64,000 nucleotides of DNA from Alphaproteobacteria bacterium (GCA_965237415.1 CBDEFM010000002.1:1312001-1376000); one strand, 5' to 3'; counted from the stretch's first letter, positions 1-64,000 are shown. Made by a program: numbers and translations. Notes: generated by a model from the sequence alone, not told the origin.

Positions 1-147
1 GACTACACCTGGATCACGACTGAGCTCGTCCGGCTCGCGGGCGAGCTCTGCGACGGCCATGTCGTCTCGACCCTCGAAGGCGGCTACAACCTGCGCGCCC
101 TCGGCGCGAGCGCCGCGGCCCACGTCGAGGCGCTGATGGCGGCGTAG
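1..147 (+). CDS. Histone deacetylase/AcuC-family deacetylase, 3' end (partial)
   Basis: Frame 1 reads DYTWITTELVRLAGELCDGHVVSTLEGGYNLRALGASAAAHVEALMAA*; the S-x-LEGGY motif is typical of the HDAC-family C-terminus. Confidence 0.85.
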   Translation, partial: DYTWITTELVRLAGELCDGHVVSTLEGGYNLRALGASAAAHVEALMAA

Positions 148-370
148 CAAGCCGGCTCGTCCGATCCGCCCCGGCAGCTGCGCCGCGCAACGCGGCGCCC
201 CGAGCGAAACCGGCATAGCGAGGATTCGCCAAGTCATTGTGTCAAATGAATGGGCTACGTGAAATTGGGTTCGTTTTGTAATTTTCCATTTTCCGTCCTC
301 GCCTCCCTCGCCGTGCTCCCTATGTGACGGGAGCCGGAGGAGCCTAGACCGGAATTGTCGCGCGATCCCC

Positions 371-682
371 CTAACCCTGGTCCAGCGCAGCGTCCTCTTC
401 CGGCGTGACGGTCTTGAGCGCGAGCGCGTGCACGTCGGTCCGCAACTCGTCCGCCAGCGCCTTGTGGACCAGGCGCTGACGGGCGACCCGCGAGAGGCCG
501 GCGAATTGCGCCGAGGCGATCTCGACGGTGAAGTGGCTCTCGCCCTCGGGCCGCGCGCCGGCATGGCCGGCATGGCGCGCGGAATCGTCCACGATATCGA
601 GGCGGCTCGGCGCGAGCGCCTCGCTCAGCTTGCGCTGGATGGCGGCCTGGACCCGCCCGCCCTGCGTCATCTCACTCGCCAT
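371..682 (-). CDS. bolA: BolA family protein
   Basis: DDSARHAGHAG...GESHF...F.GLSRVARQRLV...VHAL motifs; start moved to ATG 682 because the longer ORF runs into the repeat element. Confidence 0.9.
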   Translation of the reverse strand: MASEMTQGGRVQAAIQRKLSEALAPSRLDIVDDSARHAGHAGARPEGESHFTVEIASAQFAGLSRVARQRLVHKALADELRTDVHALALKTVTPEEDAALDQG

Positions 683-711
683 TTGCCGTTCCGACTGCGA
701 CCCGGCCACTC

Positions 712-822
712 CCCCTACCGTCATGCCCGGACTTGTTCCGGGCATCCATCTCGGTCACGTCCGTCGCAGCATGGGCGACCGTATGGATGGCCGGGACAAG
801 CCCGGCCATGACGAGGTAGGGG
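712..822. repeat. Palindromic REP/MITE-like element (alphaproteobacterial GTCATGCCCGG...CCGGCCATGAC type)
   Basis: GTCATGCCCGGACTTGTTCCGGGCATCCA (720-748) is an imperfect inverted repeat of TGGATGGCCGGGACAAGCCCGGCCATGAC (784-812); outer stem CCCCTACC/GGTAGGGG. Confidence 0.8.
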
Positions 823-859
823 CATCACGCAAGATCGCACGAACTTCTCCGGCCGGCCA

Positions 860-1165
860 CTACAGCCTCTTTTGGAAATAGAAGCGCATGGTGTCGTCGG
901 TGGTCTCGATCCGGCCCGAGAAGGAAGTCAGGTTGACCTCCAGCTCGGCGATCCGAAACGGCCGGCCGAGCACGCGCGCCACGGTCTCGGCGCGCACCAC
1001 GCACTCGCCCTCGGTCTCCGCCCGCACATAGGCGATCCGGTCCTCGACCGTGAACTCCTTGCCCGGATTGTCTTCCTGCAGGGCCTCGACCACGGCATCG
1101 GCAACCTCGCCGACGCGCAGCACGGGGCCGACCATGTTGTTGCGGGCCACGCCGTCACCGCTCAT
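860..1165 (-). CDS. tmoD: Soluble diiron monooxygenase effector/coupling protein (MmoB/DmpM, TmoD-like)
   Basis: NNMVGPVLR...DNPGKE..V.DR.AYVR...LGRPF...ELEVNL.SF.GRI matches TmoD/TouD; position in the tmo cluster. Confidence 0.9.
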   Translation of the reverse strand: MSGDGVARNNMVGPVLRVGEVADAVVEALQEDNPGKEFTVEDRIAYVRAETEGECVVRAETVARVLGRPFRIAELEVNLTSFSGRIETTDDTMRFYFQKRL

Positions 1166-1201
1166 CGCCGTTCCTCCCGCTCCGCCCGCCGCCGTCAGCC
1201 G

Positions 1202-1537
1202 TCAGGGTTTGGCGTGCTTGGGCTCGATGCCCTCGACGTCGACATAGACGTCCTCGCCTTCGATCTTGACCGGATACTGGGCGATCTCGGCATGGCCGGG
1301 GTTCACCCCCTTGCCCGCCACCACGTCGAACTCCCAGAGATGCATCATACAGGTGAGCACACGGCCCTCCAGGTCGCCGTCCACGAGGTCGACCTCCTGA
1401 TGCGGGCACTGCGCCTGGATCGCGTGGATGCCCTCGCCCTCGACATGGACGAGGAGCACCTCGGTGCCGCCCACATCGAAGGTTTCCATGTCGCCTTCCC
1501 AGATGTCGTCCAGCGTGCAGGCCTTCTTGAACGCCAT
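1202..1537 (-). CDS. tmoC: Rieske [2Fe-2S] ferredoxin, TmoC-like
   Basis: CPHQ...CMMHLWEF Rieske ligands; N-terminus MAFKKACTLDDIWEGDM resembles TmoC. Confidence 0.9.
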   Translation of the reverse strand: MAFKKACTLDDIWEGDMETFDVGGTEVLLVHVEGEGIHAIQAQCPHQEVDLVDGDLEGRVLTCMMHLWEFDVVAGKGVNPGHAEIAQYPVKIEGEDVYVDVEGIEPKHAKP

Positions 1538-1574
1538 GCGTCGATCACTCCACCCTCAGCGCCGCGGGTGCGGT

Positions 1575-1844
1575 CTAGGGCTCTTCGAAATAGATGTCGA
1601 TACAGTCGTAGAAGCGGATGCCGGCCTGCTCCACTGTGAGATCGCGCGGCCAGGGCTGCGCAGAATCGTCGTCGGTGGTCGGCCGCACGCGAAGCGTCTG
1701 GCCGGGCTTGTCCGCCACGTGAAGGTCGATCGAGTGGAAGGCGCAGGTCGCCGCCACCTCGTCCATGGTCTGGGACGGATCGATCTCGACCGTCTTGATG
1801 TGCGCATCCTGCTGGAAGCGCGAGAGGATCGGGAACGCGCTCAT
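1575..1844 (-). CDS. tmoB: Toluene monooxygenase hydroxylase gamma subunit, TmoB-like
   Basis: MSAFP...MDEVA...HS...PRDLTV..AG....D.IDIYFEE resembles TmoB; 89 aa; directly downstream of the alpha subunit. Confidence 0.85.
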   Translation of the reverse strand: MSAFPILSRFQQDAHIKTVEIDPSQTMDEVAATCAFHSIDLHVADKPGQTLRVRPTTDDDSAQPWPRDLTVEQAGIRFYDCIDIYFEEP

Positions 1845-1877
1845 GCCGCTTTCAGCACCGCAATAGATGCCGCTTGG

Positions 1878-3377
1878 CTATTCCGCCGCCTGGGCCCGAA
1901 AACCCTCGATCCAGCGGTAGTCGTGGCCGTCGCGGCCGCCCTCGCTGATGACGCCGATGCCCATGTAGATGAGCACGTTGTCGAGCGTCGGCGGGTCGAT
2001 CTCGCCCGAATACATGCGGTCCACGATGGTCTCGTGGTCCTTGTAGCGCTCCGGTTCGGTATCGAAGATCCAGCGGCAGACCTCGGTGCAGAAGTTGTAG
2101 CGCCGCTCGCCGTACTCGCGCTGATAGGCGCGCGCGCCCCATTCGGGGCCCGGCCGGTGCGAGATCGGGATCTGGCACATGTTGCAGATGATCGGGATGC
2201 ACTGGGGATGCGTCTTCTCCTCGTGCCCCTGGAGCAGATTGTTGGTGATGACGTCCCAATAGCTGCCGTAGCTCTCGTTCCAGCCGGGATATTTCTCCTC
2301 GAGCCACGCGCGCTCCTTGGGCCCCACCGCGCCCGGCGGATTCCACCAGACCGTCGGCCGCCAGGACCAGATGCCGCCCTGCTGGCAGTGATGGTGGTTG
2401 TCGATGTCAGTGAGGAAGATGTCCCAGTACCACGGGCGCTCCAGGCCGAGGTCCTGCACCTGCCGCTCCCACTGATTGATCACCCACTCGTGCATGAACT
2501 CCTTGAAGGACATGTGCCGCTGCTCGAGCGGGATGTAGTAGTCCATCGGAATGCCGACGGTGATCGAGAAGAGCCGCCAGACGCGCCAGAGCGCGATGTC
2601 CATGGCCAGCTGCGCTTCCTTCTTGCGGCCGTTGCGGATCATGATCTCGATGGTGGGCGTGCCGAGCTGGGCGTGACGGGCCTCGTCCGACTGGATGCTC
2701 GTGATCAGGTTCGAGAAGGTGTGATCGCCCATGTTGGCGGCGTCGGTCGAGAGGCCGATCATCTGCAGGTTGGTGAGCGCGGTCTCGAAGGCGAAGGAGA
2801 CCATGATCGACGAGGTGACGGCGTCCCGCGTCATCATGATGTCGTCAAACGCATGACGGCCGCCGAGCACCGCCCAGTTCTTGGAATGCTGGGCCTCGTG
2901 GGCCCAGTCGTACTGGCGGTCGAGGTGGACCAGCTCGTGCGGGAAGAAGAGCTGCAGCTGGGTGTGCCGCAGCTCGTCGAGCATGCCGTAGACCGACATG
3001 TTGCGCATCGCGGGCGACGGGCCGAAGCGGGACATTCGCGCCTGGAACTGGCAGGCCTGATACTCCGTCAGCGCCACGGCGCCGTAGTGCAGCTTCAGCA
3101 CGCTGGCCCAGCCTTCGTCGGCCTGTTCGTAGAACTTGGAGCGCGCCAATGCCGCCTTCACCGAGTAGGCAGCCGAATCCTTCTCGCGCTGGATGGTCAC
3201 ATATTCGCGGTACGAGACCTTGTAAGGCTCGTCGAAGGTCTCCCACTCCTCGGTGGGGATGCCGTAGGGATCGCCCATCTCGGGCGGAAAGAGCGCCTCC
3301 CGCGACACGTAGGAGGGCGTCCAGTTGGTATCCCGCGCAATATCGTACCACTCGGAACGCTCGAGCATCGCCGACAT
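1878..3377 (-). CDS. tmoA: Soluble diiron monooxygenase hydroxylase alpha subunit (TmoA/TouA group)
   Basis: Two diiron motifs DELRH and DEARH, WYD..R.TNWTPSYV N-terminus, WLEEKYPGW, C-terminal YHS-like domain; GGAGG RBS before ATG 3377. Confidence 0.93.
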   Translation of the reverse strand: MSAMLERSEWYDIARDTNWTPSYVSREALFPPEMGDPYGIPTEEWETFDEPYKVSYREYVTIQREKDSAAYSVKAALARSKFYEQADEGWASVLKLHYGAVALTEYQACQFQARMSRFGPSPAMRNMSVYGMLDELRHTQLQLFFPHELVHLDRQYDWAHEAQHSKNWAVLGGRHAFDDIMMTRDAVTSSIMVSFAFETALTNLQMIGLSTDAANMGDHTFSNLITSIQSDEARHAQLGTPTIEIMIRNGRKKEAQLAMDIALWRVWRLFSITVGIPMDYYIPLEQRHMSFKEFMHEWVINQWERQVQDLGLERPWYWDIFLTDIDNHHHCQQGGIWSWRPTVWWNPPGAVGPKERAWLEEKYPGWNESYGSYWDVITNNLLQGHEEKTHPQCIPIICNMCQIPISHRPGPEWGARAYQREYGERRYNFCTEVCRWIFDTEPERYKDHETIVDRMYSGEIDPPTLDNVLIYMGIGVISEGGRDGHDYRWIEGFRAQAAE

Positions 3378-3586
3378 TCCGACCTCCCGTTCGCTGGTCA
3401 CAGCGGAGCACCGCGGCGCCTCGCCGCCGCCCCGGCAACGCCCGCCATTCTCATGTCATAGCACGGCCGACGCAAGCGGGAGCCCGCGTCGCCCGCGCCT
3501 GAAAGGTCGCGGGCGCGGAGAAGAGTCGCGCTGGTCCGCAGTCCGTGCCACAGGCGCGAGACGCGCAAAACGCAAAATTTCAAAGC

Positions 3587-3648
3587 GGGATTCGCCGGGA
3601 TTAAGTGGGATTAACTGGGATAAGTGGGATAAGTGGGATTCTGCGGGA
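3587..3648. repeat. Short tandem repeat array, 7 GGGA(T) cores with 9-10 bp period, upstream of tmoA
   Basis: gggattcgcc gggattaagt gggattaact gggataagt gggataagt gggattctgc ggga. Confidence 0.8.
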
Positions 3649-3818
3649 CGGGCGCCGGCCGACGCGGGCGGCAGCCACTCGACCGAGAAGCGCCCTCTCG
3701 CCGCAACTGTCGCGCCCTGTCCGCCCGTGTGCTGCATGCGCGATCCTGGCGCGGGCGCCGCGCGCGGTGCACCGCACCATGGTTCGGTGAGTGGCGAGCG
3801 AACGAAGGCGGTGCCGGG

Positions 3819-4799
3819 TCAACCCATGAGGTCGAGGCAGGCGTCCACGATGTGCCGGGCGCTCATGCCGTAGCGCGCGCGAATCTTGTCGGTCGGGCCG
3901 ACGACGGCGAACTCGTCGGGCATGCCGACCATGCGCATGGACGTGGGCCGCCTGACGGCCAACAACTCCGCCACCGCACCGCCGAGACCGCCGGTCAGAT
4001 GATGCTCCTCGGCGGTCACGATGCCCCGCGTCTCCTCGGCCGCGGCGAGGATCGCGTCTTCGTCCAGCGGCTTGATCGTGGACATGTTGAGCACCCGCAC
4101 ACCCACACCCTGCTCGGCGAGTTCCGCCGCCGCATCCATGGCCTGCGCCACCAAGGCACCGCAGGCGATCACGGCCACGTCCGAGCCCTCGGCCAGGCAC
4201 GCAGCCCTGCCGAGGCTGAACGGCGCATCGACCGGCGTCACCGGGCGCTCAGGCGCGCGCCCGCCGAGGCGGAGATAGACGGGGCCGTCGATCTCGTCGG
4301 TGGCCAGCGTCGCGTGCCACGCCTCGTGGGCATCGGCCGGCACCAGCACCGTCATGTTGGGAAAACTCCGCATCAGCGCCAGGTCCTCCAGCGCATGATG
4401 AGTGCCGCCCGAGACGGCGAGCGAGACCCCGCTCGCAGCCGCCCCGATCACCACGCGTTGATTCGCATAGGCGACCTCGTTCCGCACCTGCTCCATGGAG
4501 CGCGCGGAAATGAAGGGCGCGTAGCCGCAGACGAAGGGGCGGAGCCCCGTGGTGGCGAGGCCCGCGGCCACGCCCATGGCGTTCTGCTCGGCGATGCCCA
4601 CATCGATGACGCGCTCCGGCGCGTGGTCGATGAAGCCCCGGAGCCCGATCAGGTCGAGCGTGTCGGCGGAGACCGCAACCACCCTTTCGTCCCGGCGGCC
4701 GAGCTCGGTCAGAGCAAGCCCGAAGGCGAGGCGCGATTGATTGGCCGCCGCCTTCACCCAGGCGGGCTCGGCCCCGTTGTCCTGCTGCGGCGCGCTCAT
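3819..4799 (-). CDS. Transketolase C-terminal (pyrimidine-binding) subunit
   Basis: DVGIAEQNAMGVAAGLA, GGTHHALED, EEH...GGLG motifs; true start MSAPQQ at 4799 overlaps the upstream stop. Confidence 0.9.
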   Translation of the reverse strand: MSAPQQDNGAEPAWVKAAANQSRLAFGLALTELGRRDERVVAVSADTLDLIGLRGFIDHAPERVIDVGIAEQNAMGVAAGLATTGLRPFVCGYAPFISARSMEQVRNEVAYANQRVVIGAAASGVSLAVSGGTHHALEDLALMRSFPNMTVLVPADAHEAWHATLATDEIDGPVYLRLGGRAPERPVTPVDAPFSLGRAACLAEGSDVAVIACGALVAQAMDAAAELAEQGVGVRVLNMSTIKPLDEDAILAAAEETRGIVTAEEHHLTGGLGGAVAELLAVRRPTSMRMVGMPDEFAVVGPTDKIRARYGMSARHIVDACLDLMG

Positions 4800-5626
4800 G
4801 CCGGCCCGCCCAGCTCGGCCATGGCCTTCTCGTAGACCTCGTCGCTCACCGCATTGTTGTGCCAGAGGTAGCTGTCCTCGGCGAAGCTCGTGCCCTTGCC
4901 CTTCACCGTGTGGGCGATGAGCAGAGAGGGCTTGTCGGGCGCCTCGGGCAGCGCGTCGAGGGCATCGACGATCGCCTCCATGTCGTGCCCGTCGAGCTCG
5001 CTGACCTGCCAGCCGAAGGCCCGCCACTTGTCCGCCAGCGGCTCCAGCCCCAGCATCTCGGCGACATGGCCGCTCTGCTGCACCTTGTTGCAGTCGACGA
5101 TGGCGGTGAACGAGAGCGGCGCAAGGTGGGCGGCGGCCATCGCAGCCTCCCAGTTGGAGCCTTCCTGCAGCTCGCCGTCGCCCAGCATCACCACGGTGCG
5201 CGCGCCGGTTCCCTGCAGCCTGGCGCCAAGCGCCATGCCGAGACCGACGGAAAGGCCGTGGCCGAGGCCGCCGGTCGACATCTCGACACCGGGGACCTTG
5301 ATATCGGGATGCATGCCGAACAGCGATTCGAAGCCGTAGAAGGTATCCAGAAAACCGTCGTCCACGAAGCCGGCCTGGGCCAGCACCGCGCCGAGCGCCG
5401 TGTTGGCGTGCCCCTTGGAGAGCACGAAGCGGTCCCGCTCGGGCCAGTCCGGCTCCTCGGGCCTCAGCCTGAGATAGTGGAAATAGAGCGCTGCCAGCAG
5501 GTCGGCCGCGGAGAGCGAGCCCCCCATGTGCCCGGACCCTGCCGCCCGTAGCGCCCGCCACGTGTTACGCCGAATGTTGAGCGCCTGCTCGCGCAACCCG
5601 CGCAGCAGCGCTTCCCTGTTGCTCAC
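4796..5626 (-). CDS. Transketolase N-terminal (TPP-binding) subunit
   Basis: GHMGGSLS, RDRFVLSKGH, GDGELQEGSNWEA TPP motif; GTG start after GGAGG. Confidence 0.9.
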   Translation of the reverse strand: MSNREALLRGLREQALNIRRNTWRALRAAGSGHMGGSLSAADLLAALYFHYLRLRPEEPDWPERDRFVLSKGHANTALGAVLAQAGFVDDGFLDTFYGFESLFGMHPDIKVPGVEMSTGGLGHGLSVGLGMALGARLQGTGARTVVMLGDGELQEGSNWEAAMAAAHLAPLSFTAIVDCNKVQQSGHVAEMLGLEPLADKWRAFGWQVSELDGHDMEAIVDALDALPEAPDKPSLLIAHTVKGKGTSFAEDSYLWHNNAVSDEVYEKAMAELGGPA

Positions 5627-5730
5627 CGTACCGGCCTCCCGTCTGGGTCTCAACGCAGTGCGACATGGCGCGCCCACTCCCAGGCGAGCCGCCATGCGCT
5701 CTCTTTACCATGGCGGATGGAAGCAACCAC

Positions 5731-5832
5731 CCCCACCTCTCCCCGGCCCTCTCCTCCCGGTGGGAGGAGAGGGAGAGAAGGCCGGCGCGACCTGCGTTCC
5801 CCCTCCGCCCTCCGGGGACAGGGGGAGGTGGG
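5731..5832. repeat. REP/RIME-like palindromic element (CCCTCTCC...GGAGAGGG type)
   Basis: cacctctccccggccctctcctcccggtgggaggagaggg hairpin, with outer pairing ccccacctc...gaggtggg, between divergent genes. Confidence 0.65.
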
Positions 5833-5889
5833 CCGGCTGGCCGCGCCGCACGATTTCTCTGAGGCCGCATTGGCTTTAGGCTTGCCGTC

Positions 5890-6288
5890 ATGACCGGGCA
5901 GGGAACCCAGCCGCCGAGCGCGGCGGATATGGAGCTGATCGCCGACCGCGAATACCGCCGCATCCCCGCCTTCCTGCGCGAGCCGATCGATCCGGTGATG
6001 ATCCGCGTCGTGGACTTCCCCAGCGACGAAGTGCAGGAGGAGATGGAGCTGGATAGCCCCTACGATCTGCTCGGCCTCTATCAGGGCGTCTCCCTCGACC
6101 AGGGCGGGGTCCAGGACGTGCGCGAGGACGTCGACTTGATCTTTCTCTACCGCCGCCCGCTCCTCGACTACTGGGTCGAGACCGGCAACAGTCTGGAGGA
6201 GGTCGTCCGCCACGTGCTGATCCACGAGATCGGCCACCACTTCGGCCTCTCGGACGAGGACATGGAGCGTATCGAGGCCACCGGATGA
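5890..6288 (+). CDS. Zincin-like metallopeptidase (Zincin_1 family)
   Basis: LLGLYQG...IFLYRRP...HVLIHEIGHHFGLSDED. Confidence 0.88.
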   Translation: MTGQGTQPPSAADMELIADREYRRIPAFLREPIDPVMIRVVDFPSDEVQEEMELDSPYDLLGLYQGVSLDQGGVQDVREDVDLIFLYRRPLLDYWVETGNSLEEVVRHVLIHEIGHHFGLSDEDMERIEATG

Positions 6289-6327
6289 CGCGGTGCGCGC
6301 CAGTCCCGTCGCAGACCCCTGCGCGCC

Positions 6328-6885
6328 TCAATCCGCCGGCGATACCGGCCCCAGCGGGTAGCTCGCCTCCACCGCGTAGTGGGCGCCGCCCGCGCCGAGG
6401 CGGCTCGAAAATAGCTCGAACGAGCGCACCGGAAACGGCCCGCCGGTGTAGGGGCCGTGATAGGAGATGAACTCCTGAAGCCGGTGCTGAGCCACTCGCG
6501 AAGCGAAGCGCGCGAGGGTCACGTGAGGCGCAAAATTGCGGCCGTCGGGCTCGAACCCGAGCCCGGTGATGACGGCCTCGGTGCGCTCGCGCAGGCGCAT
6601 GAGCGCAGGATTGTGCGCGACTCCGGCCCACAGGATTCGCACCCTGCCGCGATGCGGGAAGTGGCCCACGCCCTCCAGCGTGAGCGAGAACGGCTCGGCC
6701 TCGATGTGTGCGAGGGCATCCCCGATCTCGCGGAAGGCAGCGCCATCGACCTCGCCGATGAAGCGCAGCGTGAGGTGCATCTGCTCCGCGCTCTGCCAGC
6801 GCGCGCCCGGCAAGCCGCCCCGCAGCATCTCGAGCCGGCGGCGGACGTCTTCGGGCAGGGCGAGGGCGACGAAGAGCCGGATCAT
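6328..6885 (-). CDS. thpR: RNA 2',3'-cyclic phosphodiesterase (2H family)
   Basis: MIRLFVAL start and two HxT motifs (HLTL, PHVTLAR). Confidence 0.9.
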   Translation of the reverse strand: MIRLFVALALPEDVRRRLEMLRGGLPGARWQSAEQMHLTLRFIGEVDGAAFREIGDALAHIEAEPFSLTLEGVGHFPHRGRVRILWAGVAHNPALMRLRERTEAVITGLGFEPDGRNFAPHVTLARFASRVAQHRLQEFISYHGPYTGGPFPVRSFELFSSRLGAGGAHYAVEASYPLGPVSPAD

Positions 6886-6909
6886 CGGGTGCCCAGGCTT
6901 CCCTCCCCC

Positions 6910-7566
6910 TCAACCGCCCTTGTTCCGGGCGATGAGCGCCACTACATGCGGCACCGTGCGCCGCACGATCTCGGCCACGCCTGCGGCGTTGGGATGGATG
7001 CCGTCGGCCTGGTTGAGCGCCGGCACCATGGCAACCCCCTCCAGAAAAAACGGATAGAAAGCCACCCGATGCTTGGCGGCGAGATCCTCGTAGACCGCGC
7101 GGAACGCGGCCGCATAGTCGGCGCCGAAATTGGCCGGCGCGCGCATGCCGGCGAGCAGCGTCGACGCGCCCGATTCGCCGATCTGCGCCAGGATCGTGTC
7201 GAGATTGGCCTCCATCTGGTCCGTGGGCAGGCCGCGCAGGCCGTCGTTGGCGCCGAGCTCGACGATCACGATCTCCGGCGCGTCGGCGAGCGCCCAGTCG
7301 AGCCGCGCCAGCCCGCCGGCGCTGGTGTCGCCCGAGACCCCGGCGTCGATCACGTGCCAGCCGTGGCCTTCGGCCCTGAGCGCGGCTTCCAGACGCGCCG
7401 GGAAGGCGTCTTCGCGCGGCAGGCCAAAGCCTGCGGTAAGGCTGTCCCCCAGCACGACGATTCGGGGCTCCCCGGCGGCAGTCGGGGTGCCGAAAAGCAG
7501 GAGCCAGGCGCTGAGAACGGCTCCGATCCACACGGCGGGGCGGCCGGGGGAGCGGCGCGATGACAT
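6910..7566 (-). CDS. tesA: Arylesterase/acyl-CoA thioesterase I (SGNH/GDSL)
   Basis: GDSLTAG, GVSGDT, ELGANDGLRG, DGIHPN; signal peptide-like N-terminus; divergent from ybbA as in the known tesA-ybbAP layout. Confidence 0.9.
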   Translation of the reverse strand: MSSRRSPGRPAVWIGAVLSAWLLLFGTPTAAGEPRIVVLGDSLTAGFGLPREDAFPARLEAALRAEGHGWHVIDAGVSGDTSAGGLARLDWALADAPEIVIVELGANDGLRGLPTDQMEANLDTILAQIGESGASTLLAGMRAPANFGADYAAAFRAVYEDLAAKHRVAFYPFFLEGVAMVPALNQADGIHPNAAGVAEIVRRTVPHVVALIARNKGG

Positions 7567-8248
7567 GAGCGATCCTGCGGTGGTGCTGGATGACGTGCAC
7601 CTCACCCTGACCAGCAAGGCTGGGCCCGTCAACATCTTGCGCGGGGTCTCGTTCACCGCAGAGCGGGGCGAGAGCATTGCCGTGCTCGGGCCGTCGGGCG
7701 CCGGCAAGTCGACCCTGCTCGCGATCATCGCGGGCCTGGAGCGGGCGGACCGCGGTCGCGTGATCGTGGGCGGCAACGATATCGCCGGCCTGGGGGAGAG
7801 CGCGCTCGCGGCGTTCCGGCGGGGCGCCGTCGGCATCGTGTTTCAGGCCTTCCACCTCATCCCGACCATGACGGCGCTGGAGAACGTGGCGTTGCCCCTG
7901 GAGCTCGGCACCCACGGCGACCCCTTCGGCGCGGCGCGGGAGGCGCTGGAGACCGTCGGCCTCGGCCATCGCCTGCAGCACTATCCGAGCCAGCTTTCGG
8001 GCGGCGAACAGCAGCGCGTCGCGCTCGCCCGGGCCTTCGTGCCCCAGCCGGACGTGCTTCTCGCGGACGAGCCCACCGGCAATCTCGACGGCGAGACCGG
8101 GGGCGCGGTGATGGGGGAGCTCTTTCGGCTCCGCGCCGAACGGGGCTCGACGCTGATCCTGGTCACCCACGACCACGCGCTCGCCGCGCAGTGCGACCGC
8201 ATGGTGCATATCGCGGACGGGCGGATCGCCGCGCCCGCCGAGGGCTGA
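7565..8248 (+). CDS. ybbA: ABC transporter ATP-binding protein (YbbA/LolD-like)
   Basis: GPSGAGKST, LSGGEQQRVALARA, ADEPTGNLD, VTHD. Confidence 0.9.
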   Translation: MSDPAVVLDDVHLTLTSKAGPVNILRGVSFTAERGESIAVLGPSGAGKSTLLAIIAGLERADRGRVIVGGNDIAGLGESALAAFRRGAVGIVFQAFHLIPTMTALENVALPLELGTHGDPFGAAREALETVGLGHRLQHYPSQLSGGEQQRVALARAFVPQPDVLLADEPTGNLDGETGGAVMGELFRLRAERGSTLILVTHDHALAAQCDRMVHIADGRIAAPAEG

Positions 8249-8273
8249 TCCCCTGAAGGCGTCCTCCCATCAA

Positions 8274-10778
8274 TTGGGCGCTGCGTGGCGCATCGCCCGG
8301 CGCGAGCTTCGAGGGGGCGTGCGGGGCTTCCGCGTCTTCCTCGCCTGCCTGGTGCTGGGCGTCGCCACCACCGCCGCCGTCGGCTCGCTCGGCGAGGCGC
8401 TGAAGGCCGGGCTTGCCCGCGACGCACGGATGATCCTGGGCGGCGATGTGGAGCTGGTGCAGTTCTCGCAGCCGCTCAGCCAAGCGGTGACGGACTACCT
8501 GGAGACGAACGCCACCGCCCTCTCGCATGTCGTCACCATGCGGAGCATGGCCCATCTCGAGGACGGCTCGAGCCGCTCGCTGGTCGAGCTCAAGGCGGTG
8601 GACGGCGCTTACCCGCTGGTCGACCGCGTGCGGCTCGAAGGCGGCATGGCACTCGCCGACGTCTTGGCCGGCGGCGGCGCCGTGGCCGAGAAGGGACTGC
8701 TGGACCGCCTCGGTCTCGGAATCGGAGACAAGCTCCGGGTCGGCCAGGCGGCGCTCACGGTGCGCGCCGTGCTCGCGCGCGAGCCCGACAGGCTCAGCGC
8801 CGGCATATCGCTCGGGCCCCGGATCATGATGGATCACGCATCGCTGGAGGCCGCCGGCCTGATGCAGCCCGGCGCCCTGGTGCGGCATCGCTACCGCGCG
8901 CTGATACCGGAGAGCACGCCGGTCGCAGACTGGACGGCCGGGCTGGAGGCGACGTTCCCCGACGGCGGCTGGAGGCTGCGCGACGTACGCGACTCGAATC
9001 CCTCGCTCAGGCGCCAGCTCGACCGCGTCGGCCTGTTCCTGACGCTGGCCGGGCTCGCCGCCCTCCTGGTCGGCGGGATCGGCGTCGCCAGCGCCGTCTC
9101 CAGCCATCTGCACGGCAAGCTGCACACCATCGCGGCGCTCAAGTGCGTGGGTGCCACGCGCGCCACCGTGCAACGCGCCTTCCTGCTGCAGATCGGTGCG
9201 CTCGGACTCGCGGCCATCGCGGCGGGCCTGGTTATCGGCGCAGCCGCGCCGCCCATCCTCGCCGCGCTCCTGGGCGACGCCTTGCCGGTGCCGTTCGCGG
9301 GCTTGATCCACGGCGCGCCGCTCGGCCTGGCGGCCGCCTACGGCGCGCTCACGATGCTGGCCTTCTCGCTCTGGCCCTTAGGCCGGGCCGCGCGGACCCG
9401 GCCCGGCGTGCTGTTCCGGGGTGCCGCCGCGCCGGTCTCGGGCTGGCCGCCCTTGGCAGCGATTGCCGGCACGGTGCTCGCGGCCGCAGCGCTTGCCGGC
9501 ATCGCGGTCGCCACCGCGGCGCGCCCCGATATCGCCTTGGGGTTCGTCCTCGGCGCGCCGGCGGCGCTCGCAATCTTCAGAGCGGCGGCCGCCCTGGTGG
9601 TCATCCTGGCCCGGCGGATTCGCCCGCGGCGGCTGCCCGCGCTCAGGCTGGGCCTCGCCAATCTGGGCCGGCCGGGGGCGCCCACGGTCCCGGTCGCGAT
9701 GTCGCTCGGCACCGGGCTCGCGGTACTGGTGGCGATCGCGCTGGTGGAAGGCAATCTCGCCGCGCAGATCAGCGAGCAGCGCGAAGACGAGCGGCCGGCG
9801 TTCTTCTTCCTCGATATCCAGAAGCACCAGATCGCGCCCTTCGAGCGGCTGGTGGAGGAGACCGCCGGCGCCGACTACGGCCGCCGCGTGCCGATGCTGC
9901 GCGGCCGCGTCGTGCGCATCGCTGGCGTGCCGGTGCGGGAGGCCGCGGTCGCCCCTGGCTCGGAATGGGTGGTGCAGAGCGACGTCGGCCTCAGCTACGC
10001 CGCCACCGCGCCGCCCAATGCGGAGATCACCGCAGGCCAGTGGTGGGCGGCCGAGTATGACGGGCCGCCGCTGGTCTCGCTGACGGAGGAGGTGGCGCAC
10101 GATTTCGGCCTCGAACTCGGCGACACCCTCTCCATCAACGTGCTGGGGCGCGAATTCACGGCCGAGGTCGCGAGCTTCCGCCGGGTCGACTGGACGGCGT
10201 TCGATATCAACTTCGTCGTGATATTCTCCCCCGGAGTCCTGGAGGGAGCGCCGCAGACGCAGCTCGCCACCGCGCACGCGACACCGGAGGCGGAACCCGT
10301 GCTCGAGCGCGCGGTGACGGAGCGCTTCGCTAACATCACGGCGATCTCCATACGCGCGATCATCGAGGCATTGGACGAACTCATGGGCCGAATTGGCGTG
10401 GCGGTACAGGCGGTGGCCGGGCTCACCGTCGCGGCGGGCCTCTTGGTGCTGGCGGGCGCAACCGCGGCCGGCCACGAGCGGCGGGTGCACGACGCGGTCG
10501 TCTTCAAGGTGCTGGGCGCGAGGCGCGGCGACCTGCTGCGTGCCTTCCTCGCCGAGCACATCCTTCTCGGCTGCGCCATCGCCGGGCTCGCCATCGGCAT
10601 CGGCACGCTAGCCGCCTGGGCCTTCGTAACGCAGGTTTTGGACCTGCAATGGCGCTTCCTGCCCGAATATGTGGCCGTGACCGCCGCAACCTGTATTACC
10701 ATGACGCTTGTTCTCGGATTCGCGAGCACATGGCGCGCGCTCGGCCGCAAGGCAGCGCCCCTCCTGCGAGTGGAATAG
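8274..10778 (+). CDS. ybbP: FtsX-like ABC permease (YbbP-like)
   Basis: 834 aa with two FtsX-type TM blocks, PAFFFLDIQ and PMLRGR motifs; follows ybbA. Confidence 0.87.
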   Translation: MGAAWRIARRELRGGVRGFRVFLACLVLGVATTAAVGSLGEALKAGLARDARMILGGDVELVQFSQPLSQAVTDYLETNATALSHVVTMRSMAHLEDGSSRSLVELKAVDGAYPLVDRVRLEGGMALADVLAGGGAVAEKGLLDRLGLGIGDKLRVGQAALTVRAVLAREPDRLSAGISLGPRIMMDHASLEAAGLMQPGALVRHRYRALIPESTPVADWTAGLEATFPDGGWRLRDVRDSNPSLRRQLDRVGLFLTLAGLAALLVGGIGVASAVSSHLHGKLHTIAALKCVGATRATVQRAFLLQIGALGLAAIAAGLVIGAAAPPILAALLGDALPVPFAGLIHGAPLGLAAAYGALTMLAFSLWPLGRAARTRPGVLFRGAAAPVSGWPPLAAIAGTVLAAAALAGIAVATAARPDIALGFVLGAPAALAIFRAAAALVVILARRIRPRRLPALRLGLANLGRPGAPTVPVAMSLGTGLAVLVAIALVEGNLAAQISEQREDERPAFFFLDIQKHQIAPFERLVEETAGADYGRRVPMLRGRVVRIAGVPVREAAVAPGSEWVVQSDVGLSYAATAPPNAEITAGQWWAAEYDGPPLVSLTEEVAHDFGLELGDTLSINVLGREFTAEVASFRRVDWTAFDINFVVIFSPGVLEGAPQTQLATAHATPEAEPVLERAVTERFANITAISIRAIIEALDELMGRIGVAVQAVAGLTVAAGLLVLAGATAAGHERRVHDAVVFKVLGARRGDLLRAFLAEHILLGCAIAGLAIGIGTLAAWAFVTQVLDLQWRFLPEYVAVTAATCITMTLVLGFASTWRALGRKAAPLLRVE

Positions 10779-11558
10779 ATGCACGGCCACGGAGCCCCCT
10801 CGCCCCCGAGGCTTGGTGTGTATGAGACGGTCGGTGAGGCCTTCCGCCTCACCTTCCGCAACTTCCGCACCATGCTGGGCTTCGCGCTCGCGCCCATGGT
10901 GGTGGCGGTACTGCTGCCGGCGGTGATGCGGCTCGATCTTCAGAGCGATGCCTCCTCCGTTCAGCTCATCATCCACGCGTTTGCGCGGCTCTTCCTGCTC
11001 TCGGTCTTCGCGGTCGCCTGGCACCGCTATCTTCTGCTCGGCAGGCGCGATACGAGCGTGCCGATCCAGTTCTGGCCGGGTGCCCGGGACGCCAAGTATT
11101 TCGGCCTGCTCAGCCTCTTCCTACTGCCGCAGGAGATTGTCCTGGTCGCGATGCAGGCGCAGGACCTGTTCCTGGTCCTGCTGCTGCTGCTGATCACGCT
11201 CTTCATCGCCGCACCGTTCGCGCTGGCCTTTCCGGCGATGGCCGTCGACAACTATCGGGGGCTCCTGGCCGCCCGCCGCACGCTGCGTGGCGCTACGCTC
11301 CAGCTTGTCGGCGCGATCCTGCTCTCCTTCGTGGCGATCACCGTCCTGATGTTCCTGCTCGGCGGCGTCCTCGGGTCAGTAATTCTCGCCACGTTCGGCC
11401 CCGGCGCGATGGTGTCCTTCTTCAACGCGCTGACTTTCCTCACCGTCGGCATTCCCGTGGCCGTGATCACGGTCGCCTACCGCAAGCTCAACCCTCCGCC
11501 TCCGGGACCCGCCTTCGGGACCGCCGCGAGCCCCGCGAGCCCCGCGAACGATACCTGA
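10779..11558 (+). CDS. Hypothetical integral membrane protein
   Basis: About 6 hydrophobic segments, AVAWHR.LL motif, good codon bias, abuts ybbP. Confidence 0.7.
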   Translation: MHGHGAPSPPRLGVYETVGEAFRLTFRNFRTMLGFALAPMVVAVLLPAVMRLDLQSDASSVQLIIHAFARLFLLSVFAVAWHRYLLLGRRDTSVPIQFWPGARDAKYFGLLSLFLLPQEIVLVAMQAQDLFLVLLLLLITLFIAAPFALAFPAMAVDNYRGLLAARRTLRGATLQLVGAILLSFVAITVLMFLLGGVLGSVILATFGPGAMVSFFNALTFLTVGIPVAVITVAYRKLNPPPPGPAFGTAASPASPANDT

Positions 11559-11679
11559 TCGACCCTTCCCCGCCCCGGTATCGGACCCGCCAAATTGTTC
11601 GCAGGCGTTGAAAATTGGCCGCGGGATACCTAATATCAGTCTTCGAATCCGACAGTTTGTCGCACTAGGGGGCGCTTCG

Positions 11680-12396
11680 ATGGCACTCGGGACGCAAGGC
11701 CGGCCGTTCGCCGGCACGACTCTGACCCAGGCGCAGGTCGACCAGGGTCTGCGGAGCTACATGCTCCGCGTCTACAACTACATGGCCTCGGGCCTCGCGC
11801 TCACGGGCGTCACCGCCTACGCGATAGCCAATACCGGGCTCTTCAACGTGCTCTACGGCTCGGGCCTCGGGTTCGTGGTCATGCTGGCTCCACTCGGCAT
11901 CGTGTTCTTCATGAGCATCAAGATCCGGACCATGAAGCACACCACGGCGCAGTGGCTGTTCTGGGTCTTCTCGATCCTCATGGGGGCCTCGCTCTCCTAC
12001 ATCTTCATGGCCTACACGGCGACCAGCATCGTCCGGGTGTTCTTCATCACCATGGGCATGTTCGGGGCGATGAGCATCTACGGCTACGTGACCAAGCGCT
12101 CGCTGGTCTCGTGGGGCTCGTTCCTGTTCATGGGCCTGATCGGCGTCATCATCGCCATGCTGGTGAACATCTTCCTGCAGTCGGAGTTGCTGCACTTCGT
12201 GATCTCGGTGATCGGCGTGCTGGTCTTCCTCGGCCTCACCGCCTACGACACGCAGCGGATCAAGGACGTCTATCGGGAGAGCGACGGTAAGGCGGTCATG
12301 GTGAAGAAGTCGGTGATGGGCGCGCTCTCGCTCTACCTCAACTTCATCAACATATTCATCCTGTTGCTCCATCTCTTTGGCGCCGCACGCGAATAG
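11680..12396 (+). CDS. Bax inhibitor-1/YccA family membrane protein
   Basis: DQGLRSYMLRVYNYM, GLTAYDTQRIK, GALSLYLNFINIF. Confidence 0.92.
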   Translation: MALGTQGRPFAGTTLTQAQVDQGLRSYMLRVYNYMASGLALTGVTAYAIANTGLFNVLYGSGLGFVVMLAPLGIVFFMSIKIRTMKHTTAQWLFWVFSILMGASLSYIFMAYTATSIVRVFFITMGMFGAMSIYGYVTKRSLVSWGSFLFMGLIGVIIAMLVNIFLQSELLHFVISVIGVLVFLGLTAYDTQRIKDVYRESDGKAVMVKKSVMGALSLYLNFINIFILLLHLFGAARE

Positions 12397-12418
12397 CGGC
12401 GGCGCCGGATAGCGACGG

Positions 12419-12452
12419 AGGGCACCGGGCGGCCAGCGCCCGGTGCCCTTTT
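12419..12452 (+). terminator. Rho-independent terminator
   Basis: AGGGCACCGGGCG-gccag-CGCCCGGTGCCCT stem followed by TTT, just after the BI-1 stop. Confidence 0.75.
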
Positions 12453-12461
12453 CGTCCGGCG

Positions 12462-13262
12462 ATGTTCGACCGACTCTGGCGCCATGGCGCCCCCGGCCCG
12501 GTGGCGGCGTTTCAACGCTCGCTCACCTACTTTCCCGACCGCACGCGGCCCACGCCGGCCGACTCAGGCGTCCCGGAACTCTCGCCCGTCACCCTTGAGA
12601 CCGAGGATGGGCTTTCGCTGCTCGCGTGGTATGCGCCGCCCCGTGTTTCAGGCGCACCCAGCCTCGCCTATTTCCACGGCAATGCCGGCCATATCGGCAT
12701 GCGGGGCTTCAAGGTGCGGGCCTATCTCAACGCCGGGCTCGGCGTCCTGCTCACCAGCTGGCGCGGCTACAGCGGCAATCCCGGCACGCCGACGGAAGAC
12801 GGGCTCTGTGCCGACGGCCGGGCGGCACGCGCCTTCCTCCGGGCGCACGGTTGCGGCGATGACCGCCAGATACTCTATGGCGAATCCCTCGGCACCGGCG
12901 TGGCGGTCCACCTCGCGCGGGAGGCCGCGCCCGGCGCTCTGGTGCTGGAGGCGCCCTTCAGCTCGATCGTGGATATCGCCTCGGGCCGCTTCCCGCTGCT
13001 CCCGGTCGGCCCGCTGATCGTGGATCGCTTCGATTCGGCCGCCAAGATCGGCAAGGTGGCGGCCCCGGTCCTCATCGTGCACGGCGAGCGCGACCGGACC
13101 ATCCCCGTGCGTCTCGCGCGCCGGCTCTTCAAGCGCGCGCGCGAGCCCAAGGAGGCGGTGTTCATCCCCGAGGCCGACCACGCCGACCTCGTGGAGTTCG
13201 GCCTGCCTGCCATCGCGCTTGAATTCCTCGCCCGCCACGGCCTCGCGCCGCCGCAGCCCTGA
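12462..13262 (+). CDS. Alpha/beta hydrolase (ABHD12/13, BEM46-like)
   Basis: YFHGNAG, GESLG nucleophile elbow, HGERD...H catalytic pair. Confidence 0.88.
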   Translation: MFDRLWRHGAPGPVAAFQRSLTYFPDRTRPTPADSGVPELSPVTLETEDGLSLLAWYAPPRVSGAPSLAYFHGNAGHIGMRGFKVRAYLNAGLGVLLTSWRGYSGNPGTPTEDGLCADGRAARAFLRAHGCGDDRQILYGESLGTGVAVHLAREAAPGALVLEAPFSSIVDIASGRFPLLPVGPLIVDRFDSAAKIGKVAAPVLIVHGERDRTIPVRLARRLFKRAREPKEAVFIPEADHADLVEFGLPAIALEFLARHGLAPPQP

Positions 13263-13279
13263 CGGCGCAAGGGAGGCTG

Positions 13280-13990
13280 TTACCCGGCCGCGCCCATGTG
13301 CCGGGCGAGGGCCATGAAGTCGGGCACCACCGCCTCCCAGTCAGCGCTGGGAGCAAGATCGGGGGTGCCTGCCGGGCCGTATTCCTCAGGGCGGGGCACG
13401 AAGGCCGCCTTGAGACCCGCTTCGCGCGCCGCCGCGAGATCGAAGTTGTGCGCGGCGACCATCATCACTGCCTCGGGCGCGAGGCCGAGCGCGGCGGCGG
13501 AGGCACGGTAGACCGCCGCCTGCGGCTTGTAGTCGCGGGCGATATCGGCGCCGACGATGGCATCCCAGGGCAGGCCGGCAGAACGCGCGAGCCGGGCCAT
13601 CATCGCGATCGAGCCATTGGAACAGGGCGCGACGAGGTAGCGGCTGCGTAGCGCCTCAAGGCCGGGCACCGCGTCCGGCCAGGGCGGCAGCTTCTCCCAT
13701 GCCCGGTTGAGACGCGCGCGGCCCTCGTCGTCCACGGCGTCGCCCAAGCCGAAGTCGGCGAGCGTGGCGTCGAGATTCTCGCGATGCAGCAGGTCGAGCG
13801 CCACATAGCCCCGCCGCCCGGTGCGGACCTCCTCCATCGACGGCTGGTACTTGGCCCGCCAGGAATCGGCGAAGGCCAAGGGATCGATCGTCCGCTCCGA
13901 GTCGGCGAAAAACGCCTCGACCTCGCGGGCGACGCCGGTGCGCCAATCGACCACCGTGCCGAACACGTCGAAGAGCAACGCTTCGATCAC
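13280..13990 (-). CDS. Haloacid dehalogenase type II
   Basis: FDVFGTVVDWR, SNG, YKP, MVAAHNFDL. Confidence 0.9.
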   Translation of the reverse strand: MIEALLFDVFGTVVDWRTGVAREVEAFFADSERTIDPLAFADSWRAKYQPSMEEVRTGRRGYVALDLLHRENLDATLADFGLGDAVDDEGRARLNRAWEKLPPWPDAVPGLEALRSRYLVAPCSNGSIAMMARLARSAGLPWDAIVGADIARDYKPQAAVYRASAAALGLAPEAVMMVAAHNFDLAAAREAGLKAAFVPRPEEYGPAGTPDLAPSADWEAVVPDFMALARHMGAAG

Positions 13991-14040
13991 CGCGGCCTCA
14001 CGCGACTATGACCGATGGGCGGGTGTGCCGTGACAGGCGA

Positions 14041-15072
14041 TTAGCGCGCCTCGACCGTCCAGGTATGGCCGGTCCGCAGCAGGGCCTCGATCCCGGGGGC
14101 GTCGGAGCCAGTCTTGGCGTCCTCGATCTGCGCGTAGACCGAGGCCTCGTAGCTCTCTTCCGGGCTGCAGAAGAGCACGCCGAGCGCCACGGGGAAGTCC
14201 GGCGGCTCCATCTCCGCAAAGATGCCGGCTAGCGGCCGGTTAGTCTGGTCGTGGACCAGGAGATCGGACTCGTCCACCCCGCCTTCGCCAAGTGTCACCA
14301 CTTCGAGCGAGAACGTGCCCGGCGCCAGCCTGAGCCCGCGGTTTCGCTCCTTGCCGAAGATCAGCGGCTTGCCGTGCTCGAGGAAGATCTGCGTCTCGGG
14401 CGCGTTCTTGCGCTCGGCGAACGCGTCGAACGCGCCGTCGTTGTAGACGATGCAGTTCTGGAAGATCTCGACGAACGAGGCTCCCCGGTGCCCATGCGCG
14501 GCCTTCAGGATATCCGGCAGCCGCTTCTGGTCGGTATCGATGGCGCGGGCGACGAAGCGCGCACCGGCGCCAAGCGCGAAGCGTGTCGCCGACAGCGGAT
14601 GATCCACCGAGCCGAGCGGCGTCGACGGCGAGCGGGTGCCCTCGCGCGAGGTCGGCGAGTACTGCCCCTTGGTGAGGCCGTAGATCTCGTTGTTGAAGAG
14701 CAGGATGTTGAGATCGACATTGCGGCGCAGCGCATGCAGCGTGTGGTTGCCGCCGATGGAGAGCCCGTCGCCGTCGCCCGAGACCACCCAGACATCGAGG
14801 TGGGGATTGGCGAGCTTGACCCCGGTCGCAATGGCGGGGGCCCGGCCGTGGATGGTGTGGAAGCCGTAGGTCGCCATGTAGTAGGGGAAGCGCGCCGCAC
14901 AGCCGATGCCGGAGACGAAGACCACGTCCTTGGTAGCGGTGCCGATCTCGGCGAGCGCCTTGCGCACCGCCTTGATGATGGCGTAGTCGCCGCAGCCCGG
15001 ACACCAGCGGACCTCCTGATCGGAGGTGAAGTCCTGCGCTGTGAGGGCGGGGATCGCGACCGTATCGTTCAT
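14041..15072 (-). CDS. korB: 2-oxoacid:ferredoxin oxidoreductase beta subunit
   Basis: WCPGCGDY, SGIGC, HTIHGRA, GDGDGLSIGGNH, YGLTKGQYSPT. Confidence 0.93.
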   Translation of the reverse strand: MNDTVAIPALTAQDFTSDQEVRWCPGCGDYAIIKAVRKALAEIGTATKDVVFVSGIGCAARFPYYMATYGFHTIHGRAPAIATGVKLANPHLDVWVVSGDGDGLSIGGNHTLHALRRNVDLNILLFNNEIYGLTKGQYSPTSREGTRSPSTPLGSVDHPLSATRFALGAGARFVARAIDTDQKRLPDILKAAHGHRGASFVEIFQNCIVYNDGAFDAFAERKNAPETQIFLEHGKPLIFGKERNRGLRLAPGTFSLEVVTLGEGGVDESDLLVHDQTNRPLAGIFAEMEPPDFPVALGVLFCSPEESYEASVYAQIEDAKTGSDAPGIEALLRTGHTWTVEAR

Positions 15073-15073
15073 C

Positions 15074-16939
15074 TCATGCCTCCGAGTGGGCGCGGATCGC
15101 GTCCATGACCTCGACGATCTTGAAAGGCTTGCCGGTGACCTTGGGCAGGCTTATGGCCGGCACCAGGTAGCGGCTGCGCAGCACTGTAGTGAGCTGGCCC
15201 ATGTTCATCTCGGGCACCAGCACCTTCTCGAAGCCCGCGAGGAGGTCGCCGAGATTGCGTGGCAGCGGGCTGAGGTACCGCAGATGGATGTGCGAGACCG
15301 AGAAGCCCTCCTCCCGGCTGCGCTCGACGGCCCGGCTGATCGGCCCGTAGGTGGAGCCCCAGCCGACCACCGCGAGCGGGCCTTGCGTGGGCCCCTGATC
15401 GACCGTCTGCTCGGGGATATCGTCCGCGATGCGGGCGATCTTCTCGTGCCGCACGTTGGTCATGCGCTGATGGTTTTCGGGGTCGTAGGAGACGTTGCCC
15501 GTGGCGTAGTCCTTCTCCAGGCCGCCGATGCGGTGCTCGAGGCCGGGCGTGCCGGGCCTGACCCAAGGCCGGGCCAGCGTCTCCGGGTCTCGCTCATAGG
15601 GCTGGAAGCCATCCACCTCGGTGCGGAATGACACGGGGAAGGGCTCGAACGCGCCGACGTCGGGCAGCCGCCACGGCTCGGCCGCATTGGCGATGAAGGT
15701 GTCGCTCAGCACCACCACCGGCGTCATGTAACGCGTGGCGAGGCGCACCGCTTCGATGGCCACGTCGAAGGCTTCCGCCGACGAGCGGGCCGCGAGCACC
15801 ACCAGCGGCGCATCCGCATTGCGGCCGTAGACGGCGAGATAGAGGTCCGACTGCTCGGTCTTGGTCGGCAATCCGGTGGAGGGGCCCGCACGCTGGGAGT
15901 TCAACAGGATGAGCGGCAGCTCGGCGGTGATCGCGAGGCCGAGCGCTTCGGTCTTGAGCGCGACGCCTGGGCCGGAGCTGGAGGTGACGCCGAGGGCGCC
16001 CGCGTACGATGCGCCGATCGCGGCCCCCGCCGCGGCGATCTCGTCCTCGGCCTGGAAGGTCACCACATCGTAGGCCTTGAGCCGGGCCAGCACATGCAGC
16101 ACCGAGGAGGCGGGCGTGATCGGGTAGGAGCTGAACACGAGCTTCAGCCCGGCGAGCTTCGCCCCCGCCACGAGGCCCCAGGCCAGCGCCTCGGTCCCGG
16201 TGACGGTGCGGTAGAGGCCGGGCTGGAAGGTCGCGGGCTTGATCTCGTAGACGAGCGCGCCGTCGGGAAGCTCAGCGGTCTCGCCGAAGGCGTGCCCCGC
16301 CTTGAGGCACGCGATATTGGCCGCCGCGATGTTGGGCAGCTTCTTGAACTTGGTGTCGAGCCACTTGACGGTCACCGCGATGTCGCGATCGTAGAGCCAG
16401 TAGATCAGGCCGAGGGTCCACAGGTTTTTGGCGCGCAGCCCGTCCTTCTTGGAAACCCCGCACTCCTTGACCGACTCCAGGGTGAGCTTCGAGATGTCGA
16501 TCGCCATGATCCGGTAGCGGGAGAGGCTGTCATCGTCGAGTGGATTGGCGTCGTAGCCGGCCTTCTGCAGGTTCTTGTCGGTGAAGGTACCGGTATCTAC
16601 GATGATTTGGCCGCCCTCGCGGAGGTCGCCGACATTGACCTTGAGCGCTGCCGGATTCATGCAGACCAGTACGTCCGGCACGTCGCCCGAGGTCATCACG
16701 TTGCGCGAGCCGAAATTGATCTGGAAGGCGGAAACGCCGTAGGTGGTGCCAACCGGCGCCCTGATCTCCGCCGGGAAATCGGGGAAGGTGGTGAGGTCGT
16801 TGCCGGCGAGCGCGGCGGTCTCGGTGAAGCGACCGCCGGTCAGCTGCATGCCGTCGCCGGAATCCCCGGCGAAGCGGATCACGGCCGATTCCAGCTCCTC
16901 GCGCGGCACGTCCTCAAGCGTCAATGCTGCTTCTGCCAT
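15074..16939 (-). CDS. korA: 2-oxoacid:ferredoxin oxidoreductase alpha subunit (fused gamma-alpha)
   Basis: RFAGDSGDGMQL, YPITP, QAEDEIA, QRAGPSTGLPTK, PEMNMGQL. Confidence 0.93.
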   Translation of the reverse strand: MAEAALTLEDVPREELESAVIRFAGDSGDGMQLTGGRFTETAALAGNDLTTFPDFPAEIRAPVGTTYGVSAFQINFGSRNVMTSGDVPDVLVCMNPAALKVNVGDLREGGQIIVDTGTFTDKNLQKAGYDANPLDDDSLSRYRIMAIDISKLTLESVKECGVSKKDGLRAKNLWTLGLIYWLYDRDIAVTVKWLDTKFKKLPNIAAANIACLKAGHAFGETAELPDGALVYEIKPATFQPGLYRTVTGTEALAWGLVAGAKLAGLKLVFSSYPITPASSVLHVLARLKAYDVVTFQAEDEIAAAGAAIGASYAGALGVTSSSGPGVALKTEALGLAITAELPLILLNSQRAGPSTGLPTKTEQSDLYLAVYGRNADAPLVVLAARSSAEAFDVAIEAVRLATRYMTPVVVLSDTFIANAAEPWRLPDVGAFEPFPVSFRTEVDGFQPYERDPETLARPWVRPGTPGLEHRIGGLEKDYATGNVSYDPENHQRMTNVRHEKIARIADDIPEQTVDQGPTQGPLAVVGWGSTYGPISRAVERSREEGFSVSHIHLRYLSPLPRNLGDLLAGFEKVLVPEMNMGQLTTVLRSRYLVPAISLPKVTGKPFKIVEVMDAIRAHSEA

Positions 16940-17127
16940 AGCCCTGTCATTCTTCGTGAAGCCCGGACGAGCCGGTGAGATTCACTTACTCCCACAGGCC
17001 CCCGATGTCTAGTGGTCCGACCTTTTGGTTATGGTTCGAGCCGAGATTTCAGCGATATCCCGACGCGGAATCGGCTCTGCGCAAGTCTCGCGCCCCTCAC
17101 CCGGCCTGCGGGCGGGGCGAGCAAGGG

Positions 17128-18450
17128 TCAGCCGGCGGCCCGCTGCTCGTTCAGGACGGCGAGAAAATCCTCACGCCGGTAGAGCTTCCGGCGCGGCGCG
17201 CCTTCCGCGGCGGCGGCGATCTCCGCCGCCTCGATCTGCCGCCAGTCGTCGAGATCGACCCAGCGGCGCCCGCGCGCGCGCAGCAGCGCCTCCAGCCCCT
17301 CCCGGCCCGGCTTGCCGCCGCCCGCCCCCAGATCGTCGAGAATCTGCTGGGCGGCGTCCCTGCCGTCCGGCTTGTTGGTGCCGATGACCCCGGTGGGGCC
17401 GCGCTTGATCCAGCCGACCGCGTAGAGGCCGGGCCCGACCCGGCCCGCGTCGTTCACGACGACGCCCTGCTTGTGGTCGAAGGGTGCGCCGTCCACGGGC
17501 ATGGAGAGGTAGCCCACGGCGGCGACCACCAGGCCGCAGGCGATCTCAAAGTGCTCGCCGGTGCCGACGGCGCGTCCGTTCTCGACCCGCGTGCGCTCGA
17601 AGCGGATCGCTTCCACGCGCGTATCGCCGAGGATCTCGACCGGGCTCGCGAAGAACACGAAGTGCACCCGTTTCGGCTTCTCGTCGGCCTCGCGCTCCGC
17701 AAAGGTGCGAAGGGTCTGCAAATTCTTCTCGCGGACGCGCCGGTCGCGATCGGACATCTCGCCGGTCGCGCTCTCCGGCAAGTCGGCTGCGGCGACCTGG
17801 GGCACGCACTGTTCGAGATGACCCATCTCGCGCAGCTCGACATTGGTGAACTTGGCTTCGACCGGGCCGCGACGTGCCACCATGTAAACATCGCCGATCG
17901 GAGCAGCATGGATGGGCTCGGCGGCGTAGTCCGGAAGGTCGGTCGCGGCCATCTCGGCCGGCGTCTTGACCAGCACGCGCGCCACGTCGATAGCGACATT
18001 GCCGGCGCCGATGATGACCACGCTCGACGTTTCGAGATCGGGGGTGCGGTCGATGAAATCGGGGTGGGCGTTGTACCAGTTGACGAAGCTCGCCGAGCCG
18101 ACGACCCCCGCCTTGTCCTCGCCCGGGATGCCCAGCTTCCGGTCGTGGGCGGCGCCGACCGCGAGCACCACGGCATCGTACATGCCGCGCAGCTCGTCGA
18201 GGGAGAGCGCGTCGCCGATATCGACATCGCCGTAGAAGTTGACGCGCTCGTTGGAGGCCGTGCGCGCGAAGCCGCGCATCACGTTCTTGGTCTTCTCGTG
18301 GTCGGGCGCGACCCCGAAGCGGATCAGCCCGTAGGGCGTCGGCAGCCGGTCGATAATGTCGATCTGGCACGCGGAGTCGGCCTTCAAGAGCGCGTCCGCC
18401 GTGTAGAAACCCGCCGGCCCGGAGCCGACGATCGCGACCTTGAGCGTCAT
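17128..18450 (-). CDS. Ferredoxin--NADP+ reductase, adrenodoxin reductase/FprA type
   Basis: GSGPAGFY, PTPYGLIRFGVAPDH, GAGNVAIDVAR, GWIKRGPTGVIGTN. Confidence 0.92.
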   Translation of the reverse strand: MTLKVAIVGSGPAGFYTADALLKADSACQIDIIDRLPTPYGLIRFGVAPDHEKTKNVMRGFARTASNERVNFYGDVDIGDALSLDELRGMYDAVVLAVGAAHDRKLGIPGEDKAGVVGSASFVNWYNAHPDFIDRTPDLETSSVVIIGAGNVAIDVARVLVKTPAEMAATDLPDYAAEPIHAAPIGDVYMVARRGPVEAKFTNVELREMGHLEQCVPQVAAADLPESATGEMSDRDRRVREKNLQTLRTFAEREADEKPKRVHFVFFASPVEILGDTRVEAIRFERTRVENGRAVGTGEHFEIACGLVVAAVGYLSMPVDGAPFDHKQGVVVNDAGRVGPGLYAVGWIKRGPTGVIGTNKPDGRDAAQQILDDLGAGGGKPGREGLEALLRARGRRWVDLDDWRQIEAAEIAAAAEGAPRRKLYRREDFLAVLNEQRAAG

Positions 18451-18620
18451 GTCCCCCCTCGTCTCGTCGGCGCGCACTATGCCAGCGATGAGGGGGAGTT
18501 TGAATGGTTTTCCGCATGGCTTCAGACCCAAGCGGCATACCGCTTTATCCGAGCCTCTTCCCTGTTCGGGCGCGCCGGCGCACCATAGGATTGCAGCGGG
18601 CCGTCAGGGGAGCGAACGCC

Positions 18621-19109
18621 GTGTCATACGCCGTCATACGTCGCCGGCCGGCGGCACGAGGCGGAGCCGAAACGGACGGCGCCACGCCGTTCGTGATCGA
18701 GGAGAGCACTGCCCACCTCGTCTCGCTCGCCTCACGCCTCTTCACCCGCGCGTTGCAGGAGCGGCTGGGCCGTTACGGAGTCTCGGTCGCGCAGTGGTCG
18801 ATGCTGCTGCTGCTCTGGGAGGAGGAGAGCCTCACCCAGAAGGAGCTGAGCCGCCGCCAGCAGATCGAGGAGCCGACCGCGACGCGCACGCTGCAGCGTA
18901 TGGAGCGCGACGGGCTGATCCGGCGCTTGCAGGACCGGGAGGACAACCGCAGGCGCCGCGTGATACTGACGGAGCGGGGGCGCGAGCTCTGCAGCGAACT
19001 GGTGCCCGCCGCACTGGAGGTCGACGCGCTCGCGACCCACGGCCTCTCCGACGATGAGAAGAAGCGCCTCGTCAGCCTGCTCGGCTACGTCGTGGCCCGG
19101 CTGGGCTAA
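18621..19109 (+). CDS. MarR family transcriptional regulator
   Basis: LTQKELS...PT.TRTL.RMERDGLI.R..D.ED.RR..V.LTERG; start uncertain. Confidence 0.88.
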   Translation: MSYAVIRRRPAARGGAETDGATPFVIEESTAHLVSLASRLFTRALQERLGRYGVSVAQWSMLLLLWEEESLTQKELSRRQQIEEPTATRTLQRMERDGLIRRLQDREDNRRRRVILTERGRELCSELVPAALEVDALATHGLSDDEKKRLVSLLGYVVARLG

Positions 19110-19140
19110 GCAGCAGCCGGGCGGCAGCGCCCCCGGGGCG

Positions 19141-22100
19141 TCAGTCGAGCCCCGGAACCGTGAAGATCTGGCCCGGATAGATCAGCGCCGGATCCCCGAT
19201 CTGGCTGCGATTGGCCTCGTAGATCTCGGTGAAGTGTATGCCGCCGCCGAGGGTGCGCCGGGCGATGCGCCAGAGGCTGTTGCCGGGCTGCACCACCACG
19301 ATGGCATCGCCCAACATGAGCAGCTCGGGCCGGGCCCGGACCAGGGGGGTCTCGATGCGGGCGAGAACCACGCCGGCGGGATCGACCTGATCGACCCGGA
19401 GGGTGTAGGAGCCCGGCTCCACGTCCGCCTCGGGCTCGACTTGCCAGTCGCCTTCCTCGGTGGTCTCGACGGTCGCCACGTGCTCGTCGTCGATATAGAC
19501 GTTCAGGTCTGTCTCGGGCTCGCCCTTGCCGGTGAAGGTCAGGTCGCCCTTGTCGTCGTAGTCCACCGAGCCCAGGACGATCGGGCCCTCATCCTCGGCT
19601 TCCGGCGGTGCTGCGGACGCCACCTGATCTTCGTCGGGCGACGCGCCGGTCCCGGTCTCAAGGGCGGCGACGGCCGTTTCCTTGTCAGCCGTGTCGGGCG
19701 TGTCGGCGGTGTCGGCGGTGTCAGGCGTGTCGGCCGCGTCGGGAGTATCGGCACCTGCCTCATCCTGGATGGCATCGTCCCGACTGGCCACGTCGAGCGC
19801 CTCATCCCTGGCTTCCGGCTTCTGCAAAACGGTGCTCTTCCCCTCGCCTTCGCGCGGCACCAGCACGGCGAGCACCGATCCCCCGTCCTCGTCGGGATCG
19901 GGGACGGAGACAACGAGCACATGCTCGGATTCCACCTGTGTGCCGTCCGGCAGGGTCGCGATCGCCCAGAGCTCATGATCGCCGGGAGGAATGGCGATAT
20001 ACGGCACGAGCGTCCATTCACCGCGCCGGTCGGCGGTCTCCCAGCCGAGGTCGATCGATGCGCTGCGCACTGTGACCTTGGCCCCGGGCTCGGCGCGGCC
20101 GGCGATCACCGCCCAGCCATCCGGGGTAATCCGCACCGTATCGAAGCTCGGCGGCGTTACCGCCGGCTCCTCGGCGGTCGTCGGCTCCTGCTCGACACCC
20201 GTCGCGTCAGGCGTCTCCCGCATCTCTTCCGCCGCCCCGTCGGGAACGACCCGCGCCTCGATGATGGCCTGCTCGACCGCCTCGGCTCCCTCCACAGCCG
20301 CCGTAGGCGCAGCATCGCCCGCCGCGGTCTCAGTCGCCTCATCTTCGCCAACCGCGCCTTCGGTGCCGTCGGTCACCTCCAAAGATTCGGCGTCCGTTGA
20401 CCCTCCCGCCGTGGCCACGTCAGAAGCGGCATCGTCCGCCGCAGGCGAAGTCGACACGTCCTGCGAAGCGGCCGGTTCGGCATCGTCGGGCGATCCTGCC
20501 GCGTCGGCGCTAACCGTCTCCTCGGGCGGCGGCGCTTCAGATGCAGCCGCTGCATCCTCTGCGGTGGCGGGCGCGGTGCCGTCTTCGGCCTCCGCCATGC
20601 TGTCGGCGCCGGCTGCGTCATCCGTTGCCCCTGCCTCAGGCGTAGTCGCTGCATCCTCTGCAGTGGCAACCGCGGTGCCGTCGTCGGCCTCCGCCATGGT
20701 GTCGGCGCCGGCATCGTCTTCCGCTGCCGCCACATCAGCCGAAGCCGCCACATCTTCCTCGGTAGCGGGCGCGGTGCCGTCTTCGACCTCCGCCATAGCA
20801 GCGTCGGCGCCGGCAGCGTCTTCCGATGCCCCTGCCTCAGGTGTAGACGCTGCATCCTCTGCGACGGCGGGCGCGGTGCCCTCTTCGGCCTGCGCCATGC
20901 TGTCGGCGCCGGCCTCGTCTTTCGCTACCTCCACATCAGCCAAAGCCGCCGCATCTTCTTCAGCAGCGAGCGCGGTGCCGTCGTCGGCCTCCACCATGGT
21001 GGCGGTGCCCGCCTCGTCTTCCGATGCCCCTGCCTCAGGCGTAGACGCTGCATCCTCTGCGACGGCGGGCGCGGTGCCGTCGTCGACCTGCACCATGCTG
21101 TCGGCGCCCGCCTCGTCTTCCGATGCCCCTGCCTCAGGTGTAGACGCTGCATCCTCAGCGACGGCGGGCGCGGTGCCGTCTTCGGCCTCCGCCATGGTGC
21201 CGGTGCCCGCCTCGTCTTCCGATGCCCCTGCCTCAGGCGTAGCCGCTGCATCCTCAGCGACGGCGGGCGCGGTGCCGTCGTCGGCCTCCGCCATGGTGTC
21301 GGTGCCCGCCTCGTCTTCCGTTGCGCCTGCCTCAGGCGTGGCCGCTGCATCCTCTGCGACGGCGCCCCCGCTGCCGTCTTCGACCTGCGCCATGCTGTCG
21401 GCGCCGGCATCGTCTTCCGCTGCCCCTGCCTCAGCCGAAGCCGCCGCATCTTCCTCGGTGGCGAGCGCGGTGCCGTCGTCGGCCTCCGCCATAGTGTCAG
21501 AGGCGGCCGCGTCTTCCGCTGGCTCCACATCGGCCGAAGCCGCCGCATCTTCTTCGGTAGCGGGCGCGGAGCCGTCGTCGGCCTCCGCCATGGTGTCGGT
21601 GCCCGCCTCGTCTTCCGATGCCCCTGCCTCAGGCGTAGCCGCTGCATCCTCTGCGACGGCGGGCGAGGTGCCCTCTTCGGCCTGCGCCATGCTGTCGGTG
21701 CCCGCCTCGTCTTCCGCTACCTCCACATCAGCCGAAGCCGCTGCATCCTCCTCGGTGGCGAGCGCGGTGCCGTCGTCGGCCTCCGCCATGGTGTCGGCGC
21801 CGGCATCGTCTTCCACTACATCCACATCAGCCGAAGCCGCCGCATCTTCCTCGGTGGCGAGCGCGGTGCCGTCGTCGGCCTCCGCCATAGCGTCGGCACC
21901 GGCATCGTCTTCCGTTGCGCCTGCCCCAGGCGTGGCCGCTGCATCCTCCGCGGCAACGGGCCCGGTGTCGTCGTCGACCTCCGCCATAGCGTCGGCGCCG
22001 GTATCGTCTTCCGATGCCTCTGCCTCAGGCGTAGTCGCTGCATCCTCTGCAGTGGCAACCGCGGTGCCGTCGTCGGCCTCCGCCATCGTGTCGGTGCCCG

Positions 22101-23328
22101 CCTCGTCTTCCGATGCCCCTGCCTCAGGCGTGGCCCCTGCATCGTCCCCGGTGGCCGGCGCGGTGCCGTCTTCGGCCTCCGCCATAGCGTCGGCGCCGGC
22201 ATCGTCTTCCGTTGCCTCCACATCAGCCGAAGCCGCCGCATCCTCCTCGGTAGCGGGCGCAGTGCCGTCGTCGGCCTCCGCCATCGTGTCGATGCCCGCC
22301 TCGCCTTCCGCTACCTCCACGTCAGCCGAAGCCGCTACATCCTCTGCAGTAGCGCCCGCGGTGCCGTCGTCGGCCTCCGCCATCGTGTCGGCGCCGGCAT
22401 CGTCTTCCGATGCCCCTGCCTCAGGTGTAGACGCTGCATCCTCTGCGACGGCGGGCGCGGTGCCCTCTTCGGCCTGTGCCATGCTGTCGGCGCCGGCCTC
22501 ATCGTCTGCTGGCTCCACATCAGCCGAAGCCGCCGCTCCTTCCTCATCAGCGGGCGCGGTGCCGTCTTCGGCCTCCGCCATGGTGTCGGCGTCTGCAGCG
22601 CTTTCCGCTGTCCCCTCTTCAGGCGCCGCCGCCATGTCTTGCGTGGCACTGGGCTCGGTACCGTCATCAGTCGTCGTGGCGGCGTCGGTACCGGCGGCGT
22701 CTCCCGCCGCTGCGACCGTAGGCGCGGTGTCGTCCGCTGCAGCTGCCGCCATATCCTGCTCGGCGGAGGCGTCGGCGGTCGGCTCAACGGCGTCGACACC
22801 AGTTGGCTCGCCCTCCGTTGCCGTAGCCTGCCCGGCTGTGTCTTCCTCCCGCGCGACGGCATCGATGTCGCCACTCGGCGGGTCAGCCGGTGTCGGCGTC
22901 GCGTCAGCCGTCTCGACAGCGTCATCCGCCGCCGGCTTCTCGGGCGCCGCCGGAGCAGTCCCGGCCGTTTCCTCGTCCCCCTGCGGGCCGGCACCGATGT
23001 CGCCGCCTGGAATGTCGGCCGGCACCGGCGTCGCTTCGGCCGTCTCTTCAGACGCAGGCGCAGCCGGGGCGGACGCGCCTGTATCGGCGGTTTCAGGCGC
23101 CGCCTCGTCGCCCGGCGAGACGCTGTCCGCGGCGCTGTCGGCCGTGCGGTCGGCGATGTCGACGGACTGCCCCGACGATCCGTCCGGCTCCGGCCCGCCC
23201 GTCAGGAACACGCCGAGCAGAACGCCGACGACCACGACGGCGACGCCGGCCGGAGCCGCGATGCGGAGCGTCTCTCTCCGCTTCAACACGTCGGCCACGC
23301 GACGGGTGAGGTTTCCGGTCTCGCTCAC
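19141..23328 (-). CDS. Membrane-anchored LysM protein with a very large acidic repeat region and Ig-like domains
   Basis: N-terminal TM (AGVAVVVVGVLLGVFL), PSFD.VRI...AVIAGRA.PG domain, C-terminal VVQPGNSLWRIARR..G.G....IYEAN..QI..P.LIYPGQ LysM. Confidence 0.9.
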   Translation of the reverse strand: MSETGNLTRRVADVLKRRETLRIAAPAGVAVVVVGVLLGVFLTGGPEPDGSSGQSVDIADRTADSAADSVSPGDEAAPETADTGASAPAAPASEETAEATPVPADIPGGDIGAGPQGDEETAGTAPAAPEKPAADDAVETADATPTPADPPSGDIDAVAREEDTAGQATATEGEPTGVDAVEPTADASAEQDMAAAAADDTAPTVAAAGDAAGTDAATTTDDGTEPSATQDMAAAPEEGTAESAADADTMAEAEDGTAPADEEGAAASADVEPADDEAGADSMAQAEEGTAPAVAEDAASTPEAGASEDDAGADTMAEADDGTAGATAEDVAASADVEVAEGEAGIDTMAEADDGTAPATEEDAAASADVEATEDDAGADAMAEAEDGTAPATGDDAGATPEAGASEDEAGTDTMAEADDGTAVATAEDAATTPEAEASEDDTGADAMAEVDDDTGPVAAEDAAATPGAGATEDDAGADAMAEADDGTALATEEDAAASADVDVVEDDAGADTMAEADDGTALATEEDAAASADVEVAEDEAGTDSMAQAEEGTSPAVAEDAAATPEAGASEDEAGTDTMAEADDGSAPATEEDAAASADVEPAEDAAASDTMAEADDGTALATEEDAAASAEAGAAEDDAGADSMAQVEDGSGGAVAEDAAATPEAGATEDEAGTDTMAEADDGTAPAVAEDAAATPEAGASEDEAGTGTMAEAEDGTAPAVAEDAASTPEAGASEDEAGADSMVQVDDGTAPAVAEDAASTPEAGASEDEAGTATMVEADDGTALAAEEDAAALADVEVAKDEAGADSMAQAEEGTAPAVAEDAASTPEAGASEDAAGADAAMAEVEDGTAPATEEDVAASADVAAAEDDAGADTMAEADDGTAVATAEDAATTPEAGATDDAAGADSMAEAEDGTAPATAEDAAAASEAPPPEETVSADAAGSPDDAEPAASQDVSTSPAADDAASDVATAGGSTDAESLEVTDGTEGAVGEDEATETAAGDAAPTAAVEGAEAVEQAIIEARVVPDGAAEEMRETPDATGVEQEPTTAEEPAVTPPSFDTVRITPDGWAVIAGRAEPGAKVTVRSASIDLGWETADRRGEWTLVPYIAIPPGDHELWAIATLPDGTQVESEHVLVVSVPDPDEDGGSVLAVLVPREGEGKSTVLQKPEARDEALDVASRDDAIQDEAGADTPDAADTPDTADTADTPDTADKETAVAALETGTGASPDEDQVASAAPPEAEDEGPIVLGSVDYDDKGDLTFTGKGEPETDLNVYIDDEHVATVETTEEGDWQVEPEADVEPGSYTLRVDQVDPAGVVLARIETPLVRARPELLMLGDAIVVVQPGNSLWRIARRTLGGGIHFTEIYEANRSQIGDPALIYPGQIFTVPGLD
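20530..22581 (-). repeat. Intragenic tandem repeat, about 21 copies of a 99-bp (33-aa) unit
   Basis: Unit like MAEADDGTAPATEEDAAASADVEVAEDEAGADT; the Met codons recur every 99 bp from about 22580 to about 20596, with one 102-bp unit. Confidence 0.9.
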
Positions 23329-23411
23329 TGGATACGCCTAGCAAATATGGGAGGCGTCACGATACACGAGTCGGCCGAGGCGCGACAGCGCACCCGGTTA
23401 GCCGATAACTC

Positions 23412-24377
23412 TCACCAGTCGCTGCCCGATGAGAACGCCGGGGGTGGCGACGGAGCCGTGCTCACCGGGTTGCGGATCGCGGGCAGCGCCTTGAGATAGG
23501 CGGCCATGGCCTCCAAATCGTCCTGGGTCAGGTGGCGCAGCCCGTCGTCGATGGCTTCGCGCATTTCACCCTGCACATCGTCGCCATAGGGCGTGAAGCC
23601 CGTGCGCAGGAAGAACGTCAGATCGACCTCCGACCACGATCCGATGCCGGTCTCGGTATCGGGGGTGATGTTGGGGACAGTGAGCCCGCCGGGCCCGTAG
23701 CGGGAGCCGGCCAGGTGCGGGCCGCGCTTCAGCGACCCCAGCATGTTGCGCGGGGTGTGGCACTCGGCGCAGTGCCCCAGGGTCTCGACGAGATAGCGGC
23801 CGCGCGCCAGGCGCTCGTCCTCAGCGGGATCGGCAGCATCAGGCTCGCGATCGAAGAAAAGCCAGCGCCAGGGGTGGAGAAATAGACGCACGCTGAACGG
23901 GAAGCGCAGCTCGTGCGGCTTGTTGAGGGCGGCGACCGGCTCCACCGTGTCGAGATAGGCCTTGAGGTCGAGCATGTCCTCGCGCCGCATGCCGGTGTAG
24001 GCGGTGTAGGGGAACGCGGGATAGTAGGTGCTGCCCGTGGGCGACTTGCCGTCGCGGAGCGCACGGATGAAGTCCGCGTCGGACCAGCCGCCGATGCCTG
24101 TCTCCGGGTCCGGGGTGATGTTGGGCACGGCGATTGCCCCCCAGGGCGAGGACAGCATCCGCCCGCCGGCGAGGAACGCTCCGCCATTGGCGACGTCCGT
24201 GTGGCAGGTGGCGCAGCCCGCCGCGCGCAGGATGTAGGCGCCGCGCGCCGCCGGGTCCGGACTCGCCGGATCGGGTTCCAGGGCGGGTGCCGCACGAGGG
24301 ACCATGGCGCTTGCCTGCAGTGCGAGGATCAGCGCACAGGCGCCGATTGCGATACGAAGTCCGTCGAGCCGCGCCAT
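23412..24377 (-). CDS. Diheme cytochrome c (gluconate/alcohol dehydrogenase cytochrome subunit-like)
   Basis: CATCH and CAECHTPRN haem motifs, PNITPD..TGIG.WS repeats, signal peptide. Confidence 0.88.
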   Translation of the reverse strand: MARLDGLRIAIGACALILALQASAMVPRAAPALEPDPASPDPAARGAYILRAAGCATCHTDVANGGAFLAGGRMLSSPWGAIAVPNITPDPETGIGGWSDADFIRALRDGKSPTGSTYYPAFPYTAYTGMRREDMLDLKAYLDTVEPVAALNKPHELRFPFSVRLFLHPWRWLFFDREPDAADPAEDERLARGRYLVETLGHCAECHTPRNMLGSLKRGPHLAGSRYGPGGLTVPNITPDTETGIGSWSEVDLTFFLRTGFTPYGDDVQGEMREAIDDGLRHLTQDDLEAMAAYLKALPAIRNPVSTAPSPPPAFSSGSDW

Positions 24378-24549
24378 CGAATCCCGCAATCGATCCTACC
24401 GTCGGTACCGGGGATGGGTCAGAAATAGTCCGATTTGCGCGCAATGCAACCGACGACCTGTCTGACGGTGCGGCTGGCGGCCTGTGGCTGACTCTGCTAC
24501 AGAGCAGCGCTCCCAAGCGGTCAAGAATGTGGTCAGGATCGGATCGGCG

Positions 24550-25104
24550 ATGGCGGCGGTCGCGTCTCTCTGCGTCTTTTGCGGTTCCCAAACGGGCGAA
24601 AACCCGGCGCACGCCGAGGCCGCCCGCAGCCTGGGTTCAGGCCTGGCCCGGCGCGGAATCACCCTCATTTACGGTGCCGGCGGAATCGGCCTGATGAGCG
24701 TGCTCGCCGATGCGGTGCTGGCGGGCGGCGGCACGGTCGTCGGTGTGATCCCCGAGCATCTGGAACGCCTCGAGGTGGCGCACCCCGAGCTGACGGAGAC
24801 GGTGGTCACCCGGGACATGCACTCCCGGAAGCGCGCAATGTTCGACCGCGCCGACGGGTTCGTCGTCCTGCCCGGCGGCTTCGGCAGCCTCGACGAGTTC
24901 TTCGAGGTGCTCACCTGGAAGCAGCTCGGGCTCCACGACAAGCCGGTGGTCGTTCTCGACAGCGAGGGTTTTTGGGGACCGCTGCTCGACCTGCTCGACC
25001 ATGTGAGCGCCGAGGGGTTCGCGCCGGCGGCCACGAGCGGCCTCGCCACGGTGGTGCGGTCCACGGATGAGCTGTTCCGCGTCCTCGACAACGGCGAGGC
25101 TTGA
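24550..25104 (+). CDS. LOG family nucleotide phosphoribohydrolase (TIGR00730)
   Basis: CVFCGS, YGAG..GLM, MHSRK..M, PGGFGSLDE. Confidence 0.9.
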   Translation: MAAVASLCVFCGSQTGENPAHAEAARSLGSGLARRGITLIYGAGGIGLMSVLADAVLAGGGTVVGVIPEHLERLEVAHPELTETVVTRDMHSRKRAMFDRADGFVVLPGGFGSLDEFFEVLTWKQLGLHDKPVVVLDSEGFWGPLLDLLDHVSAEGFAPAATSGLATVVRSTDELFRVLDNGEA

Positions 25105-25290
25105 GCGGGCACCGGGACCGCCCTACGCACCGCCGCTGACCCTTTGATGCCGCGGCCGGGACGGCCTTCGGCTCGCCCGGCCGACACCTTGACCGGTAGG
25201 ACCGCCCTGCTAAGGTGCGCGCGGTCCCGCCGGCCGCCCTATTCTGTCTCCCGGGGTCTTTGTCCATAACGCATTCCTGGAGAGCTTCGG

Positions 25291-26505
25291 ATGGCGAAAA
25301 TCAAGGTCGCCAACCCCGTCGTCGAGATCGACGGCGACGAGATGACGCGGATCATCTGGGCGTGGATCAAGGACCAGCTGATCCTGCCCTACCTGGACAT
25401 CGACCTGCTCTATTTCGACCTCGGCGTCGAGCATCGGGATGCCACCGACGATCGGATCACGGTCGATTGCGCCGAGGCGATCAAGGAGATCGGCGTCGGC
25501 GTCAAGTGCGCGACCATCACGCCGGACGAAGCCCGCGTCGAGGAGTTCGGCCTCAAGAAGATGTGGCGCTCGCCCAACGGCACGATCCGCAACATCCTCG
25601 GCGGCACGGTATTCCGTGAGCCCATCATCTGCCGCAACGTGCCGCGCCTGGTCCCCGGCTGGCAGCACCCCATCGTGATCGGCCGCCACGCCTTCGGCGA
25701 CCAGTACCGCGCCACCGATTTCGTGGTGCCGGGCAAGGGCAAGCTCACGATCCGCTTCGAGCCCGAGAACGGGGGCGAGACGATCGAGCGGGAGGTGTTC
25801 GACTTCCCCGGCGCGGGCGTCGCGCTCGCCATGTACAACCTTGACGATTCGATCCGGGGCTTCGCCCGCGCCTGCATGAACTACGGGCTGGAGCGGGGCT
25901 GGCCGGTCTACATGTCGACCAAGAACACGATCCTCAAGTTCTATGACGGGCGCTTCAAGGACCTGTTCGACGAGATCTTCGAGGCCGAGTTCAAGGACCG
26001 CTTCGAGGCCGCCGGCATCGGCTACGAGCACCGGCTGATCGACGACATGGTGGCCGCCGCGCTCAAGTGGGAAGGCGCCTTCATCTGGGCCTGCAAGAAT
26101 TACGACGGCGACGTGCAGTCCGACACCGTGGCCCAGGGCTTCGGCTCGCTCGGCCTGATGTCCTCGGTGCTGATGTCGCCCGACGGCAAGACCGTCGAGG
26201 CCGAAGCGGCGCACGGCACCGTGACACGGCACTACCGCGCCTACCAGCGAGGCGAGGAGACCTCGACCAACCCGATCGCCTCGATCTTCGCCTGGACCCG
26301 CGGCCTCAAGCACCGGGGCCGGCACGACGGCAACCAGGCCCTCGCGGACTTCGCCGAGACGCTCGAGCGCTGCTGCATCGAGTGTGTGGAAGCCGGCGAG
26401 ATGACCAAGGACCTCGCCATCCTGGTCGGCCCCGACCAGGGCTGGCTCAACTCCAAGGATTTTCTGGACGCGATCGACCGCCGGCTCCGCGCCGCGATGG
26501 CGTAA
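25291..26505 (+). CDS. icd: NADP-dependent isocitrate dehydrogenase
   Basis: [47 protein letters not shown]. Confidence 0.97.
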
Positions 26506-26578
26506 GAACTGACGGCGTAACAGATAGCGTCAGGCGCGCTCCCCAAGCTGTCCGGGAGCGGCCTCACGGGCTTCCGCG

Positions 26579-28963
26579 TCAGAAGGAGACGCGCCAGCCT
26601 GACAGCAAGATCAATTCGGAGTCTGCGTTCTTGCGGTGGCCCGGCTCGCGGGAAAGTGTTGCACCGAGACGCAGCTCCCCGAGCTTCAACGGTTGTTTCC
26701 ATTGCAGCGCCAAGTCCACCTGCCTTCCACCGGGCTCGGCATCCAGCGTGACAGAGCTGCGGACCACCTCGCCCGCCGTCGTTCGTCCCGAAGGAACGGT
26801 GAGAAGCGCCTGACCGTCCTCCACCCGAAGCGGCTGTGACAGCGACACCATGAAGGCACCGCCGTCCGCAGTCGGCCGAGTGGCATGCAACGCGACCGCG
26901 CTGGTGATGAGAGGCGAGAATCCATCGAACAGGCCGTCGCGCGTCTGCGCATTCACGGTGCCGATCTCCGCAGTGCCACCGATGCGCCACTGACCGAGCT
27001 CCGCGTCGGCCTCGATTCCCGCGAACATTGCATTCGCCACAAGGTCCCCGAAAGCGCCTTCGGACGCGCTCCCAAGCAAGGTTTTCCGCTCGCCAAGCCA
27101 GCCGACACGCAGCCCGAGCAGGGCCTCGGGCGCCCGCCACGCGAGCGCCGCTCCCGACGCGGGATCCTGCCCGGTTAGGCCCTCCGTGGTGAGCGCGGTG
27201 GCGCTCAGGCTGGCTGCAATCGGGAAGGTTGCGACCAGGCTGCGTCCGGCAAGCGCGAAGTGACTGGCCTTCGCGGCGGCGGGCGCTCCGGACTTGACGA
27301 GATACAGGGCGGAAACCCCGCCGTCGGACTCCCCACGCGACTGGAGGATGGGGAGTCGGATGGTACTCGCGGAAGGGCCCTGCGCCCCCTGGATCGATAA
27401 CTGCTGAAAGTCGCGAAACCGCTCGTACAGCGAGGGCCTGACCGCAGCCGTCACAAAATTGTCAAAGTCGTACCAGAATGGCGCGCCAAGCGCATCGAAG
27501 GCAGCAATCTCGCGACTTGCGAGCGAAGGAACAAATGCATCGCCGAAGGCGGGGCCAACTTGCAAGCTTGTGTCGTGAATAACGGCACCAGGGCTTTCCA
27601 CACGTCCGCCCATCGTAACGACCGGCTCACCCACGGGCGAGGTTGCGGCACCCAAGTCCATGAGGCCGCGACCGTAAACCTCGGCGTCGGCGTATAGGCC
27701 GCCCCGGTCTGCCGTCTCGAGAAGACGCGCCAGCAGGTCCACGTTGGAGAGCTGGCCCCGGAAATACTGCTTCATCAGCGCAAGACCGCCAGTCACCATC
27801 GGTGCGGCGAACGATGTGCCGCCTGCATCGGCGACGGACCGGATGGGGTTGCCGTCCCGGCCCGGGCCGAAATAGGACACCCGGATATCGTCTCCCGGAG
27901 CCGCCAGGCAAGAGCCGGCCGCGATGCCGCAGCGGTTGGAGAAGTCGGCAATCTCGCCGTCCGGGCGTATGGCCACGACGGCGACCGTATTCTCCTGCAG
28001 CTCCGGGAAGCGTGCAGACAAACCGGACAGAATGTCCGCCGAGCTCGCCTTTACCTCGCCGTCGACGCACTGGGGTATCGGGATGTCGCATGCCGTGCCG
28101 TTCGCATTTCCCCCGGCCCAGACAAAGACGACTTTCTCTTCGGAGCCTTCCTGGGCAATTGAGGTGATCATCGCCGCGAAAGGTTCGCGAAGCACCTCTT
28201 CGCTGTAGTTCTCGATAATTCCCGAGACACCAAGGCTCAAGTTCAGGAAATCGATGCTCTGGGAACCGAACCGCCACGCGAGTATCTCTTCCACGGTCTC
28301 CGTAAAGAATTCTCCCACCTCTGGCAGCTCGCTCAACTCGATCGGGTCATACAACTCAGGAGCCTCGCCGAGCGGCATCGCGAAGACGACGAGGTCGGCT
28401 CCCCAGGCCACGCCCTGTGCGTCGTGCGGGAAACCGGGAATATCCTCTCCGGCAAGAACGCTTGCCACCGCCGTGCCGTGAGAGAACTCGTCTCCAACCT
28501 CATCGTTCGCGCCGGGAAGGAACCGCTCGATGACGGTTTTGTTCCGGAACGCGGGGTCTTCGCCGTCTACGCCCGTATCCAGAATGCCGACGATCACGCC
28601 CTCGCCGGGCGCAGTGTCGGGCCCGAACTGCAGTTCGAGATTTGCGTAGGCCTCATCGGCACCGATCGCTTCCAGGCCCCACTGGTTCTGGAAGCCCGGC
28701 TGCTCCGCGTATTCGCCCGCGATTTCCTCTACCAATGCTTCGAATTCGGGTTCGAGAACGCAACCCTGGTCATGGGTCTGGACGCATGCCACGGGGACAT
28801 CGTCCAAATCGTCTTCATCTCGAAAAATCCAGCAGGATGCCAGGATCAGGGACACGGCGCAGAGAGGGATCGCCACTCGTAACTGGATACCAAGAAGTCG
28901 GCGAATCCGGAGGTAAAGGGATCGATAGAGCCGGGGATAGATCGGCATTTCTCTCCGCACCAT
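26579..28963 (-). CDS. S8 (subtilisin-like) serine peptidase with a probable C-terminal beta-barrel
   Basis: Catalytic triad ILDTG / SHGTAVA / GTSFAAP; C-terminal amphipathic strands ending WRVSF; lower GC than its neighbours. Confidence 0.85.
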   Translation of the reverse strand: MVRREMPIYPRLYRSLYLRIRRLLGIQLRVAIPLCAVSLILASCWIFRDEDDLDDVPVACVQTHDQGCVLEPEFEALVEEIAGEYAEQPGFQNQWGLEAIGADEAYANLELQFGPDTAPGEGVIVGILDTGVDGEDPAFRNKTVIERFLPGANDEVGDEFSHGTAVASVLAGEDIPGFPHDAQGVAWGADLVVFAMPLGEAPELYDPIELSELPEVGEFFTETVEEILAWRFGSQSIDFLNLSLGVSGIIENYSEEVLREPFAAMITSIAQEGSEEKVVFVWAGGNANGTACDIPIPQCVDGEVKASSADILSGLSARFPELQENTVAVVAIRPDGEIADFSNRCGIAAGSCLAAPGDDIRVSYFGPGRDGNPIRSVADAGGTSFAAPMVTGGLALMKQYFRGQLSNVDLLARLLETADRGGLYADAEVYGRGLMDLGAATSPVGEPVVTMGGRVESPGAVIHDTSLQVGPAFGDAFVPSLASREIAAFDALGAPFWYDFDNFVTAAVRPSLYERFRDFQQLSIQGAQGPSASTIRLPILQSRGESDGGVSALYLVKSGAPAAAKASHFALAGRSLVATFPIAASLSATALTTEGLTGQDPASGAALAWRAPEALLGLRVGWLGERKTLLGSASEGAFGDLVANAMFAGIEADAELGQWRIGGTAEIGTVNAQTRDGLFDGFSPLITSAVALHATRPTADGGAFMVSLSQPLRVEDGQALLTVPSGRTTAGEVVRSSVTLDAEPGGRQVDLALQWKQPLKLGELRLGATLSREPGHRKNADSELILLSGWRVSF

Positions 28964-29025
28964 TTAACAGCTCGGCGGGGAGTTTGCTCGAGTTAGGCTG
29001 TCGCCCCCCTGCGACAGATTACCGG

Positions 29026-30732
29026 CTAAAACAGCCCGGTGATGTGGCCGTTCTCGTCGACGGCGATGTTGTCGGCGGCAGGCACGCGCGGCAGGCCCGG
29101 CATGGTCATGATCGCGCCGCAGATCACCACCACGAACTCGGCGCCGCCCGAGAGCCGCACCTCGCGGATCGACACCTCGAAGCCGCTCGGCGCGTTCTTG
29201 AGCGCGGCATCTGCCGAGAAGCTGTATTGCGTCTTCGCCATGCACACGGGGAAGTGCCCGAAGCCGCCGGCCTGGAGGTCGTCGAGCTGCCTGCGGACCT
29301 TGTCGTCCGCCGCGATGCCGTCGGCGCCGTAGATCTTCTTGGCGACGGTCTCGATCTTCTCCCAGAGCGTCAGATCGTCCGGGTAGAGAAGCTGGAAGGA
29401 CGAGGGCTTCGCCTCGATCGTGCCCACCACCTCGTGCGCCAGCGCCTCGCAGCCCGCACCGCCCATGGCCCAGTGATCGCACTCCACCGCCGCGACGCCC
29501 ATCTTGGCGCAGGCGTCGGCAACCAGCGCGCGCTCGGCCTCGGTATCGGCCGAGAAGCGGTTGATCGCCACCACCGCCGGCACGCCGTAGCTCCGGACGT
29601 TGCCGACGTGGCGGGCCAGGTTCTCCATGCCCGTGGCCAGCGCCTCCAGATTCTCGGCTCCGAGGTCCGCGCGCGCGATGCCGCCATGCATCTTGAGCGC
29701 CCGGATCGTCGCCACGATGACGGCGCAATCGGGCGCAAGGCCTGCCTTGCGGCACTTGATGTCGAAGAACTTCTCGGCGCCCAGATCGGCGCCGAAACCG
29801 GCCTCGGTCACGACGTAGTCGGCGAGCTTGAGCGCCGCCCTGGTCGCGATCACGGAGTTGCAGCCGTGGGCGATGTTGGCGAAGGGGCCGCCGTGGATGA
29901 GGGCGGGGTTGTTCTCCAGCGTCTGCACGAGGTTGGGCGCGAGCGCGTCCTTGAGCAGCGCGGTCATCGCGCCGTCCGCATTCATCGCGCTCGCGCGCAC
30001 CGGCTCGCGCTCGCGGGTGAGCCCGACCACGATGTTGCCGAGCCGCGCACGCAGCTCGTCGAGATTGCGCGAGAGGCAGAAGATCGCCATCACCTCGGAG
30101 GCCACGGTGATGTCGAAGCCGTCCTCGCGCGGGAAGCCGTTGGCCACGCCGCCCAGCGAGGAGACCACGCTGCGCAAGGCGCGGTCGTTCATATCCACGA
30201 CGCGGCGCCAGCTCACCCGGCGCGGGTCGATGCCGGCCTTGTTGCCCCAGTAGACGTGGTTGTCCACCAATGCCGCGAGCAGGTTGTTGGCGGCACCGAT
30301 GGCGTGGAAGTCGCCGGTGAAGTGGAGGTTGATGTCCTCCATCGGCACCACCTGCGCGTAGCCGCCGCCGGCAGCGCCGCCCTTCACGCCGAAGCAGGGG
30401 CCGAGGCTCGGCTCGCGCAGCGTTATGACCGCGTTCTTGCCGATCCGGTTGAGGCCGTCGCCGAGGCCGACGGTGGTGGTGGTCTTGCCCTCGCCCGCCG
30501 GCGTCGGCGTGATCGCCGTGACCAGGATCAGCTTGCCGTCGGGCCGGTCCTCCAGCGAGCCGATGTAGTCGAGGGTGAGCTTCGCCTTGTCGTGGCCGTA
30601 GGGGACCAGGTGCTCCGCCGCGATGCCGAGGCGGTCCTCGGCGAGATCGAGGATCGGGCGCTTCGTGGCCGCCCGTGCGATGTCGATATCGCTCTTGGGA
30701 TCGGTGTGCTGTGAGCCTGTGGGTTGGGCCAT
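29026..30732 (-). CDS. fhs: Formate--tetrahydrofolate ligase
   Basis: [47 protein letters not shown]. Confidence 0.97.
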
Positions 30733-30812
30733 GGTCCACTCCCCTCCGCGTCTGCTCCGGCGGCCTGCCCCGCCGTCGCGCCGTGCCCGACGAGGGGGTG
30801 TGACGATGGGGG

Positions 30813-31586
30813 CTAGTGCAGCTTGGCCCAGACGCGTCGGTAGATGACGAACAGTACCGCCGTGAGAACGAAAACGAAGATCAGCACCTTGAGGCCGGTC
30901 TGCTTGCGCTCTTCCAGCTCTGGCTCCGCCGTCCAGGAGAGGAAGACGGTCACGTCGCGGGCGTGCTGAGCGAGGGTCATGGGCGTGCCGTCCACGTACT
31001 CTACAGCCTCGTCGTAGAGGGGCTCCGGCATGGCGATCTGCTGGCCCTGGTAGAAGTGGTTGAAGCTCATGCCGTCGGCGAGCTCCATCCCCTCGGGCGC
31101 CTCGTCCTCGTAGCCGGTCATCAGCGCGTAGATGTAGTCCGCACCGCCCTCCCGCGCCTTGATGATCAGCGAGAGATCCGGCGGCAGCGCGCCGCCGTTC
31201 GAGGCCCGCGCCTCGTTATCGTTGGCGAAGGGCGACGGCCAGTAATCGGAGAGCCGGGCGGAGCGGAAGAACATCTCGCCCTCGTCGTCGGGCCCGTCCT
31301 CGACCTCGTATTCCGCGGCGATCGCCTTCGCCTCCTCCTCGGTGAAGTCGATCTCCAGCAGATTGCGGAAGGCGATGTACTGGAGCGAATGGCAGGCGGA
31401 GCAGACTTCCTGGAACACCTGGAAGCCCCGTTGCAGCTCGCCCCGGTCGAAGGAGCCGAAGACGCCTTCGTGCTGCCAGTCCTGATCGGGAATGTCCACC
31501 GCGTCGCCGGCCGCGTGTGCGGCATGGCCGCCGAAGAGCGCGAGCGCGCCGATCACCAGCCCGGCCAAGAGCGCGCGCCGCATCAC
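30813..31586 (-). CDS. petC: Cytochrome c1
   Basis: [24 protein letters not shown]-terminal TM anchor. Confidence 0.95.
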
Positions 31587-32869
31587 GTCCGTTCCCCCGG
31601 CGTCGCAGACGCCGCAGCCCCAGCATCTGCCGGTGCCGCCGCAGACGCGTCCTCACCGCCGCCTTTCAGCACCGCCTGATGGATGCTTTCCGGCAGCCGC
31701 GTGGGCCGCTCGAACTTGCCGATGAGCGGCAGGATGAGGAGGAAGTGCGCGAAGTAGTAGCCGGTCGTTACCTGCCCGATCCAGATGAAGTTGCCCTCGG
31801 GCGTGTTGGCGCCGACCCAGCCGAGCGCGATGCAGTCGACGACGAAGACCCAGAACGCCCACTTGTAGATCGGGCGGAAGCGCGCACTGCGGACTCTGGA
31901 TGTATCCAGCCAGGGCAGGATGAAGAGGATGAAGATCGAGGCGACCATCGCCACGACGCCGCCGAGCTTGTCCGGGATCGCGCGCAGGATCGCGTAGAAC
32001 GGCAGGAAGTACCATTCCGGCACGATGTGCGCCGGCGTCTGCAGCGGGTTCGCCTTCTCGTAGTTGATCACCTCGCCCAGCATGTTCGGCATGTAGAACG
32101 TGAAGAGGAGAAGGATGAACATCATCACCCCTATCCCGAACGAGTCCTTCGCCGTGTAGTACGGGTGGAAGGGGATGGTGTCCTTCTCGCTCTTGATATC
32201 GATGCCGAGCGGGTTGTTCGACTTGCGGTGATGCAGTGCCCAGAGGTGGATGAAGACCACGCCGAAGAGCACGAAGGGCAGCAGATAGTGCAGCGCGTAG
32301 AAGCGGTTGAGCGTCGGGTGATCGACCGAGAAGCCGCCCCACAGCCAGGTGACGACCGTCTCGCCGATCCACGGGATCGCCGAGGTCATGTTGGTGATCA
32401 CCGTCGCCGCCCAGAAGCTCATCTGCCCCCACGGCAGGACGTAGCCCATGAAAGCGCTCGCCATCATGAGCAGCAGGATGATGACGCCCATCCACCACAG
32501 GATTTCGCGCGGCGACTTGTAGGAGCCGTAGTAGAGGCCGCGGAGGAGGTGGATGTAGACCACGGCGAAGAACATCGAGCCGCCGTTGGCGTGGAGATAG
32601 CGCATGAGCCAGCCCCACTCGACGTCGCGCATGATGTGCTCGACGGAGTCGAAGGCGAGGTCGGCATGGGGGGTGTAGTGCATCGCCAGCACCACGCCGG
32701 TCACGATCTGCAGCACCAGCAAGATCCCGGCGAGGGAGCCGAAGTTCCACCAGTAGTTCAGATTGCGCGGCGCCGGGTAATCGATGAGGTGCTTGTTGGT
32801 CCAGCTGAAGACCGGCAGCCGGTACTCGATCCACTGGGCAACGCGGTTCTGCGGTACGGGTGTCGTCAT
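31583..32869 (-). CDS. petB: Cytochrome b
   Basis: [31 protein letters not shown] motif. Confidence 0.97.
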
Positions 32870-32882
32870 CCGGCGCGGTCCC

Positions 32883-33437
32883 CTACCCGATCCGAACCAG
32901 CGTGTCGTCGAGGAACTCGTAAGCAGGCACGGAGAGATTGGCCGGCGCCGGTCCCTTGCGGACGCGGCCAGAGGTGTCGTAGTGCGAGCCGTGGCAGGGG
33001 CAGAACCAGCCGCCGTAATCTCCCCTCGGATCGCCGAGCTTGGAGCCCAGCGGCACGCAGCCGAGGTGAGTGCACACCCCTTCGACGATCAGCCATTGCG
33101 CTTGCGGCGCCCGCTCGGCATCCGGCTGCGGATCGGACAGGTCGTCGAGCGCGACCGCCTGCGCTGCGGCGATCTCGTCCGCCGTGCGATAGCGTATGAA
33201 GACCGGCCGGCCGCGCCACTTGACCACGATGGTCTGGCCTTCCTCGATTGAGGAGAGATCGACTTCGGTGGACGACAGCGCCAGCACGTCGGCCGAGGGG
33301 TTCATGGTCTCGATCAGCGGCCAGGTGATGCCCACCACCGCCATGCCGCCCATCGCGCCCGCTGCCAGCACCAGGAAGTCGCGTCGCGTGCCCGCGTGCT
33401 CGGACGAGCTATCAGAGGGCGTCGCGGCGTCTGCCAT
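32883..33437 (-). CDS. petA: Ubiquinol-cytochrome c reductase Rieske subunit
   Basis: Tat motif TRRDFL, CTHLGC, CPCHGS. Confidence 0.96.
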
Positions 33438-33603
33438 GGTTGGACCCTTCGGATTGCCTGACGGAATTGCCGGCGAGAACCTAGAATCGAGCAACAGTCA
33501 CGACACGCTCGCGGCGGCTGCCGCGAGCGGCGACAGGGTTAGCACGGGCCGTGGGCAAGGGCAAGACGGTAAGAACACGGCCGCGGCGATCGTTGTCACA
33601 GCC

Positions 33604-35394
33604 TCAGGATAGGGCGGCCCGGGCCTCCTCGGTCGCCTCCCGATCGACCGCCAGCGTGTCGCTCTCGCGGGCGCCGGTGAGCACGACTCCGTAGATCTCG
33701 CGGGCGCGCTCGGGCGTCTCCCAGCCGCGCGCAACATCCATGCGCACCCGCTCGGGATCGCGCTCCATCGGCTCGCCATACCCGCCGCCGCCGGCGTCGA
33801 AACCGCGGATCAGCTCGCCCGGCAGGAGGTCGAGCTGCACGACGTTGGGCAGCTTTGTCTCGTCGCCGTTGGCGCCGACCTTGAACTGCACGGCCGGCGT
33901 GCCGTCGTGGCCGCCCTGGGCGCCCCGCGCCGGGTTGATCTGGCAGTCCGACGGGATGACCAGCGTCATCGGGTCCTCGCGCGGCCCGTAGACGACCTCG
34001 CAGGCAGGGCCGCCGCGATGGCGCCCTGCGCCGCCGGTGCCGGGCATGAGGCGCACGGTCTTGAACAGCATCGGGTGCTTCACCTCGGCGAGCTCGATGC
34101 TGTCCCGATACATGAGGCCCGAGACCACAGGCAGCACGTAGGTGACCCAGCCGTCCGCCTTGGGCCCTGCCGGGCCGCCGTTCACCACCATCATGAGCTG
34201 GTTGATGTAGGGATCGCCGCCGCGCCGGAAATCCTTGCCGCTCAGCACCGCGGTGGCGGCGCACATGGCGCTGCCCCCCTCCGCGAGGCCGAAGCCGTCG
34301 CCGAGCTTGGCCATCGCCGAATGGGTGATGTTGACCAGACGGTCGGCGACATTGGTGGTGGCCATCGAGGTCGAATGGGGGAAGGACGGGCGGCCGACGA
34401 CGCAGCCGTCACGCAGCAGCACGTCCACGCGCCGGAACGACCCGCCGTTGTGCGGAATCTCCGGCCCCAGACAGTTGAAGAGGCCGGCCACGACATTGTT
34501 GATCGCGCAGGCCTCCGATTGGTTGAGGCCGCAGTCGACGCAGTCGATATTGTCGCGCAGGTCGATGGTGATCCGGCCCGCGTCGGGGTCAATGCGGACC
34601 TCGACCTTGATGGGGATTCCATCCGGCAGGAACGGCTCGAACGGATCGTGCGCACCCTCGGCCTCGACCTCGGCCTCGGGCAACGCCTGGATCGCCTGCA
34701 CCATGCGGCGCTCCGAATAGTCGAACCACTCGTGGATGAAGGTCTTGATGGTGTCCTTGCCGTACTTGGCGCAGAGCTCCTTCAGGCGCCGCTCGGCGAT
34801 GCGCGCCGCGCCGAGCTCGGCCAGGAAGTCGCCGTACCACTGCTCCGGCACGCGAATCCTGCGCCGGCACATGCGGATCACGTCGTCCACCATCTCGTAG
34901 CCCCGCTGCACGCGGACGCAGGGGAAGATCAGCGAGCCCTCCTCGTACACGTCCTTCGCCGCGGCGTGATAGGTGGTCGGGATGCTGTTGCCGATGTCCG
35001 CCTGATGGCCCTTGGCGCAGGCGGTGAAGAAGTGCTCGCCGTCGATGAAGACCGGCACCAGCACCGCGTGATCGGCCGGGTGGGTATTGCCGAGATAGGG
35101 GTCGTTGTGGAGGAACGCATCCCCTACGGCGAGATCGTCGTGCAGCTCGGTCATGGCCCGCGTCTGCAGGTGCGAGCCGAAAATATGGACCGGCAAACCC
35201 TCCGCCGTCGCCAAGAGCTGGTTGTCGGCAGTGCAGATCGCGCACGAGAAATCCCGCGCCACGGCGATCACGGCCGAGCGCGCTGCCTTGAGCAGCGTGT
35301 TCGACATCTCGCGCACAATGCCGTCGAGCCGGTTGGAGAGCACCGAGAGAAGGACCGGGTCCAGCGCCTCGGGCGTTTGCGCAGGCTGTGTCAT
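33604..35394 (-). CDS. Hydantoinase B/oxoprolinase family protein
   Basis: DFSCAI, NDPYLGNTHPAD, H.ADIG, GAGRHRGG, GGGGYG.P.ER. Confidence 0.9.
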   Translation of the reverse strand: MTQPAQTPEALDPVLLSVLSNRLDGIVREMSNTLLKAARSAVIAVARDFSCAICTADNQLLATAEGLPVHIFGSHLQTRAMTELHDDLAVGDAFLHNDPYLGNTHPADHAVLVPVFIDGEHFFTACAKGHQADIGNSIPTTYHAAAKDVYEEGSLIFPCVRVQRGYEMVDDVIRMCRRRIRVPEQWYGDFLAELGAARIAERRLKELCAKYGKDTIKTFIHEWFDYSERRMVQAIQALPEAEVEAEGAHDPFEPFLPDGIPIKVEVRIDPDAGRITIDLRDNIDCVDCGLNQSEACAINNVVAGLFNCLGPEIPHNGGSFRRVDVLLRDGCVVGRPSFPHSTSMATTNVADRLVNITHSAMAKLGDGFGLAEGGSAMCAATAVLSGKDFRRGGDPYINQLMMVVNGGPAGPKADGWVTYVLPVVSGLMYRDSIELAEVKHPMLFKTVRLMPGTGGAGRHRGGPACEVVYGPREDPMTLVIPSDCQINPARGAQGGHDGTPAVQFKVGANGDETKLPNVVQLDLLPGELIRGFDAGGGGYGEPMERDPERVRMDVARGWETPERAREIYGVVLTGARESDTLAVDREATEEARAALS

Positions 35395-35395
35395 C

Positions 35396-37468
35396 TCAGA
35401 AGGCCTCCAGGATGAAGTTGCCGCCGGCGCTCAGCCGGGTTCGCGTGCCGGGGTCGACCACGATCGTGGTGGTCGGCTCCTCGACGATGGCGGGCCCCTC
35501 GATCACGGCGCCGGGGCTCAGGTTGCGGCCGAGGTAGATCGGGGTCTCGATTCGCGAACCGCCACCGAAATAGGCGGGCCGGCGGCTGTCCGGCTCCGGC
35601 ACCCCCGCGGCGGCCTCGCTCGTGGGCGGCCGGGGCGCCTCGTCGAGGCCGACGGAGAGCCGCCCCTTCCAGTTCAGGCATTCGAGGATGCTGTCCGGAT
35701 CGCGCACGGCGAAGACCTGCTCGTGGGTGGCATGAAAGCGCTCGACCAGGGCGGCGACGTCATGCTCGTTCTCGAAGCGCTCCATTGGCAGCGCCACATC
35801 GAGCTCCCACACCTGGAACAGATATCGCGCCTCGACGAAGCGCTCGATGCGCGTGGTCCCGAGCCCGCGCTCGCCGAGGGTCGCGGCGAAGCGCTCCAGC
35901 TCGGCGTCGATGGCCGCGAGCACGGCGTTCACCCCCTCGAAATCGAAGCCGACGGAGCGCGTGACCATGCTGGCCGAATGCTCGTGAACCACGTCCGAGA
36001 CCTGCATCCCGCAGGCGCTGAGCACCGCGGCGGTGCGCGGCAAAATCACCCGCTCGCAGCCGAGCTCGCCGGCAATCGCCATGGCGCCGAGGCCGGCCGC
36101 GCCGCCGCCCGCGACGAGTGTGCATTCGCGGGGATTGAAGCCTTCGGTGACGGTGATGTCCTGAATCGCCTTGATCATCAGCTCGTTGGCGAGGCTCATG
36201 ATGGCATGCGCGCCGTCGTCGAGGGATTTGCCGAGTTGGTCGGCGAGCGTGCCCACCGCGCGTCTGGCCGCCTCCGTGTCGAGGGCGAGACGCCCGCCGA
36301 GGAAGTAGTCGGGGTCGAGATAGCCTAAGAGCAGCGCCGCATCGGTCACCGTGGGCTCGGTGCCGCCCGTGCCGTAGCAGGCGGGCCCCGGCACGGCGCC
36401 GGCGCTGCGCGGGCCCACCCTGAGCAGGCCGCCCGGATCGATCCAGGCGATCGAACCGCCGCCGGCGCCGATGCTGCGCACGTCCACGGAGGAGATCGAC
36501 AGGATATGGCCGATCCACTGGCCGCCGATCCAGGTCTCGCGGGTTTGCTTCACCGCGCCGTCCCGCACCAGGCTCACGTCGAAGGTGGTGCCGCCCGCAT
36601 CGCAGACGATCACGTCGTCGCCGAAGCCCTCCATCTGCGAATAGGTCAGCGCCGCGACCGGCGCCATGGCCGGGCCGGACTTGACCGTGTGGATGGGCCG
36701 CGCGATCAGCTCGTCGACGTGCATGCAGCCGCCGACCGAGGTGCTCACCAGAATCTCGCCCTTGCATCCGGCTTCGCGGAGATCGTCCTCCATGCCGCGC
36801 AGATGCGCCTGCATCAGCGGCTTGAGCGAGGCGTCGATGGCGGTGGCGGATGCGCGCCGGTATTCGCGCACAATGGGGATCAGCCGGTGCGAGAGGGTGT
36901 AGGGGACGCCCGGCAGAACCTCCTCGATCAGCGCGGCAAGCGCCTGCTCGTGCGCGGGGTTGGCGACCGCCCACAATAGGCAGACTGCGACCGCCTCGAA
37001 ACCGCGCTCGCCCACGAGTTCCAAGACCGCGCGCGCCTGCTCGCGATCCAGCGGCGTCACCACGCCGCCCTCGGCATCGATCCGCTCGTCGATCTCGAAG
37101 GTGTGAGCCTGCGGGATGTAGGGGTCCGGGTAATCGGTCTCGAAGTCGTGGACCCCGTGCTTGCCGCCCTCCTTCAGCACCAGGATGTCGGGGAAGCCGG
37201 CGGTGACCAGGAACGCGGTCTTGGCGACCGCGCCCTGGACGATCGCGTTGGTGGCGCGCGTGGTCCCGTAGATGAGCAGATCGGTCTCGCCGAGCAGCTC
37301 GGGCAGGCTCAGGCCCAGCTGCTCGGCCGCGTTCTCCAGCGCGCCCCGCATGCCGACGAAGATGCGATCAGGCGTGGTCGGCGCCTTGCCGACCACCTCC
37401 CGCCCGTCTCCGCCGGCCACCACATCGGTAAAGGTGCCGCCGGTATCGACGGAGATGCGAAGCCCCAC
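35396..37468 (-). CDS. Hydantoinase A/oxoprolinase family protein
   Basis: VDTGGTFTD, SGPA, D.GGTTFDV, GAGGGSIA, GP.SAGA.PGPACY. Confidence 0.92.
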   Translation of the reverse strand: MGLRISVDTGGTFTDVVAGGDGREVVGKAPTTPDRIFVGMRGALENAAEQLGLSLPELLGETDLLIYGTTRATNAIVQGAVAKTAFLVTAGFPDILVLKEGGKHGVHDFETDYPDPYIPQAHTFEIDERIDAEGGVVTPLDREQARAVLELVGERGFEAVAVCLLWAVANPAHEQALAALIEEVLPGVPYTLSHRLIPIVREYRRASATAIDASLKPLMQAHLRGMEDDLREAGCKGEILVSTSVGGCMHVDELIARPIHTVKSGPAMAPVAALTYSQMEGFGDDVIVCDAGGTTFDVSLVRDGAVKQTRETWIGGQWIGHILSISSVDVRSIGAGGGSIAWIDPGGLLRVGPRSAGAVPGPACYGTGGTEPTVTDAALLLGYLDPDYFLGGRLALDTEAARRAVGTLADQLGKSLDDGAHAIMSLANELMIKAIQDITVTEGFNPRECTLVAGGGAAGLGAMAIAGELGCERVILPRTAAVLSACGMQVSDVVHEHSASMVTRSVGFDFEGVNAVLAAIDAELERFAATLGERGLGTTRIERFVEARYLFQVWELDVALPMERFENEHDVAALVERFHATHEQVFAVRDPDSILECLNWKGRLSVGLDEAPRPPTSEAAAGVPEPDSRRPAYFGGGSRIETPIYLGRNLSPGAVIEGPAIVEEPTTTIVVDPGTRTRLSAGGNFILEAF

Positions 37469-37493
37469 GGAGGGGCGCCCTGGCGGCGGGAAC

Positions 37494-38891
37494 TCAGCCC
37501 TTGCCGAAGACGCTCTCTACCGCCTCGCCGTAGATGCCGACGGTCTCGTCGACATTTGCCCGCGTGAAGGTGAGCGGCGGCGAGAAGGCGTTGACCGGCA
37601 GGAAGGGCAGCCCGCGCGTGAGCAATCCGCGCTCCTGCGCCGCGGCCGAGACGCGCCGATGCGCCGGCGGAGTCATGTCGGGCGCCGCCTTGCTCCCGGG
37701 CTCAGCGACATACTCGACGCCGAGAATGAGGCCCACGCCGCGGATATCGCCGACATTGGGGTGATCGCCCACCCGCTCCTCCAGGCACCGCTTGAAGTAG
37801 GGGCCGACCTCGGCCGCGTTGGCGACCAGGTTCTCGGACTCCATGATCTCCAGGTTGGCGAGACCGACGGCGGCGCCCACCGGGTGGCCCGAGTAGGTGA
37901 AGCCGTGGGCGAACATGCCGACCTCGGGCGTGCCGTCCGCCAGCACCTGCCAGACCTCGTCGGAGATCGCGACCGCCGACATCGGGAAGTAGGCGCTGGT
38001 GAGCCCCTTGGCGAAGGTCATCATGTCGGGCTTGAGCCCGAAGTAGCTCGCGCCGAACCAGGTGCCGAGGCGCCCGAAGCCGCAGATCACCTCGTCCGCG
38101 ATGAAGAGGATGTCGTGCTTCTTGAGGATCGCCTGCACCTTGTCGTAGTAGCCGCCGCCCGGGATGATCACGCCGCCGGTGCCCATCACCGGCTCGGCGA
38201 TGAAGGCCGCAATCGTCTCCGGCCCTTCCCGCTCGATCATCGCCTCGAGCGATGCGGCCATGCGGTCGGCGAACGCCTCCTCGCTCTCGCCCTCATGGCC
38301 TTCGCGCCAGTAGTGCGGGAAGTCGGTGTGCAGCACGCCCTCGATGGGCAGGTCGAAGGCCTTGTGGTAGAGCGGAATGCCCGTGAGGCTGCCAGCCGCG
38401 GCGGTGACGCCGTGATAGGCGCCGAGGCGCGAGATGATCTTCTTCTTCTCGGGCCGGCCGAGCAGGTTGTTGTAGTAGCGGACCAGCTTGAACTGCGTGT
38501 CGTTCCCGTCCGAGCCTGAGAGCCCGAAGAACACCTTGCCGATATGGTGGCAGTCCGCATGCTCATGGAGCAGCGAGAGCAGCCTCTCGGCCAGCCTGAT
38601 CTGGGGCTCGTTGGAGGCGGCGCCGAAGGTATGGAAGAAGCCGATGCGCGACATTTCCTCGGCCGCGACCTCGGCAAGCTTGGTCCGCCCGTAGCCGATA
38701 TTGACGCACCAGAGCGCCGCCGCGGCATCGATATAACCCTTGCCCTGGAGGTCGTAGACCTTCACCCCGCCGCTCCTGCCATAGATGACGGGGCCTGCGG
38801 TCTGATGCTCGGCAATCGAGGTGACCGGGTGCAACAGGACCTGCCTGTCGAGTTCCTCCAGCGAGATGTTCTGGGCCTGATCGAGCGACAT
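37494..38891 (-). CDS. Class III (omega-amino) aminotransferase
   Basis: [33 protein letters not shown] (PLP lysine), HGFTYSGHP. Confidence 0.93.
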
Positions 38892-39084
38892 GCTGCGTCT
38901 CCATGTTGAGGGTTGGCAAGCCGCCGCAATGGTCGGACCGCACGGCAGCGGGGCTGCGCCAGCCTAAGCCAGGCCGCCCTGCGCAGCAACGGTGCGCGAG
39001 GCCCGGCGGCTATCGAGCGTTTCGGCCCAGGATGAGCCCCCTGGCCCTCCCTTTGTTAATCGCCTGACCCTAGCCAATCGCCGT

Positions 39085-39672
39085 TTACTCAGGGAGATCC
39101 AGGCGAACGAGCCTCCACTTGTAGGTGGGATTGTTCCCCCAAGTATAATCTCCTCCAATCCAAACCCCAAGTTCTGGATCATAAAATCCCCAGCCCTTGG
39201 CACGATGGCCGACTCCCTTTTCTGTGAATGCAATTTTGAATAACTGCCGCGTGCCAAGAATAGTCTTCACCCTCTTGAACGCAACAACTTCGTAGGTTGC
39301 ATTCAAGTTCCAGTCTCGTTCAGAATAGTTGACAGTTGTCTTATTGCTCACCTTAAGCGGGAAGATCTTGTCCACTGTCGCCGTATCGTAGGACCTCTTC
39401 TTTCCCTCAGAACTTATGCTTTCTGCTATGCCTTTATATATGTGCCACGTGGCGCTCTTAAGTTGAGAGGAGCGGGCACCCCTGACGTGGACTTTGCCGC
39501 CATCGACTGCGACGACCTCCCAGGATGCGCCGAAGTTGTAAGTGGCCTTGGTGCCGACCGGGGGCGCATTCCACGTTCCGTCCGGTTCGTCCTCGGCGAC
39601 AGCATTCGCGAACGGCGCCCCCAACATGACGAGCGCACACAACACGATCTTTCCGAATCTAATCAGTCGCAT
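39085..39672 (-). CDS. Hypothetical secreted protein (low GC)
   Basis: Signal peptide MRLIRFGKIVLCALVMLGAPFANAVA, GGAG RBS, beta-rich body; no family recognised. Confidence 0.6.
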   Translation of the reverse strand: MRLIRFGKIVLCALVMLGAPFANAVAEDEPDGTWNAPPVGTKATYNFGASWEVVAVDGGKVHVRGARSSQLKSATWHIYKGIAESISSEGKKRSYDTATVDKIFPLKVSNKTTVNYSERDWNLNATYEVVAFKRVKTILGTRQLFKIAFTEKGVGHRAKGWGFYDPELGVWIGGDYTWGNNPTYKWRLVRLDLPE

Positions 39673-39892
39673 GGTTGCTCCCCCTCCCCATTTTGGCGTC
39701 TGCTTCGCGAGTTTCCCTGACGGTCGGGGAAACTCGAAAGCGCGGCGCCTCCGTTGTCGTCGCCACAACATCGTCATCGGAACGCGATGCGGCGACGCGA
39801 TTCATGGTGTTTCCCATTATGGTGTCTCTCTCGACGCTCTCAATCCCGCCGTCGCCGGAGCAACCGCCGACCCGTGCGGCGTGGATGTCAGT

Positions 39893-40025
39893 CTAGTCAT
39901 CTGGCACTGAAGTTGAGATCATTATAGATTAGCAGTGCTGCCACACTAAGTCGCTCTATTGTCGAAGAATTTAGTCGTTCAACATAGTTAGCTTTATGTG
40001 GCGAACTTCAGATTCAGGTGACTAG
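39893..40025. mobile_element. MITE of about 130 bp with terminal inverted repeats and CTAG at both ends
   Basis: CTAGTCATCTGGCACTGAAGTT ... AACTTCAGATTCAGGTGACTAG around an AT-rich core with no ORF. Confidence 0.75.
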
Positions 40026-40737
40026 GTTCTTGATCGGCCTGCCCTCGGTCCAATCGAAGGTCCCGCTATCGCGTTCCCGCACGGCCTGTTTCCAGCCGAC
40101 CTCTTCTGGCCCTCTTCTTGAAATTCAGGCCCTCCGGCCAATGGCGCGTGATGCCGTCGAAGATCGTGGCGAGCCGCTGGGTGTTCATAAGCCCGGTGGC
40201 CTCGATCGCCTGATTGATGACCAGCTTTTGCATGGCCAGCTGGTTGATCGGCACGCTCGCCATGCGCCGGGCGAGGACTTCCACCTCGTCATCCAGCGCG
40301 GCGGCGGGAACGGCCTTCAGCACGAGGCCCATGTCGGCGGCCTCCCTGCCGGTGATCTTGTCGCCGGTGAAGAGCATACGCTTCGCCCTTTCCGGCCCCA
40401 GACGGTAGACCCACATGGCGGTCGTCGGGCAGCCCCAGACCCGCGCCGGCATGTAGCCGATCTCGGTGTCCTCGGCCATGAGAGGCAGGTCGGCGCAAAG
40501 CGCGATGTCGGAGCCGCCGGCGAGCGCGAGGCCATGCACCTTGCAGATCACGGGCTTCAGCGCCCGCCAGAGCGCCATGAAGTGCTGGGTGTTCGCCCAC
40601 ATGAAGGCGTAGTCCTGGATCGGGTCCCAGGGCATCTCCTGGCCCACGTACTCGCCATCGCTTCCGCCGGTGTCTCCGCTCGCGTAGTGCGTGAGGTCGT
40701 AGCCGGCACAGAAGGCCCGCCCGGCGCCCGAGAGCAC
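40014..40737 (-). pseudogene. Crotonase/enoyl-CoA hydratase pseudogene (5' truncated, frameshifted, MITE in the 3' end)
   Basis: SGAGRAFCAGYDL, KPVICKVHG.ALAGGSDIALCAD; N-terminus missing; frameshift near 40105 separates ...FKKRA from EEVGWKQAVRERD. Confidence 0.8.
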
Positions 40738-40892
40738 CCGCTTCCTGTCGCTAAAGGAGGTCGCTTGCCTGCATCGGATCGCCCTATCCCAGGACGGCTC
40801 TCGGCAGGCAGCGTCTTGGAATACCGCCTTGCCGGCCCTCCCGGCGGTCTCTACTGTGCCACTCGATTTGACGATCTCGGGACGCGTGGACA

Positions 40893-41696
40893 GTGGTCGG
40901 CATAGAACAAGCCTTCAATGATACGGAAAGAGCCGCCGAAGCGGCGCGGAAGTCTGCGGCAAGCGTAGTGTCGCAGGCGAGGGCGTTAGCGAAAGCCGCG
41001 CAAACCGGCAACATTGCGGTGATCAAGCGCTGCCAGGAGAACCTGAAGGACGCGGTGACGGCGCTCCGGCAAGAGGTTGCAAACGTCGGCTCGTGCTGGC
41101 CGTTCACGGACGAGGAAGAACTGCAACTCTTCCAGGAACGCTACGCCGACGCACTCAAGGCCACCGCAGCGGAAAAGGGCTTGAAAATGCACGAACAAGA
41201 CGGGCTCTTGATGTCCTACCCGTCTATCGTGCGTATACTTGTAGCAGAGCGTGCTGTGAGAGTTGATCGCAAAAGGATACCCACGGTAAGGCCATCGTAT
41301 CTTGTCGGCCTTCTCCTCCAAAATCAGAAAAAATCCAGCAGTTTTTCGTCGGAGCGCTTTCTCGAGTCCTTGTATAAGGTCTACAGAGATATCTTGAGCG
41401 GAGCATCCGAAGAGCTGCCGCTGGCCGAAGGCGGGCGTGTCGTACCCTTGATCAGGATCTACAATCTGATGACGGCGTTGCCGGGTGCCGCCCGTGAGTA
41501 CGACCGAAGCGACTTCGCGCGGGATCTGTACATCCTCGAATCCCAGGGGCCTCGCCGGACCAAGAGCGGCGCTGCGGTCTCTTTTCCGTCATCGACCGGA
41601 ACCCGGCGGCGTTCGAGCGACCTTTTCTCCTTCATCGGACCTAATGGCAATAACGCCGAATATTACGGGATCCGATTCAGCGAGAGTGGCGCATGA
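40893..41696 (+). CDS. Hypothetical protein (helical N-terminus, basic C-terminal domain), first gene of the ATPase-helicase operon
   Basis: Intact 267-aa ORF; ATGA overlap with the next gene; no family recognised. Confidence 0.75.
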   Translation: MVGIEQAFNDTERAAEAARKSAASVVSQARALAKAAQTGNIAVIKRCQENLKDAVTALRQEVANVGSCWPFTDEEELQLFQERYADALKATAAEKGLKMHEQDGLLMSYPSIVRILVAERAVRVDRKRIPTVRPSYLVGLLLQNQKKSSSFSSERFLESLYKVYRDILSGASEELPLAEGGRVVPLIRIYNLMTALPGAAREYDRSDFARDLYILESQGPRRTKSGAAVSFPSSTGTRRRSSDLFSFIGPNGNNAEYYGIRFSESGA

Positions 41697-42652
41697 CCAA
41701 CACAATCGCCATCGACGAGTGGCTCGACGTCGTCGACCGCGAGTATCTGTCGACGTTCATCAAGGATGGTGGCGCCGCCGTCAAGTTCGCGGTCGCTGGC
41801 GAGGAAAGACGGTCGATACTCCGTGAGGCGATGAAGCCCCGTTGCGAAGAGCTCGACTATCTGTTCGTGGCGCTGGATGCGATCACGTGTCGGGTTCACA
41901 TGCCTCAGGACATCTTCTTCGCACTGGCATCGCAACTCGATTGGCGTCTCCTGGCTCGTCGACTGATTCTGGGTCTGTTGGCGGATAAAGACTACCGTGT
42001 CGAGGGAATCGACCCGGGGGATGCCGTCAACATTATCGGTGCCGTCGCGCGCACCAACGATCTGGATTCTCAGTTCGTCCTTTCAGAGTTGCGCTTGATG
42101 CTGCAAGACGAAGTCTTCAAGAATCCGAACATGGCACGCGCCTTTCGCGTCGCAATGACTCATCTCTGCCGGATGGAAAGGGAGACGCCGACGCGGGGGG
42201 ATTATGCCGGACAGCCGCTGCTCGATTGGCTCACCGGAACCAACACGCGTATCGGCAACGTTCGTCCCTTCCAGGTCCATACCCCCATTAATCGCTCGAC
42301 AGCTCGCTACTTCATCGAGTCGACGCTCTACTGGGTACGCCGTGCAGGGTATTCGGGCACGGTGATTCTACTCGACAATGCCCGCGTCACCGTGCCGCGC
42401 AACCCGCGCGATGGGCAGCGCTACTACACCCGGGCCATGACGATGGATCACTACGAGGTGCTTCGGGAGTTCATCGACGATGTGGATCGGTTGTCGGGAT
42501 CGCTGATGATAGTGGTTACGGATGAGACGTTCGTCGACGAACATTCCGCGAGGGGTTGGGGCATATATGCCGCCCTGCGCACCAGGGTGATGGACGACGT
42601 CCGCGACAGGAATATCGTCAACCCGGTCGCCGCCCTGGTGCGGCTCTCGTAG
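41693..42652 (+). CDS. BrxD/DUF2791-like P-loop protein with degenerate Walker motifs
   Basis: YL..FIKDGGAAVKFAV, GY.G.VILLD, YEVLREFIDD, YAALRTRV resemble DUF2791; no GxGKS/T and Walker B reads DN. Confidence 0.7.
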   Translation: MTNTIAIDEWLDVVDREYLSTFIKDGGAAVKFAVAGEERRSILREAMKPRCEELDYLFVALDAITCRVHMPQDIFFALASQLDWRLLARRLILGLLADKDYRVEGIDPGDAVNIIGAVARTNDLDSQFVLSELRLMLQDEVFKNPNMARAFRVAMTHLCRMERETPTRGDYAGQPLLDWLTGTNTRIGNVRPFQVHTPINRSTARYFIESTLYWVRRAGYSGTVILLDNARVTVPRNPRDGQRYYTRAMTMDHYEVLREFIDDVDRLSGSLMIVVTDETFVDEHSARGWGIYAALRTRVMDDVRDRNIVNPVAALVRLS

Positions 42653-42664
42653 AAGGCATTGTGC

Positions 42665-43939
42665 ATGGTAGCCAATCCACCCAGCTATCTTACCGCCCGG
42701 CTGGCGGTGGAAGCTCTGCGAAACGGTGTCCCGAACAAGGAGGCCGTGCGTGAACTCGGCTGCAATCAGCCGCGTGTCGAACAGCGTTTCGTCCTAATGC
42801 TGGAGGGAACGGAGAACGTCCAGGACCGGCCAGGCTCGGCGCCGGGGATGCTTGTGTCGGGTGACTTCGGTGCGGGCAAGTCTCATCTCCTGGAACACCT
42901 GGAACACCTTGCTCTCTCCCGGAACTTTGTTTGCAGCAGAGTCGCAATCAGCAAGGAAACGCCTCTGTACGACTTGGCAAAGGTGTTCTCTTCGGCGATG
43001 GAAAACGGGCGGATACCGGACCGGGGAGGCCGGTTCATCGAAGAGCTTTCGCTCGCCATCGACCAGAAGTCTGCAAGACACGAGGCCTTCTCACGGTGGG
43101 CCGACGAGGCAGCGTCCAATGGCCTTCTGAGTCCGATTTTTCCTGCAAGCTTGCGTGTGTACGAACGCTCAGACGACTTCGAGCTGAATAGCGATATCGA
43201 ATCCTTTTGGGCGGGAGACAGGATTCAGATTGCCAAGTTAAGGGCCGGGCTCAGGCAGATCGGTGAGGCAGGCACCTACCGCTTCCGTGCGCCAAGGGCT
43301 GCGGACCTGCCACCGCAGCGCTTGCGTTTTGCGGTCGAACTCATCAAGGGCGTCGGTTATCGCGGGTGGGTCGTCCTGTTGGACGAGATCGAATTGATGG
43401 GGTCTTACTCGATATTGCAGCGCGGACGCTCTTATGCCGAGGTCGCGCGCTGGATGGGGCTCGCCCAGGGAGAGAGCTATCCTGGACTGATCGTGATCGG
43501 CGCGGTCACGGAAGACTTCGCCGCCGCCATCATCAGCCCGGACGGACAAAAGAAGGATCGAGACTACGTTCGACCAAGGCTGGAGCAAAACGCGAGATAT
43601 GCCGCTCTCGGTGCCCGCGCCGAGAGCGGCATGCGGCTGCTGGAGCAGGGCTGCGTAGCGCTAGACCCTCCCAGCGACGACGACGTGAGGGTGACCATGG
43701 AGACGTTGCGCCGCCTGTACCGAAGGGCCTACAGCTGGGAACCGCCGGTTCACGAGGCAACCGCAGGGGGCGCGGGTTTCCAGGGGCGGATGCGCTACAA
43801 GGTCCGCACTGCAATCAACGAGTGGGATCTGCGCCGGCTGCACGCCACCTACCAGCCGGACACGGAAATCGAACGGTTTGCCACTCCATACGCAGAGAAC
43901 GCCGATCTGGAGCACGAGGCCAGGGACGATTCGGCGTAA
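42665..43939 (+). CDS. BrxD/DUF2791-like P-loop ATPase
   Basis: AVEALRNGVP N-terminus, SGDFGAGKSH Walker A, GYRGWVVLLDEIE Walker B. Confidence 0.8.
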   Translation: MVANPPSYLTARLAVEALRNGVPNKEAVRELGCNQPRVEQRFVLMLEGTENVQDRPGSAPGMLVSGDFGAGKSHLLEHLEHLALSRNFVCSRVAISKETPLYDLAKVFSSAMENGRIPDRGGRFIEELSLAIDQKSARHEAFSRWADEAASNGLLSPIFPASLRVYERSDDFELNSDIESFWAGDRIQIAKLRAGLRQIGEAGTYRFRAPRAADLPPQRLRFAVELIKGVGYRGWVVLLDEIELMGSYSILQRGRSYAEVARWMGLAQGESYPGLIVIGAVTEDFAAAIISPDGQKKDRDYVRPRLEQNARYAALGARAESGMRLLEQGCVALDPPSDDDVRVTMETLRRLYRRAYSWEPPVHEATAGGAGFQGRMRYKVRTAINEWDLRRLHATYQPDTEIERFATPYAENADLEHEARDDSA

Positions 43940-43974
43940 GTACCGCTCCGTGCGAGCCTGGGCGAGGTGTTGAC

Positions 43975-46059
43975 GTGCCCATCCCGTTCCAAGACACGAA
44001 CACTGTCGGACATCCCGATGCGGTGGCCTGGCTGCGTATCGTCGAAGACCACGCGGGCCAGAATATTCGCGCGGCTCTGTTCGAAACCACGGTTCGGGGT
44101 GGGCCGCTGGGCTTCAGCTTCGCCCGAACGGCGCGTCACGATGGGGCGGGCAGGTGCGCGGTGTCGTCCCTGGCTCGCTCCCTGTTCGGCGCATCCACAG
44201 CGACCCCGGCGCTGCTGTTCGCCGCAGCGGAAGAAGTGCCGCCGCAGGTCTTCGATTGCGTCAAGGCCGGCCCACCCTGTTGTCGCGTTCGTGCACCAGC
44301 GCTGCCCGGCGCGAGCACCGTGTCGAACGGGCGGCCCGACGACACTCACAGACGGATGCTCTGGGCGACTGGTCCGCCGGCACCGGCATCCGCTGCCGCT
44401 GCGGTCCTCGGCGAGGTCATGGAGCGGGACGATCCGTTCGAACCGCTGGAGCGAGCGGCCAGGGGCTTGATGGAGGCGTTCGCCGACCCGCAGGTCCGGG
44501 CGTTGACCGAAGTCCCCGGTTTGAGAATGGTAATGACGCTGCCGCCGCGCTCCGATCGCACCGGGAAGCAGGCAGCGCGCGGCACCGCAACGTCCACAGC
44601 CCCGCCTGCGCCTTGGCCGGGAGAGGGCGCGGAACGCGGCCTTGCCGAACGGTTGTGGGCGGTTCTGGCCGTGCCTCGCTCCCGCAGGCCCACCCCAACG
44701 CCAGCCCGGCGGCTGGAGTGGCCCGGCGAACTCATGCCGTTCCAGCGAGACGGTGTCGGAGCCTTGATCGGGATGGAACGATTGTTGCTGTCAGATGATA
44801 TGGGCCTAGGAAAAACGGTACAGGCTGTTGCGGCACTGCGAATTCTCAGGGCGCGGGGAGAGATCGGGTCGTGCCTCGTGGTGGCTCCCGCCAGCGTGCT
44901 CGACCAGTGGCGGCGGGAGATCGCGCGCTGGGCGCCGGACATGAGCGCGATCATCATCCGCGGCTCGGCGAACGATCGGGCGTGGCAGTGGAGGGCCAAT
45001 ACGGATGTCACGCTGGTCAGCTACGACGTCCTGCGCTGGGACGCGGCAATCCTCACGACGCTCCGGGCTTCCAGGGGTGCGTGGGACGTGGTCGTTCTCG
45101 ATGAAGCGCAGAGAATCAAGAACCGCAACGACACCAGTGAGGCTGCGAAGAGCATTTCGAGGGTGCGGTCCTGGGCGTTGACCGGCACGCCCATAGAGAA
45201 CCACGAGGAAGAATTGGCGTCCATCATGGAGTTCGTCGATCACGATGAGGGGACGCCACGCAAACGCTACCGGCCCGGCACTACGTTACTTTTGCGCCAT
45301 AGCGAATTGCAGCTTCGGCGCAAGAAGGCCGACGTGCTGGATGATCTGCCGCCCAAGCTGGAGACCAAGTTGACGATCCCGTTGCACCGGGATCAGCGTG
45401 AGAGCTACGACCGGGCCGAGCGCGAGGGTATCGTCTATCTCAAGTCTCTTGGCGCGGAAGTCGGTGTCGGACACGTGCTGGAGCTGATCACTCGCCTCAA
45501 GCAAATCTGTAACGTCGATCCCAGAACGGGAGAGTCTAGCAAGCTGGACGACATTGGCGACAGACTGCAGACCTTGACGGCTCAGGGTTACAAGGCCCTG
45601 GTCTTCTCCCAGTACACCAGCGACACGTCGGGTGTGGCAGCAGCGGCAAGGCATCTGCGGGCGTTCAATCCGTTGAGCCTGACCGGCAGCGTACCGCCGG
45701 AGGAGCGCGCCGCTCTGATCGATCGGTTCAAGACAGGCGAGACTCACATGGCGCTGATCATATCGTTGCGGGCGGGCGGCCTAGGCCTCAATTTGCAGGA
45801 GGCATCCTACGTATTCCACCTGGACCGCTGGTGGAACCCGGCCGTGGAGCGGCAGGCGGAGGACCGGACCCACCGCCTGGGCCAGACAGTCAAGGTGAAT
45901 GTGATCAAGTATACCTGCGAGGATACCATCGAAGAGCGTATCGAACGCATCCTGGAACGGAAGCAGGCGTTGTTCGACAAGCTGGTCGACGACGTGTCGC
46001 TGGACCTTTCGACGCGAATGAGCCGCGAGGAGTTGTTGGGGCTTTTCGGTCTGGATTAG
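43975..46059 (+). CDS. SNF2-family helicase/ATPase with an uncharacterised ~230-aa N-terminal domain
   Basis: LSDDMGLGKT, VLDEAQRIKN, LTGTPIEN, ALVFSQY, AGGLGLNL, WWNPAVE.QA.DR.HR.GQ; GTG start after GAGGTG. Confidence 0.9.
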   Translation: MPIPFQDTNTVGHPDAVAWLRIVEDHAGQNIRAALFETTVRGGPLGFSFARTARHDGAGRCAVSSLARSLFGASTATPALLFAAAEEVPPQVFDCVKAGPPCCRVRAPALPGASTVSNGRPDDTHRRMLWATGPPAPASAAAAVLGEVMERDDPFEPLERAARGLMEAFADPQVRALTEVPGLRMVMTLPPRSDRTGKQAARGTATSTAPPAPWPGEGAERGLAERLWAVLAVPRSRRPTPTPARRLEWPGELMPFQRDGVGALIGMERLLLSDDMGLGKTVQAVAALRILRARGEIGSCLVVAPASVLDQWRREIARWAPDMSAIIIRGSANDRAWQWRANTDVTLVSYDVLRWDAAILTTLRASRGAWDVVVLDEAQRIKNRNDTSEAAKSISRVRSWALTGTPIENHEEELASIMEFVDHDEGTPRKRYRPGTTLLLRHSELQLRRKKADVLDDLPPKLETKLTIPLHRDQRESYDRAEREGIVYLKSLGAEVGVGHVLELITRLKQICNVDPRTGESSKLDDIGDRLQTLTAQGYKALVFSQYTSDTSGVAAAARHLRAFNPLSLTGSVPPEERAALIDRFKTGETHMALIISLRAGGLGLNLQEASYVFHLDRWWNPAVERQAEDRTHRLGQTVKVNVIKYTCEDTIEERIERILERKQALFDKLVDDVSLDLSTRMSREELLGLFGLD

Positions 46060-46084
46060 CCGATAACGCTTCGACTGCAGAGGC

Positions 46085-46393
46085 ATGAGCATCGACGCGC
46101 AACTCCTGGGAAGGCTCTTCGCCAGCGATTTCCAGAGCGAGTCTGTTGCCTAGCCCCCGATTGGCAGGCCATTGGCGACGCTGCTCCCGAAGGCCTTGAA
46201 GCCGCGCTCGGGGCAATACTCGAGTGATTCACAGTTGCCGGATCGCCCAACGAGACTCAGACCGAGGACGACCTGATCTAGCCCGTGCTCGAGCGGCTCG
46301 GCTGGCCGGCAACGTTGCGACAGTAGAACCTGATCGCAACTGGCCGAGAGAACGTGCCGGACGGTCGGCTGTTCGCGGACGATGCTGCAATGC
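46085..46393 (+). pseudogene. Decayed N-terminus of a probable Type IIG (Eco57I-like) restriction-modification enzyme
   Basis: Manual translation through stops: MSIDAQLLGRLFASDF...PNETQTEDDLI*PVLERLGWPATLRQ*NL...VPDGRLFADD; 4 stops and a frameshift; cut by IS21. Confidence 0.6.
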
Positions 46394-46504
46394 TGTTAAC
46401 GGCGGAGGAATAATGCTCCACGCGGAGCGATCGGACGGTCCGGTCGCGGCGGCGCAAAAATGCGCCAACCATGGTCCTTTGTCGGTTGCGACGAGGGGCG
46501 GGGG

Positions 46505-47154
46505 ATGTACGGCGTGGAGCTCTATGCGGCGGTTCGACTGGCGGTTGTCGACGAGGGTTTGAGCCATCACGAGGCGGGCCGTCGGTTCGGCATCGACCGT
46601 CGCACGGTGAAGAAGATGCTGAGCTACTCGGCGCCGCCGGGCTACCGCCGGACGAAGCCGGTCAGGCGGCCCAAGCTGGACGGGTTCACCGGCATCGTCG
46701 ACGCGATCCTGGAGGCGGACACGGATCCGGATGTGCCGCGCAAGCAGCGCCACACGGCGCATCGGATCTTCGAGCGGCTGCGGGACGAGCACGGGTTCAC
46801 CGGCGGCTATACCATCCAGACCGTGTGAAAACGTCATTGAATTCAGATTTTCGAGTAAGTCTGCTTGATTTCTGAAAAGTGCAGCCTGCTAAGTCATTGA
46901 TTTCATTAACACTGAAAATTCAACCAATGGGCTGAAATCACATTTCGAGCGATTCTCCGACGTTTTGACACAGTCTGCATCGTGAAGGACTATGTGCGTT
47001 CCCGGCGGCAATCGACGCGCGAGGCCTTCGTTCCACTGCATCACCCGCCGGGCCATGCCCAGGTCGACTTCGGCGAGGCGGTGGTGGAGCTGCGGGGGCA
47101 GCGGGAGAAGGTCGCCTTCTTCTGCCTGATCCTGCCCCATTCCAATGTCTGGTT
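46505..47154 (+). pseudogene. istA: IS21 transposase IstA fragment, interrupted by a MITE and truncated by a second IS21
   Basis: PRKQRHTAHRIFERLRDEHGFTGGYTI | VKDYVR...AQVDFGEA. Confidence 0.85.
46817..46977. mobile_element. 161-bp MITE with 19-bp terminal inverted repeats and a 4-bp target duplication (CATC)
   Basis: CAGACCGTGTGAAAACGTC ... GACGTTTTGACACAGTCTG (17/19 match); CATC at 46813-46816 and 46978-46981; excision restores istA GYTIVKDY. Confidence 0.9.
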
Positions 47155-47356
47155 TGTCAAACGGCTTTCAATATTGACCCCCAATCGGCGTGCAAAATTG
47201 ACCCCCCTGAGTGGCACGGCGGAGGTTGTCCCGGTAGTCAATAGGGGGGACCCGCGCGGCTTCGTGTAGCGCCTTGCGCTGCGCGGAGCGAAGCCGTGTG
47301 GGGGGTACCTGTTGGCCCACCGGGGCAACCGGGCCGCAGGCACGGCCGGCGCCCGG

Positions 47357-48098
47357 TCAGGAGCGGTTCTTGAAGCGCCAGCTCTCGTTGCCGGTCTCGA
47401 TGATCTCGCAATGGTGGGTGAGACGATCGAGCAGGGCTGTGGTCATCTTGGGGTCGCCGAAGACCGAGGGCCACTCACCGAAGGCGAGGTTGGTGGTGAT
47501 GACGATCGAGGTTCGCTCGTAGAGCCGGCTCATGAGGTGGAAGAGCAGCTGCCCGCCGGCCTGAGCGAAGGGCAGGTAGCCGAGCTCGTCGAGGATGACG
47601 AGGTCGCGGCGGACGAGCTGGTCTGCGGTGCGGCCCTGGCGTCCGGCGCGGAGCTCGGCCTCGAGGTGGTTGACCAGGTCGACGACGTTGTAGCAGCGGC
47701 CGCGGGCACCCTTGCGGATGCAGGAGCGCGCGATGGCGACGGCGAGATGGGTCTTTCCGGTACCGGTGCCGCCGACCAGGACGATGTTGCGCTTGCCCTC
47801 GAGGAAGCCGCCGCCGGCGAGCTCCTGGATCAGGGGCTCGTTGACCTGCGAGGCGGCGAAGTCGAAGTCGGCCAGTTCCTTCGCCGTCGGCAGCTTGGCG
47901 GAGGCCATCTGGTATTTGATGGAGCGCGCCGTCTTGTCGGCGATCTCGACCTGCAGCAGCGTACCGATGATCTGCTGCACCGGATGGCGGCGCTTGAGCC
48001 CCCCTCGGCGTACATGTGGCGAGGATGTCGTCATAGGCGGCGCGCATGCCCGCGAGCTTCAGCGCCGCCATCATCGCCAGCACATCATGACGCTCCAT
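47357..48098 (-). pseudogene. istB: IS21 helper ATPase IstB, frameshifted near its 5' end
   Basis: [21 protein letters not shown] in one frame and GLKRRH...[11 protein letters not shown]...LDELGY in another; small insertion near 48000-48016. Confidence 0.8.
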
Positions 48099-49599
48099 GA
48101 CCGGCCTCCCTCAGGCTGTCATAGCGCTGGCAATCGGCAACCGGCTTGTGGCGAAGCTGCAGGCCCTCGGGCGTCGGGATCGCCGCCGGCGGTGCCGGCT
48201 GGCGCTGCCGGGCGAGGATGTTGAACACCACGTCGGCGCTGCAGGCGCCGCAGTCGAGCGTCTCGGCACAGGCCGCCTCAACCGCCTCCAGTCCGTCCTC
48301 CAGCACCGCCGCGAGCACCTTGACGAACTGCCGGTCGCCGTCGTTGTGGCCCGCGAGCCGGGTCCGCAGACGGCCGAGCGCGTTGGGCAGCTTCCAGTCC
48401 TTGAAGGGCGCGCCGTTCCTCAGCGCCCCGGGCTTCCTCGTCAGGATCGGCACGTAATGCCACGGATCGTAGGCGATCTGGCCGCGTCCGAAGCTGCGGG
48501 GATGCTCGGCGACGATCTCGCCGTCCTGGCGGATGACGATCCGATCGGCATAGGCCCGCACGTCCACCGGCCGGCCGACGGCGCGGGCCGCGACGCTGTA
48601 CTGGTTGTTGTCGAAGCGCACCAGACAGGTCTTGGAAACCGCTACCTCAGTGGCATGGAAGCCGTCGAAGGGGCCGCGGTACGCCATCAGGAAGGGCCGC
48701 TCCTCCTCGAACACCTGCGACACCGTCTTGCCCTCGATCGTCGGATGCGGATGCTTCTTGGCGTCCTCGATGCACCGATCCATCAGCCACTCGTTGATCT
48801 CGGCGTAGGAGCGGCCCCGCGGGCTGGGCACGAACAGGCGGCCGCGAACGTCACCCACCTGCTTCTCCACCTGCCCCTTCTCCCAGCCAGCTCCTGGCGT
48901 GCACGCCACAGGCTCCACCAGATGGTGCGAACACATCTCCTGGAAGCGGCGGTTGTAGTCCCGCTTCTTGCCCACGAACACCGTGCTCACCGCCGTCTTC
49001 ATGTTGTCGTAGATGCCCCGCCGGCAGACCCCGCCGAAGAGGCGGAAGGCACGTTCATGTGCCTCGAACACCATCTCCTGGCTCTCGCGGGGAAAGATCT
49101 GGACCAGATACATTCGGCTGTGGCACAGCCGCATGTGCGCCGCCTTCACCCTGGTCGTCGCACCCGCCAGACGCGCGTACTCATGGCTCCAGTCGAACTG
49201 GTAGGCCTCGCCCGGATCGAAGATCAGCGGCACAAAGGCCTGCGACTGCGACAACAGCCGCCACCGGCGCCGCCAGGTCCTGGCATAGCGGCGCACCGCG
49301 TCATAGCCGCCGCCATAGCCCAGAGCCCCAAGGTCTTCATGAATCCGCAGAAGAGACAGCCGATCCTTGCGTGCCTTCTTCTCGTTGGCCTTCAGCTGGC
49401 GCTCGAGTTCCTCCACCCACGGCCCCAGCTTCGGCATCGGCTGGATCTTGCGCTCGTAGCTGAACGAGGTCTCATCGCCCCGCACCACCTTGCGCACCGT
49501 GTTCTTCGAAACCCTCAAATCCCGGGCGATCTTCTTGATCGGAACGCCCCTCACCAGATGATCCAGACGGATCTTCGCGATCGTTTCCACAACCAGCAT
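48085..49599 (-). CDS. istA: IS21 transposase IstA
   Basis: PGEAYQFDWS, YDNMKTAV, GWEKGQVE, VRFDNNQYSV, KPGALRNGAPF. Confidence 0.93.
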   Translation of the reverse strand: MLVVETIAKIRLDHLVRGVPIKKIARDLRVSKNTVRKVVRGDETSFSYERKIQPMPKLGPWVEELERQLKANEKKARKDRLSLLRIHEDLGALGYGGGYDAVRRYARTWRRRWRLLSQSQAFVPLIFDPGEAYQFDWSHEYARLAGATTRVKAAHMRLCHSRMYLVQIFPRESQEMVFEAHERAFRLFGGVCRRGIYDNMKTAVSTVFVGKKRDYNRRFQEMCSHHLVEPVACTPGAGWEKGQVEKQVGDVRGRLFVPSPRGRSYAEINEWLMDRCIEDAKKHPHPTIEGKTVSQVFEEERPFLMAYRGPFDGFHATEVAVSKTCLVRFDNNQYSVAARAVGRPVDVRAYADRIVIRQDGEIVAEHPRSFGRGQIAYDPWHYVPILTRKPGALRNGAPFKDWKLPNALGRLRTRLAGHNDGDRQFVKVLAAVLEDGLEAVEAACAETLDCGACSADVVFNILARQRQPAPPAAIPTPEGLQLRHKPVADCQRYDSLREAGHGAS

Positions 49600-49749
49600 C
49601 TCCCCCCCACCCCGTCCGTCCAAACGACGAGGTGTGTTCATGGACACAAACCATGGGGGGTCAAATTTGGACGCCGATCACCCCCAACAGGGGGTCAATT
49701 TTCCACGCTTAACAACATCTGATCCGCCCAGCGCCGGGGGGGGCGACGG

Positions 49750-50094
49750 ATGAGCCGCGCCACGGTCAACGCGATCTGCCAGACGTTCCCCGGCGCGGAG
49801 GTGTCCGACCCCTGGGGCGGCGGTCACGACGCCTGGAAGGTGGGCGGCAAGATGTTCGCCTGCATCGGTTCCAAAATTCCGGGTGTCGCGATCAAGACCG
49901 ACAGCATCGAGACCGCCGAGATGCTGATCGAGATGGGCGTCGGCCGTAAGGCGCCTTATTTCCACCGGTCCTGGATCAACGTCTCCTGGGACCTGCCGGA
50001 AGACGAGCTTCGTCAGCGGCTCGCGGACTCCTACCGCATCGTGCGCGCGGGCCTCATGCGCAAGGCACAGGCAAGCCTCGCACCCTTCGACTGA
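49750..50094 (+). CDS. MmcQ/YjbR family DNA-binding protein
   Basis: PWG...WKVGGKMFA...APYFHRSWI...L..SY..V. Confidence 0.85.
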   Translation: MSRATVNAICQTFPGAEVSDPWGGGHDAWKVGGKMFACIGSKIPGVAIKTDSIETAEMLIEMGVGRKAPYFHRSWINVSWDLPEDELRQRLADSYRIVRAGLMRKAQASLAPFD

Positions 50095-50202
50095 CGGCCT
50101 GAACGGCCAAATCGCCCCGCCCGCCTGCTTGCGGCCCGCCGGGGGCTGGGCCACTGTGGCCGCCGCCGGCCTATGGCCGAGTCTGGAGAGGAGGTCCCGG
50201 CC

Positions 50203-51891
50203 ATGGACATGGTCACCATGAACATCATCGATTCGACGATGGTGTCCATCTGCCGCGAGATGGGCATCACGATGATGAAGACCTCCTATTCGACCATCTT
50301 CAACGAAGGCATGGACTTCACCTGCGGCCTCGGCAACACGCGGGGCGACATGATCGCGGTCGCCGAGTTCAACCCCTCGCAGATCGGCGGCATGCCGCTC
50401 GTCCTCCAGACCTCGGCCCAGGAAATCCCCCACGATCAGGTCGAGGAAGGCGATGTGATCGTCCACAACGACCCCTACCGGGGCGGCATGCACACGCCCG
50501 AGCACACCTTCATGAAGCCGGTCTTCTACGAGGGCGAGCTCGTGGGCTACGCCATCGCCATCGGCCATGTCGCGGAGGTGGGCGGCATGGTGCCGGGCGG
50601 CTTCGCCGGCGAGGCCACGGAGATCTTCCACGAGGGCATGCGCGTCCCCCCGGTCAAGATCAAGGAGCGGGGAGAGGACGTGGTCGAGGTGTGGAAGCTC
50701 ATGCTCGCGAACTACCGCACCCCGCGCGCCAACTACGGCGATTTTCGGGCGCTCATCAGCGCCGTCGACGTGGGTGCGGCCAGGCTCGAGGCGCTGATCG
50801 AGAAGTACGGCCCGGAAACCTTCCACACGACCGTCGACGATCTGATGGACTACGCGGAAGCCCGCATGCGGGCGGAGCTCTCGGCCTTTCGCGACGGGGT
50901 CTACAGCTTCGAGGACTACATGGAGGACGACGGCATCGAGGACCGGCCGTACAAGATCCACGTCGATGTCCACGTGCAGGGCGACGAGGTGGTGGTCGAT
51001 TACGGCGGCACGGACAGCCAGGCGCGGGGCCCGATCAATGCCGTGCTCTCGGTCGCCTGGTCATCGGCCTACAACGCGATCCTGCACCTCACCGACCCCT
51101 CGATCCCCAAGAACTCCGGCTGCTTCCGCCCGATCAAGATCGTGGCGCCGGGCGGCTCCCTGGTGAACGCGGACTATCCGGCGACCTGCGTCGGCGGCAA
51201 CACCGAGACCCACATCCGCATCGCCTACACGATCATCGCGGCGCTCTCGCAATGTGTGCCGGATCGCGCCTTCGCCACCGACGCCGGCACCCACAGCAAC
51301 TTCCTCTTCGGCGCAACCGATCCGCGCTCGGGCGACTACGTGGTCTGCTACGACTTCACTTGCGCCGCCTGGGGCGGGCGGTCCTTCGCCGACGGCAACG
51401 AGGTCATCAACTGCATCAACGGCAACTCGCGGATGGTGCCAATCGAGGTCTTCGAGGTGCGCTATCCGTGGATGATCGAGGAATACGCGCTGCAGCCGGA
51501 CACCGCCGGCCCCGGCCGTTTCCGGGGGGCGCATGCGCTCGCCAAGGTGCTGCGGTGCATGGACACGGAAATCACGGTGAGCTCGGTCTCCGACCGTCAC
51601 AAGATGCGCCCCTGGGGGCTGCTCGGCGGTGGGCCCGGGGCGACGGGCGGCCTCTTCTACCGGGCTGCGGGGAGCGACGACTGGCAACCCTTCACCGAGG
51701 CCTTCGGCAAGACCTCGCCCAGCAAGTTCGCCAATACGACGATCTGCCCCGGCGATCGCGTCCGCCTGATCGCGCCGGGCGCGGGCGGCTACGGCAATGT
51801 CGCCGAGCGCGACCCCGCCATGATCGCGGAAGACCTGAGCGAAGGCTGGATCACGCCGGAAGGCGCGCGGCGCGACTACGGCTACGGCTAG
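50203..51891 (+). CDS. Hydantoinase B/oxoprolinase family protein
   Basis: NDPYRGGMHTPE, H.AEVGG..PG, GPGRFRG, GAGGYG...ERD; GAGGAGG RBS. Confidence 0.9.
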   Translation: MDMVTMNIIDSTMVSICREMGITMMKTSYSTIFNEGMDFTCGLGNTRGDMIAVAEFNPSQIGGMPLVLQTSAQEIPHDQVEEGDVIVHNDPYRGGMHTPEHTFMKPVFYEGELVGYAIAIGHVAEVGGMVPGGFAGEATEIFHEGMRVPPVKIKERGEDVVEVWKLMLANYRTPRANYGDFRALISAVDVGAARLEALIEKYGPETFHTTVDDLMDYAEARMRAELSAFRDGVYSFEDYMEDDGIEDRPYKIHVDVHVQGDEVVVDYGGTDSQARGPINAVLSVAWSSAYNAILHLTDPSIPKNSGCFRPIKIVAPGGSLVNADYPATCVGGNTETHIRIAYTIIAALSQCVPDRAFATDAGTHSNFLFGATDPRSGDYVVCYDFTCAAWGGRSFADGNEVINCINGNSRMVPIEVFEVRYPWMIEEYALQPDTAGPGRFRGAHALAKVLRCMDTEITVSSVSDRHKMRPWGLLGGGPGATGGLFYRAAGSDDWQPFTEAFGKTSPSKFANTTICPGDRVRLIAPGAGGYGNVAERDPAMIAEDLSEGWITPEGARRDYGYG

Positions 51892-52344
51892 CATCAACCC
51901 GCCGCTGCCGTTGGAGTTCTTATCCTGATTGACGTGTAGGACTCATCCTGTTTGCCGCGCGGAACTCATCCTGATTGGCGCGCCTTAGGAATTGCCAGAT
52001 GACCACCATCTCTGCACACGCCGATTACCCGATGATACTCTCTCCTTGATTGACCTGGCGGCCACTTCCATCGCCGATCCCCGCACTGTCTGAAAATGGG
52101 GCAGCATCTGCTAGAAGGTTGTGCAAAATCAAACAGGAGGAAGTACGCTAAGGCGCTTATTCTCTCCTGAAAACCTACGTGTGCATGCGGAGTATCAATG
52201 TTAGGAGAAAACCGTTCTTGTACGATCTTCGAGAGCAAAGTGGCGAATGTTGATTAATAAACTTCCCGAGCGGAACCCTAGCACGATGACTTGACTGGTT
52301 CAGAGACCGCACGGTGCCTCATTGGTATTGTGGAGAAATCGACT

Positions 52345-52954
52345 ATGAAGTTATTGCCGTACAGTCAAAAACTTCGCATCAACACTTTGCGGGTTCTTGC
52401 TCTTTGTGTCTTGCCGATACCACTCTTCATCAGACCGTATTACGATGAGACCTTGCTTGGCGAAGTCTTGGAGCAAGCTGGGAGTCCTACTGATCGTTGC
52501 TTGTGTGTTTGGGAGGTGCTGGACAATTCTCTACATAGGTGGCCGCAAGAACGAAACATTGGTGATGACCGGGCCATATTCTATTTGCCGCAATCCGTTG
52601 TATCTATTTTCGACCATCGGTGTGCTCGGTTTCGGACTAATGCTTCAAAGCCTTATTTATGCCGCACTGCTGACGTCAGTCGTCTTTCCGATCTTTATCT
52701 GGACGATCAGAAAGGAAGAAGCATTCCTGCGCCAGAAATTTGGGGAGAGCTACGTTACCTATGCGGATAGGACACCACGCATCGTCCCCACCAACATAAA
52801 AACTATGAACCACGCTCTTAGCTTGACCATCAATGTGCAGGTTCTAAAGCGAACGTTTCTTGATTCTATACTATTTGTCCTCTTGATTCCAATCTCTGAA
52901 GTTTTCGAAATTCTTCGCGAATTGAATACGGCTGCAACGTTCGTGTTATACTGA
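52345..52954 (+). pseudogene. Isoprenylcysteine carboxyl methyltransferase (ICMT/PEMT)-family membrane protein, frameshifted, AT-rich
   Basis: GR.W.ILYIGGRKN..LV.TGPYS.CRNPLYLFS...EE.FL...FG..Y..Y..RTPR; N-terminus MKLLPYSQK in another frame, shift at GCTGGGAGTC (about 52480). Confidence 0.7.
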
Positions 52955-53196
52955 CGAGCTAAGCCACTACAAAGACACGTTTCTGACCGACCTATCGAAG
53001 TCGTGTGTGTTTCCGACTACCGCCCGGGGAAAGCCGCACCGGGCGTAGCGCATCCACGCGCACGCGCGCTCGATGCGGGACATCGGGCCAGCGGCTTGAC
53101 GCACGCTCTCGGCCGGAGGGCGTGGCCCTTCGGGCTATGTCCGGGGTGAGAATTTCGGGCTGGAGCAACGTGACGCCGGCGCGCGCCAACTGACGT

Positions 53197-53592
53197 CTAG
53201 ATGCGCGCGACACCCGCCCTGGCGCAATCCTCGTCCTCCTCGCCGGTGCCGCCGCCGACACCGCAGGCACCGATGACCTGGCCGTCGCGGATGATCGGCA
53301 CGGCGCCCCGGCCGAGGATCATGTGCCCGCCGTCGGCCGTGACGATGCCGCGGAAGGTCGGGTGATCCGCGCGCTCGGTGAGGTCGCCGCTCGGCCGCCC
53401 GAAGGCGGCGGACGCGACGGCCTTGCCCTGGCAGCCGTAGACAGCGGCCCAGATGGCGCCGTCCATGCGCTGGAACGAGACCAGACGCCCGCCGGCATCG
53501 CAGACCGCGACGCAGACCAGGATATCGATGCTCGTCGCGTGCGCGATCGCGCCAGCGGCGATGCGGTTGGCTTCGTCGAGTGTGAGCGCCAT
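53197..53592 (-). CDS. GlcG/HbpS-family haem-binding protein
   Basis: VAVCDAGG.LV.FQRMDGA...KA.ASA...GAVPI..DG.VIGACGVGGG...ED. Confidence 0.88.
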   Translation of the reverse strand: MALTLDEANRIAAGAIAHATSIDILVCVAVCDAGGRLVSFQRMDGAIWAAVYGCQGKAVASAAFGRPSGDLTERADHPTFRGIVTADGGHMILGRGAVPIIRDGQVIGACGVGGGTGEEDEDCARAGVARI

Positions 53593-53629
53593 GACGTTTC
53601 TCCTTCTGTAGCCGGCGGCCAGCGCACTG

Positions 53630-56600
53630 TTACTCGGCGGCCTCCGGGAGCGGTTCGGCCCGCTCCGCCGCCGGTCCGTAGCCGCCGCCGGTCGGGGTCT
53701 GCAACACGAAAACGTCGCCCGGCCCGACAGACGTGCCCTCCCGCCCCGAAAGCTCAGTCACCGTGCCGTCCGCCCGCTCGATCCAGTTGCGGCCGCACTG
53801 GCCGGGCTCGCCGCCCGCCATGCCGTAAGGCGGCACGATGCGGTGATTCGAGACGATAACGAGCTCCATGTCTTCGAGGAAGCGGATGCGCCGGTCGCAG
53901 CCCGAGCCGCCGACATAGGCACCCGCGCCGCCGGAGCCGTGCCGGACGGAGAAGCTGACCAGCATCACCGGGTAGCGCCATTCCAGCACCTCGGGGTCGG
54001 TGAGGCGCGTGTTGGTCATGTGCGTGTGCACGGCCGAGGTGCCGTCGAAGCCCGGGCCCGCGCCGGAGCCGCCGCACACCGTCTCGTAGTACTGGTGCGT
54101 GTCGTTGCCGAAGATGACGTTGTTCATCGTCCCCTGGCTCGCCGCGAGCACGCCGAGGGCGCCGAACAGCGCGTCCGTCACCGCCTGGCTGGTTTCGGTG
54201 TTGCCGGCGACGACGGCGGCCGGATATTCCGGCGCCAGCATGCAGCCCTTTGGGATGACGATGTTGATGGGCTTCAGGCAGCCCTCGTTCAGCGGGATGT
54301 TGTCGTCCACCAGGGCGCGGAAGACGTAGAGCACGGCCGAGCGGCAGACCGCCGACGGCGCGTTGAAGTTGGTCGGCCGCTGCGGGCTGGTGCCGGTGAA
54401 GTCGACGGTCGCTTCGCGCTTCTCCTTGTCGAAGCTGATCTTCACCCTGATCGTGCCGCCTTCGTCGAGCGGATAGGCGAACTCGCCGTCCGCCATCACG
54501 TCGATGACGCGGCGGACCTGCTCCTCGGCATTGTCCTGGACGTGGCGCATGTAGGCGTGGACCACATCGAGGCCGAACTGCTCGATCATGCGGTGGACCT
54601 CGCCGACGCCCCTGTTGCCGGCGGCGATCTGCGCCTTGAGATCGGCGACGTTGTGGTCGGGCTGGCGCGCCGGGTAGCGGCCCGCGGCGAGATGCGCGCG
54701 TAGTTTGTCCTCCAGGAAGACGCCGGCATCCACCAGCTTGAAGTTGTCGAAGAGGATGCCTTCCTCCTCCACGGTCCGGCTGTCCGGCGGCGTGGAGCCC
54801 GGCGTGCGCCCGCCGATATCGGCGTGGTGGCCGCGGCTCGCGACGAAGAACAGGATCTCCTCCCCCGCCATGTCGAAGATGGGGGTGATGACCGTGACGT
54901 CCGGCAGGTGGGTACCGCCGTTGTAGGGCGCGTTCACCACGTAGACATCGCCCGGCTTCAGGGCGCCGCGGTTCTCCTGCAGCACGGTGCGGACCGATTC
55001 GCCCATCGAGCCGAGATGGATCGGGATGTGCGGCGCGTTGGCGACCAGATTGCCGTCGGGGTCGAAGAGCGCGCAGGAGAAATCGAGCCGCTCCTTGATG
55101 TTCACGGAATAGGCGGTGTTCTCCAGCGTCACACCCATCTGCTCGGCGATCGACATGAAGAGATTGTTGAACACCTCGAGCATGACCGGGTCGCACTCGG
55201 TGCCCACCGCGAAGGTCCGCTCGAGAGGGACGACGCGGGTGAGAACCAGGTGGCTCTTCGCCGTGAGTTCGGCTTGCCAGCCGGGCTCGACGACGGTCGT
55301 GGCGGTCTGCTCGCGGACGATGGCGGGGCCGGTGACGCGGTTGCCGGGCACGAGCACGTCCCGGTCATAGACCGGCGTCTCGTGCTCACGCCCGTCCATG
55401 TGCGCCGTCACCAGAGCAAGACGCGGCACGTCGTCGGGTGTCGCCCGGTCGCTGCGGTCCGCCTCCTGTGTCTCCGCCATCACGCCGATGCCTTCGACCG
55501 CTGCGGCTTCGACGATCAGCCTCTTCTCCGGCATGATGAAGCCGTAGTGCCGGTGGTGCGCGGCCTCGAAGCGGGCCGTCATCTCCGCGGGCGTCCCGAA
55601 CTCGATCGCGTGCGGCGTGTCGCTCCCCTCGTAGCGGATGTGCGCGCGGCGGATGATCTCGATCCGTTCGTCGGGAATGTCCTGTTCCGTGAGTTCCGTT
55701 TCGACCTGGGCGGCGAGATCGTCGAGCGCCGCCGTAAGCTGCGACATCAGCGCATCGTCGAGGGGCGCTTCGACCGCCTTCTCCCTGAGCGCCCCGATGT
55801 CGGCGAGACCCATGCCGTAGGCGGAGAGAACGCCGGCGAAGGGGTGGATCAGGACCGTGGTCATGCCCAGCGCATCCGCCACCAGGCAGGCGTGCTGACC
55901 GCCCGCGCCGCCGAAGCAGTTGAGCGTGTAGCCGGTCACGTCGTAGCCGCGCTGCACGGAGATCTTCTTGATCGCGTTGGCCATGTTCTCGACCGCGATC
56001 TTGAGGAAGCCGGCGGCGACTTCCACCGGCGTGCGCTCGTCGCCGGTAGTCTCCCGTATCTCCACCGCGAGGGCCGCGAATTTATCGCGCACCGTGGCGG
56101 CATCCAGCGGCTCGTCCTGGCCGGGGCCGAAGACATGGGGAAAGAACGCCGGCTGCAGCGTGCCCAGCATGACGTTGCAGTCGGTGACGCAAAGCGGCCC
56201 GCCGCGCCGGTAGCTGGCAGGGCCGGGATCGGCGCCCGCGGACTCAGGCCCGACGCGATAGCGCGCGCCATCGAAGAAGCAGATCGAGCCGCCGCCCGCC
56301 GCCACCGTGTGAATCAGCATCATCGGTGCGCGCATGCGCACGCCCGCCACCAGGGTCTCGAAGGCGCGCTCGTATTCGCCGTCGTAGTGCGCGACGTCCG
56401 TCGACGTGCCGCCCATGTCGAAGGAGATGATCTTGTCGAAGCCGGCCTGCCCCGCCGTCTCCACCGCGCCGACGATGCCGCCGGCCGGGCCGCTCAAGAT
56501 GGCGTCCTTGCCCTGGAAGAGCGTGGCGTCGGTGAGGCCCCCGCTCGACTGCATGAACATGAGCCGGGTGCCGCCCAGCTCCGCCGCCACCTGATCGACA

Positions 56601-57274
56601 TAGCGGCGCAGCAGGGGCGAGAGGTAGGCGTCGACCACCGTCGTGTCGCCGCGGCTCACGAGCTTCATCAGCGGGCTCGTCTCGTGGCTCGTCGAAATCT
56701 GGGTGAAGCCGATTTCGCGCGCGAGTGCGGCCGCCGCCTGCTCATGGGCGGGGAAGCGGTAGCCGTGCATGAAGACGATCGCGACGGAGCGGATGCCGTC
56801 GTCGAAGGCGGCCTGGAGCAAGGGCCGCGCCGCCGCCCCATCCAACGCACGGAGCACCGTGCCGTCCGCCATCACCCGCTCGTCCGCCTCCACCACCCGC
56901 TCGTACAGCATCGTGGGCAGCACGATCTGGCGGTCGAAGAGGTTGGGCCGCGTCTGGTAGCCGATACGCAGCGCATCGGCGAAGCCCGTCGTCGTGACCA
57001 GCAGCGTGCGGTCGCCCTGGCGCTCCAGCAGGGCGTTGGTCGCGACCGTCGTGCCCATCTTGACGACGTCGATCTCGGAGCCGGGAATTGGCGTGCCGGC
57101 GGCGACACCCATGAGATCGCGAATGCCCTGGATCGCCGCGTCGCGGTAGTGCTCGGGGTTCTCCGAGAGCAGCTTGCGCGTCACCAGCACGCCGCCGGGT
57201 CGGCGCCCCACGATGTCGGTGAAGGTTCCGCCCCGGTCGATCCAGAACTGCCAATGCGGCTGGGTCTCAGCCAT
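53630..57274 (-). CDS. ATP-dependent 5-oxoprolinase, fused hydantoinase A/B type
   Basis: [56 protein letters not shown]. Confidence 0.93.
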
Positions 57275-57321
57275 GACGCAAGGCTCCCGCTATCGAACGA
57301 ACGTTGTCTGGGCTCAGGCCG

Positions 57322-58101
57322 TCAGTCGGCAAGCGCGATGGCGTCGCCGGCCCTGACCGGCCCTTCCTTGATCACCGCCGCGTAGACCCCGGCGAAGCCA
57401 TCGCGCGTCCTGTTGACGTGCTTCAAGAGCGCGGGCGTGGTTTCGGCGGTCTCCGGATGGATGGTGATGAACTTGCAGCGCGGGTCGCGCTCCACGACCA
57501 TCAGCTCGACCGCGTCGCCGACCGTGACCCGCCGGCCCACCAGCTCGTCCTCGTAGAACCCGCCCTGCTCGCTCCAATTGACGTAGAAATTGGCGCGGAA
57601 CTGCAGCTTGTGGACGTCGATGCCGGTCTCCTCGGCGAGCTGGTCCACTGTCTGCAGGGAAAAGAGCGTGACGGGGCGGCAATCGACCAAGCTGCGCTGG
57701 GTGAAGCGCAGCGAGAGCGCGCCCTTGGACTTGTCCTTAATCCCGTCCAGGAAGGCCGGGTCCTCGATGTCCACGACGGAGCCGTCGGGGCGCTCGACCT
57801 CCACGGCGAAGGCGTCGGCCTCGGGGAAGGGCGCGTGGACATTGGCGGGATGGCCCATCGCCTCTTCCATATTGTCGGGCTTGAGCGTCCCGTTGCGCTC
57901 CTTGAAACGCGCCTGGTAGAGGACGAGATCCTCCTGCTCCCGCGCCGTGTGCCAGGGGAAGGATTTTGGCGCGGCGGTGGACGCGACCGCATAGACCCGA
58001 TCGCCCATCAGCCCGGTAAAGGCGACGAAGATTTCGTCGACCTCTTCGCCCCGCATGCTCTTCACCGGATAGCGCCAGATGCTCTCCACCCTACCCAACA
58101 T
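57322..58101 (-). CDS. MOSC domain protein
   Basis: IWRYPVKSM.GE, GDR.YAV, FRANF, RC..IT..P.T, G.V..GD. Confidence 0.88.
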   Translation of the reverse strand: MLGRVESIWRYPVKSMRGEEVDEIFVAFTGLMGDRVYAVASTAAPKSFPWHTAREQEDLVLYQARFKERNGTLKPDNMEEAMGHPANVHAPFPEADAFAVEVERPDGSVVDIEDPAFLDGIKDKSKGALSLRFTQRSLVDCRPVTLFSLQTVDQLAEETGIDVHKLQFRANFYVNWSEQGGFYEDELVGRRVTVGDAVELMVVERDPRCKFITIHPETAETTPALLKHVNRTRDGFAGVYAAVIKEGPVRAGDAIALAD

Positions 58102-58181
58102 CGCTCCCTCTCCCTTCTCGAGTCAGCTCTGTCTGCCGACGATATCACCGGTGGCCGGGCCAGGCTTCCCTACTGTGTCTC

Positions 58182-59642
58182 TTATGCCGCCCAGGGGTCT
58201 TCCACCCGGGGCCAGTAGGGCTTCGCCAGCTTGGTGTAGGGGATCGCCGCGAAGTCGGGCGGGATCGCGCCGGGTGCCGCGACGTAGAGGATCTCCGCCG
58301 CGATGGGCGCGAAGCCCGCGTGGAAGTGCTGGGTGGACTTGACCACGACGATCTTCTTGTCGGCGGGATCGAGCCCCACGGCCGTGAAGGCATCGGGGTG
58401 AAAGACCTGGGTGCGGATGGTGTTGAGCACGAGGTCGAGACCGCCGTCCGCCCTCACCCACGCCGCATCGCCGATTCTGTTGCGGGCCGAGCCGAAGGTC
58501 TGATCGGCGCCTGTGACGATACGTTTGACGTTGACCGCGAGGTCCACCGGATCGCCGGAATCGGGGCCGCACTTGCCGCCGATGCGGAGGTTGAGCCGAG
58601 CCCCCTCCCCTGCCTCCACGCAAAACCGCACCGCCACCGGGTCCCAGTAGAGCCCGCTCGCGACATCGCCGATCCCGCGCGCGATCAGGCGCTCCAGGAT
58701 GAAGGTGGAATCGCTCGGTGCGCCGCCGCCGGCATTGTCCGAGACGTCCGCCAGCACGACCGGCCCGCCGTCGATGGCCAAGGCACGGTCAAGGGCTTCG
58801 TCTACACCGAAGGCGGTGGGCCGGGTCTCGTCGCGCATCGCCCAGAGCCGGGCAGCGAGATCGGCGGCGAGCGCGGCCGCCTTGTCCCGGTCGCCGTCGG
58901 CCACCACCAGCGTCTTGGCGCCGACCTCGGCCACGTCGCCCCACGGGAAGCCGTGGCCGAAGGAAACCGCGAGGACCCCATCCCGCCCTTCGCGCGCCTT
59001 CATGTCGGCGACGAAGGCCTGCATCTGCCCGCTCGTGGTGCGCCACATGCTGATCATCCGGCAGTCGTGGGCAGCCATGACCGGCCGAGTGCGCCCCAGG
59101 GCCGCCTCGTGACAGAGCCGGAACAGGTCTTCCGCCCGCTCGCCGATGTCGATGTGGGGATACTCCTTGTAGGTGATGAGCGCCGTCGCCGCCTCCAGCA
59201 TCAGCGGCGTGATGTGGCAGTGGAGGTCGAGCTCGCCGCCGAGCACGGTGTCCGGTCCGATGATCTCGCGCAGGCGGGCCAGCAGGTCGCCCTCGCAGTC
59301 GTCGTAGTCCTCCGCCACCATGGCGCCGTGCATGTTGACGAGCACGAGGTCGAGCGGCAGCGCGGCCTTGGCCTGCGCGAGGATTCGGTCGCGATAGCCC
59401 TCGTAGACGCGGCGGATCGTCCGCCCCGCCGGTTGGGCGAAGGCACAGAGCCCTTCGACGACCTCGTGCCCCTGTTCTTCGGCCCGCGTGCGCCAAATGT
59501 GTAGCGGCTGGCTGAAGGGCGTGGGCGCATGGCGGGTCGCATCGCCGTCGAAGTACGCCGTATCCAGGTACGTCTGCTCGCCGGTCGGCAGCGAGGAGAA
59601 GGTGTTGGTCTCGGTCCCGAGACAGGCGATGAAGACGCGCAT
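58182..59642 (-). CDS. M81/MlrC family metallopeptidase
   Basis: ETNTFS, MHGAM, LDLHCH, YPHID, DNAGGG, VVKS..HF.AGF. Confidence 0.9.
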   Translation of the reverse strand: MRVFIACLGTETNTFSSLPTGEQTYLDTAYFDGDATRHAPTPFSQPLHIWRTRAEEQGHEVVEGLCAFAQPAGRTIRRVYEGYRDRILAQAKAALPLDLVLVNMHGAMVAEDYDDCEGDLLARLREIIGPDTVLGGELDLHCHITPLMLEAATALITYKEYPHIDIGERAEDLFRLCHEAALGRTRPVMAAHDCRMISMWRTTSGQMQAFVADMKAREGRDGVLAVSFGHGFPWGDVAEVGAKTLVVADGDRDKAAALAADLAARLWAMRDETRPTAFGVDEALDRALAIDGGPVVLADVSDNAGGGAPSDSTFILERLIARGIGDVASGLYWDPVAVRFCVEAGEGARLNLRIGGKCGPDSGDPVDLAVNVKRIVTGADQTFGSARNRIGDAAWVRADGGLDLVLNTIRTQVFHPDAFTAVGLDPADKKIVVVKSTQHFHAGFAPIAAEILYVAAPGAIPPDFAAIPYTKLAKPYWPRVEDPWAA

Positions 59643-59809
59643 GGTCGCTTCCTCCCCATGGCCGCCCGGAATACGAGGCCCCGTCGCTACGCACCCGGAT
59701 ACAGCTGCCTCCGCGAAGCTACCGTGAGCGGGACGATGCTTCCAGGCAGGCGGCGCGGGCGGCATAATCGCGGCGCGCCGGTGGACGGGCGAACGAAAGG
59801 GGCAGCATC

Positions 59810-60838
59810 ATGGAAGTCGGGCTTTACGGAAACACCCACGGTCAATCCTATCGCGACGACGTGAACATGTTCCTCCACCACACGCCGGTGGAGGAGATGG
59901 ACCCGATCCGGGTGGCGCTCACCGCCGAGCGCGCGGGCATTCACTCGATCTGGTATCCCGACCATGTCTGCATGCCCTTCGATTCCGAGAGCTTCCACAC
60001 GGCCAACGTGTCCGGCCAGCGCGCCTACCAGCGCCGCCACAACATGCTGGACGGCGCCGTCGTCATGGGCGCCGTCGCGGTCCAGACCACGACGCTGAAG
60101 CTCGGGACCAGCGTGCTCATCGCGCCTTACCGGCATCCTCTCTCGGACGCGCGCCAGTTCATGACCGTGGATCACCTCTCGAACGGCCGGCTCATGCTCG
60201 GCGTCGGCGTCGGCTGGATGGTCGAGGAGTTCGAGGCCGTCGGCATCGACTTTGAGGAGCGCAACCGGCGCACCGAAGAGTGCATCCAGATCTACAAGGC
60301 CTCGTGGACCGGCGACCTCGCCACCTTCGAGGGCAACTACTACAGCTTCAGGAACGTCTCCCAGGACCCGAAGCCGGTGCAGAAGCCGCATCCGCCCATC
60401 GTCTTCGGCGGCAACACGATCCGGGGCGCGCGCCGCGCGGCCCGCTTCTGCAATGGGCTCTATCCGCTATTCCTCGATTCGCACGTCGAGGCCGGCCGTT
60501 ACGCCCCATTGCAGGACGAGGTGCGCCGCGAGCTCGAGGCTCAGGATCGCAGCCCGTCCGACTTCCTGATGCAATGCGCCGCGTCGGCGCGGATCACCGA
60601 CGCCGACGATCCGGCCGCGCAGGCCAAGCCGCGTCGCACCTGCACCGGTACGGGCGAGCAGATTGTCGAGGACCTCGCGCAGTTCGCGGAGGCCGGCTAC
60701 TCGATGGCGGTCTGCATGCTGGAATGCCCGTCGGGCACGCTTTCCGAACAGCTCGACCAGATCGAGCGCTTCGGCGCCGAGGTGATCCCCGAGGCCAAGA
60801 AGCTCAAGCCGGCCGGCGAGTGGAAGCCCGTCACCTGA
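59810..60838 (+). CDS. Luciferase-like (LLM class) flavin/F420-dependent oxidoreductase
   Basis: SIW.PDHV, LGTSVLI.PYRHP, DHLSNGRL.LGVGVGW..EEF, PKPVQKPHPPI..GG. Confidence 0.88.
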   Translation: MEVGLYGNTHGQSYRDDVNMFLHHTPVEEMDPIRVALTAERAGIHSIWYPDHVCMPFDSESFHTANVSGQRAYQRRHNMLDGAVVMGAVAVQTTTLKLGTSVLIAPYRHPLSDARQFMTVDHLSNGRLMLGVGVGWMVEEFEAVGIDFEERNRRTEECIQIYKASWTGDLATFEGNYYSFRNVSQDPKPVQKPHPPIVFGGNTIRGARRAARFCNGLYPLFLDSHVEAGRYAPLQDEVRRELEAQDRSPSDFLMQCAASARITDADDPAAQAKPRRTCTGTGEQIVEDLAQFAEAGYSMAVCMLECPSGTLSEQLDQIERFGAEVIPEAKKLKPAGEWKPVT

Positions 60839-60897
60839 CGGGCGAAAACACGTCGCAGGGGGTGAAGGCGGCGGGTGCAGGGACCCCTTAAAGAGGC

Positions 60898-61620
60898 TCA
60901 GCCCGGCGCGGGCCGTGCGCGTTGGTTGTAAAGGAGCTTGTGGCGGCGCTGCTTCTCTTCGTCCGAAAGCGTGTCGGGGTCTTCGGGCAGATCGGTGCCG
61001 ACCGCCATGCCCCGCTGCACTGCCTCCCGCGCCGACAGCTCCTCGTACCAGCGCTTGAAGTACTTGAACTCGTCCAGGTCCTGCCCCTGCGCCTCCCAAT
61101 ACACAGTCCAGGGGTAGGAGATCATGTCGGCGATGGTGTAGTCGTCGCCGGCCATATAGGGGCGGTCGTAGAGCCGGTTGTTCATCACGCCGTAGAGCCG
61201 GTTGACTTCGTTGCTGAAGCGGGTCAGCGCGTAGCTCTGGTCGCCCTCGTCGCCGCCGAGCCGGTTGAAGTGACCGCGCTCACCGAACTTGGGGCCCTGG
61301 TTCGCCATCTGCCACATGACCCACTGGTTGACCTCGTAGCGTCCGTGCAGGTCCTGCGGATAGAAGCGGCCGGCCTTCTCGGCGATGTACATCATCATTG
61401 CACCCGATTCGAAGATGCTGACCGGCGCGCCGCCGCCGGGCGGGTCGTCGTCCACCATCGCGGGCATGCGGTTGTTTGGGCTGATATTGAGGAATGCATC
61501 CTCGAACTGATCGCCCTTCCCGATATGGCAGGGGACGAGGCGGTAAGGCATCCCGCATTCCTCCAGCAGGACGGTCACCTTCTTGCCGTTGGGCGTCGGC
61601 CAGTAGTGCAGGTCGATCAT
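60898..61620 (-). CDS. Glutathione S-transferase, YfcG/YghU (Nu class)
   Basis: MIDLHYWPTPNGKKV, ISPNNRMPA.VD, FESGA, WQMAN.GP. Confidence 0.9.
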   Translation of the reverse strand: MIDLHYWPTPNGKKVTVLLEECGMPYRLVPCHIGKGDQFEDAFLNISPNNRMPAMVDDDPPGGGAPVSIFESGAMMMYIAEKAGRFYPQDLHGRYEVNQWVMWQMANQGPKFGERGHFNRLGGDEGDQSYALTRFSNEVNRLYGVMNNRLYDRPYMAGDDYTIADMISYPWTVYWEAQGQDLDEFKYFKRWYEELSAREAVQRGMAVGTDLPEDPDTLSDEEKQRRHKLLYNQRARPAPG

Positions 61621-61641
61621 GGGTTTCCTTTCCGGCTGAGA

Positions 61642-62229
61642 TCAGTCCCTGGGCGCCGTCGCGGCGACGCTGGGCCGGCTCTGCATCCCCTCGTACCACG
61701 CGGCCAGCGCCGGGCAGTCCGCCCGCCACGATGCGTCGTGGCGGAACTCCAGGTGGCCGATGCCGCAGATCACCGCGATATGGTCCATGCGGAACGACGC
61801 GGCGGAGAGAGCATCGGCCTCGGCATCGAGCGCTGCGGCGATCCGTCTCACCCGCTTCTCGTAGTGGGCCTTGAGGTTGACGCTCTGCTGGTCCGCCGGC
61901 TGGCGTTTCTGGAAGACCCAGGCGACGCTCGCCTCCGTGAGCGCCGTGCCGAGCGTCATGCGGCGCTGCCAGTCCAACCGGTCGGCCTCGGGGTAGAGCG
62001 TCGGGCCCTCGCCGATCTCGTCGAGATAGGTGCAGATGACGTGGCTGTCGTAGAGCACGGTCCCGTCGTTCAGCGCCAAAACGGGGATGAGCTTGGCCGG
62101 ATTGAGCCGTTCCAGCTCCTCGGACGTGAAGGGATTCATATTCTCGATGTCGAGCGCGATGTCATGCTCGTTTGCCACGATCGCGGCCTTCCGGCCGAAC
62201 GGCGTTGCCGGACTCGAATAGAGCTTCAT
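61642..62229 (-). CDS. Glutathione S-transferase family protein
   Basis: SPATPFGRK, NP...IPVL...DG..LYDS.VIC.YLD. Confidence 0.88.
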   Translation of the reverse strand: MKLYSSPATPFGRKAAIVANEHDIALDIENMNPFTSEELERLNPAKLIPVLALNDGTVLYDSHVICTYLDEIGEGPTLYPEADRLDWQRRMTLGTALTEASVAWVFQKRQPADQQSVNLKAHYEKRVRRIAAALDAEADALSAASFRMDHIAVICGIGHLEFRHDASWRADCPALAAWYEGMQSRPSVAATAPRD

Positions 62230-62447
62230 CGAATGCACCTCCCCGCTGGCCAGCGGGTCATAGACGGTCGCCGCACCGGTGTACAGCGCAGCCGGGAAGA
62301 ACGGCCGGTTAGCGATTGCGGGCGCCGGGGCAGGCGCCTAAGCTGCGCGGAGCGGCGTGAGTCGCCCGAAGCGGCGCGACGAATCTACCCCAGCGGCTGG
62401 GGCCCCCGGGACCGCAGCGGCGCACGCCAGAGGCGGAGGCTGAAACG

Positions 62448-63746
62448 ATGGCAGAGACTCTCTTCACGAATGTCAGGATTTTCGACGGCGGCGCCAAGCG
62501 CCCCTATGCGGGCGAGGTGATGCTCCAGGGCAACCTCATCAAGAATGTCGCCAAGGGTAAGGGCAAGATCAAGGCCAACGGCGCGACGGTGGTGGACGGC
62601 GCGGGCGCGACGCTGATGCCGGGGCTGGTCGAGCCCCATTCCCACGTCTGTTACATCGACAGCACGACCCTACCGGAGATCGGGCGCCTCTCGCCCGAGG
62701 AGCACATGGTGCTCGCGCTCGACAACGCGCGGACGATGCTCGACCAAGGCTTCACCAGCCTCTTCTCGGCTGCCGGCGTTGGCTACAACAAGCTCCGCAT
62801 CGAGCCGGTGCTGCGCGACGTGATCAATGCCGGGCGCTATCCGGGGCCGCGCATCAAGGCGGCCTCGCCCGAGATCGTGTCGTCCGGCGGGCTCGGCGAC
62901 GAGCGCATGTTCCACATGCACCAGGAATCGGTGGGCTACATCGCCGACGGGCCGGACGAGGTGCGCAAGGCCTGCCGCCTCTGCGTGCGCGAAGGCGTGG
63001 ATAACCTCAAGATCAACATCTCCGGCGACGAGTTCTGCCGTCCCGGACAGTCGGAGAGGATCACCTACTTCGATGCCGAGGTCGCCGCAGCGGTCGAAGT
63101 CGCGCGTGAGGCTGGCGTCAACATCATCACGCACGCCAGGGCCGACAAGGCGGTGCGGCTCGCGCTCAAGCACGGCATCGACATCATCTATCACGCGGAC
63201 TACGCGACGAATAAGACCCTCGACATGCTGGAGGCCAAGAAGAAGGACATCTACTTGGCGCCGGCGGTCGGTATCGTCTACACGTTCGCGCACGAGGCCG
63301 CCGAGTGGGGCATCACCCGCGAGGTCGCCGAGAGCTACAACATGTTCTACAAGATGGAGCACACGGTCCGCACCTACCAGGAGGTGCGCAAGCGCGGCAT
63401 TCGGGCCATGCCGGGCGGCGATTACGGCTTCGCCTGGAACCCGATCGGCGCCAATGCCCGCGACATGGAGCACTTCGTCAATCTGTTCGGCTACTCGCCG
63501 GCCGAGGCACTGATCGGCGCCACGAAGTGGGGCGGCGAGCTCATGGGGCTCAACGTCGGCATGGTCAAGGAGGGCTACCTCGCCGACCTGCTGCTGGTCG
63601 ACGGCGATCCTACCAAGGACGTCTCGATCATGCAGGATGCCGACAACCTGCTCATGATCATGAAGGACGGCTCCTATCACCGCGCGCCGAACGAGATCGC
63701 GCTGGCCAAGCGCCGGCGCGCGGCGGCGCCCGCCGCCGCCGAGTAG
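62448..63746 (+). CDS. Metal-dependent amidohydrolase (prolidase-like subgroup)
   Basis: TLMPGLVEPHSH, LKI..SG, HAR, IYHAD, GGDYG, G.LADLLLVDGDP. Confidence 0.88.
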   Translation: MAETLFTNVRIFDGGAKRPYAGEVMLQGNLIKNVAKGKGKIKANGATVVDGAGATLMPGLVEPHSHVCYIDSTTLPEIGRLSPEEHMVLALDNARTMLDQGFTSLFSAAGVGYNKLRIEPVLRDVINAGRYPGPRIKAASPEIVSSGGLGDERMFHMHQESVGYIADGPDEVRKACRLCVREGVDNLKINISGDEFCRPGQSERITYFDAEVAAAVEVAREAGVNIITHARADKAVRLALKHGIDIIYHADYATNKTLDMLEAKKKDIYLAPAVGIVYTFAHEAAEWGITREVAESYNMFYKMEHTVRTYQEVRKRGIRAMPGGDYGFAWNPIGANARDMEHFVNLFGYSPAEALIGATKWGGELMGLNVGMVKEGYLADLLLVDGDPTKDVSIMQDADNLLMIMKDGSYHRAPNEIALAKRRRAAAPAAAE

Positions 63747-63770
63747 GCCGCGCGGGGCGAGCCGCATCGA

Positions 63771-63813
63771 GGGCCGGGGACCCTTTCCGCCGCCGGCGGA
63801 AGGCCCCGGTCCC
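63771..63813 (+). terminator. GC-rich hairpin, possible terminator
   Basis: GGGCCGGGG-accctTTCCGCCgccGGCGGAAgg-CCCCGGTCCC followed by GTTT. Confidence 0.4.
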
Positions 63814-63863
63814 GTTTCGGCGCCGCGCCGCGCAGCCCGCGAACGGGGGGTGGGACCGGCCCC

Positions 63864-64000
63864 GTGAAGCTGAGCGACGAGCAGCTTGAGGCCTTCCGCC
63901 GGGACGGCCTGCTGATTCTCCCCGGCCTTTTCTCCGCAGACGAGGTGGCGGCGATCCGCGCCGCGCTGCCGCCGCTCTTCGACGAGGAGTGCGAGGCCAA
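63864..64000 (+). CDS. Phytanoyl-CoA dioxygenase (PhyH/EctD-like) family, 5' part (partial)
   Basis: MKLSDEQLEAFRRDGLLILPGLFSADEVAAIR is a typical PhyH N-terminus; runs off the window end. Confidence 0.75.
   Translation, partial: MKLSDEQLEAFRRDGLLILPGLFSADEVAAIRAALPPLFDEECEA

Follow-up and report, generated by a model that had tools for sequence, protein, structure and literature searches.

The window, the 64,000-nucleotide stretch of alphaproteobacterial DNA analysed here, carries at 40893-46059 four intact, co-oriented ORFs (pA, pB, pC and pD; Table 1) that probably constitute a hitherto undescribed relative of Shango, an anti-phage system. On balance, we consider the cassette to be a self-contained, mobile ATPase-helicase module, a third relative beside Shango and the type 2 BREX pair BrxD-BrxHI, acting by a mechanism that we infer below. 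No database searched names the four-gene cassette, and a full-text literature search found no paper on it. The ORF coordinates agree with the compact layout described in the original prediction: the start of pB overlaps the end of pA by 4 bases (ATGA), pC follows after 12 nt if, as is likely, translation begins with the ATG at 42665 (424 aa) rather than at 42659 (426 aa), and 35 nt separate pC from pD, with GAGG eight bases 5´ of the pD start. A longer open frame for pD, from 43366, was rejected as a high-G+C artefact, because alignments with homologues begin at the first residue encoded from 43975.

Table 1. Features of the cassette and its surroundings (window coordinates).
Feature	Coordinates	Strand	Remarks
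Crotonase (enoyl-CoA hydratase) gene, 5´-truncated	40066..40737	-	ECH_1 profile positions 46-215 of 251
Block in common with the sister genome (G048, locus L001)	40813..46388	+	blastn, 88.8% identity over 5588 bp
pA, 267 aa, GTG start	40893..41696	+	No known family; constant first gene of the module
pB, 319 aa	41693..42652	+	PF10923 (BrxC_BrxD/DUF2791) paralogue, degenerate P-loop
pC, 424-426 aa	42659..43939	+	PF10923 AAA+ ATPase, intact Walker A/B
pD, 694 aa, GTG start	43975..46059	+	SNF2 helicase
pD N-terminal domain, ~residues 1-195	43975..44559	+	Predicted RNase H-like fold, EndoV/UvrC-C/PIWI type
Variable linker of pD plus its SNF2 helicase core	44560..46059	+	Core reaches the C-terminus
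5´ stump of MmeI-family type IIG RM locus	46085..46533	+	Passenger
Complete IS21 (right breakpoint)	47357..49647	-	istB 47357-48034, istA 48085-49647

Conserved four-gene synteny among homologues, on which the original prediction had hinged, was borne out. Of 80 genome loci, 79 have the order pA-pB-pC and 74 continue with pD, strand and gene order being unchanged throughout; since these loci are independent, the arrangement is conserved far beyond chance. The 80 loci span at least six phyla, and in the clade of the window pD is nearly always there and closely spaced. In a more distant branch (~35% pA identity), pB followed pA in 57/57 loci and pC was next in 39/39 loci where the contig allowed, while pD was next in only 18/35. 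The core that stays constant is the triad pA-pB-pC, with an exchangeable helicase as its partner, a distinction that is new here. Neighbor tallies of the loci revealed no conserved fifth gene, and dN/dS values of 0.18 (pA), 0.11 (pB), 0.12 (pC) and 0.25 (pD) indicate purifying selection on all four. Within the order, pA was present in 2 of 49 genomes, and the phylum labels on a tree of pB and pC require at least nine changes; these comparisons point to horizontal spread of a widespread module.

We also looked for association with defense islands. HNH/type IV genes accounted for 11 of 75 upstream neighbors and GmrSD_N for 3 of 76 downstream neighbors, with single matches to AbiLi, SspH, AriA and type ISP, and the majority of immediate neighbors were housekeeping genes (dehydrogenases, AMP-binding enzymes, FtsK, penicillin amidase). 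The defense-island signal is modest, because all 11 HNH neighbors come from one family, Caldilineaceae.

The first gene product, pA, gave no Pfam match over the cut-off and no PADLOC (v2) or NCBIfam match, although its own profile collected 791 clusters (50% identity) at E ≤ 1e-3, 549 at E ≤ 1e-10 and 230 at E ≤ 1e-30. An AF2 model (pLDDT 86.6) predicts a long N-terminal helical hairpin followed by alpha/beta domains and matched no PDB fold with E < 0.5. The residues invariant across the wider pA family do not have a catalytic look. An hhalign comparison of the family with a TerB_N/TerB_C protein gave a probability of 0.1%, and the two are thus unrelated.

Both pB (7.4e-11, 42 bits) and pC (1.8e-17, 63.8 bits) pass the PF10923 gathering score of 22.2, as expected for the two DUF2791-like paralogues that had been predicted, and are the only PF10923 proteins found in a whole-genome search. 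The description of the two as tandem ATPases stood for family membership and failed for activity in pB. GK[ST] is absent from pB and a Walker-B-like LLDN (D228 N229) replaces LLDE, and given the degenerate P-loop, pB is predicted to be a pseudo-ATPase. In pC, the GxGKS P-loop (G69, G71, K72, S73) and the LLDE Walker B motif (D240, E241) are invariant in 24 sequences, in keeping with the GxxxxGK[ST] Walker A and hhhhDE Walker B expected of a competent enzyme, and pC looks like an active AAA+ ATPase. Aligned with hhalign to a PF10923 ATPase of the Shango type, pC gave a probability of 90% (E 1.4e-6, 308 columns), and its match to the PADLOC SngB model was weak (3.9e-7, 27.5 bits) and confined to the P-loop region. 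Judged by these alignments, pC is probably a divergent paralogue rather than an orthologue of SngB.

The assignment of pD as an SNF2-type helicase was upheld by matches to SNF2-rel_dom (PF00176; residues 270-513, 4.6e-44) and Helicase_C (531-636), with motif I GLGKT (G277-T281, K280; consensus GxGKT) and motif II DEAQ (376-379; consensus DEAQ/DExH) invariant in 24 sequences; the DEAD model reached only 24 bits, under its cut-off. The best PADLOC matches, confined to the helicase core, were the defense helicases ZorD, DpdE and DrmD. No nuclease domain, Mrr or other, was detected in pD, which ends with the helicase core. A medium-confidence AF2 model (pLDDT 75.6 overall, mostly 78-95 in folded blocks) suggests that residues 1-195 resemble EndoV, the UvrC C-terminal domain and many Argonaute/PIWI chains: Foldseek against the PDB returned EndoV at the top (4xpu_B, 4e-4; 3ga2, 1e-3), followed by UvrC C-terminal domains and Argonaute/PIWI. 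Over all three groups, E ranged from 4e-4 to 1e-2 and TM from 0.28 to 0.37, with probabilities reaching 1.0. In the conserved acidic catalytic set of these enzymes, the first Asp is expected in strand 1. The invariant residues of the pD domain are W19, R21, L35, P44, L45, F47, L66, L70, L80, W130, E156 and R160; in strand 1 they are W19 and R21, with no conserved acidic residue, and the domain, also new here, is probably non-catalytic.

The cassette of the window genome sits at an IS21-associated rearrangement junction. G+C content is 0.60-0.65 over 38-48 kb vs 0.67-0.70 on either side. A sister genome of the same genus carries the cassette in a different chromosomal place, the two sites being non-homologous; the common block extends from 80 bp before the cassette to ~300 bp into the gene that follows it, and the backbone flanks are 95-98% identical between the genomes vs 88.8% for the cassette. 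As had been predicted, a host crotonase gene is truncated: its ORF lacks the N-terminus, since the ECH_1 match begins only at profile position 46. The truncated gene marks the left breakpoint, where homology to the sister genome ends at 40738. On the right, the complete IS21 (istB, IstB_IS21 1.9e-73; istA, rve and Mu-transpos_C_2) precedes the point, 49718, at which backbone homology restarts. In the sister genome, the cassette has a group II intron reverse transcriptase upstream.

The decayed RM-like gene noted 25 nt after pD is real, but its proposed membership in the module was not sustained. The ORF at 46085 is homologous to the start of the type IIG locus of the sister genome and meets a stop at codon 23; similarity continues in another frame to ~46533 (tblastn against the sister ORF, 49% over 143 aa). 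The downstream gene of the sister locus is intact (PDLC03627, 1463 bits, MmeI domains), and the enzyme has weak similarity to PglX and DrmMI. The type IIG gene is a passenger, because it is intact in only 1 of the 80 loci.

Shango is described as a TerB-like protein, an ATPase and a DEAD/DEAH helicase that together protect against phages (PMC10250203; Johnson et al., 2023), the parts being SngA (TerB-domain protein), SngB (ATPase) and SngC (DEAD/DEAH helicase) (Millman et al., 2022 preprint; PMC10250203). Like Shango, the cassette is a compact operon in which an accessory protein is followed by a PF10923-type AAA+ ATPase and an SF2 helicase, with neither a methyltransferase nor an obvious nuclease. 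Unlike Shango, it has two PF10923 paralogues, one of them dead, instead of one; TerB is missing, pA matching no Pfam domain above the cut-off; and an SNF2 helicase whose N-terminus is EndoV/PIWI-like takes the place of the DEAD/DEAH (Lhr-like) one. Canonical Shango was rejected because there is no TerB and the helicase is SNF2. In the cassette's own genome, tblastn with two TerB proteins gave no match, and a PF13208 search was negative, with the control search likewise silent. Six loci, an arrangement new here, carry a full Shango-like operon (TerB_N/TerB_C protein, full-length PF10923 ATPase with 495 bits, DEAD/DEAH helicase) divergently beside a triad without pD: L118, L139 and L151, L153, L154 and L155, the last four with identical (100%) Shango-like proteins. 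This adjacency could reflect clustering of separate systems.

BrxD, an AAA+ ATPase of the ORC/Cdc6 class, is described as closely tied to BrxHI and was proposed to be a helicase loader (PMC12839542). The cassette resembles BrxD-BrxHI, a pair known from type 2 (Pgl) and type 6 BREX, in the close linkage of a stand-alone PF10923 ATPase of the ORC/Cdc6 type to an SF2 helicase, but BrxHI is Ski2/Lhr-like whereas pD is SNF2, and the module lacks the PglZ, BrxC, PglX and PglW of BREX. The absence of pglZ and brxC noted for the window extends to the genome: PglZ (PF08665) had no match in this 96%-complete genome, in a search whose control was positive in 2 of 14 genomes, and the BrxC equivalog NF033441 scored 18.3 bits vs a cut-off of 400. 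Against the BrxD equivalog NF033438, pC scored 44.7 and pB 31.9 bits (cut-off 350). PglX was not found in the operon, the adjacent methyltransferase-type gene being the MmeI-family stump only. BREX was rejected because the genome has neither PglZ nor BrxC. With ZorD (Zorya), DpdE (Dpd), DrmD (DISARM) and BrxHII, pD shares a helicase core (4e-71 to 1e-40, PADLOC models); the match is confined to that core, pD lacks a nuclease domain, the NCBIfam equivalog cut-offs were missed (ZorD 138 vs 1500, DrmD 78 vs 950, DpdE 64 vs 500), and partner genes of these systems were absent from the 25 commonest neighbor families listed per tally. The claim of a distinct system held insofar as the conserved four-gene module is not BREX, but Shango is related to it at least as closely as the BrxD-BrxHI pair is.

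Family ties, a patchy distribution and some of the neighbors suggest a putative anti-phage or anti-plasmid role. In the mechanism we propose, pC, an ORC/Cdc6-type AAA+ ATPase, would pair with its catalytically dead paralogue pB, and pA would serve as a family-specific adaptor or sensor. Together the three might recognize foreign or abnormal DNA and load, as was proposed for BrxD, or activate a helicase, here the SNF2 translocase pD, whose non-catalytic EndoV/PIWI-like domain could grip DNA at an end or a lesion. Translocation powered by ATP would then block replication or expression of the invader. Because no nuclease was found in the conserved core, nor any other effector, any cleavage would be carried out by host or neighboring enzymes. 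A bolder version, which we advance only tentatively and think rather doubtful, is that pA-pB-pC forms a portable sensor and loader for different SF2 motors (pD, the Shango DEAD helicase), that its ORC/Cdc6-like pair is heteromeric with a pseudo-ATPase, that invaders are stopped by translocase loading, and that these systems make up a large, unnamed, nuclease-free immune class.

Other functions were weighed against this reading. The likeness of the pD N-terminus to the repair enzymes EndoV and UvrC (C-terminal domain), a core with neither nuclease nor toxin, and the many housekeeping neighbors would suit accessory DNA repair or remodelling, in which the EndoV-like domain finds lesions or unusual DNA structures, the AAA+ pair loads the SNF2 motor and stalled complexes are cleared to the benefit of the host. 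We think this unlikely, given that the module occurs in so few genomes of its order yet crosses phyla, occupies sites that are not homologous in two genomes of the same genus, has PF10923 partners otherwise known from BREX and Shango, and carries an EndoV-like domain without a conserved catalytic set. Quite improbable, too, is a helper or regulatory add-on, inactive by itself, in which the triad only modulates a neighboring helicase system (Shango SngABC, SNF2 or RM) and pD is one client. The constancy of the triad beside a varying helicase in the distant branch would fit such a role, as would triads that adjoin the complete Shango-like operons, a divergent SNF2 gene (L105) or an SMC-like ATPase (L158); the tight linkage of pD in the clade of the window speaks against it. 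The cassette's own genome, moreover, has no TerB protein and no PF10923 gene beyond pB and pC, which suggests that the four genes suffice there.

Horizontal spread, the IS21-associated junction and the intron reverse transcriptase of the sister locus are what one might expect of mobile-element cargo that benefits its carrier element, through maintenance or counter-defense for example. We regard this as very unlikely: tblastn searches of 50,697 phage records with pA, and of 72,556 plasmid records with pA and with pC, gave no match, a scan of viral contigs found no relative, and neither an integrase nor a transposase is a recurrent neighbor. It is hardly credible that the cassette is left over from BREX or assists the adjacent type IIG RM enzyme, as the dead type IIG RM named in the original prediction would suggest. 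The stump begins just after pD, the block in common with the sister genome takes in the start of the type IIG gene, and the intact enzyme there is weakly PglX- and DrmMI-like, but that gene accompanies a single locus, the tallies show no methyltransferase conserved beside the cassette, PglZ is missing from the genome, and the BrxC and BrxD cut-offs are widely missed.

Shango and BrxD-BrxHI are anti-phage modules, and the cassette is a widespread natural variation on their theme: the ATPase has been duplicated, with one copy live and the other dead, a protein without a PDB fold match stands in for TerB, and the helicase is exchangeable. If it is a defense system, it would add a family that PADLOC v2 does not detect, account for part of the PF10923 genes that surveys assign to BREX/Pgl, and offer a simpler, nuclease-free case of cooperation between an ORC/Cdc6-like ATPase and a helicase in immunity; were the portable-loader idea true, it would suggest how Shango and BrxD-BrxHI work. 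For a defense system, the triads beside complete Shango operons would also point to a testable direct functional tie. Partial Shango-like adjacency was seen at two loci, L128 and L149.

The four co-oriented genes pA, pB, pC and pD form a widespread, unnamed and mechanistically informative cassette whose function in defence is putative. ORF analysis placed them where the original prediction had read them from the sequence, and both pB (42 bits) and pC (63.8 bits) scored above the Pfam cut-off of 22.2 for PF10923 (BrxC_BrxD, formerly DUF2791), as had been proposed for the tandem ATPases. pD matched SNF2-rel_dom and Helicase_C, while pA had no above-cut-off match in Pfam and none in PADLOC v2 or NCBIfam. 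A longer pD frame from 43366 was attributed to high G+C and set aside, since proteins homologous to pD in other genomes begin to align at the first residue encoded from 43975. The cassette is single-copy in its own genome, and dN/dS values against L001, the locus of the sister genome G048, were 0.18 for pA, 0.11 for pB, 0.12 for pC and 0.25 for pD. Scanning the cassette for promoters and terminators gave chance-level signals only.

Features of the cassette and its surroundings (window numbering)
Feature	Position	Strand	Remarks
Rearrangement junction	34997-56594
Metabolic genes	around the low-G+C stretch		hydantoinase A, aminotransferase, hydantoinase B
Hydantoinase/oxoprolinase A and B paralogues	35396-37468, 50173-51891, 53630-57274		around the island
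Insert	38997-40027		between aminotransferase and crotonase gene
ORF in insert	39085-39777	-	no Pfam match
~130-bp stretch	about 39893-40025
Crotonase gene	left of cassette		without first ~45 codons
pA	40893-41696	+	GTG start, 267 aa
pB	41693-42652	+	319 aa; ATGA overlap with pA
pC	42659/42665-43939	+	426/424 aa; 12 nt from pB if ATG 42665 is the start
pD	43975-46059	+	GTG start, 694 aa; 35 nt from pC; GAGG eight bases upstream
Start of MmeI-type restriction-modification locus	25 nt after pD		stop at codon 23, then out-of-frame similarity to about 46533
IstA-like stretch	about 46471-46875	+
Complete IS21	right of MmeI-type stump		exactly at right breakpoint, 49718

We regard pB and pC as paralogues because each matches PF10923 separately; the divergence between them is too great for hhalign, which joined only the Walker B stretch (probability 13.6%). 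The Walker A residues of pC (G69, G71, K72 and S73 of the GxGKS motif) and its Walker B residues (D240 and E241 of LLDE) are invariant. pB lacks GK[ST] and reads LLDN at the Walker-B-like motif, from which it is predicted to be a pseudo-ATPase. In the structural model of pA (pLDDT 86.6), a long helical hairpin forms the N-terminus and alpha/beta regions come after it; the fold had no PDB match below E 0.5, the profile gave only chance-level matches to PDB sequences, and the Atlas returned only unnamed clusters. Residues G39, P110, R133, P134, Y203, F208 and D211 are invariant among 40 diverse family members, a set that does not look catalytic. Assignment of pA as a PD-(D/E)xK nuclease through E101, D103, D125 and K127 was dropped, these residues being unconserved in the wider family. 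Longer, fused forms of pA were not found, which is weak evidence.

Residues 1 to ~195 of pD adopt an RNase H-like fold (pLDDT 75.6 overall, mostly 78-95 in folded blocks), for which the best PDB matches were EndoV (4e-4, 1e-3), the C-terminal endonuclease domain of UvrC and many Argonaute/PIWI chains; the top Atlas score, 0.77, was uninformative. The first catalytic aspartate of the EndoV/UvrC/PIWI-type fold lies in strand 1. Strand 1 of pD has W19 and R21 conserved across the family and no acidic residue, so that, with moderate confidence, the modelled domain is probably a binding module and not a nuclease. The highly conserved SNF2 core (GLGKT, DEAQ) extends to the C-terminus, leaving no nuclease domain in pD. 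The best PADLOC matches of pD were the helicase cores of ZorD, DpdE and DrmD, and it fell below all NCBIfam equivalog cut-offs.

Relatives of pA have a constant length of about 265 aa, with 448 matches in a 90% cluster database; against 1.84 billion representatives, the pA profile found 791 clusters at E<=1e-3, 549 at E<=1e-10 and 230 at E<=1e-30. A scan of species-representative genomes gave 189 relatives, from which 80 loci were kept, all in metagenome-assembled genomes (MAGs). By record titles, these comprise 21 alphaproteobacterial and 11 gammaproteobacterial loci, 29 from Chloroflexota (15 Dehalococcoidia, 13 Caldilineaceae, 1 other), 9 from Acidobacteriota, 7 from Binatia, and 1 each from Longimicrobiales, Thermodesulfobacteriota and an unclassified source. 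The four-gene order is conserved among these pA homologues. According to tblastn and an all-against-all clustering of ORFs, 79/80 loci carry pA-pB-pC co-oriented and in this order, the exception (L038) being at a contig edge, and pD follows the triad in 74/80. Inserts displace pD in L077 and L079; it is absent from L029, L054, L066, L071 and L075, which we read as loss because the neighbours there are unrelated housekeeping or unknown genes. pC and pD are separated by inserts or long gaps in L077 (13356-16013), L079 (5289-6083), L060, L068 and L073, and the pD frame is short in L034, L057 (a contig edge) and L076, with a second ORF directly after it in L034 (14666-15109). Across loci, the cassettes appear to have decayed to different degrees.

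Within the order of the window's own genome, the cassette was present in 2 of 49 genomes (G000 and G048). A FastTree phylogeny of pB and pC from 77 loci and the window (L038, L018 and L075 were left out for missing or short matches) required at least 9 phylum-label changes, compared with a possible minimum of 5, and rows from Acidobacteriota, Gemmatimonadota and Binatia were nested among Proteobacteria. MAG binning errors could inflate the change count, but the overall picture is one of horizontal spread. A run search found four metatranscriptome runs from one study with 25-45% of the sampled words, together with several small-share rows.

Metagenome contigs were also searched, with an alignment of remote relatives (~35% identical to the window pA) as query; 490 relatives were found and 80 loci kept, which were then searched with HMMs from alignments made in this analysis. 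In this branch, pB follows pA in 57/57 loci with room and pC comes next in 39/39, while pD comes next in only 18 of 35 loci (>=700 nt after pC), leaving 17 without it. Directly upstream of pA, six of these 17 (L118, L139, L151, L153, L154 and L155) have a divergent Shango-like operon whose products are a TerB_N/TerB_C protein of 716-756 aa, a PF10923 ATPase of full length (490-495 bits) and a helicase of the DEAD/DEAH type, the same three parts as those described for Shango in passages of two reports (PMC10250203; Millman preprint). The Shango-like proteins of L151, L153, L154 and L155 are identical (100%), so the independent Shango-adjacent cases number about five. L128 and L149 have a partial operon of this kind, likewise divergent and upstream of pA. 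Other neighbours of the triad are a divergent SNF2 gene (L105), an SMC-like ABC ATPase (L158) and a NERD-UvrD gene (L133). The triad pA-pB-pC is thus a constant core with a variable helicase partner.

Passages of a BREX survey place BrxD among the ORC/Cdc6-type AAA+ ATPases, note its tight linkage to the helicase and propose that it acts as a loader (PMC12839542). By analogy with this pair, pC and the dead pB might form a heteromeric AAA+ assembly in which pA would be an adaptor or sensor. Such a complex would place the SNF2 motor pD on target DNA or switch it on there. pD would hold an end, nick or lesion through its EndoV/PIWI-like domain, and its translocation would block replication or expression of the invader. 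This loader mechanism is, as a whole, an inference. Predicting the complex of pA, pB and pC(1-410) returned a score of 0.00, which is evidence neither way.

Several other explanations compete with this loader mechanism. One is that the cassette is a helper of other helicase systems. Another, an accessory repair module, can be set beside the resemblance of the pD N-terminus to EndoV and UvrC. Cargo of a mobile element is a third rival, to be read with the horizontal spread; tblastn found no pA match in plasmid and phage collections and no pC match in the plasmid collection, and the scan of viral contigs found no relative. A further, improbable reading is a remnant of BREX or of restriction-modification. 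The type IIG gene, which the original prediction had counted as a dead part of the module, was rejected as a fifth component, being present only in L001 of the 80 loci, among which there was no fifth conserved gene. The earlier reading that the module is not canonical BREX held genome-wide: PglZ and BrxC are absent from the 96%-complete genome, there is no PF10923 gene beyond pB and pC and no conserved methyltransferase, and the cassette is therefore not BREX.

Nor is the cassette canonical Shango, since pA is unrelated to a TerB protein, tblastn found no TerB-type protein in the genome, and the helicase is SNF2; pC did align with a Shango-type PF10923 ATPase over 308 columns (hhalign probability 90%, E 1.4e-6). 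It is not DISARM, Zorya or Dpd, because only the pD helicase core matches these systems and none of their partner genes occurred in the neighbour families among the matches listed. The DUF499-centred 'BR' systems, as described in passages of the BREX survey, are a different thing (PMC12839542). PADLOC v2 (2023) has no model for pA, and searches of article texts yielded no paper on this gene set, which supplementary tables could still list. We file it with the PF10923-ATPase and helicase defence modules, as a variant. According to passages of a 2016 metagenome survey, PF10923 was counted under Pgl and occurred in host-associated metagenomes, not seawater (PMC5099237); with two PF10923 genes and no other Pgl part, each cassette could inflate the Pgl counts of such surveys.

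Proximity to defence islands, which the original prediction had put forward as a check, gave a modest signal. For every one of the 80 genome loci, the closest large ORFs to the left and right were collected by greedy longest-ORF calling (75 upstream, 76 downstream). Among the matches listed, most neighbours belonged to housekeeping families; upstream, HNH_2/type IV-like genes occurred in 11/75, all Caldilineaceae, AspBHI-like genes in 2, and AbiLi, SspH, AriA, MzaA and mad8 once each, and downstream, GmrSD_N was found in 3/76 (GmrSD_C in 2), PDC-S68 in 2, RecD-like in 2, and type ISP and type IIG in 1 each. Some neighbours are thus of defence type, but they are a minority, suggestive and short of a strong defence-island signal. 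The Caldilineaceae gene (L024-L028, L032, L034, L039, L042, L043 and L048) encodes a 295-aa HNH_2/type IV-like endonuclease, co-oriented and about 250 bp upstream of pA; this could be a nuclease partner specific to the lineage, or no more than a local island. L025, L027, L039 and L043 have a further HNH-like stretch on the downstream side of the cassette, and in the first three it adjoins or lies inside a very large ORF (1052-1282 aa).

G+C content is 0.60-0.65 in the cassette stretch and 0.67-0.70 around it. The left flank is 95-98% identical to G048, at 5.43 Mb, and the right flank 95-97%, at 3.22 Mb in inverted orientation. In this genome of the same genus the cassette is found at 2.69 Mb, and the window is therefore a rearrangement junction. 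Since the two cassette copies are only 88.8% identical, a divergence far above that of the backbone, separate acquisition or exchange of the cassette is suggested. The type IIG gene is intact in G048 (PADLOC REase_MTase_IIG, 1463 bits; MmeI_N, hel, Mtase and TRD domains). At L001 15203-19356, this locus reads as two overlapping frames of 171 aa and 1311 aa, pointing to a frameshift or to a small N-terminal gene of its own. Upstream of the cassette, at L001 8481-9791, there is a group II intron reverse transcriptase. In the window, the translation of the IstA-like stretch (YGVELYAAVRLAVVDEGLSHHEAGRRFGIDRRTV) resembles the helix-turn-helix region at the N-terminus of an IstA transposase of IS21 type; from this translation alone, it would be a putative second IS fragment cutting off the type IIG stump. 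The insert between the aminotransferase and crotonase genes spans ~1 kb, compared with 365 bp in G048. Its ~130-bp stretch matches G048:C1:5342531-5342663 at 87%, and short segments of about 32-35 bases are repeated elsewhere in G048, at several places, with 88-91% identity; this stretch resembles a small repeat or a MITE-like element. The hydantoinase/oxoprolinase A and B genes have many further copies in genomes of the genus.
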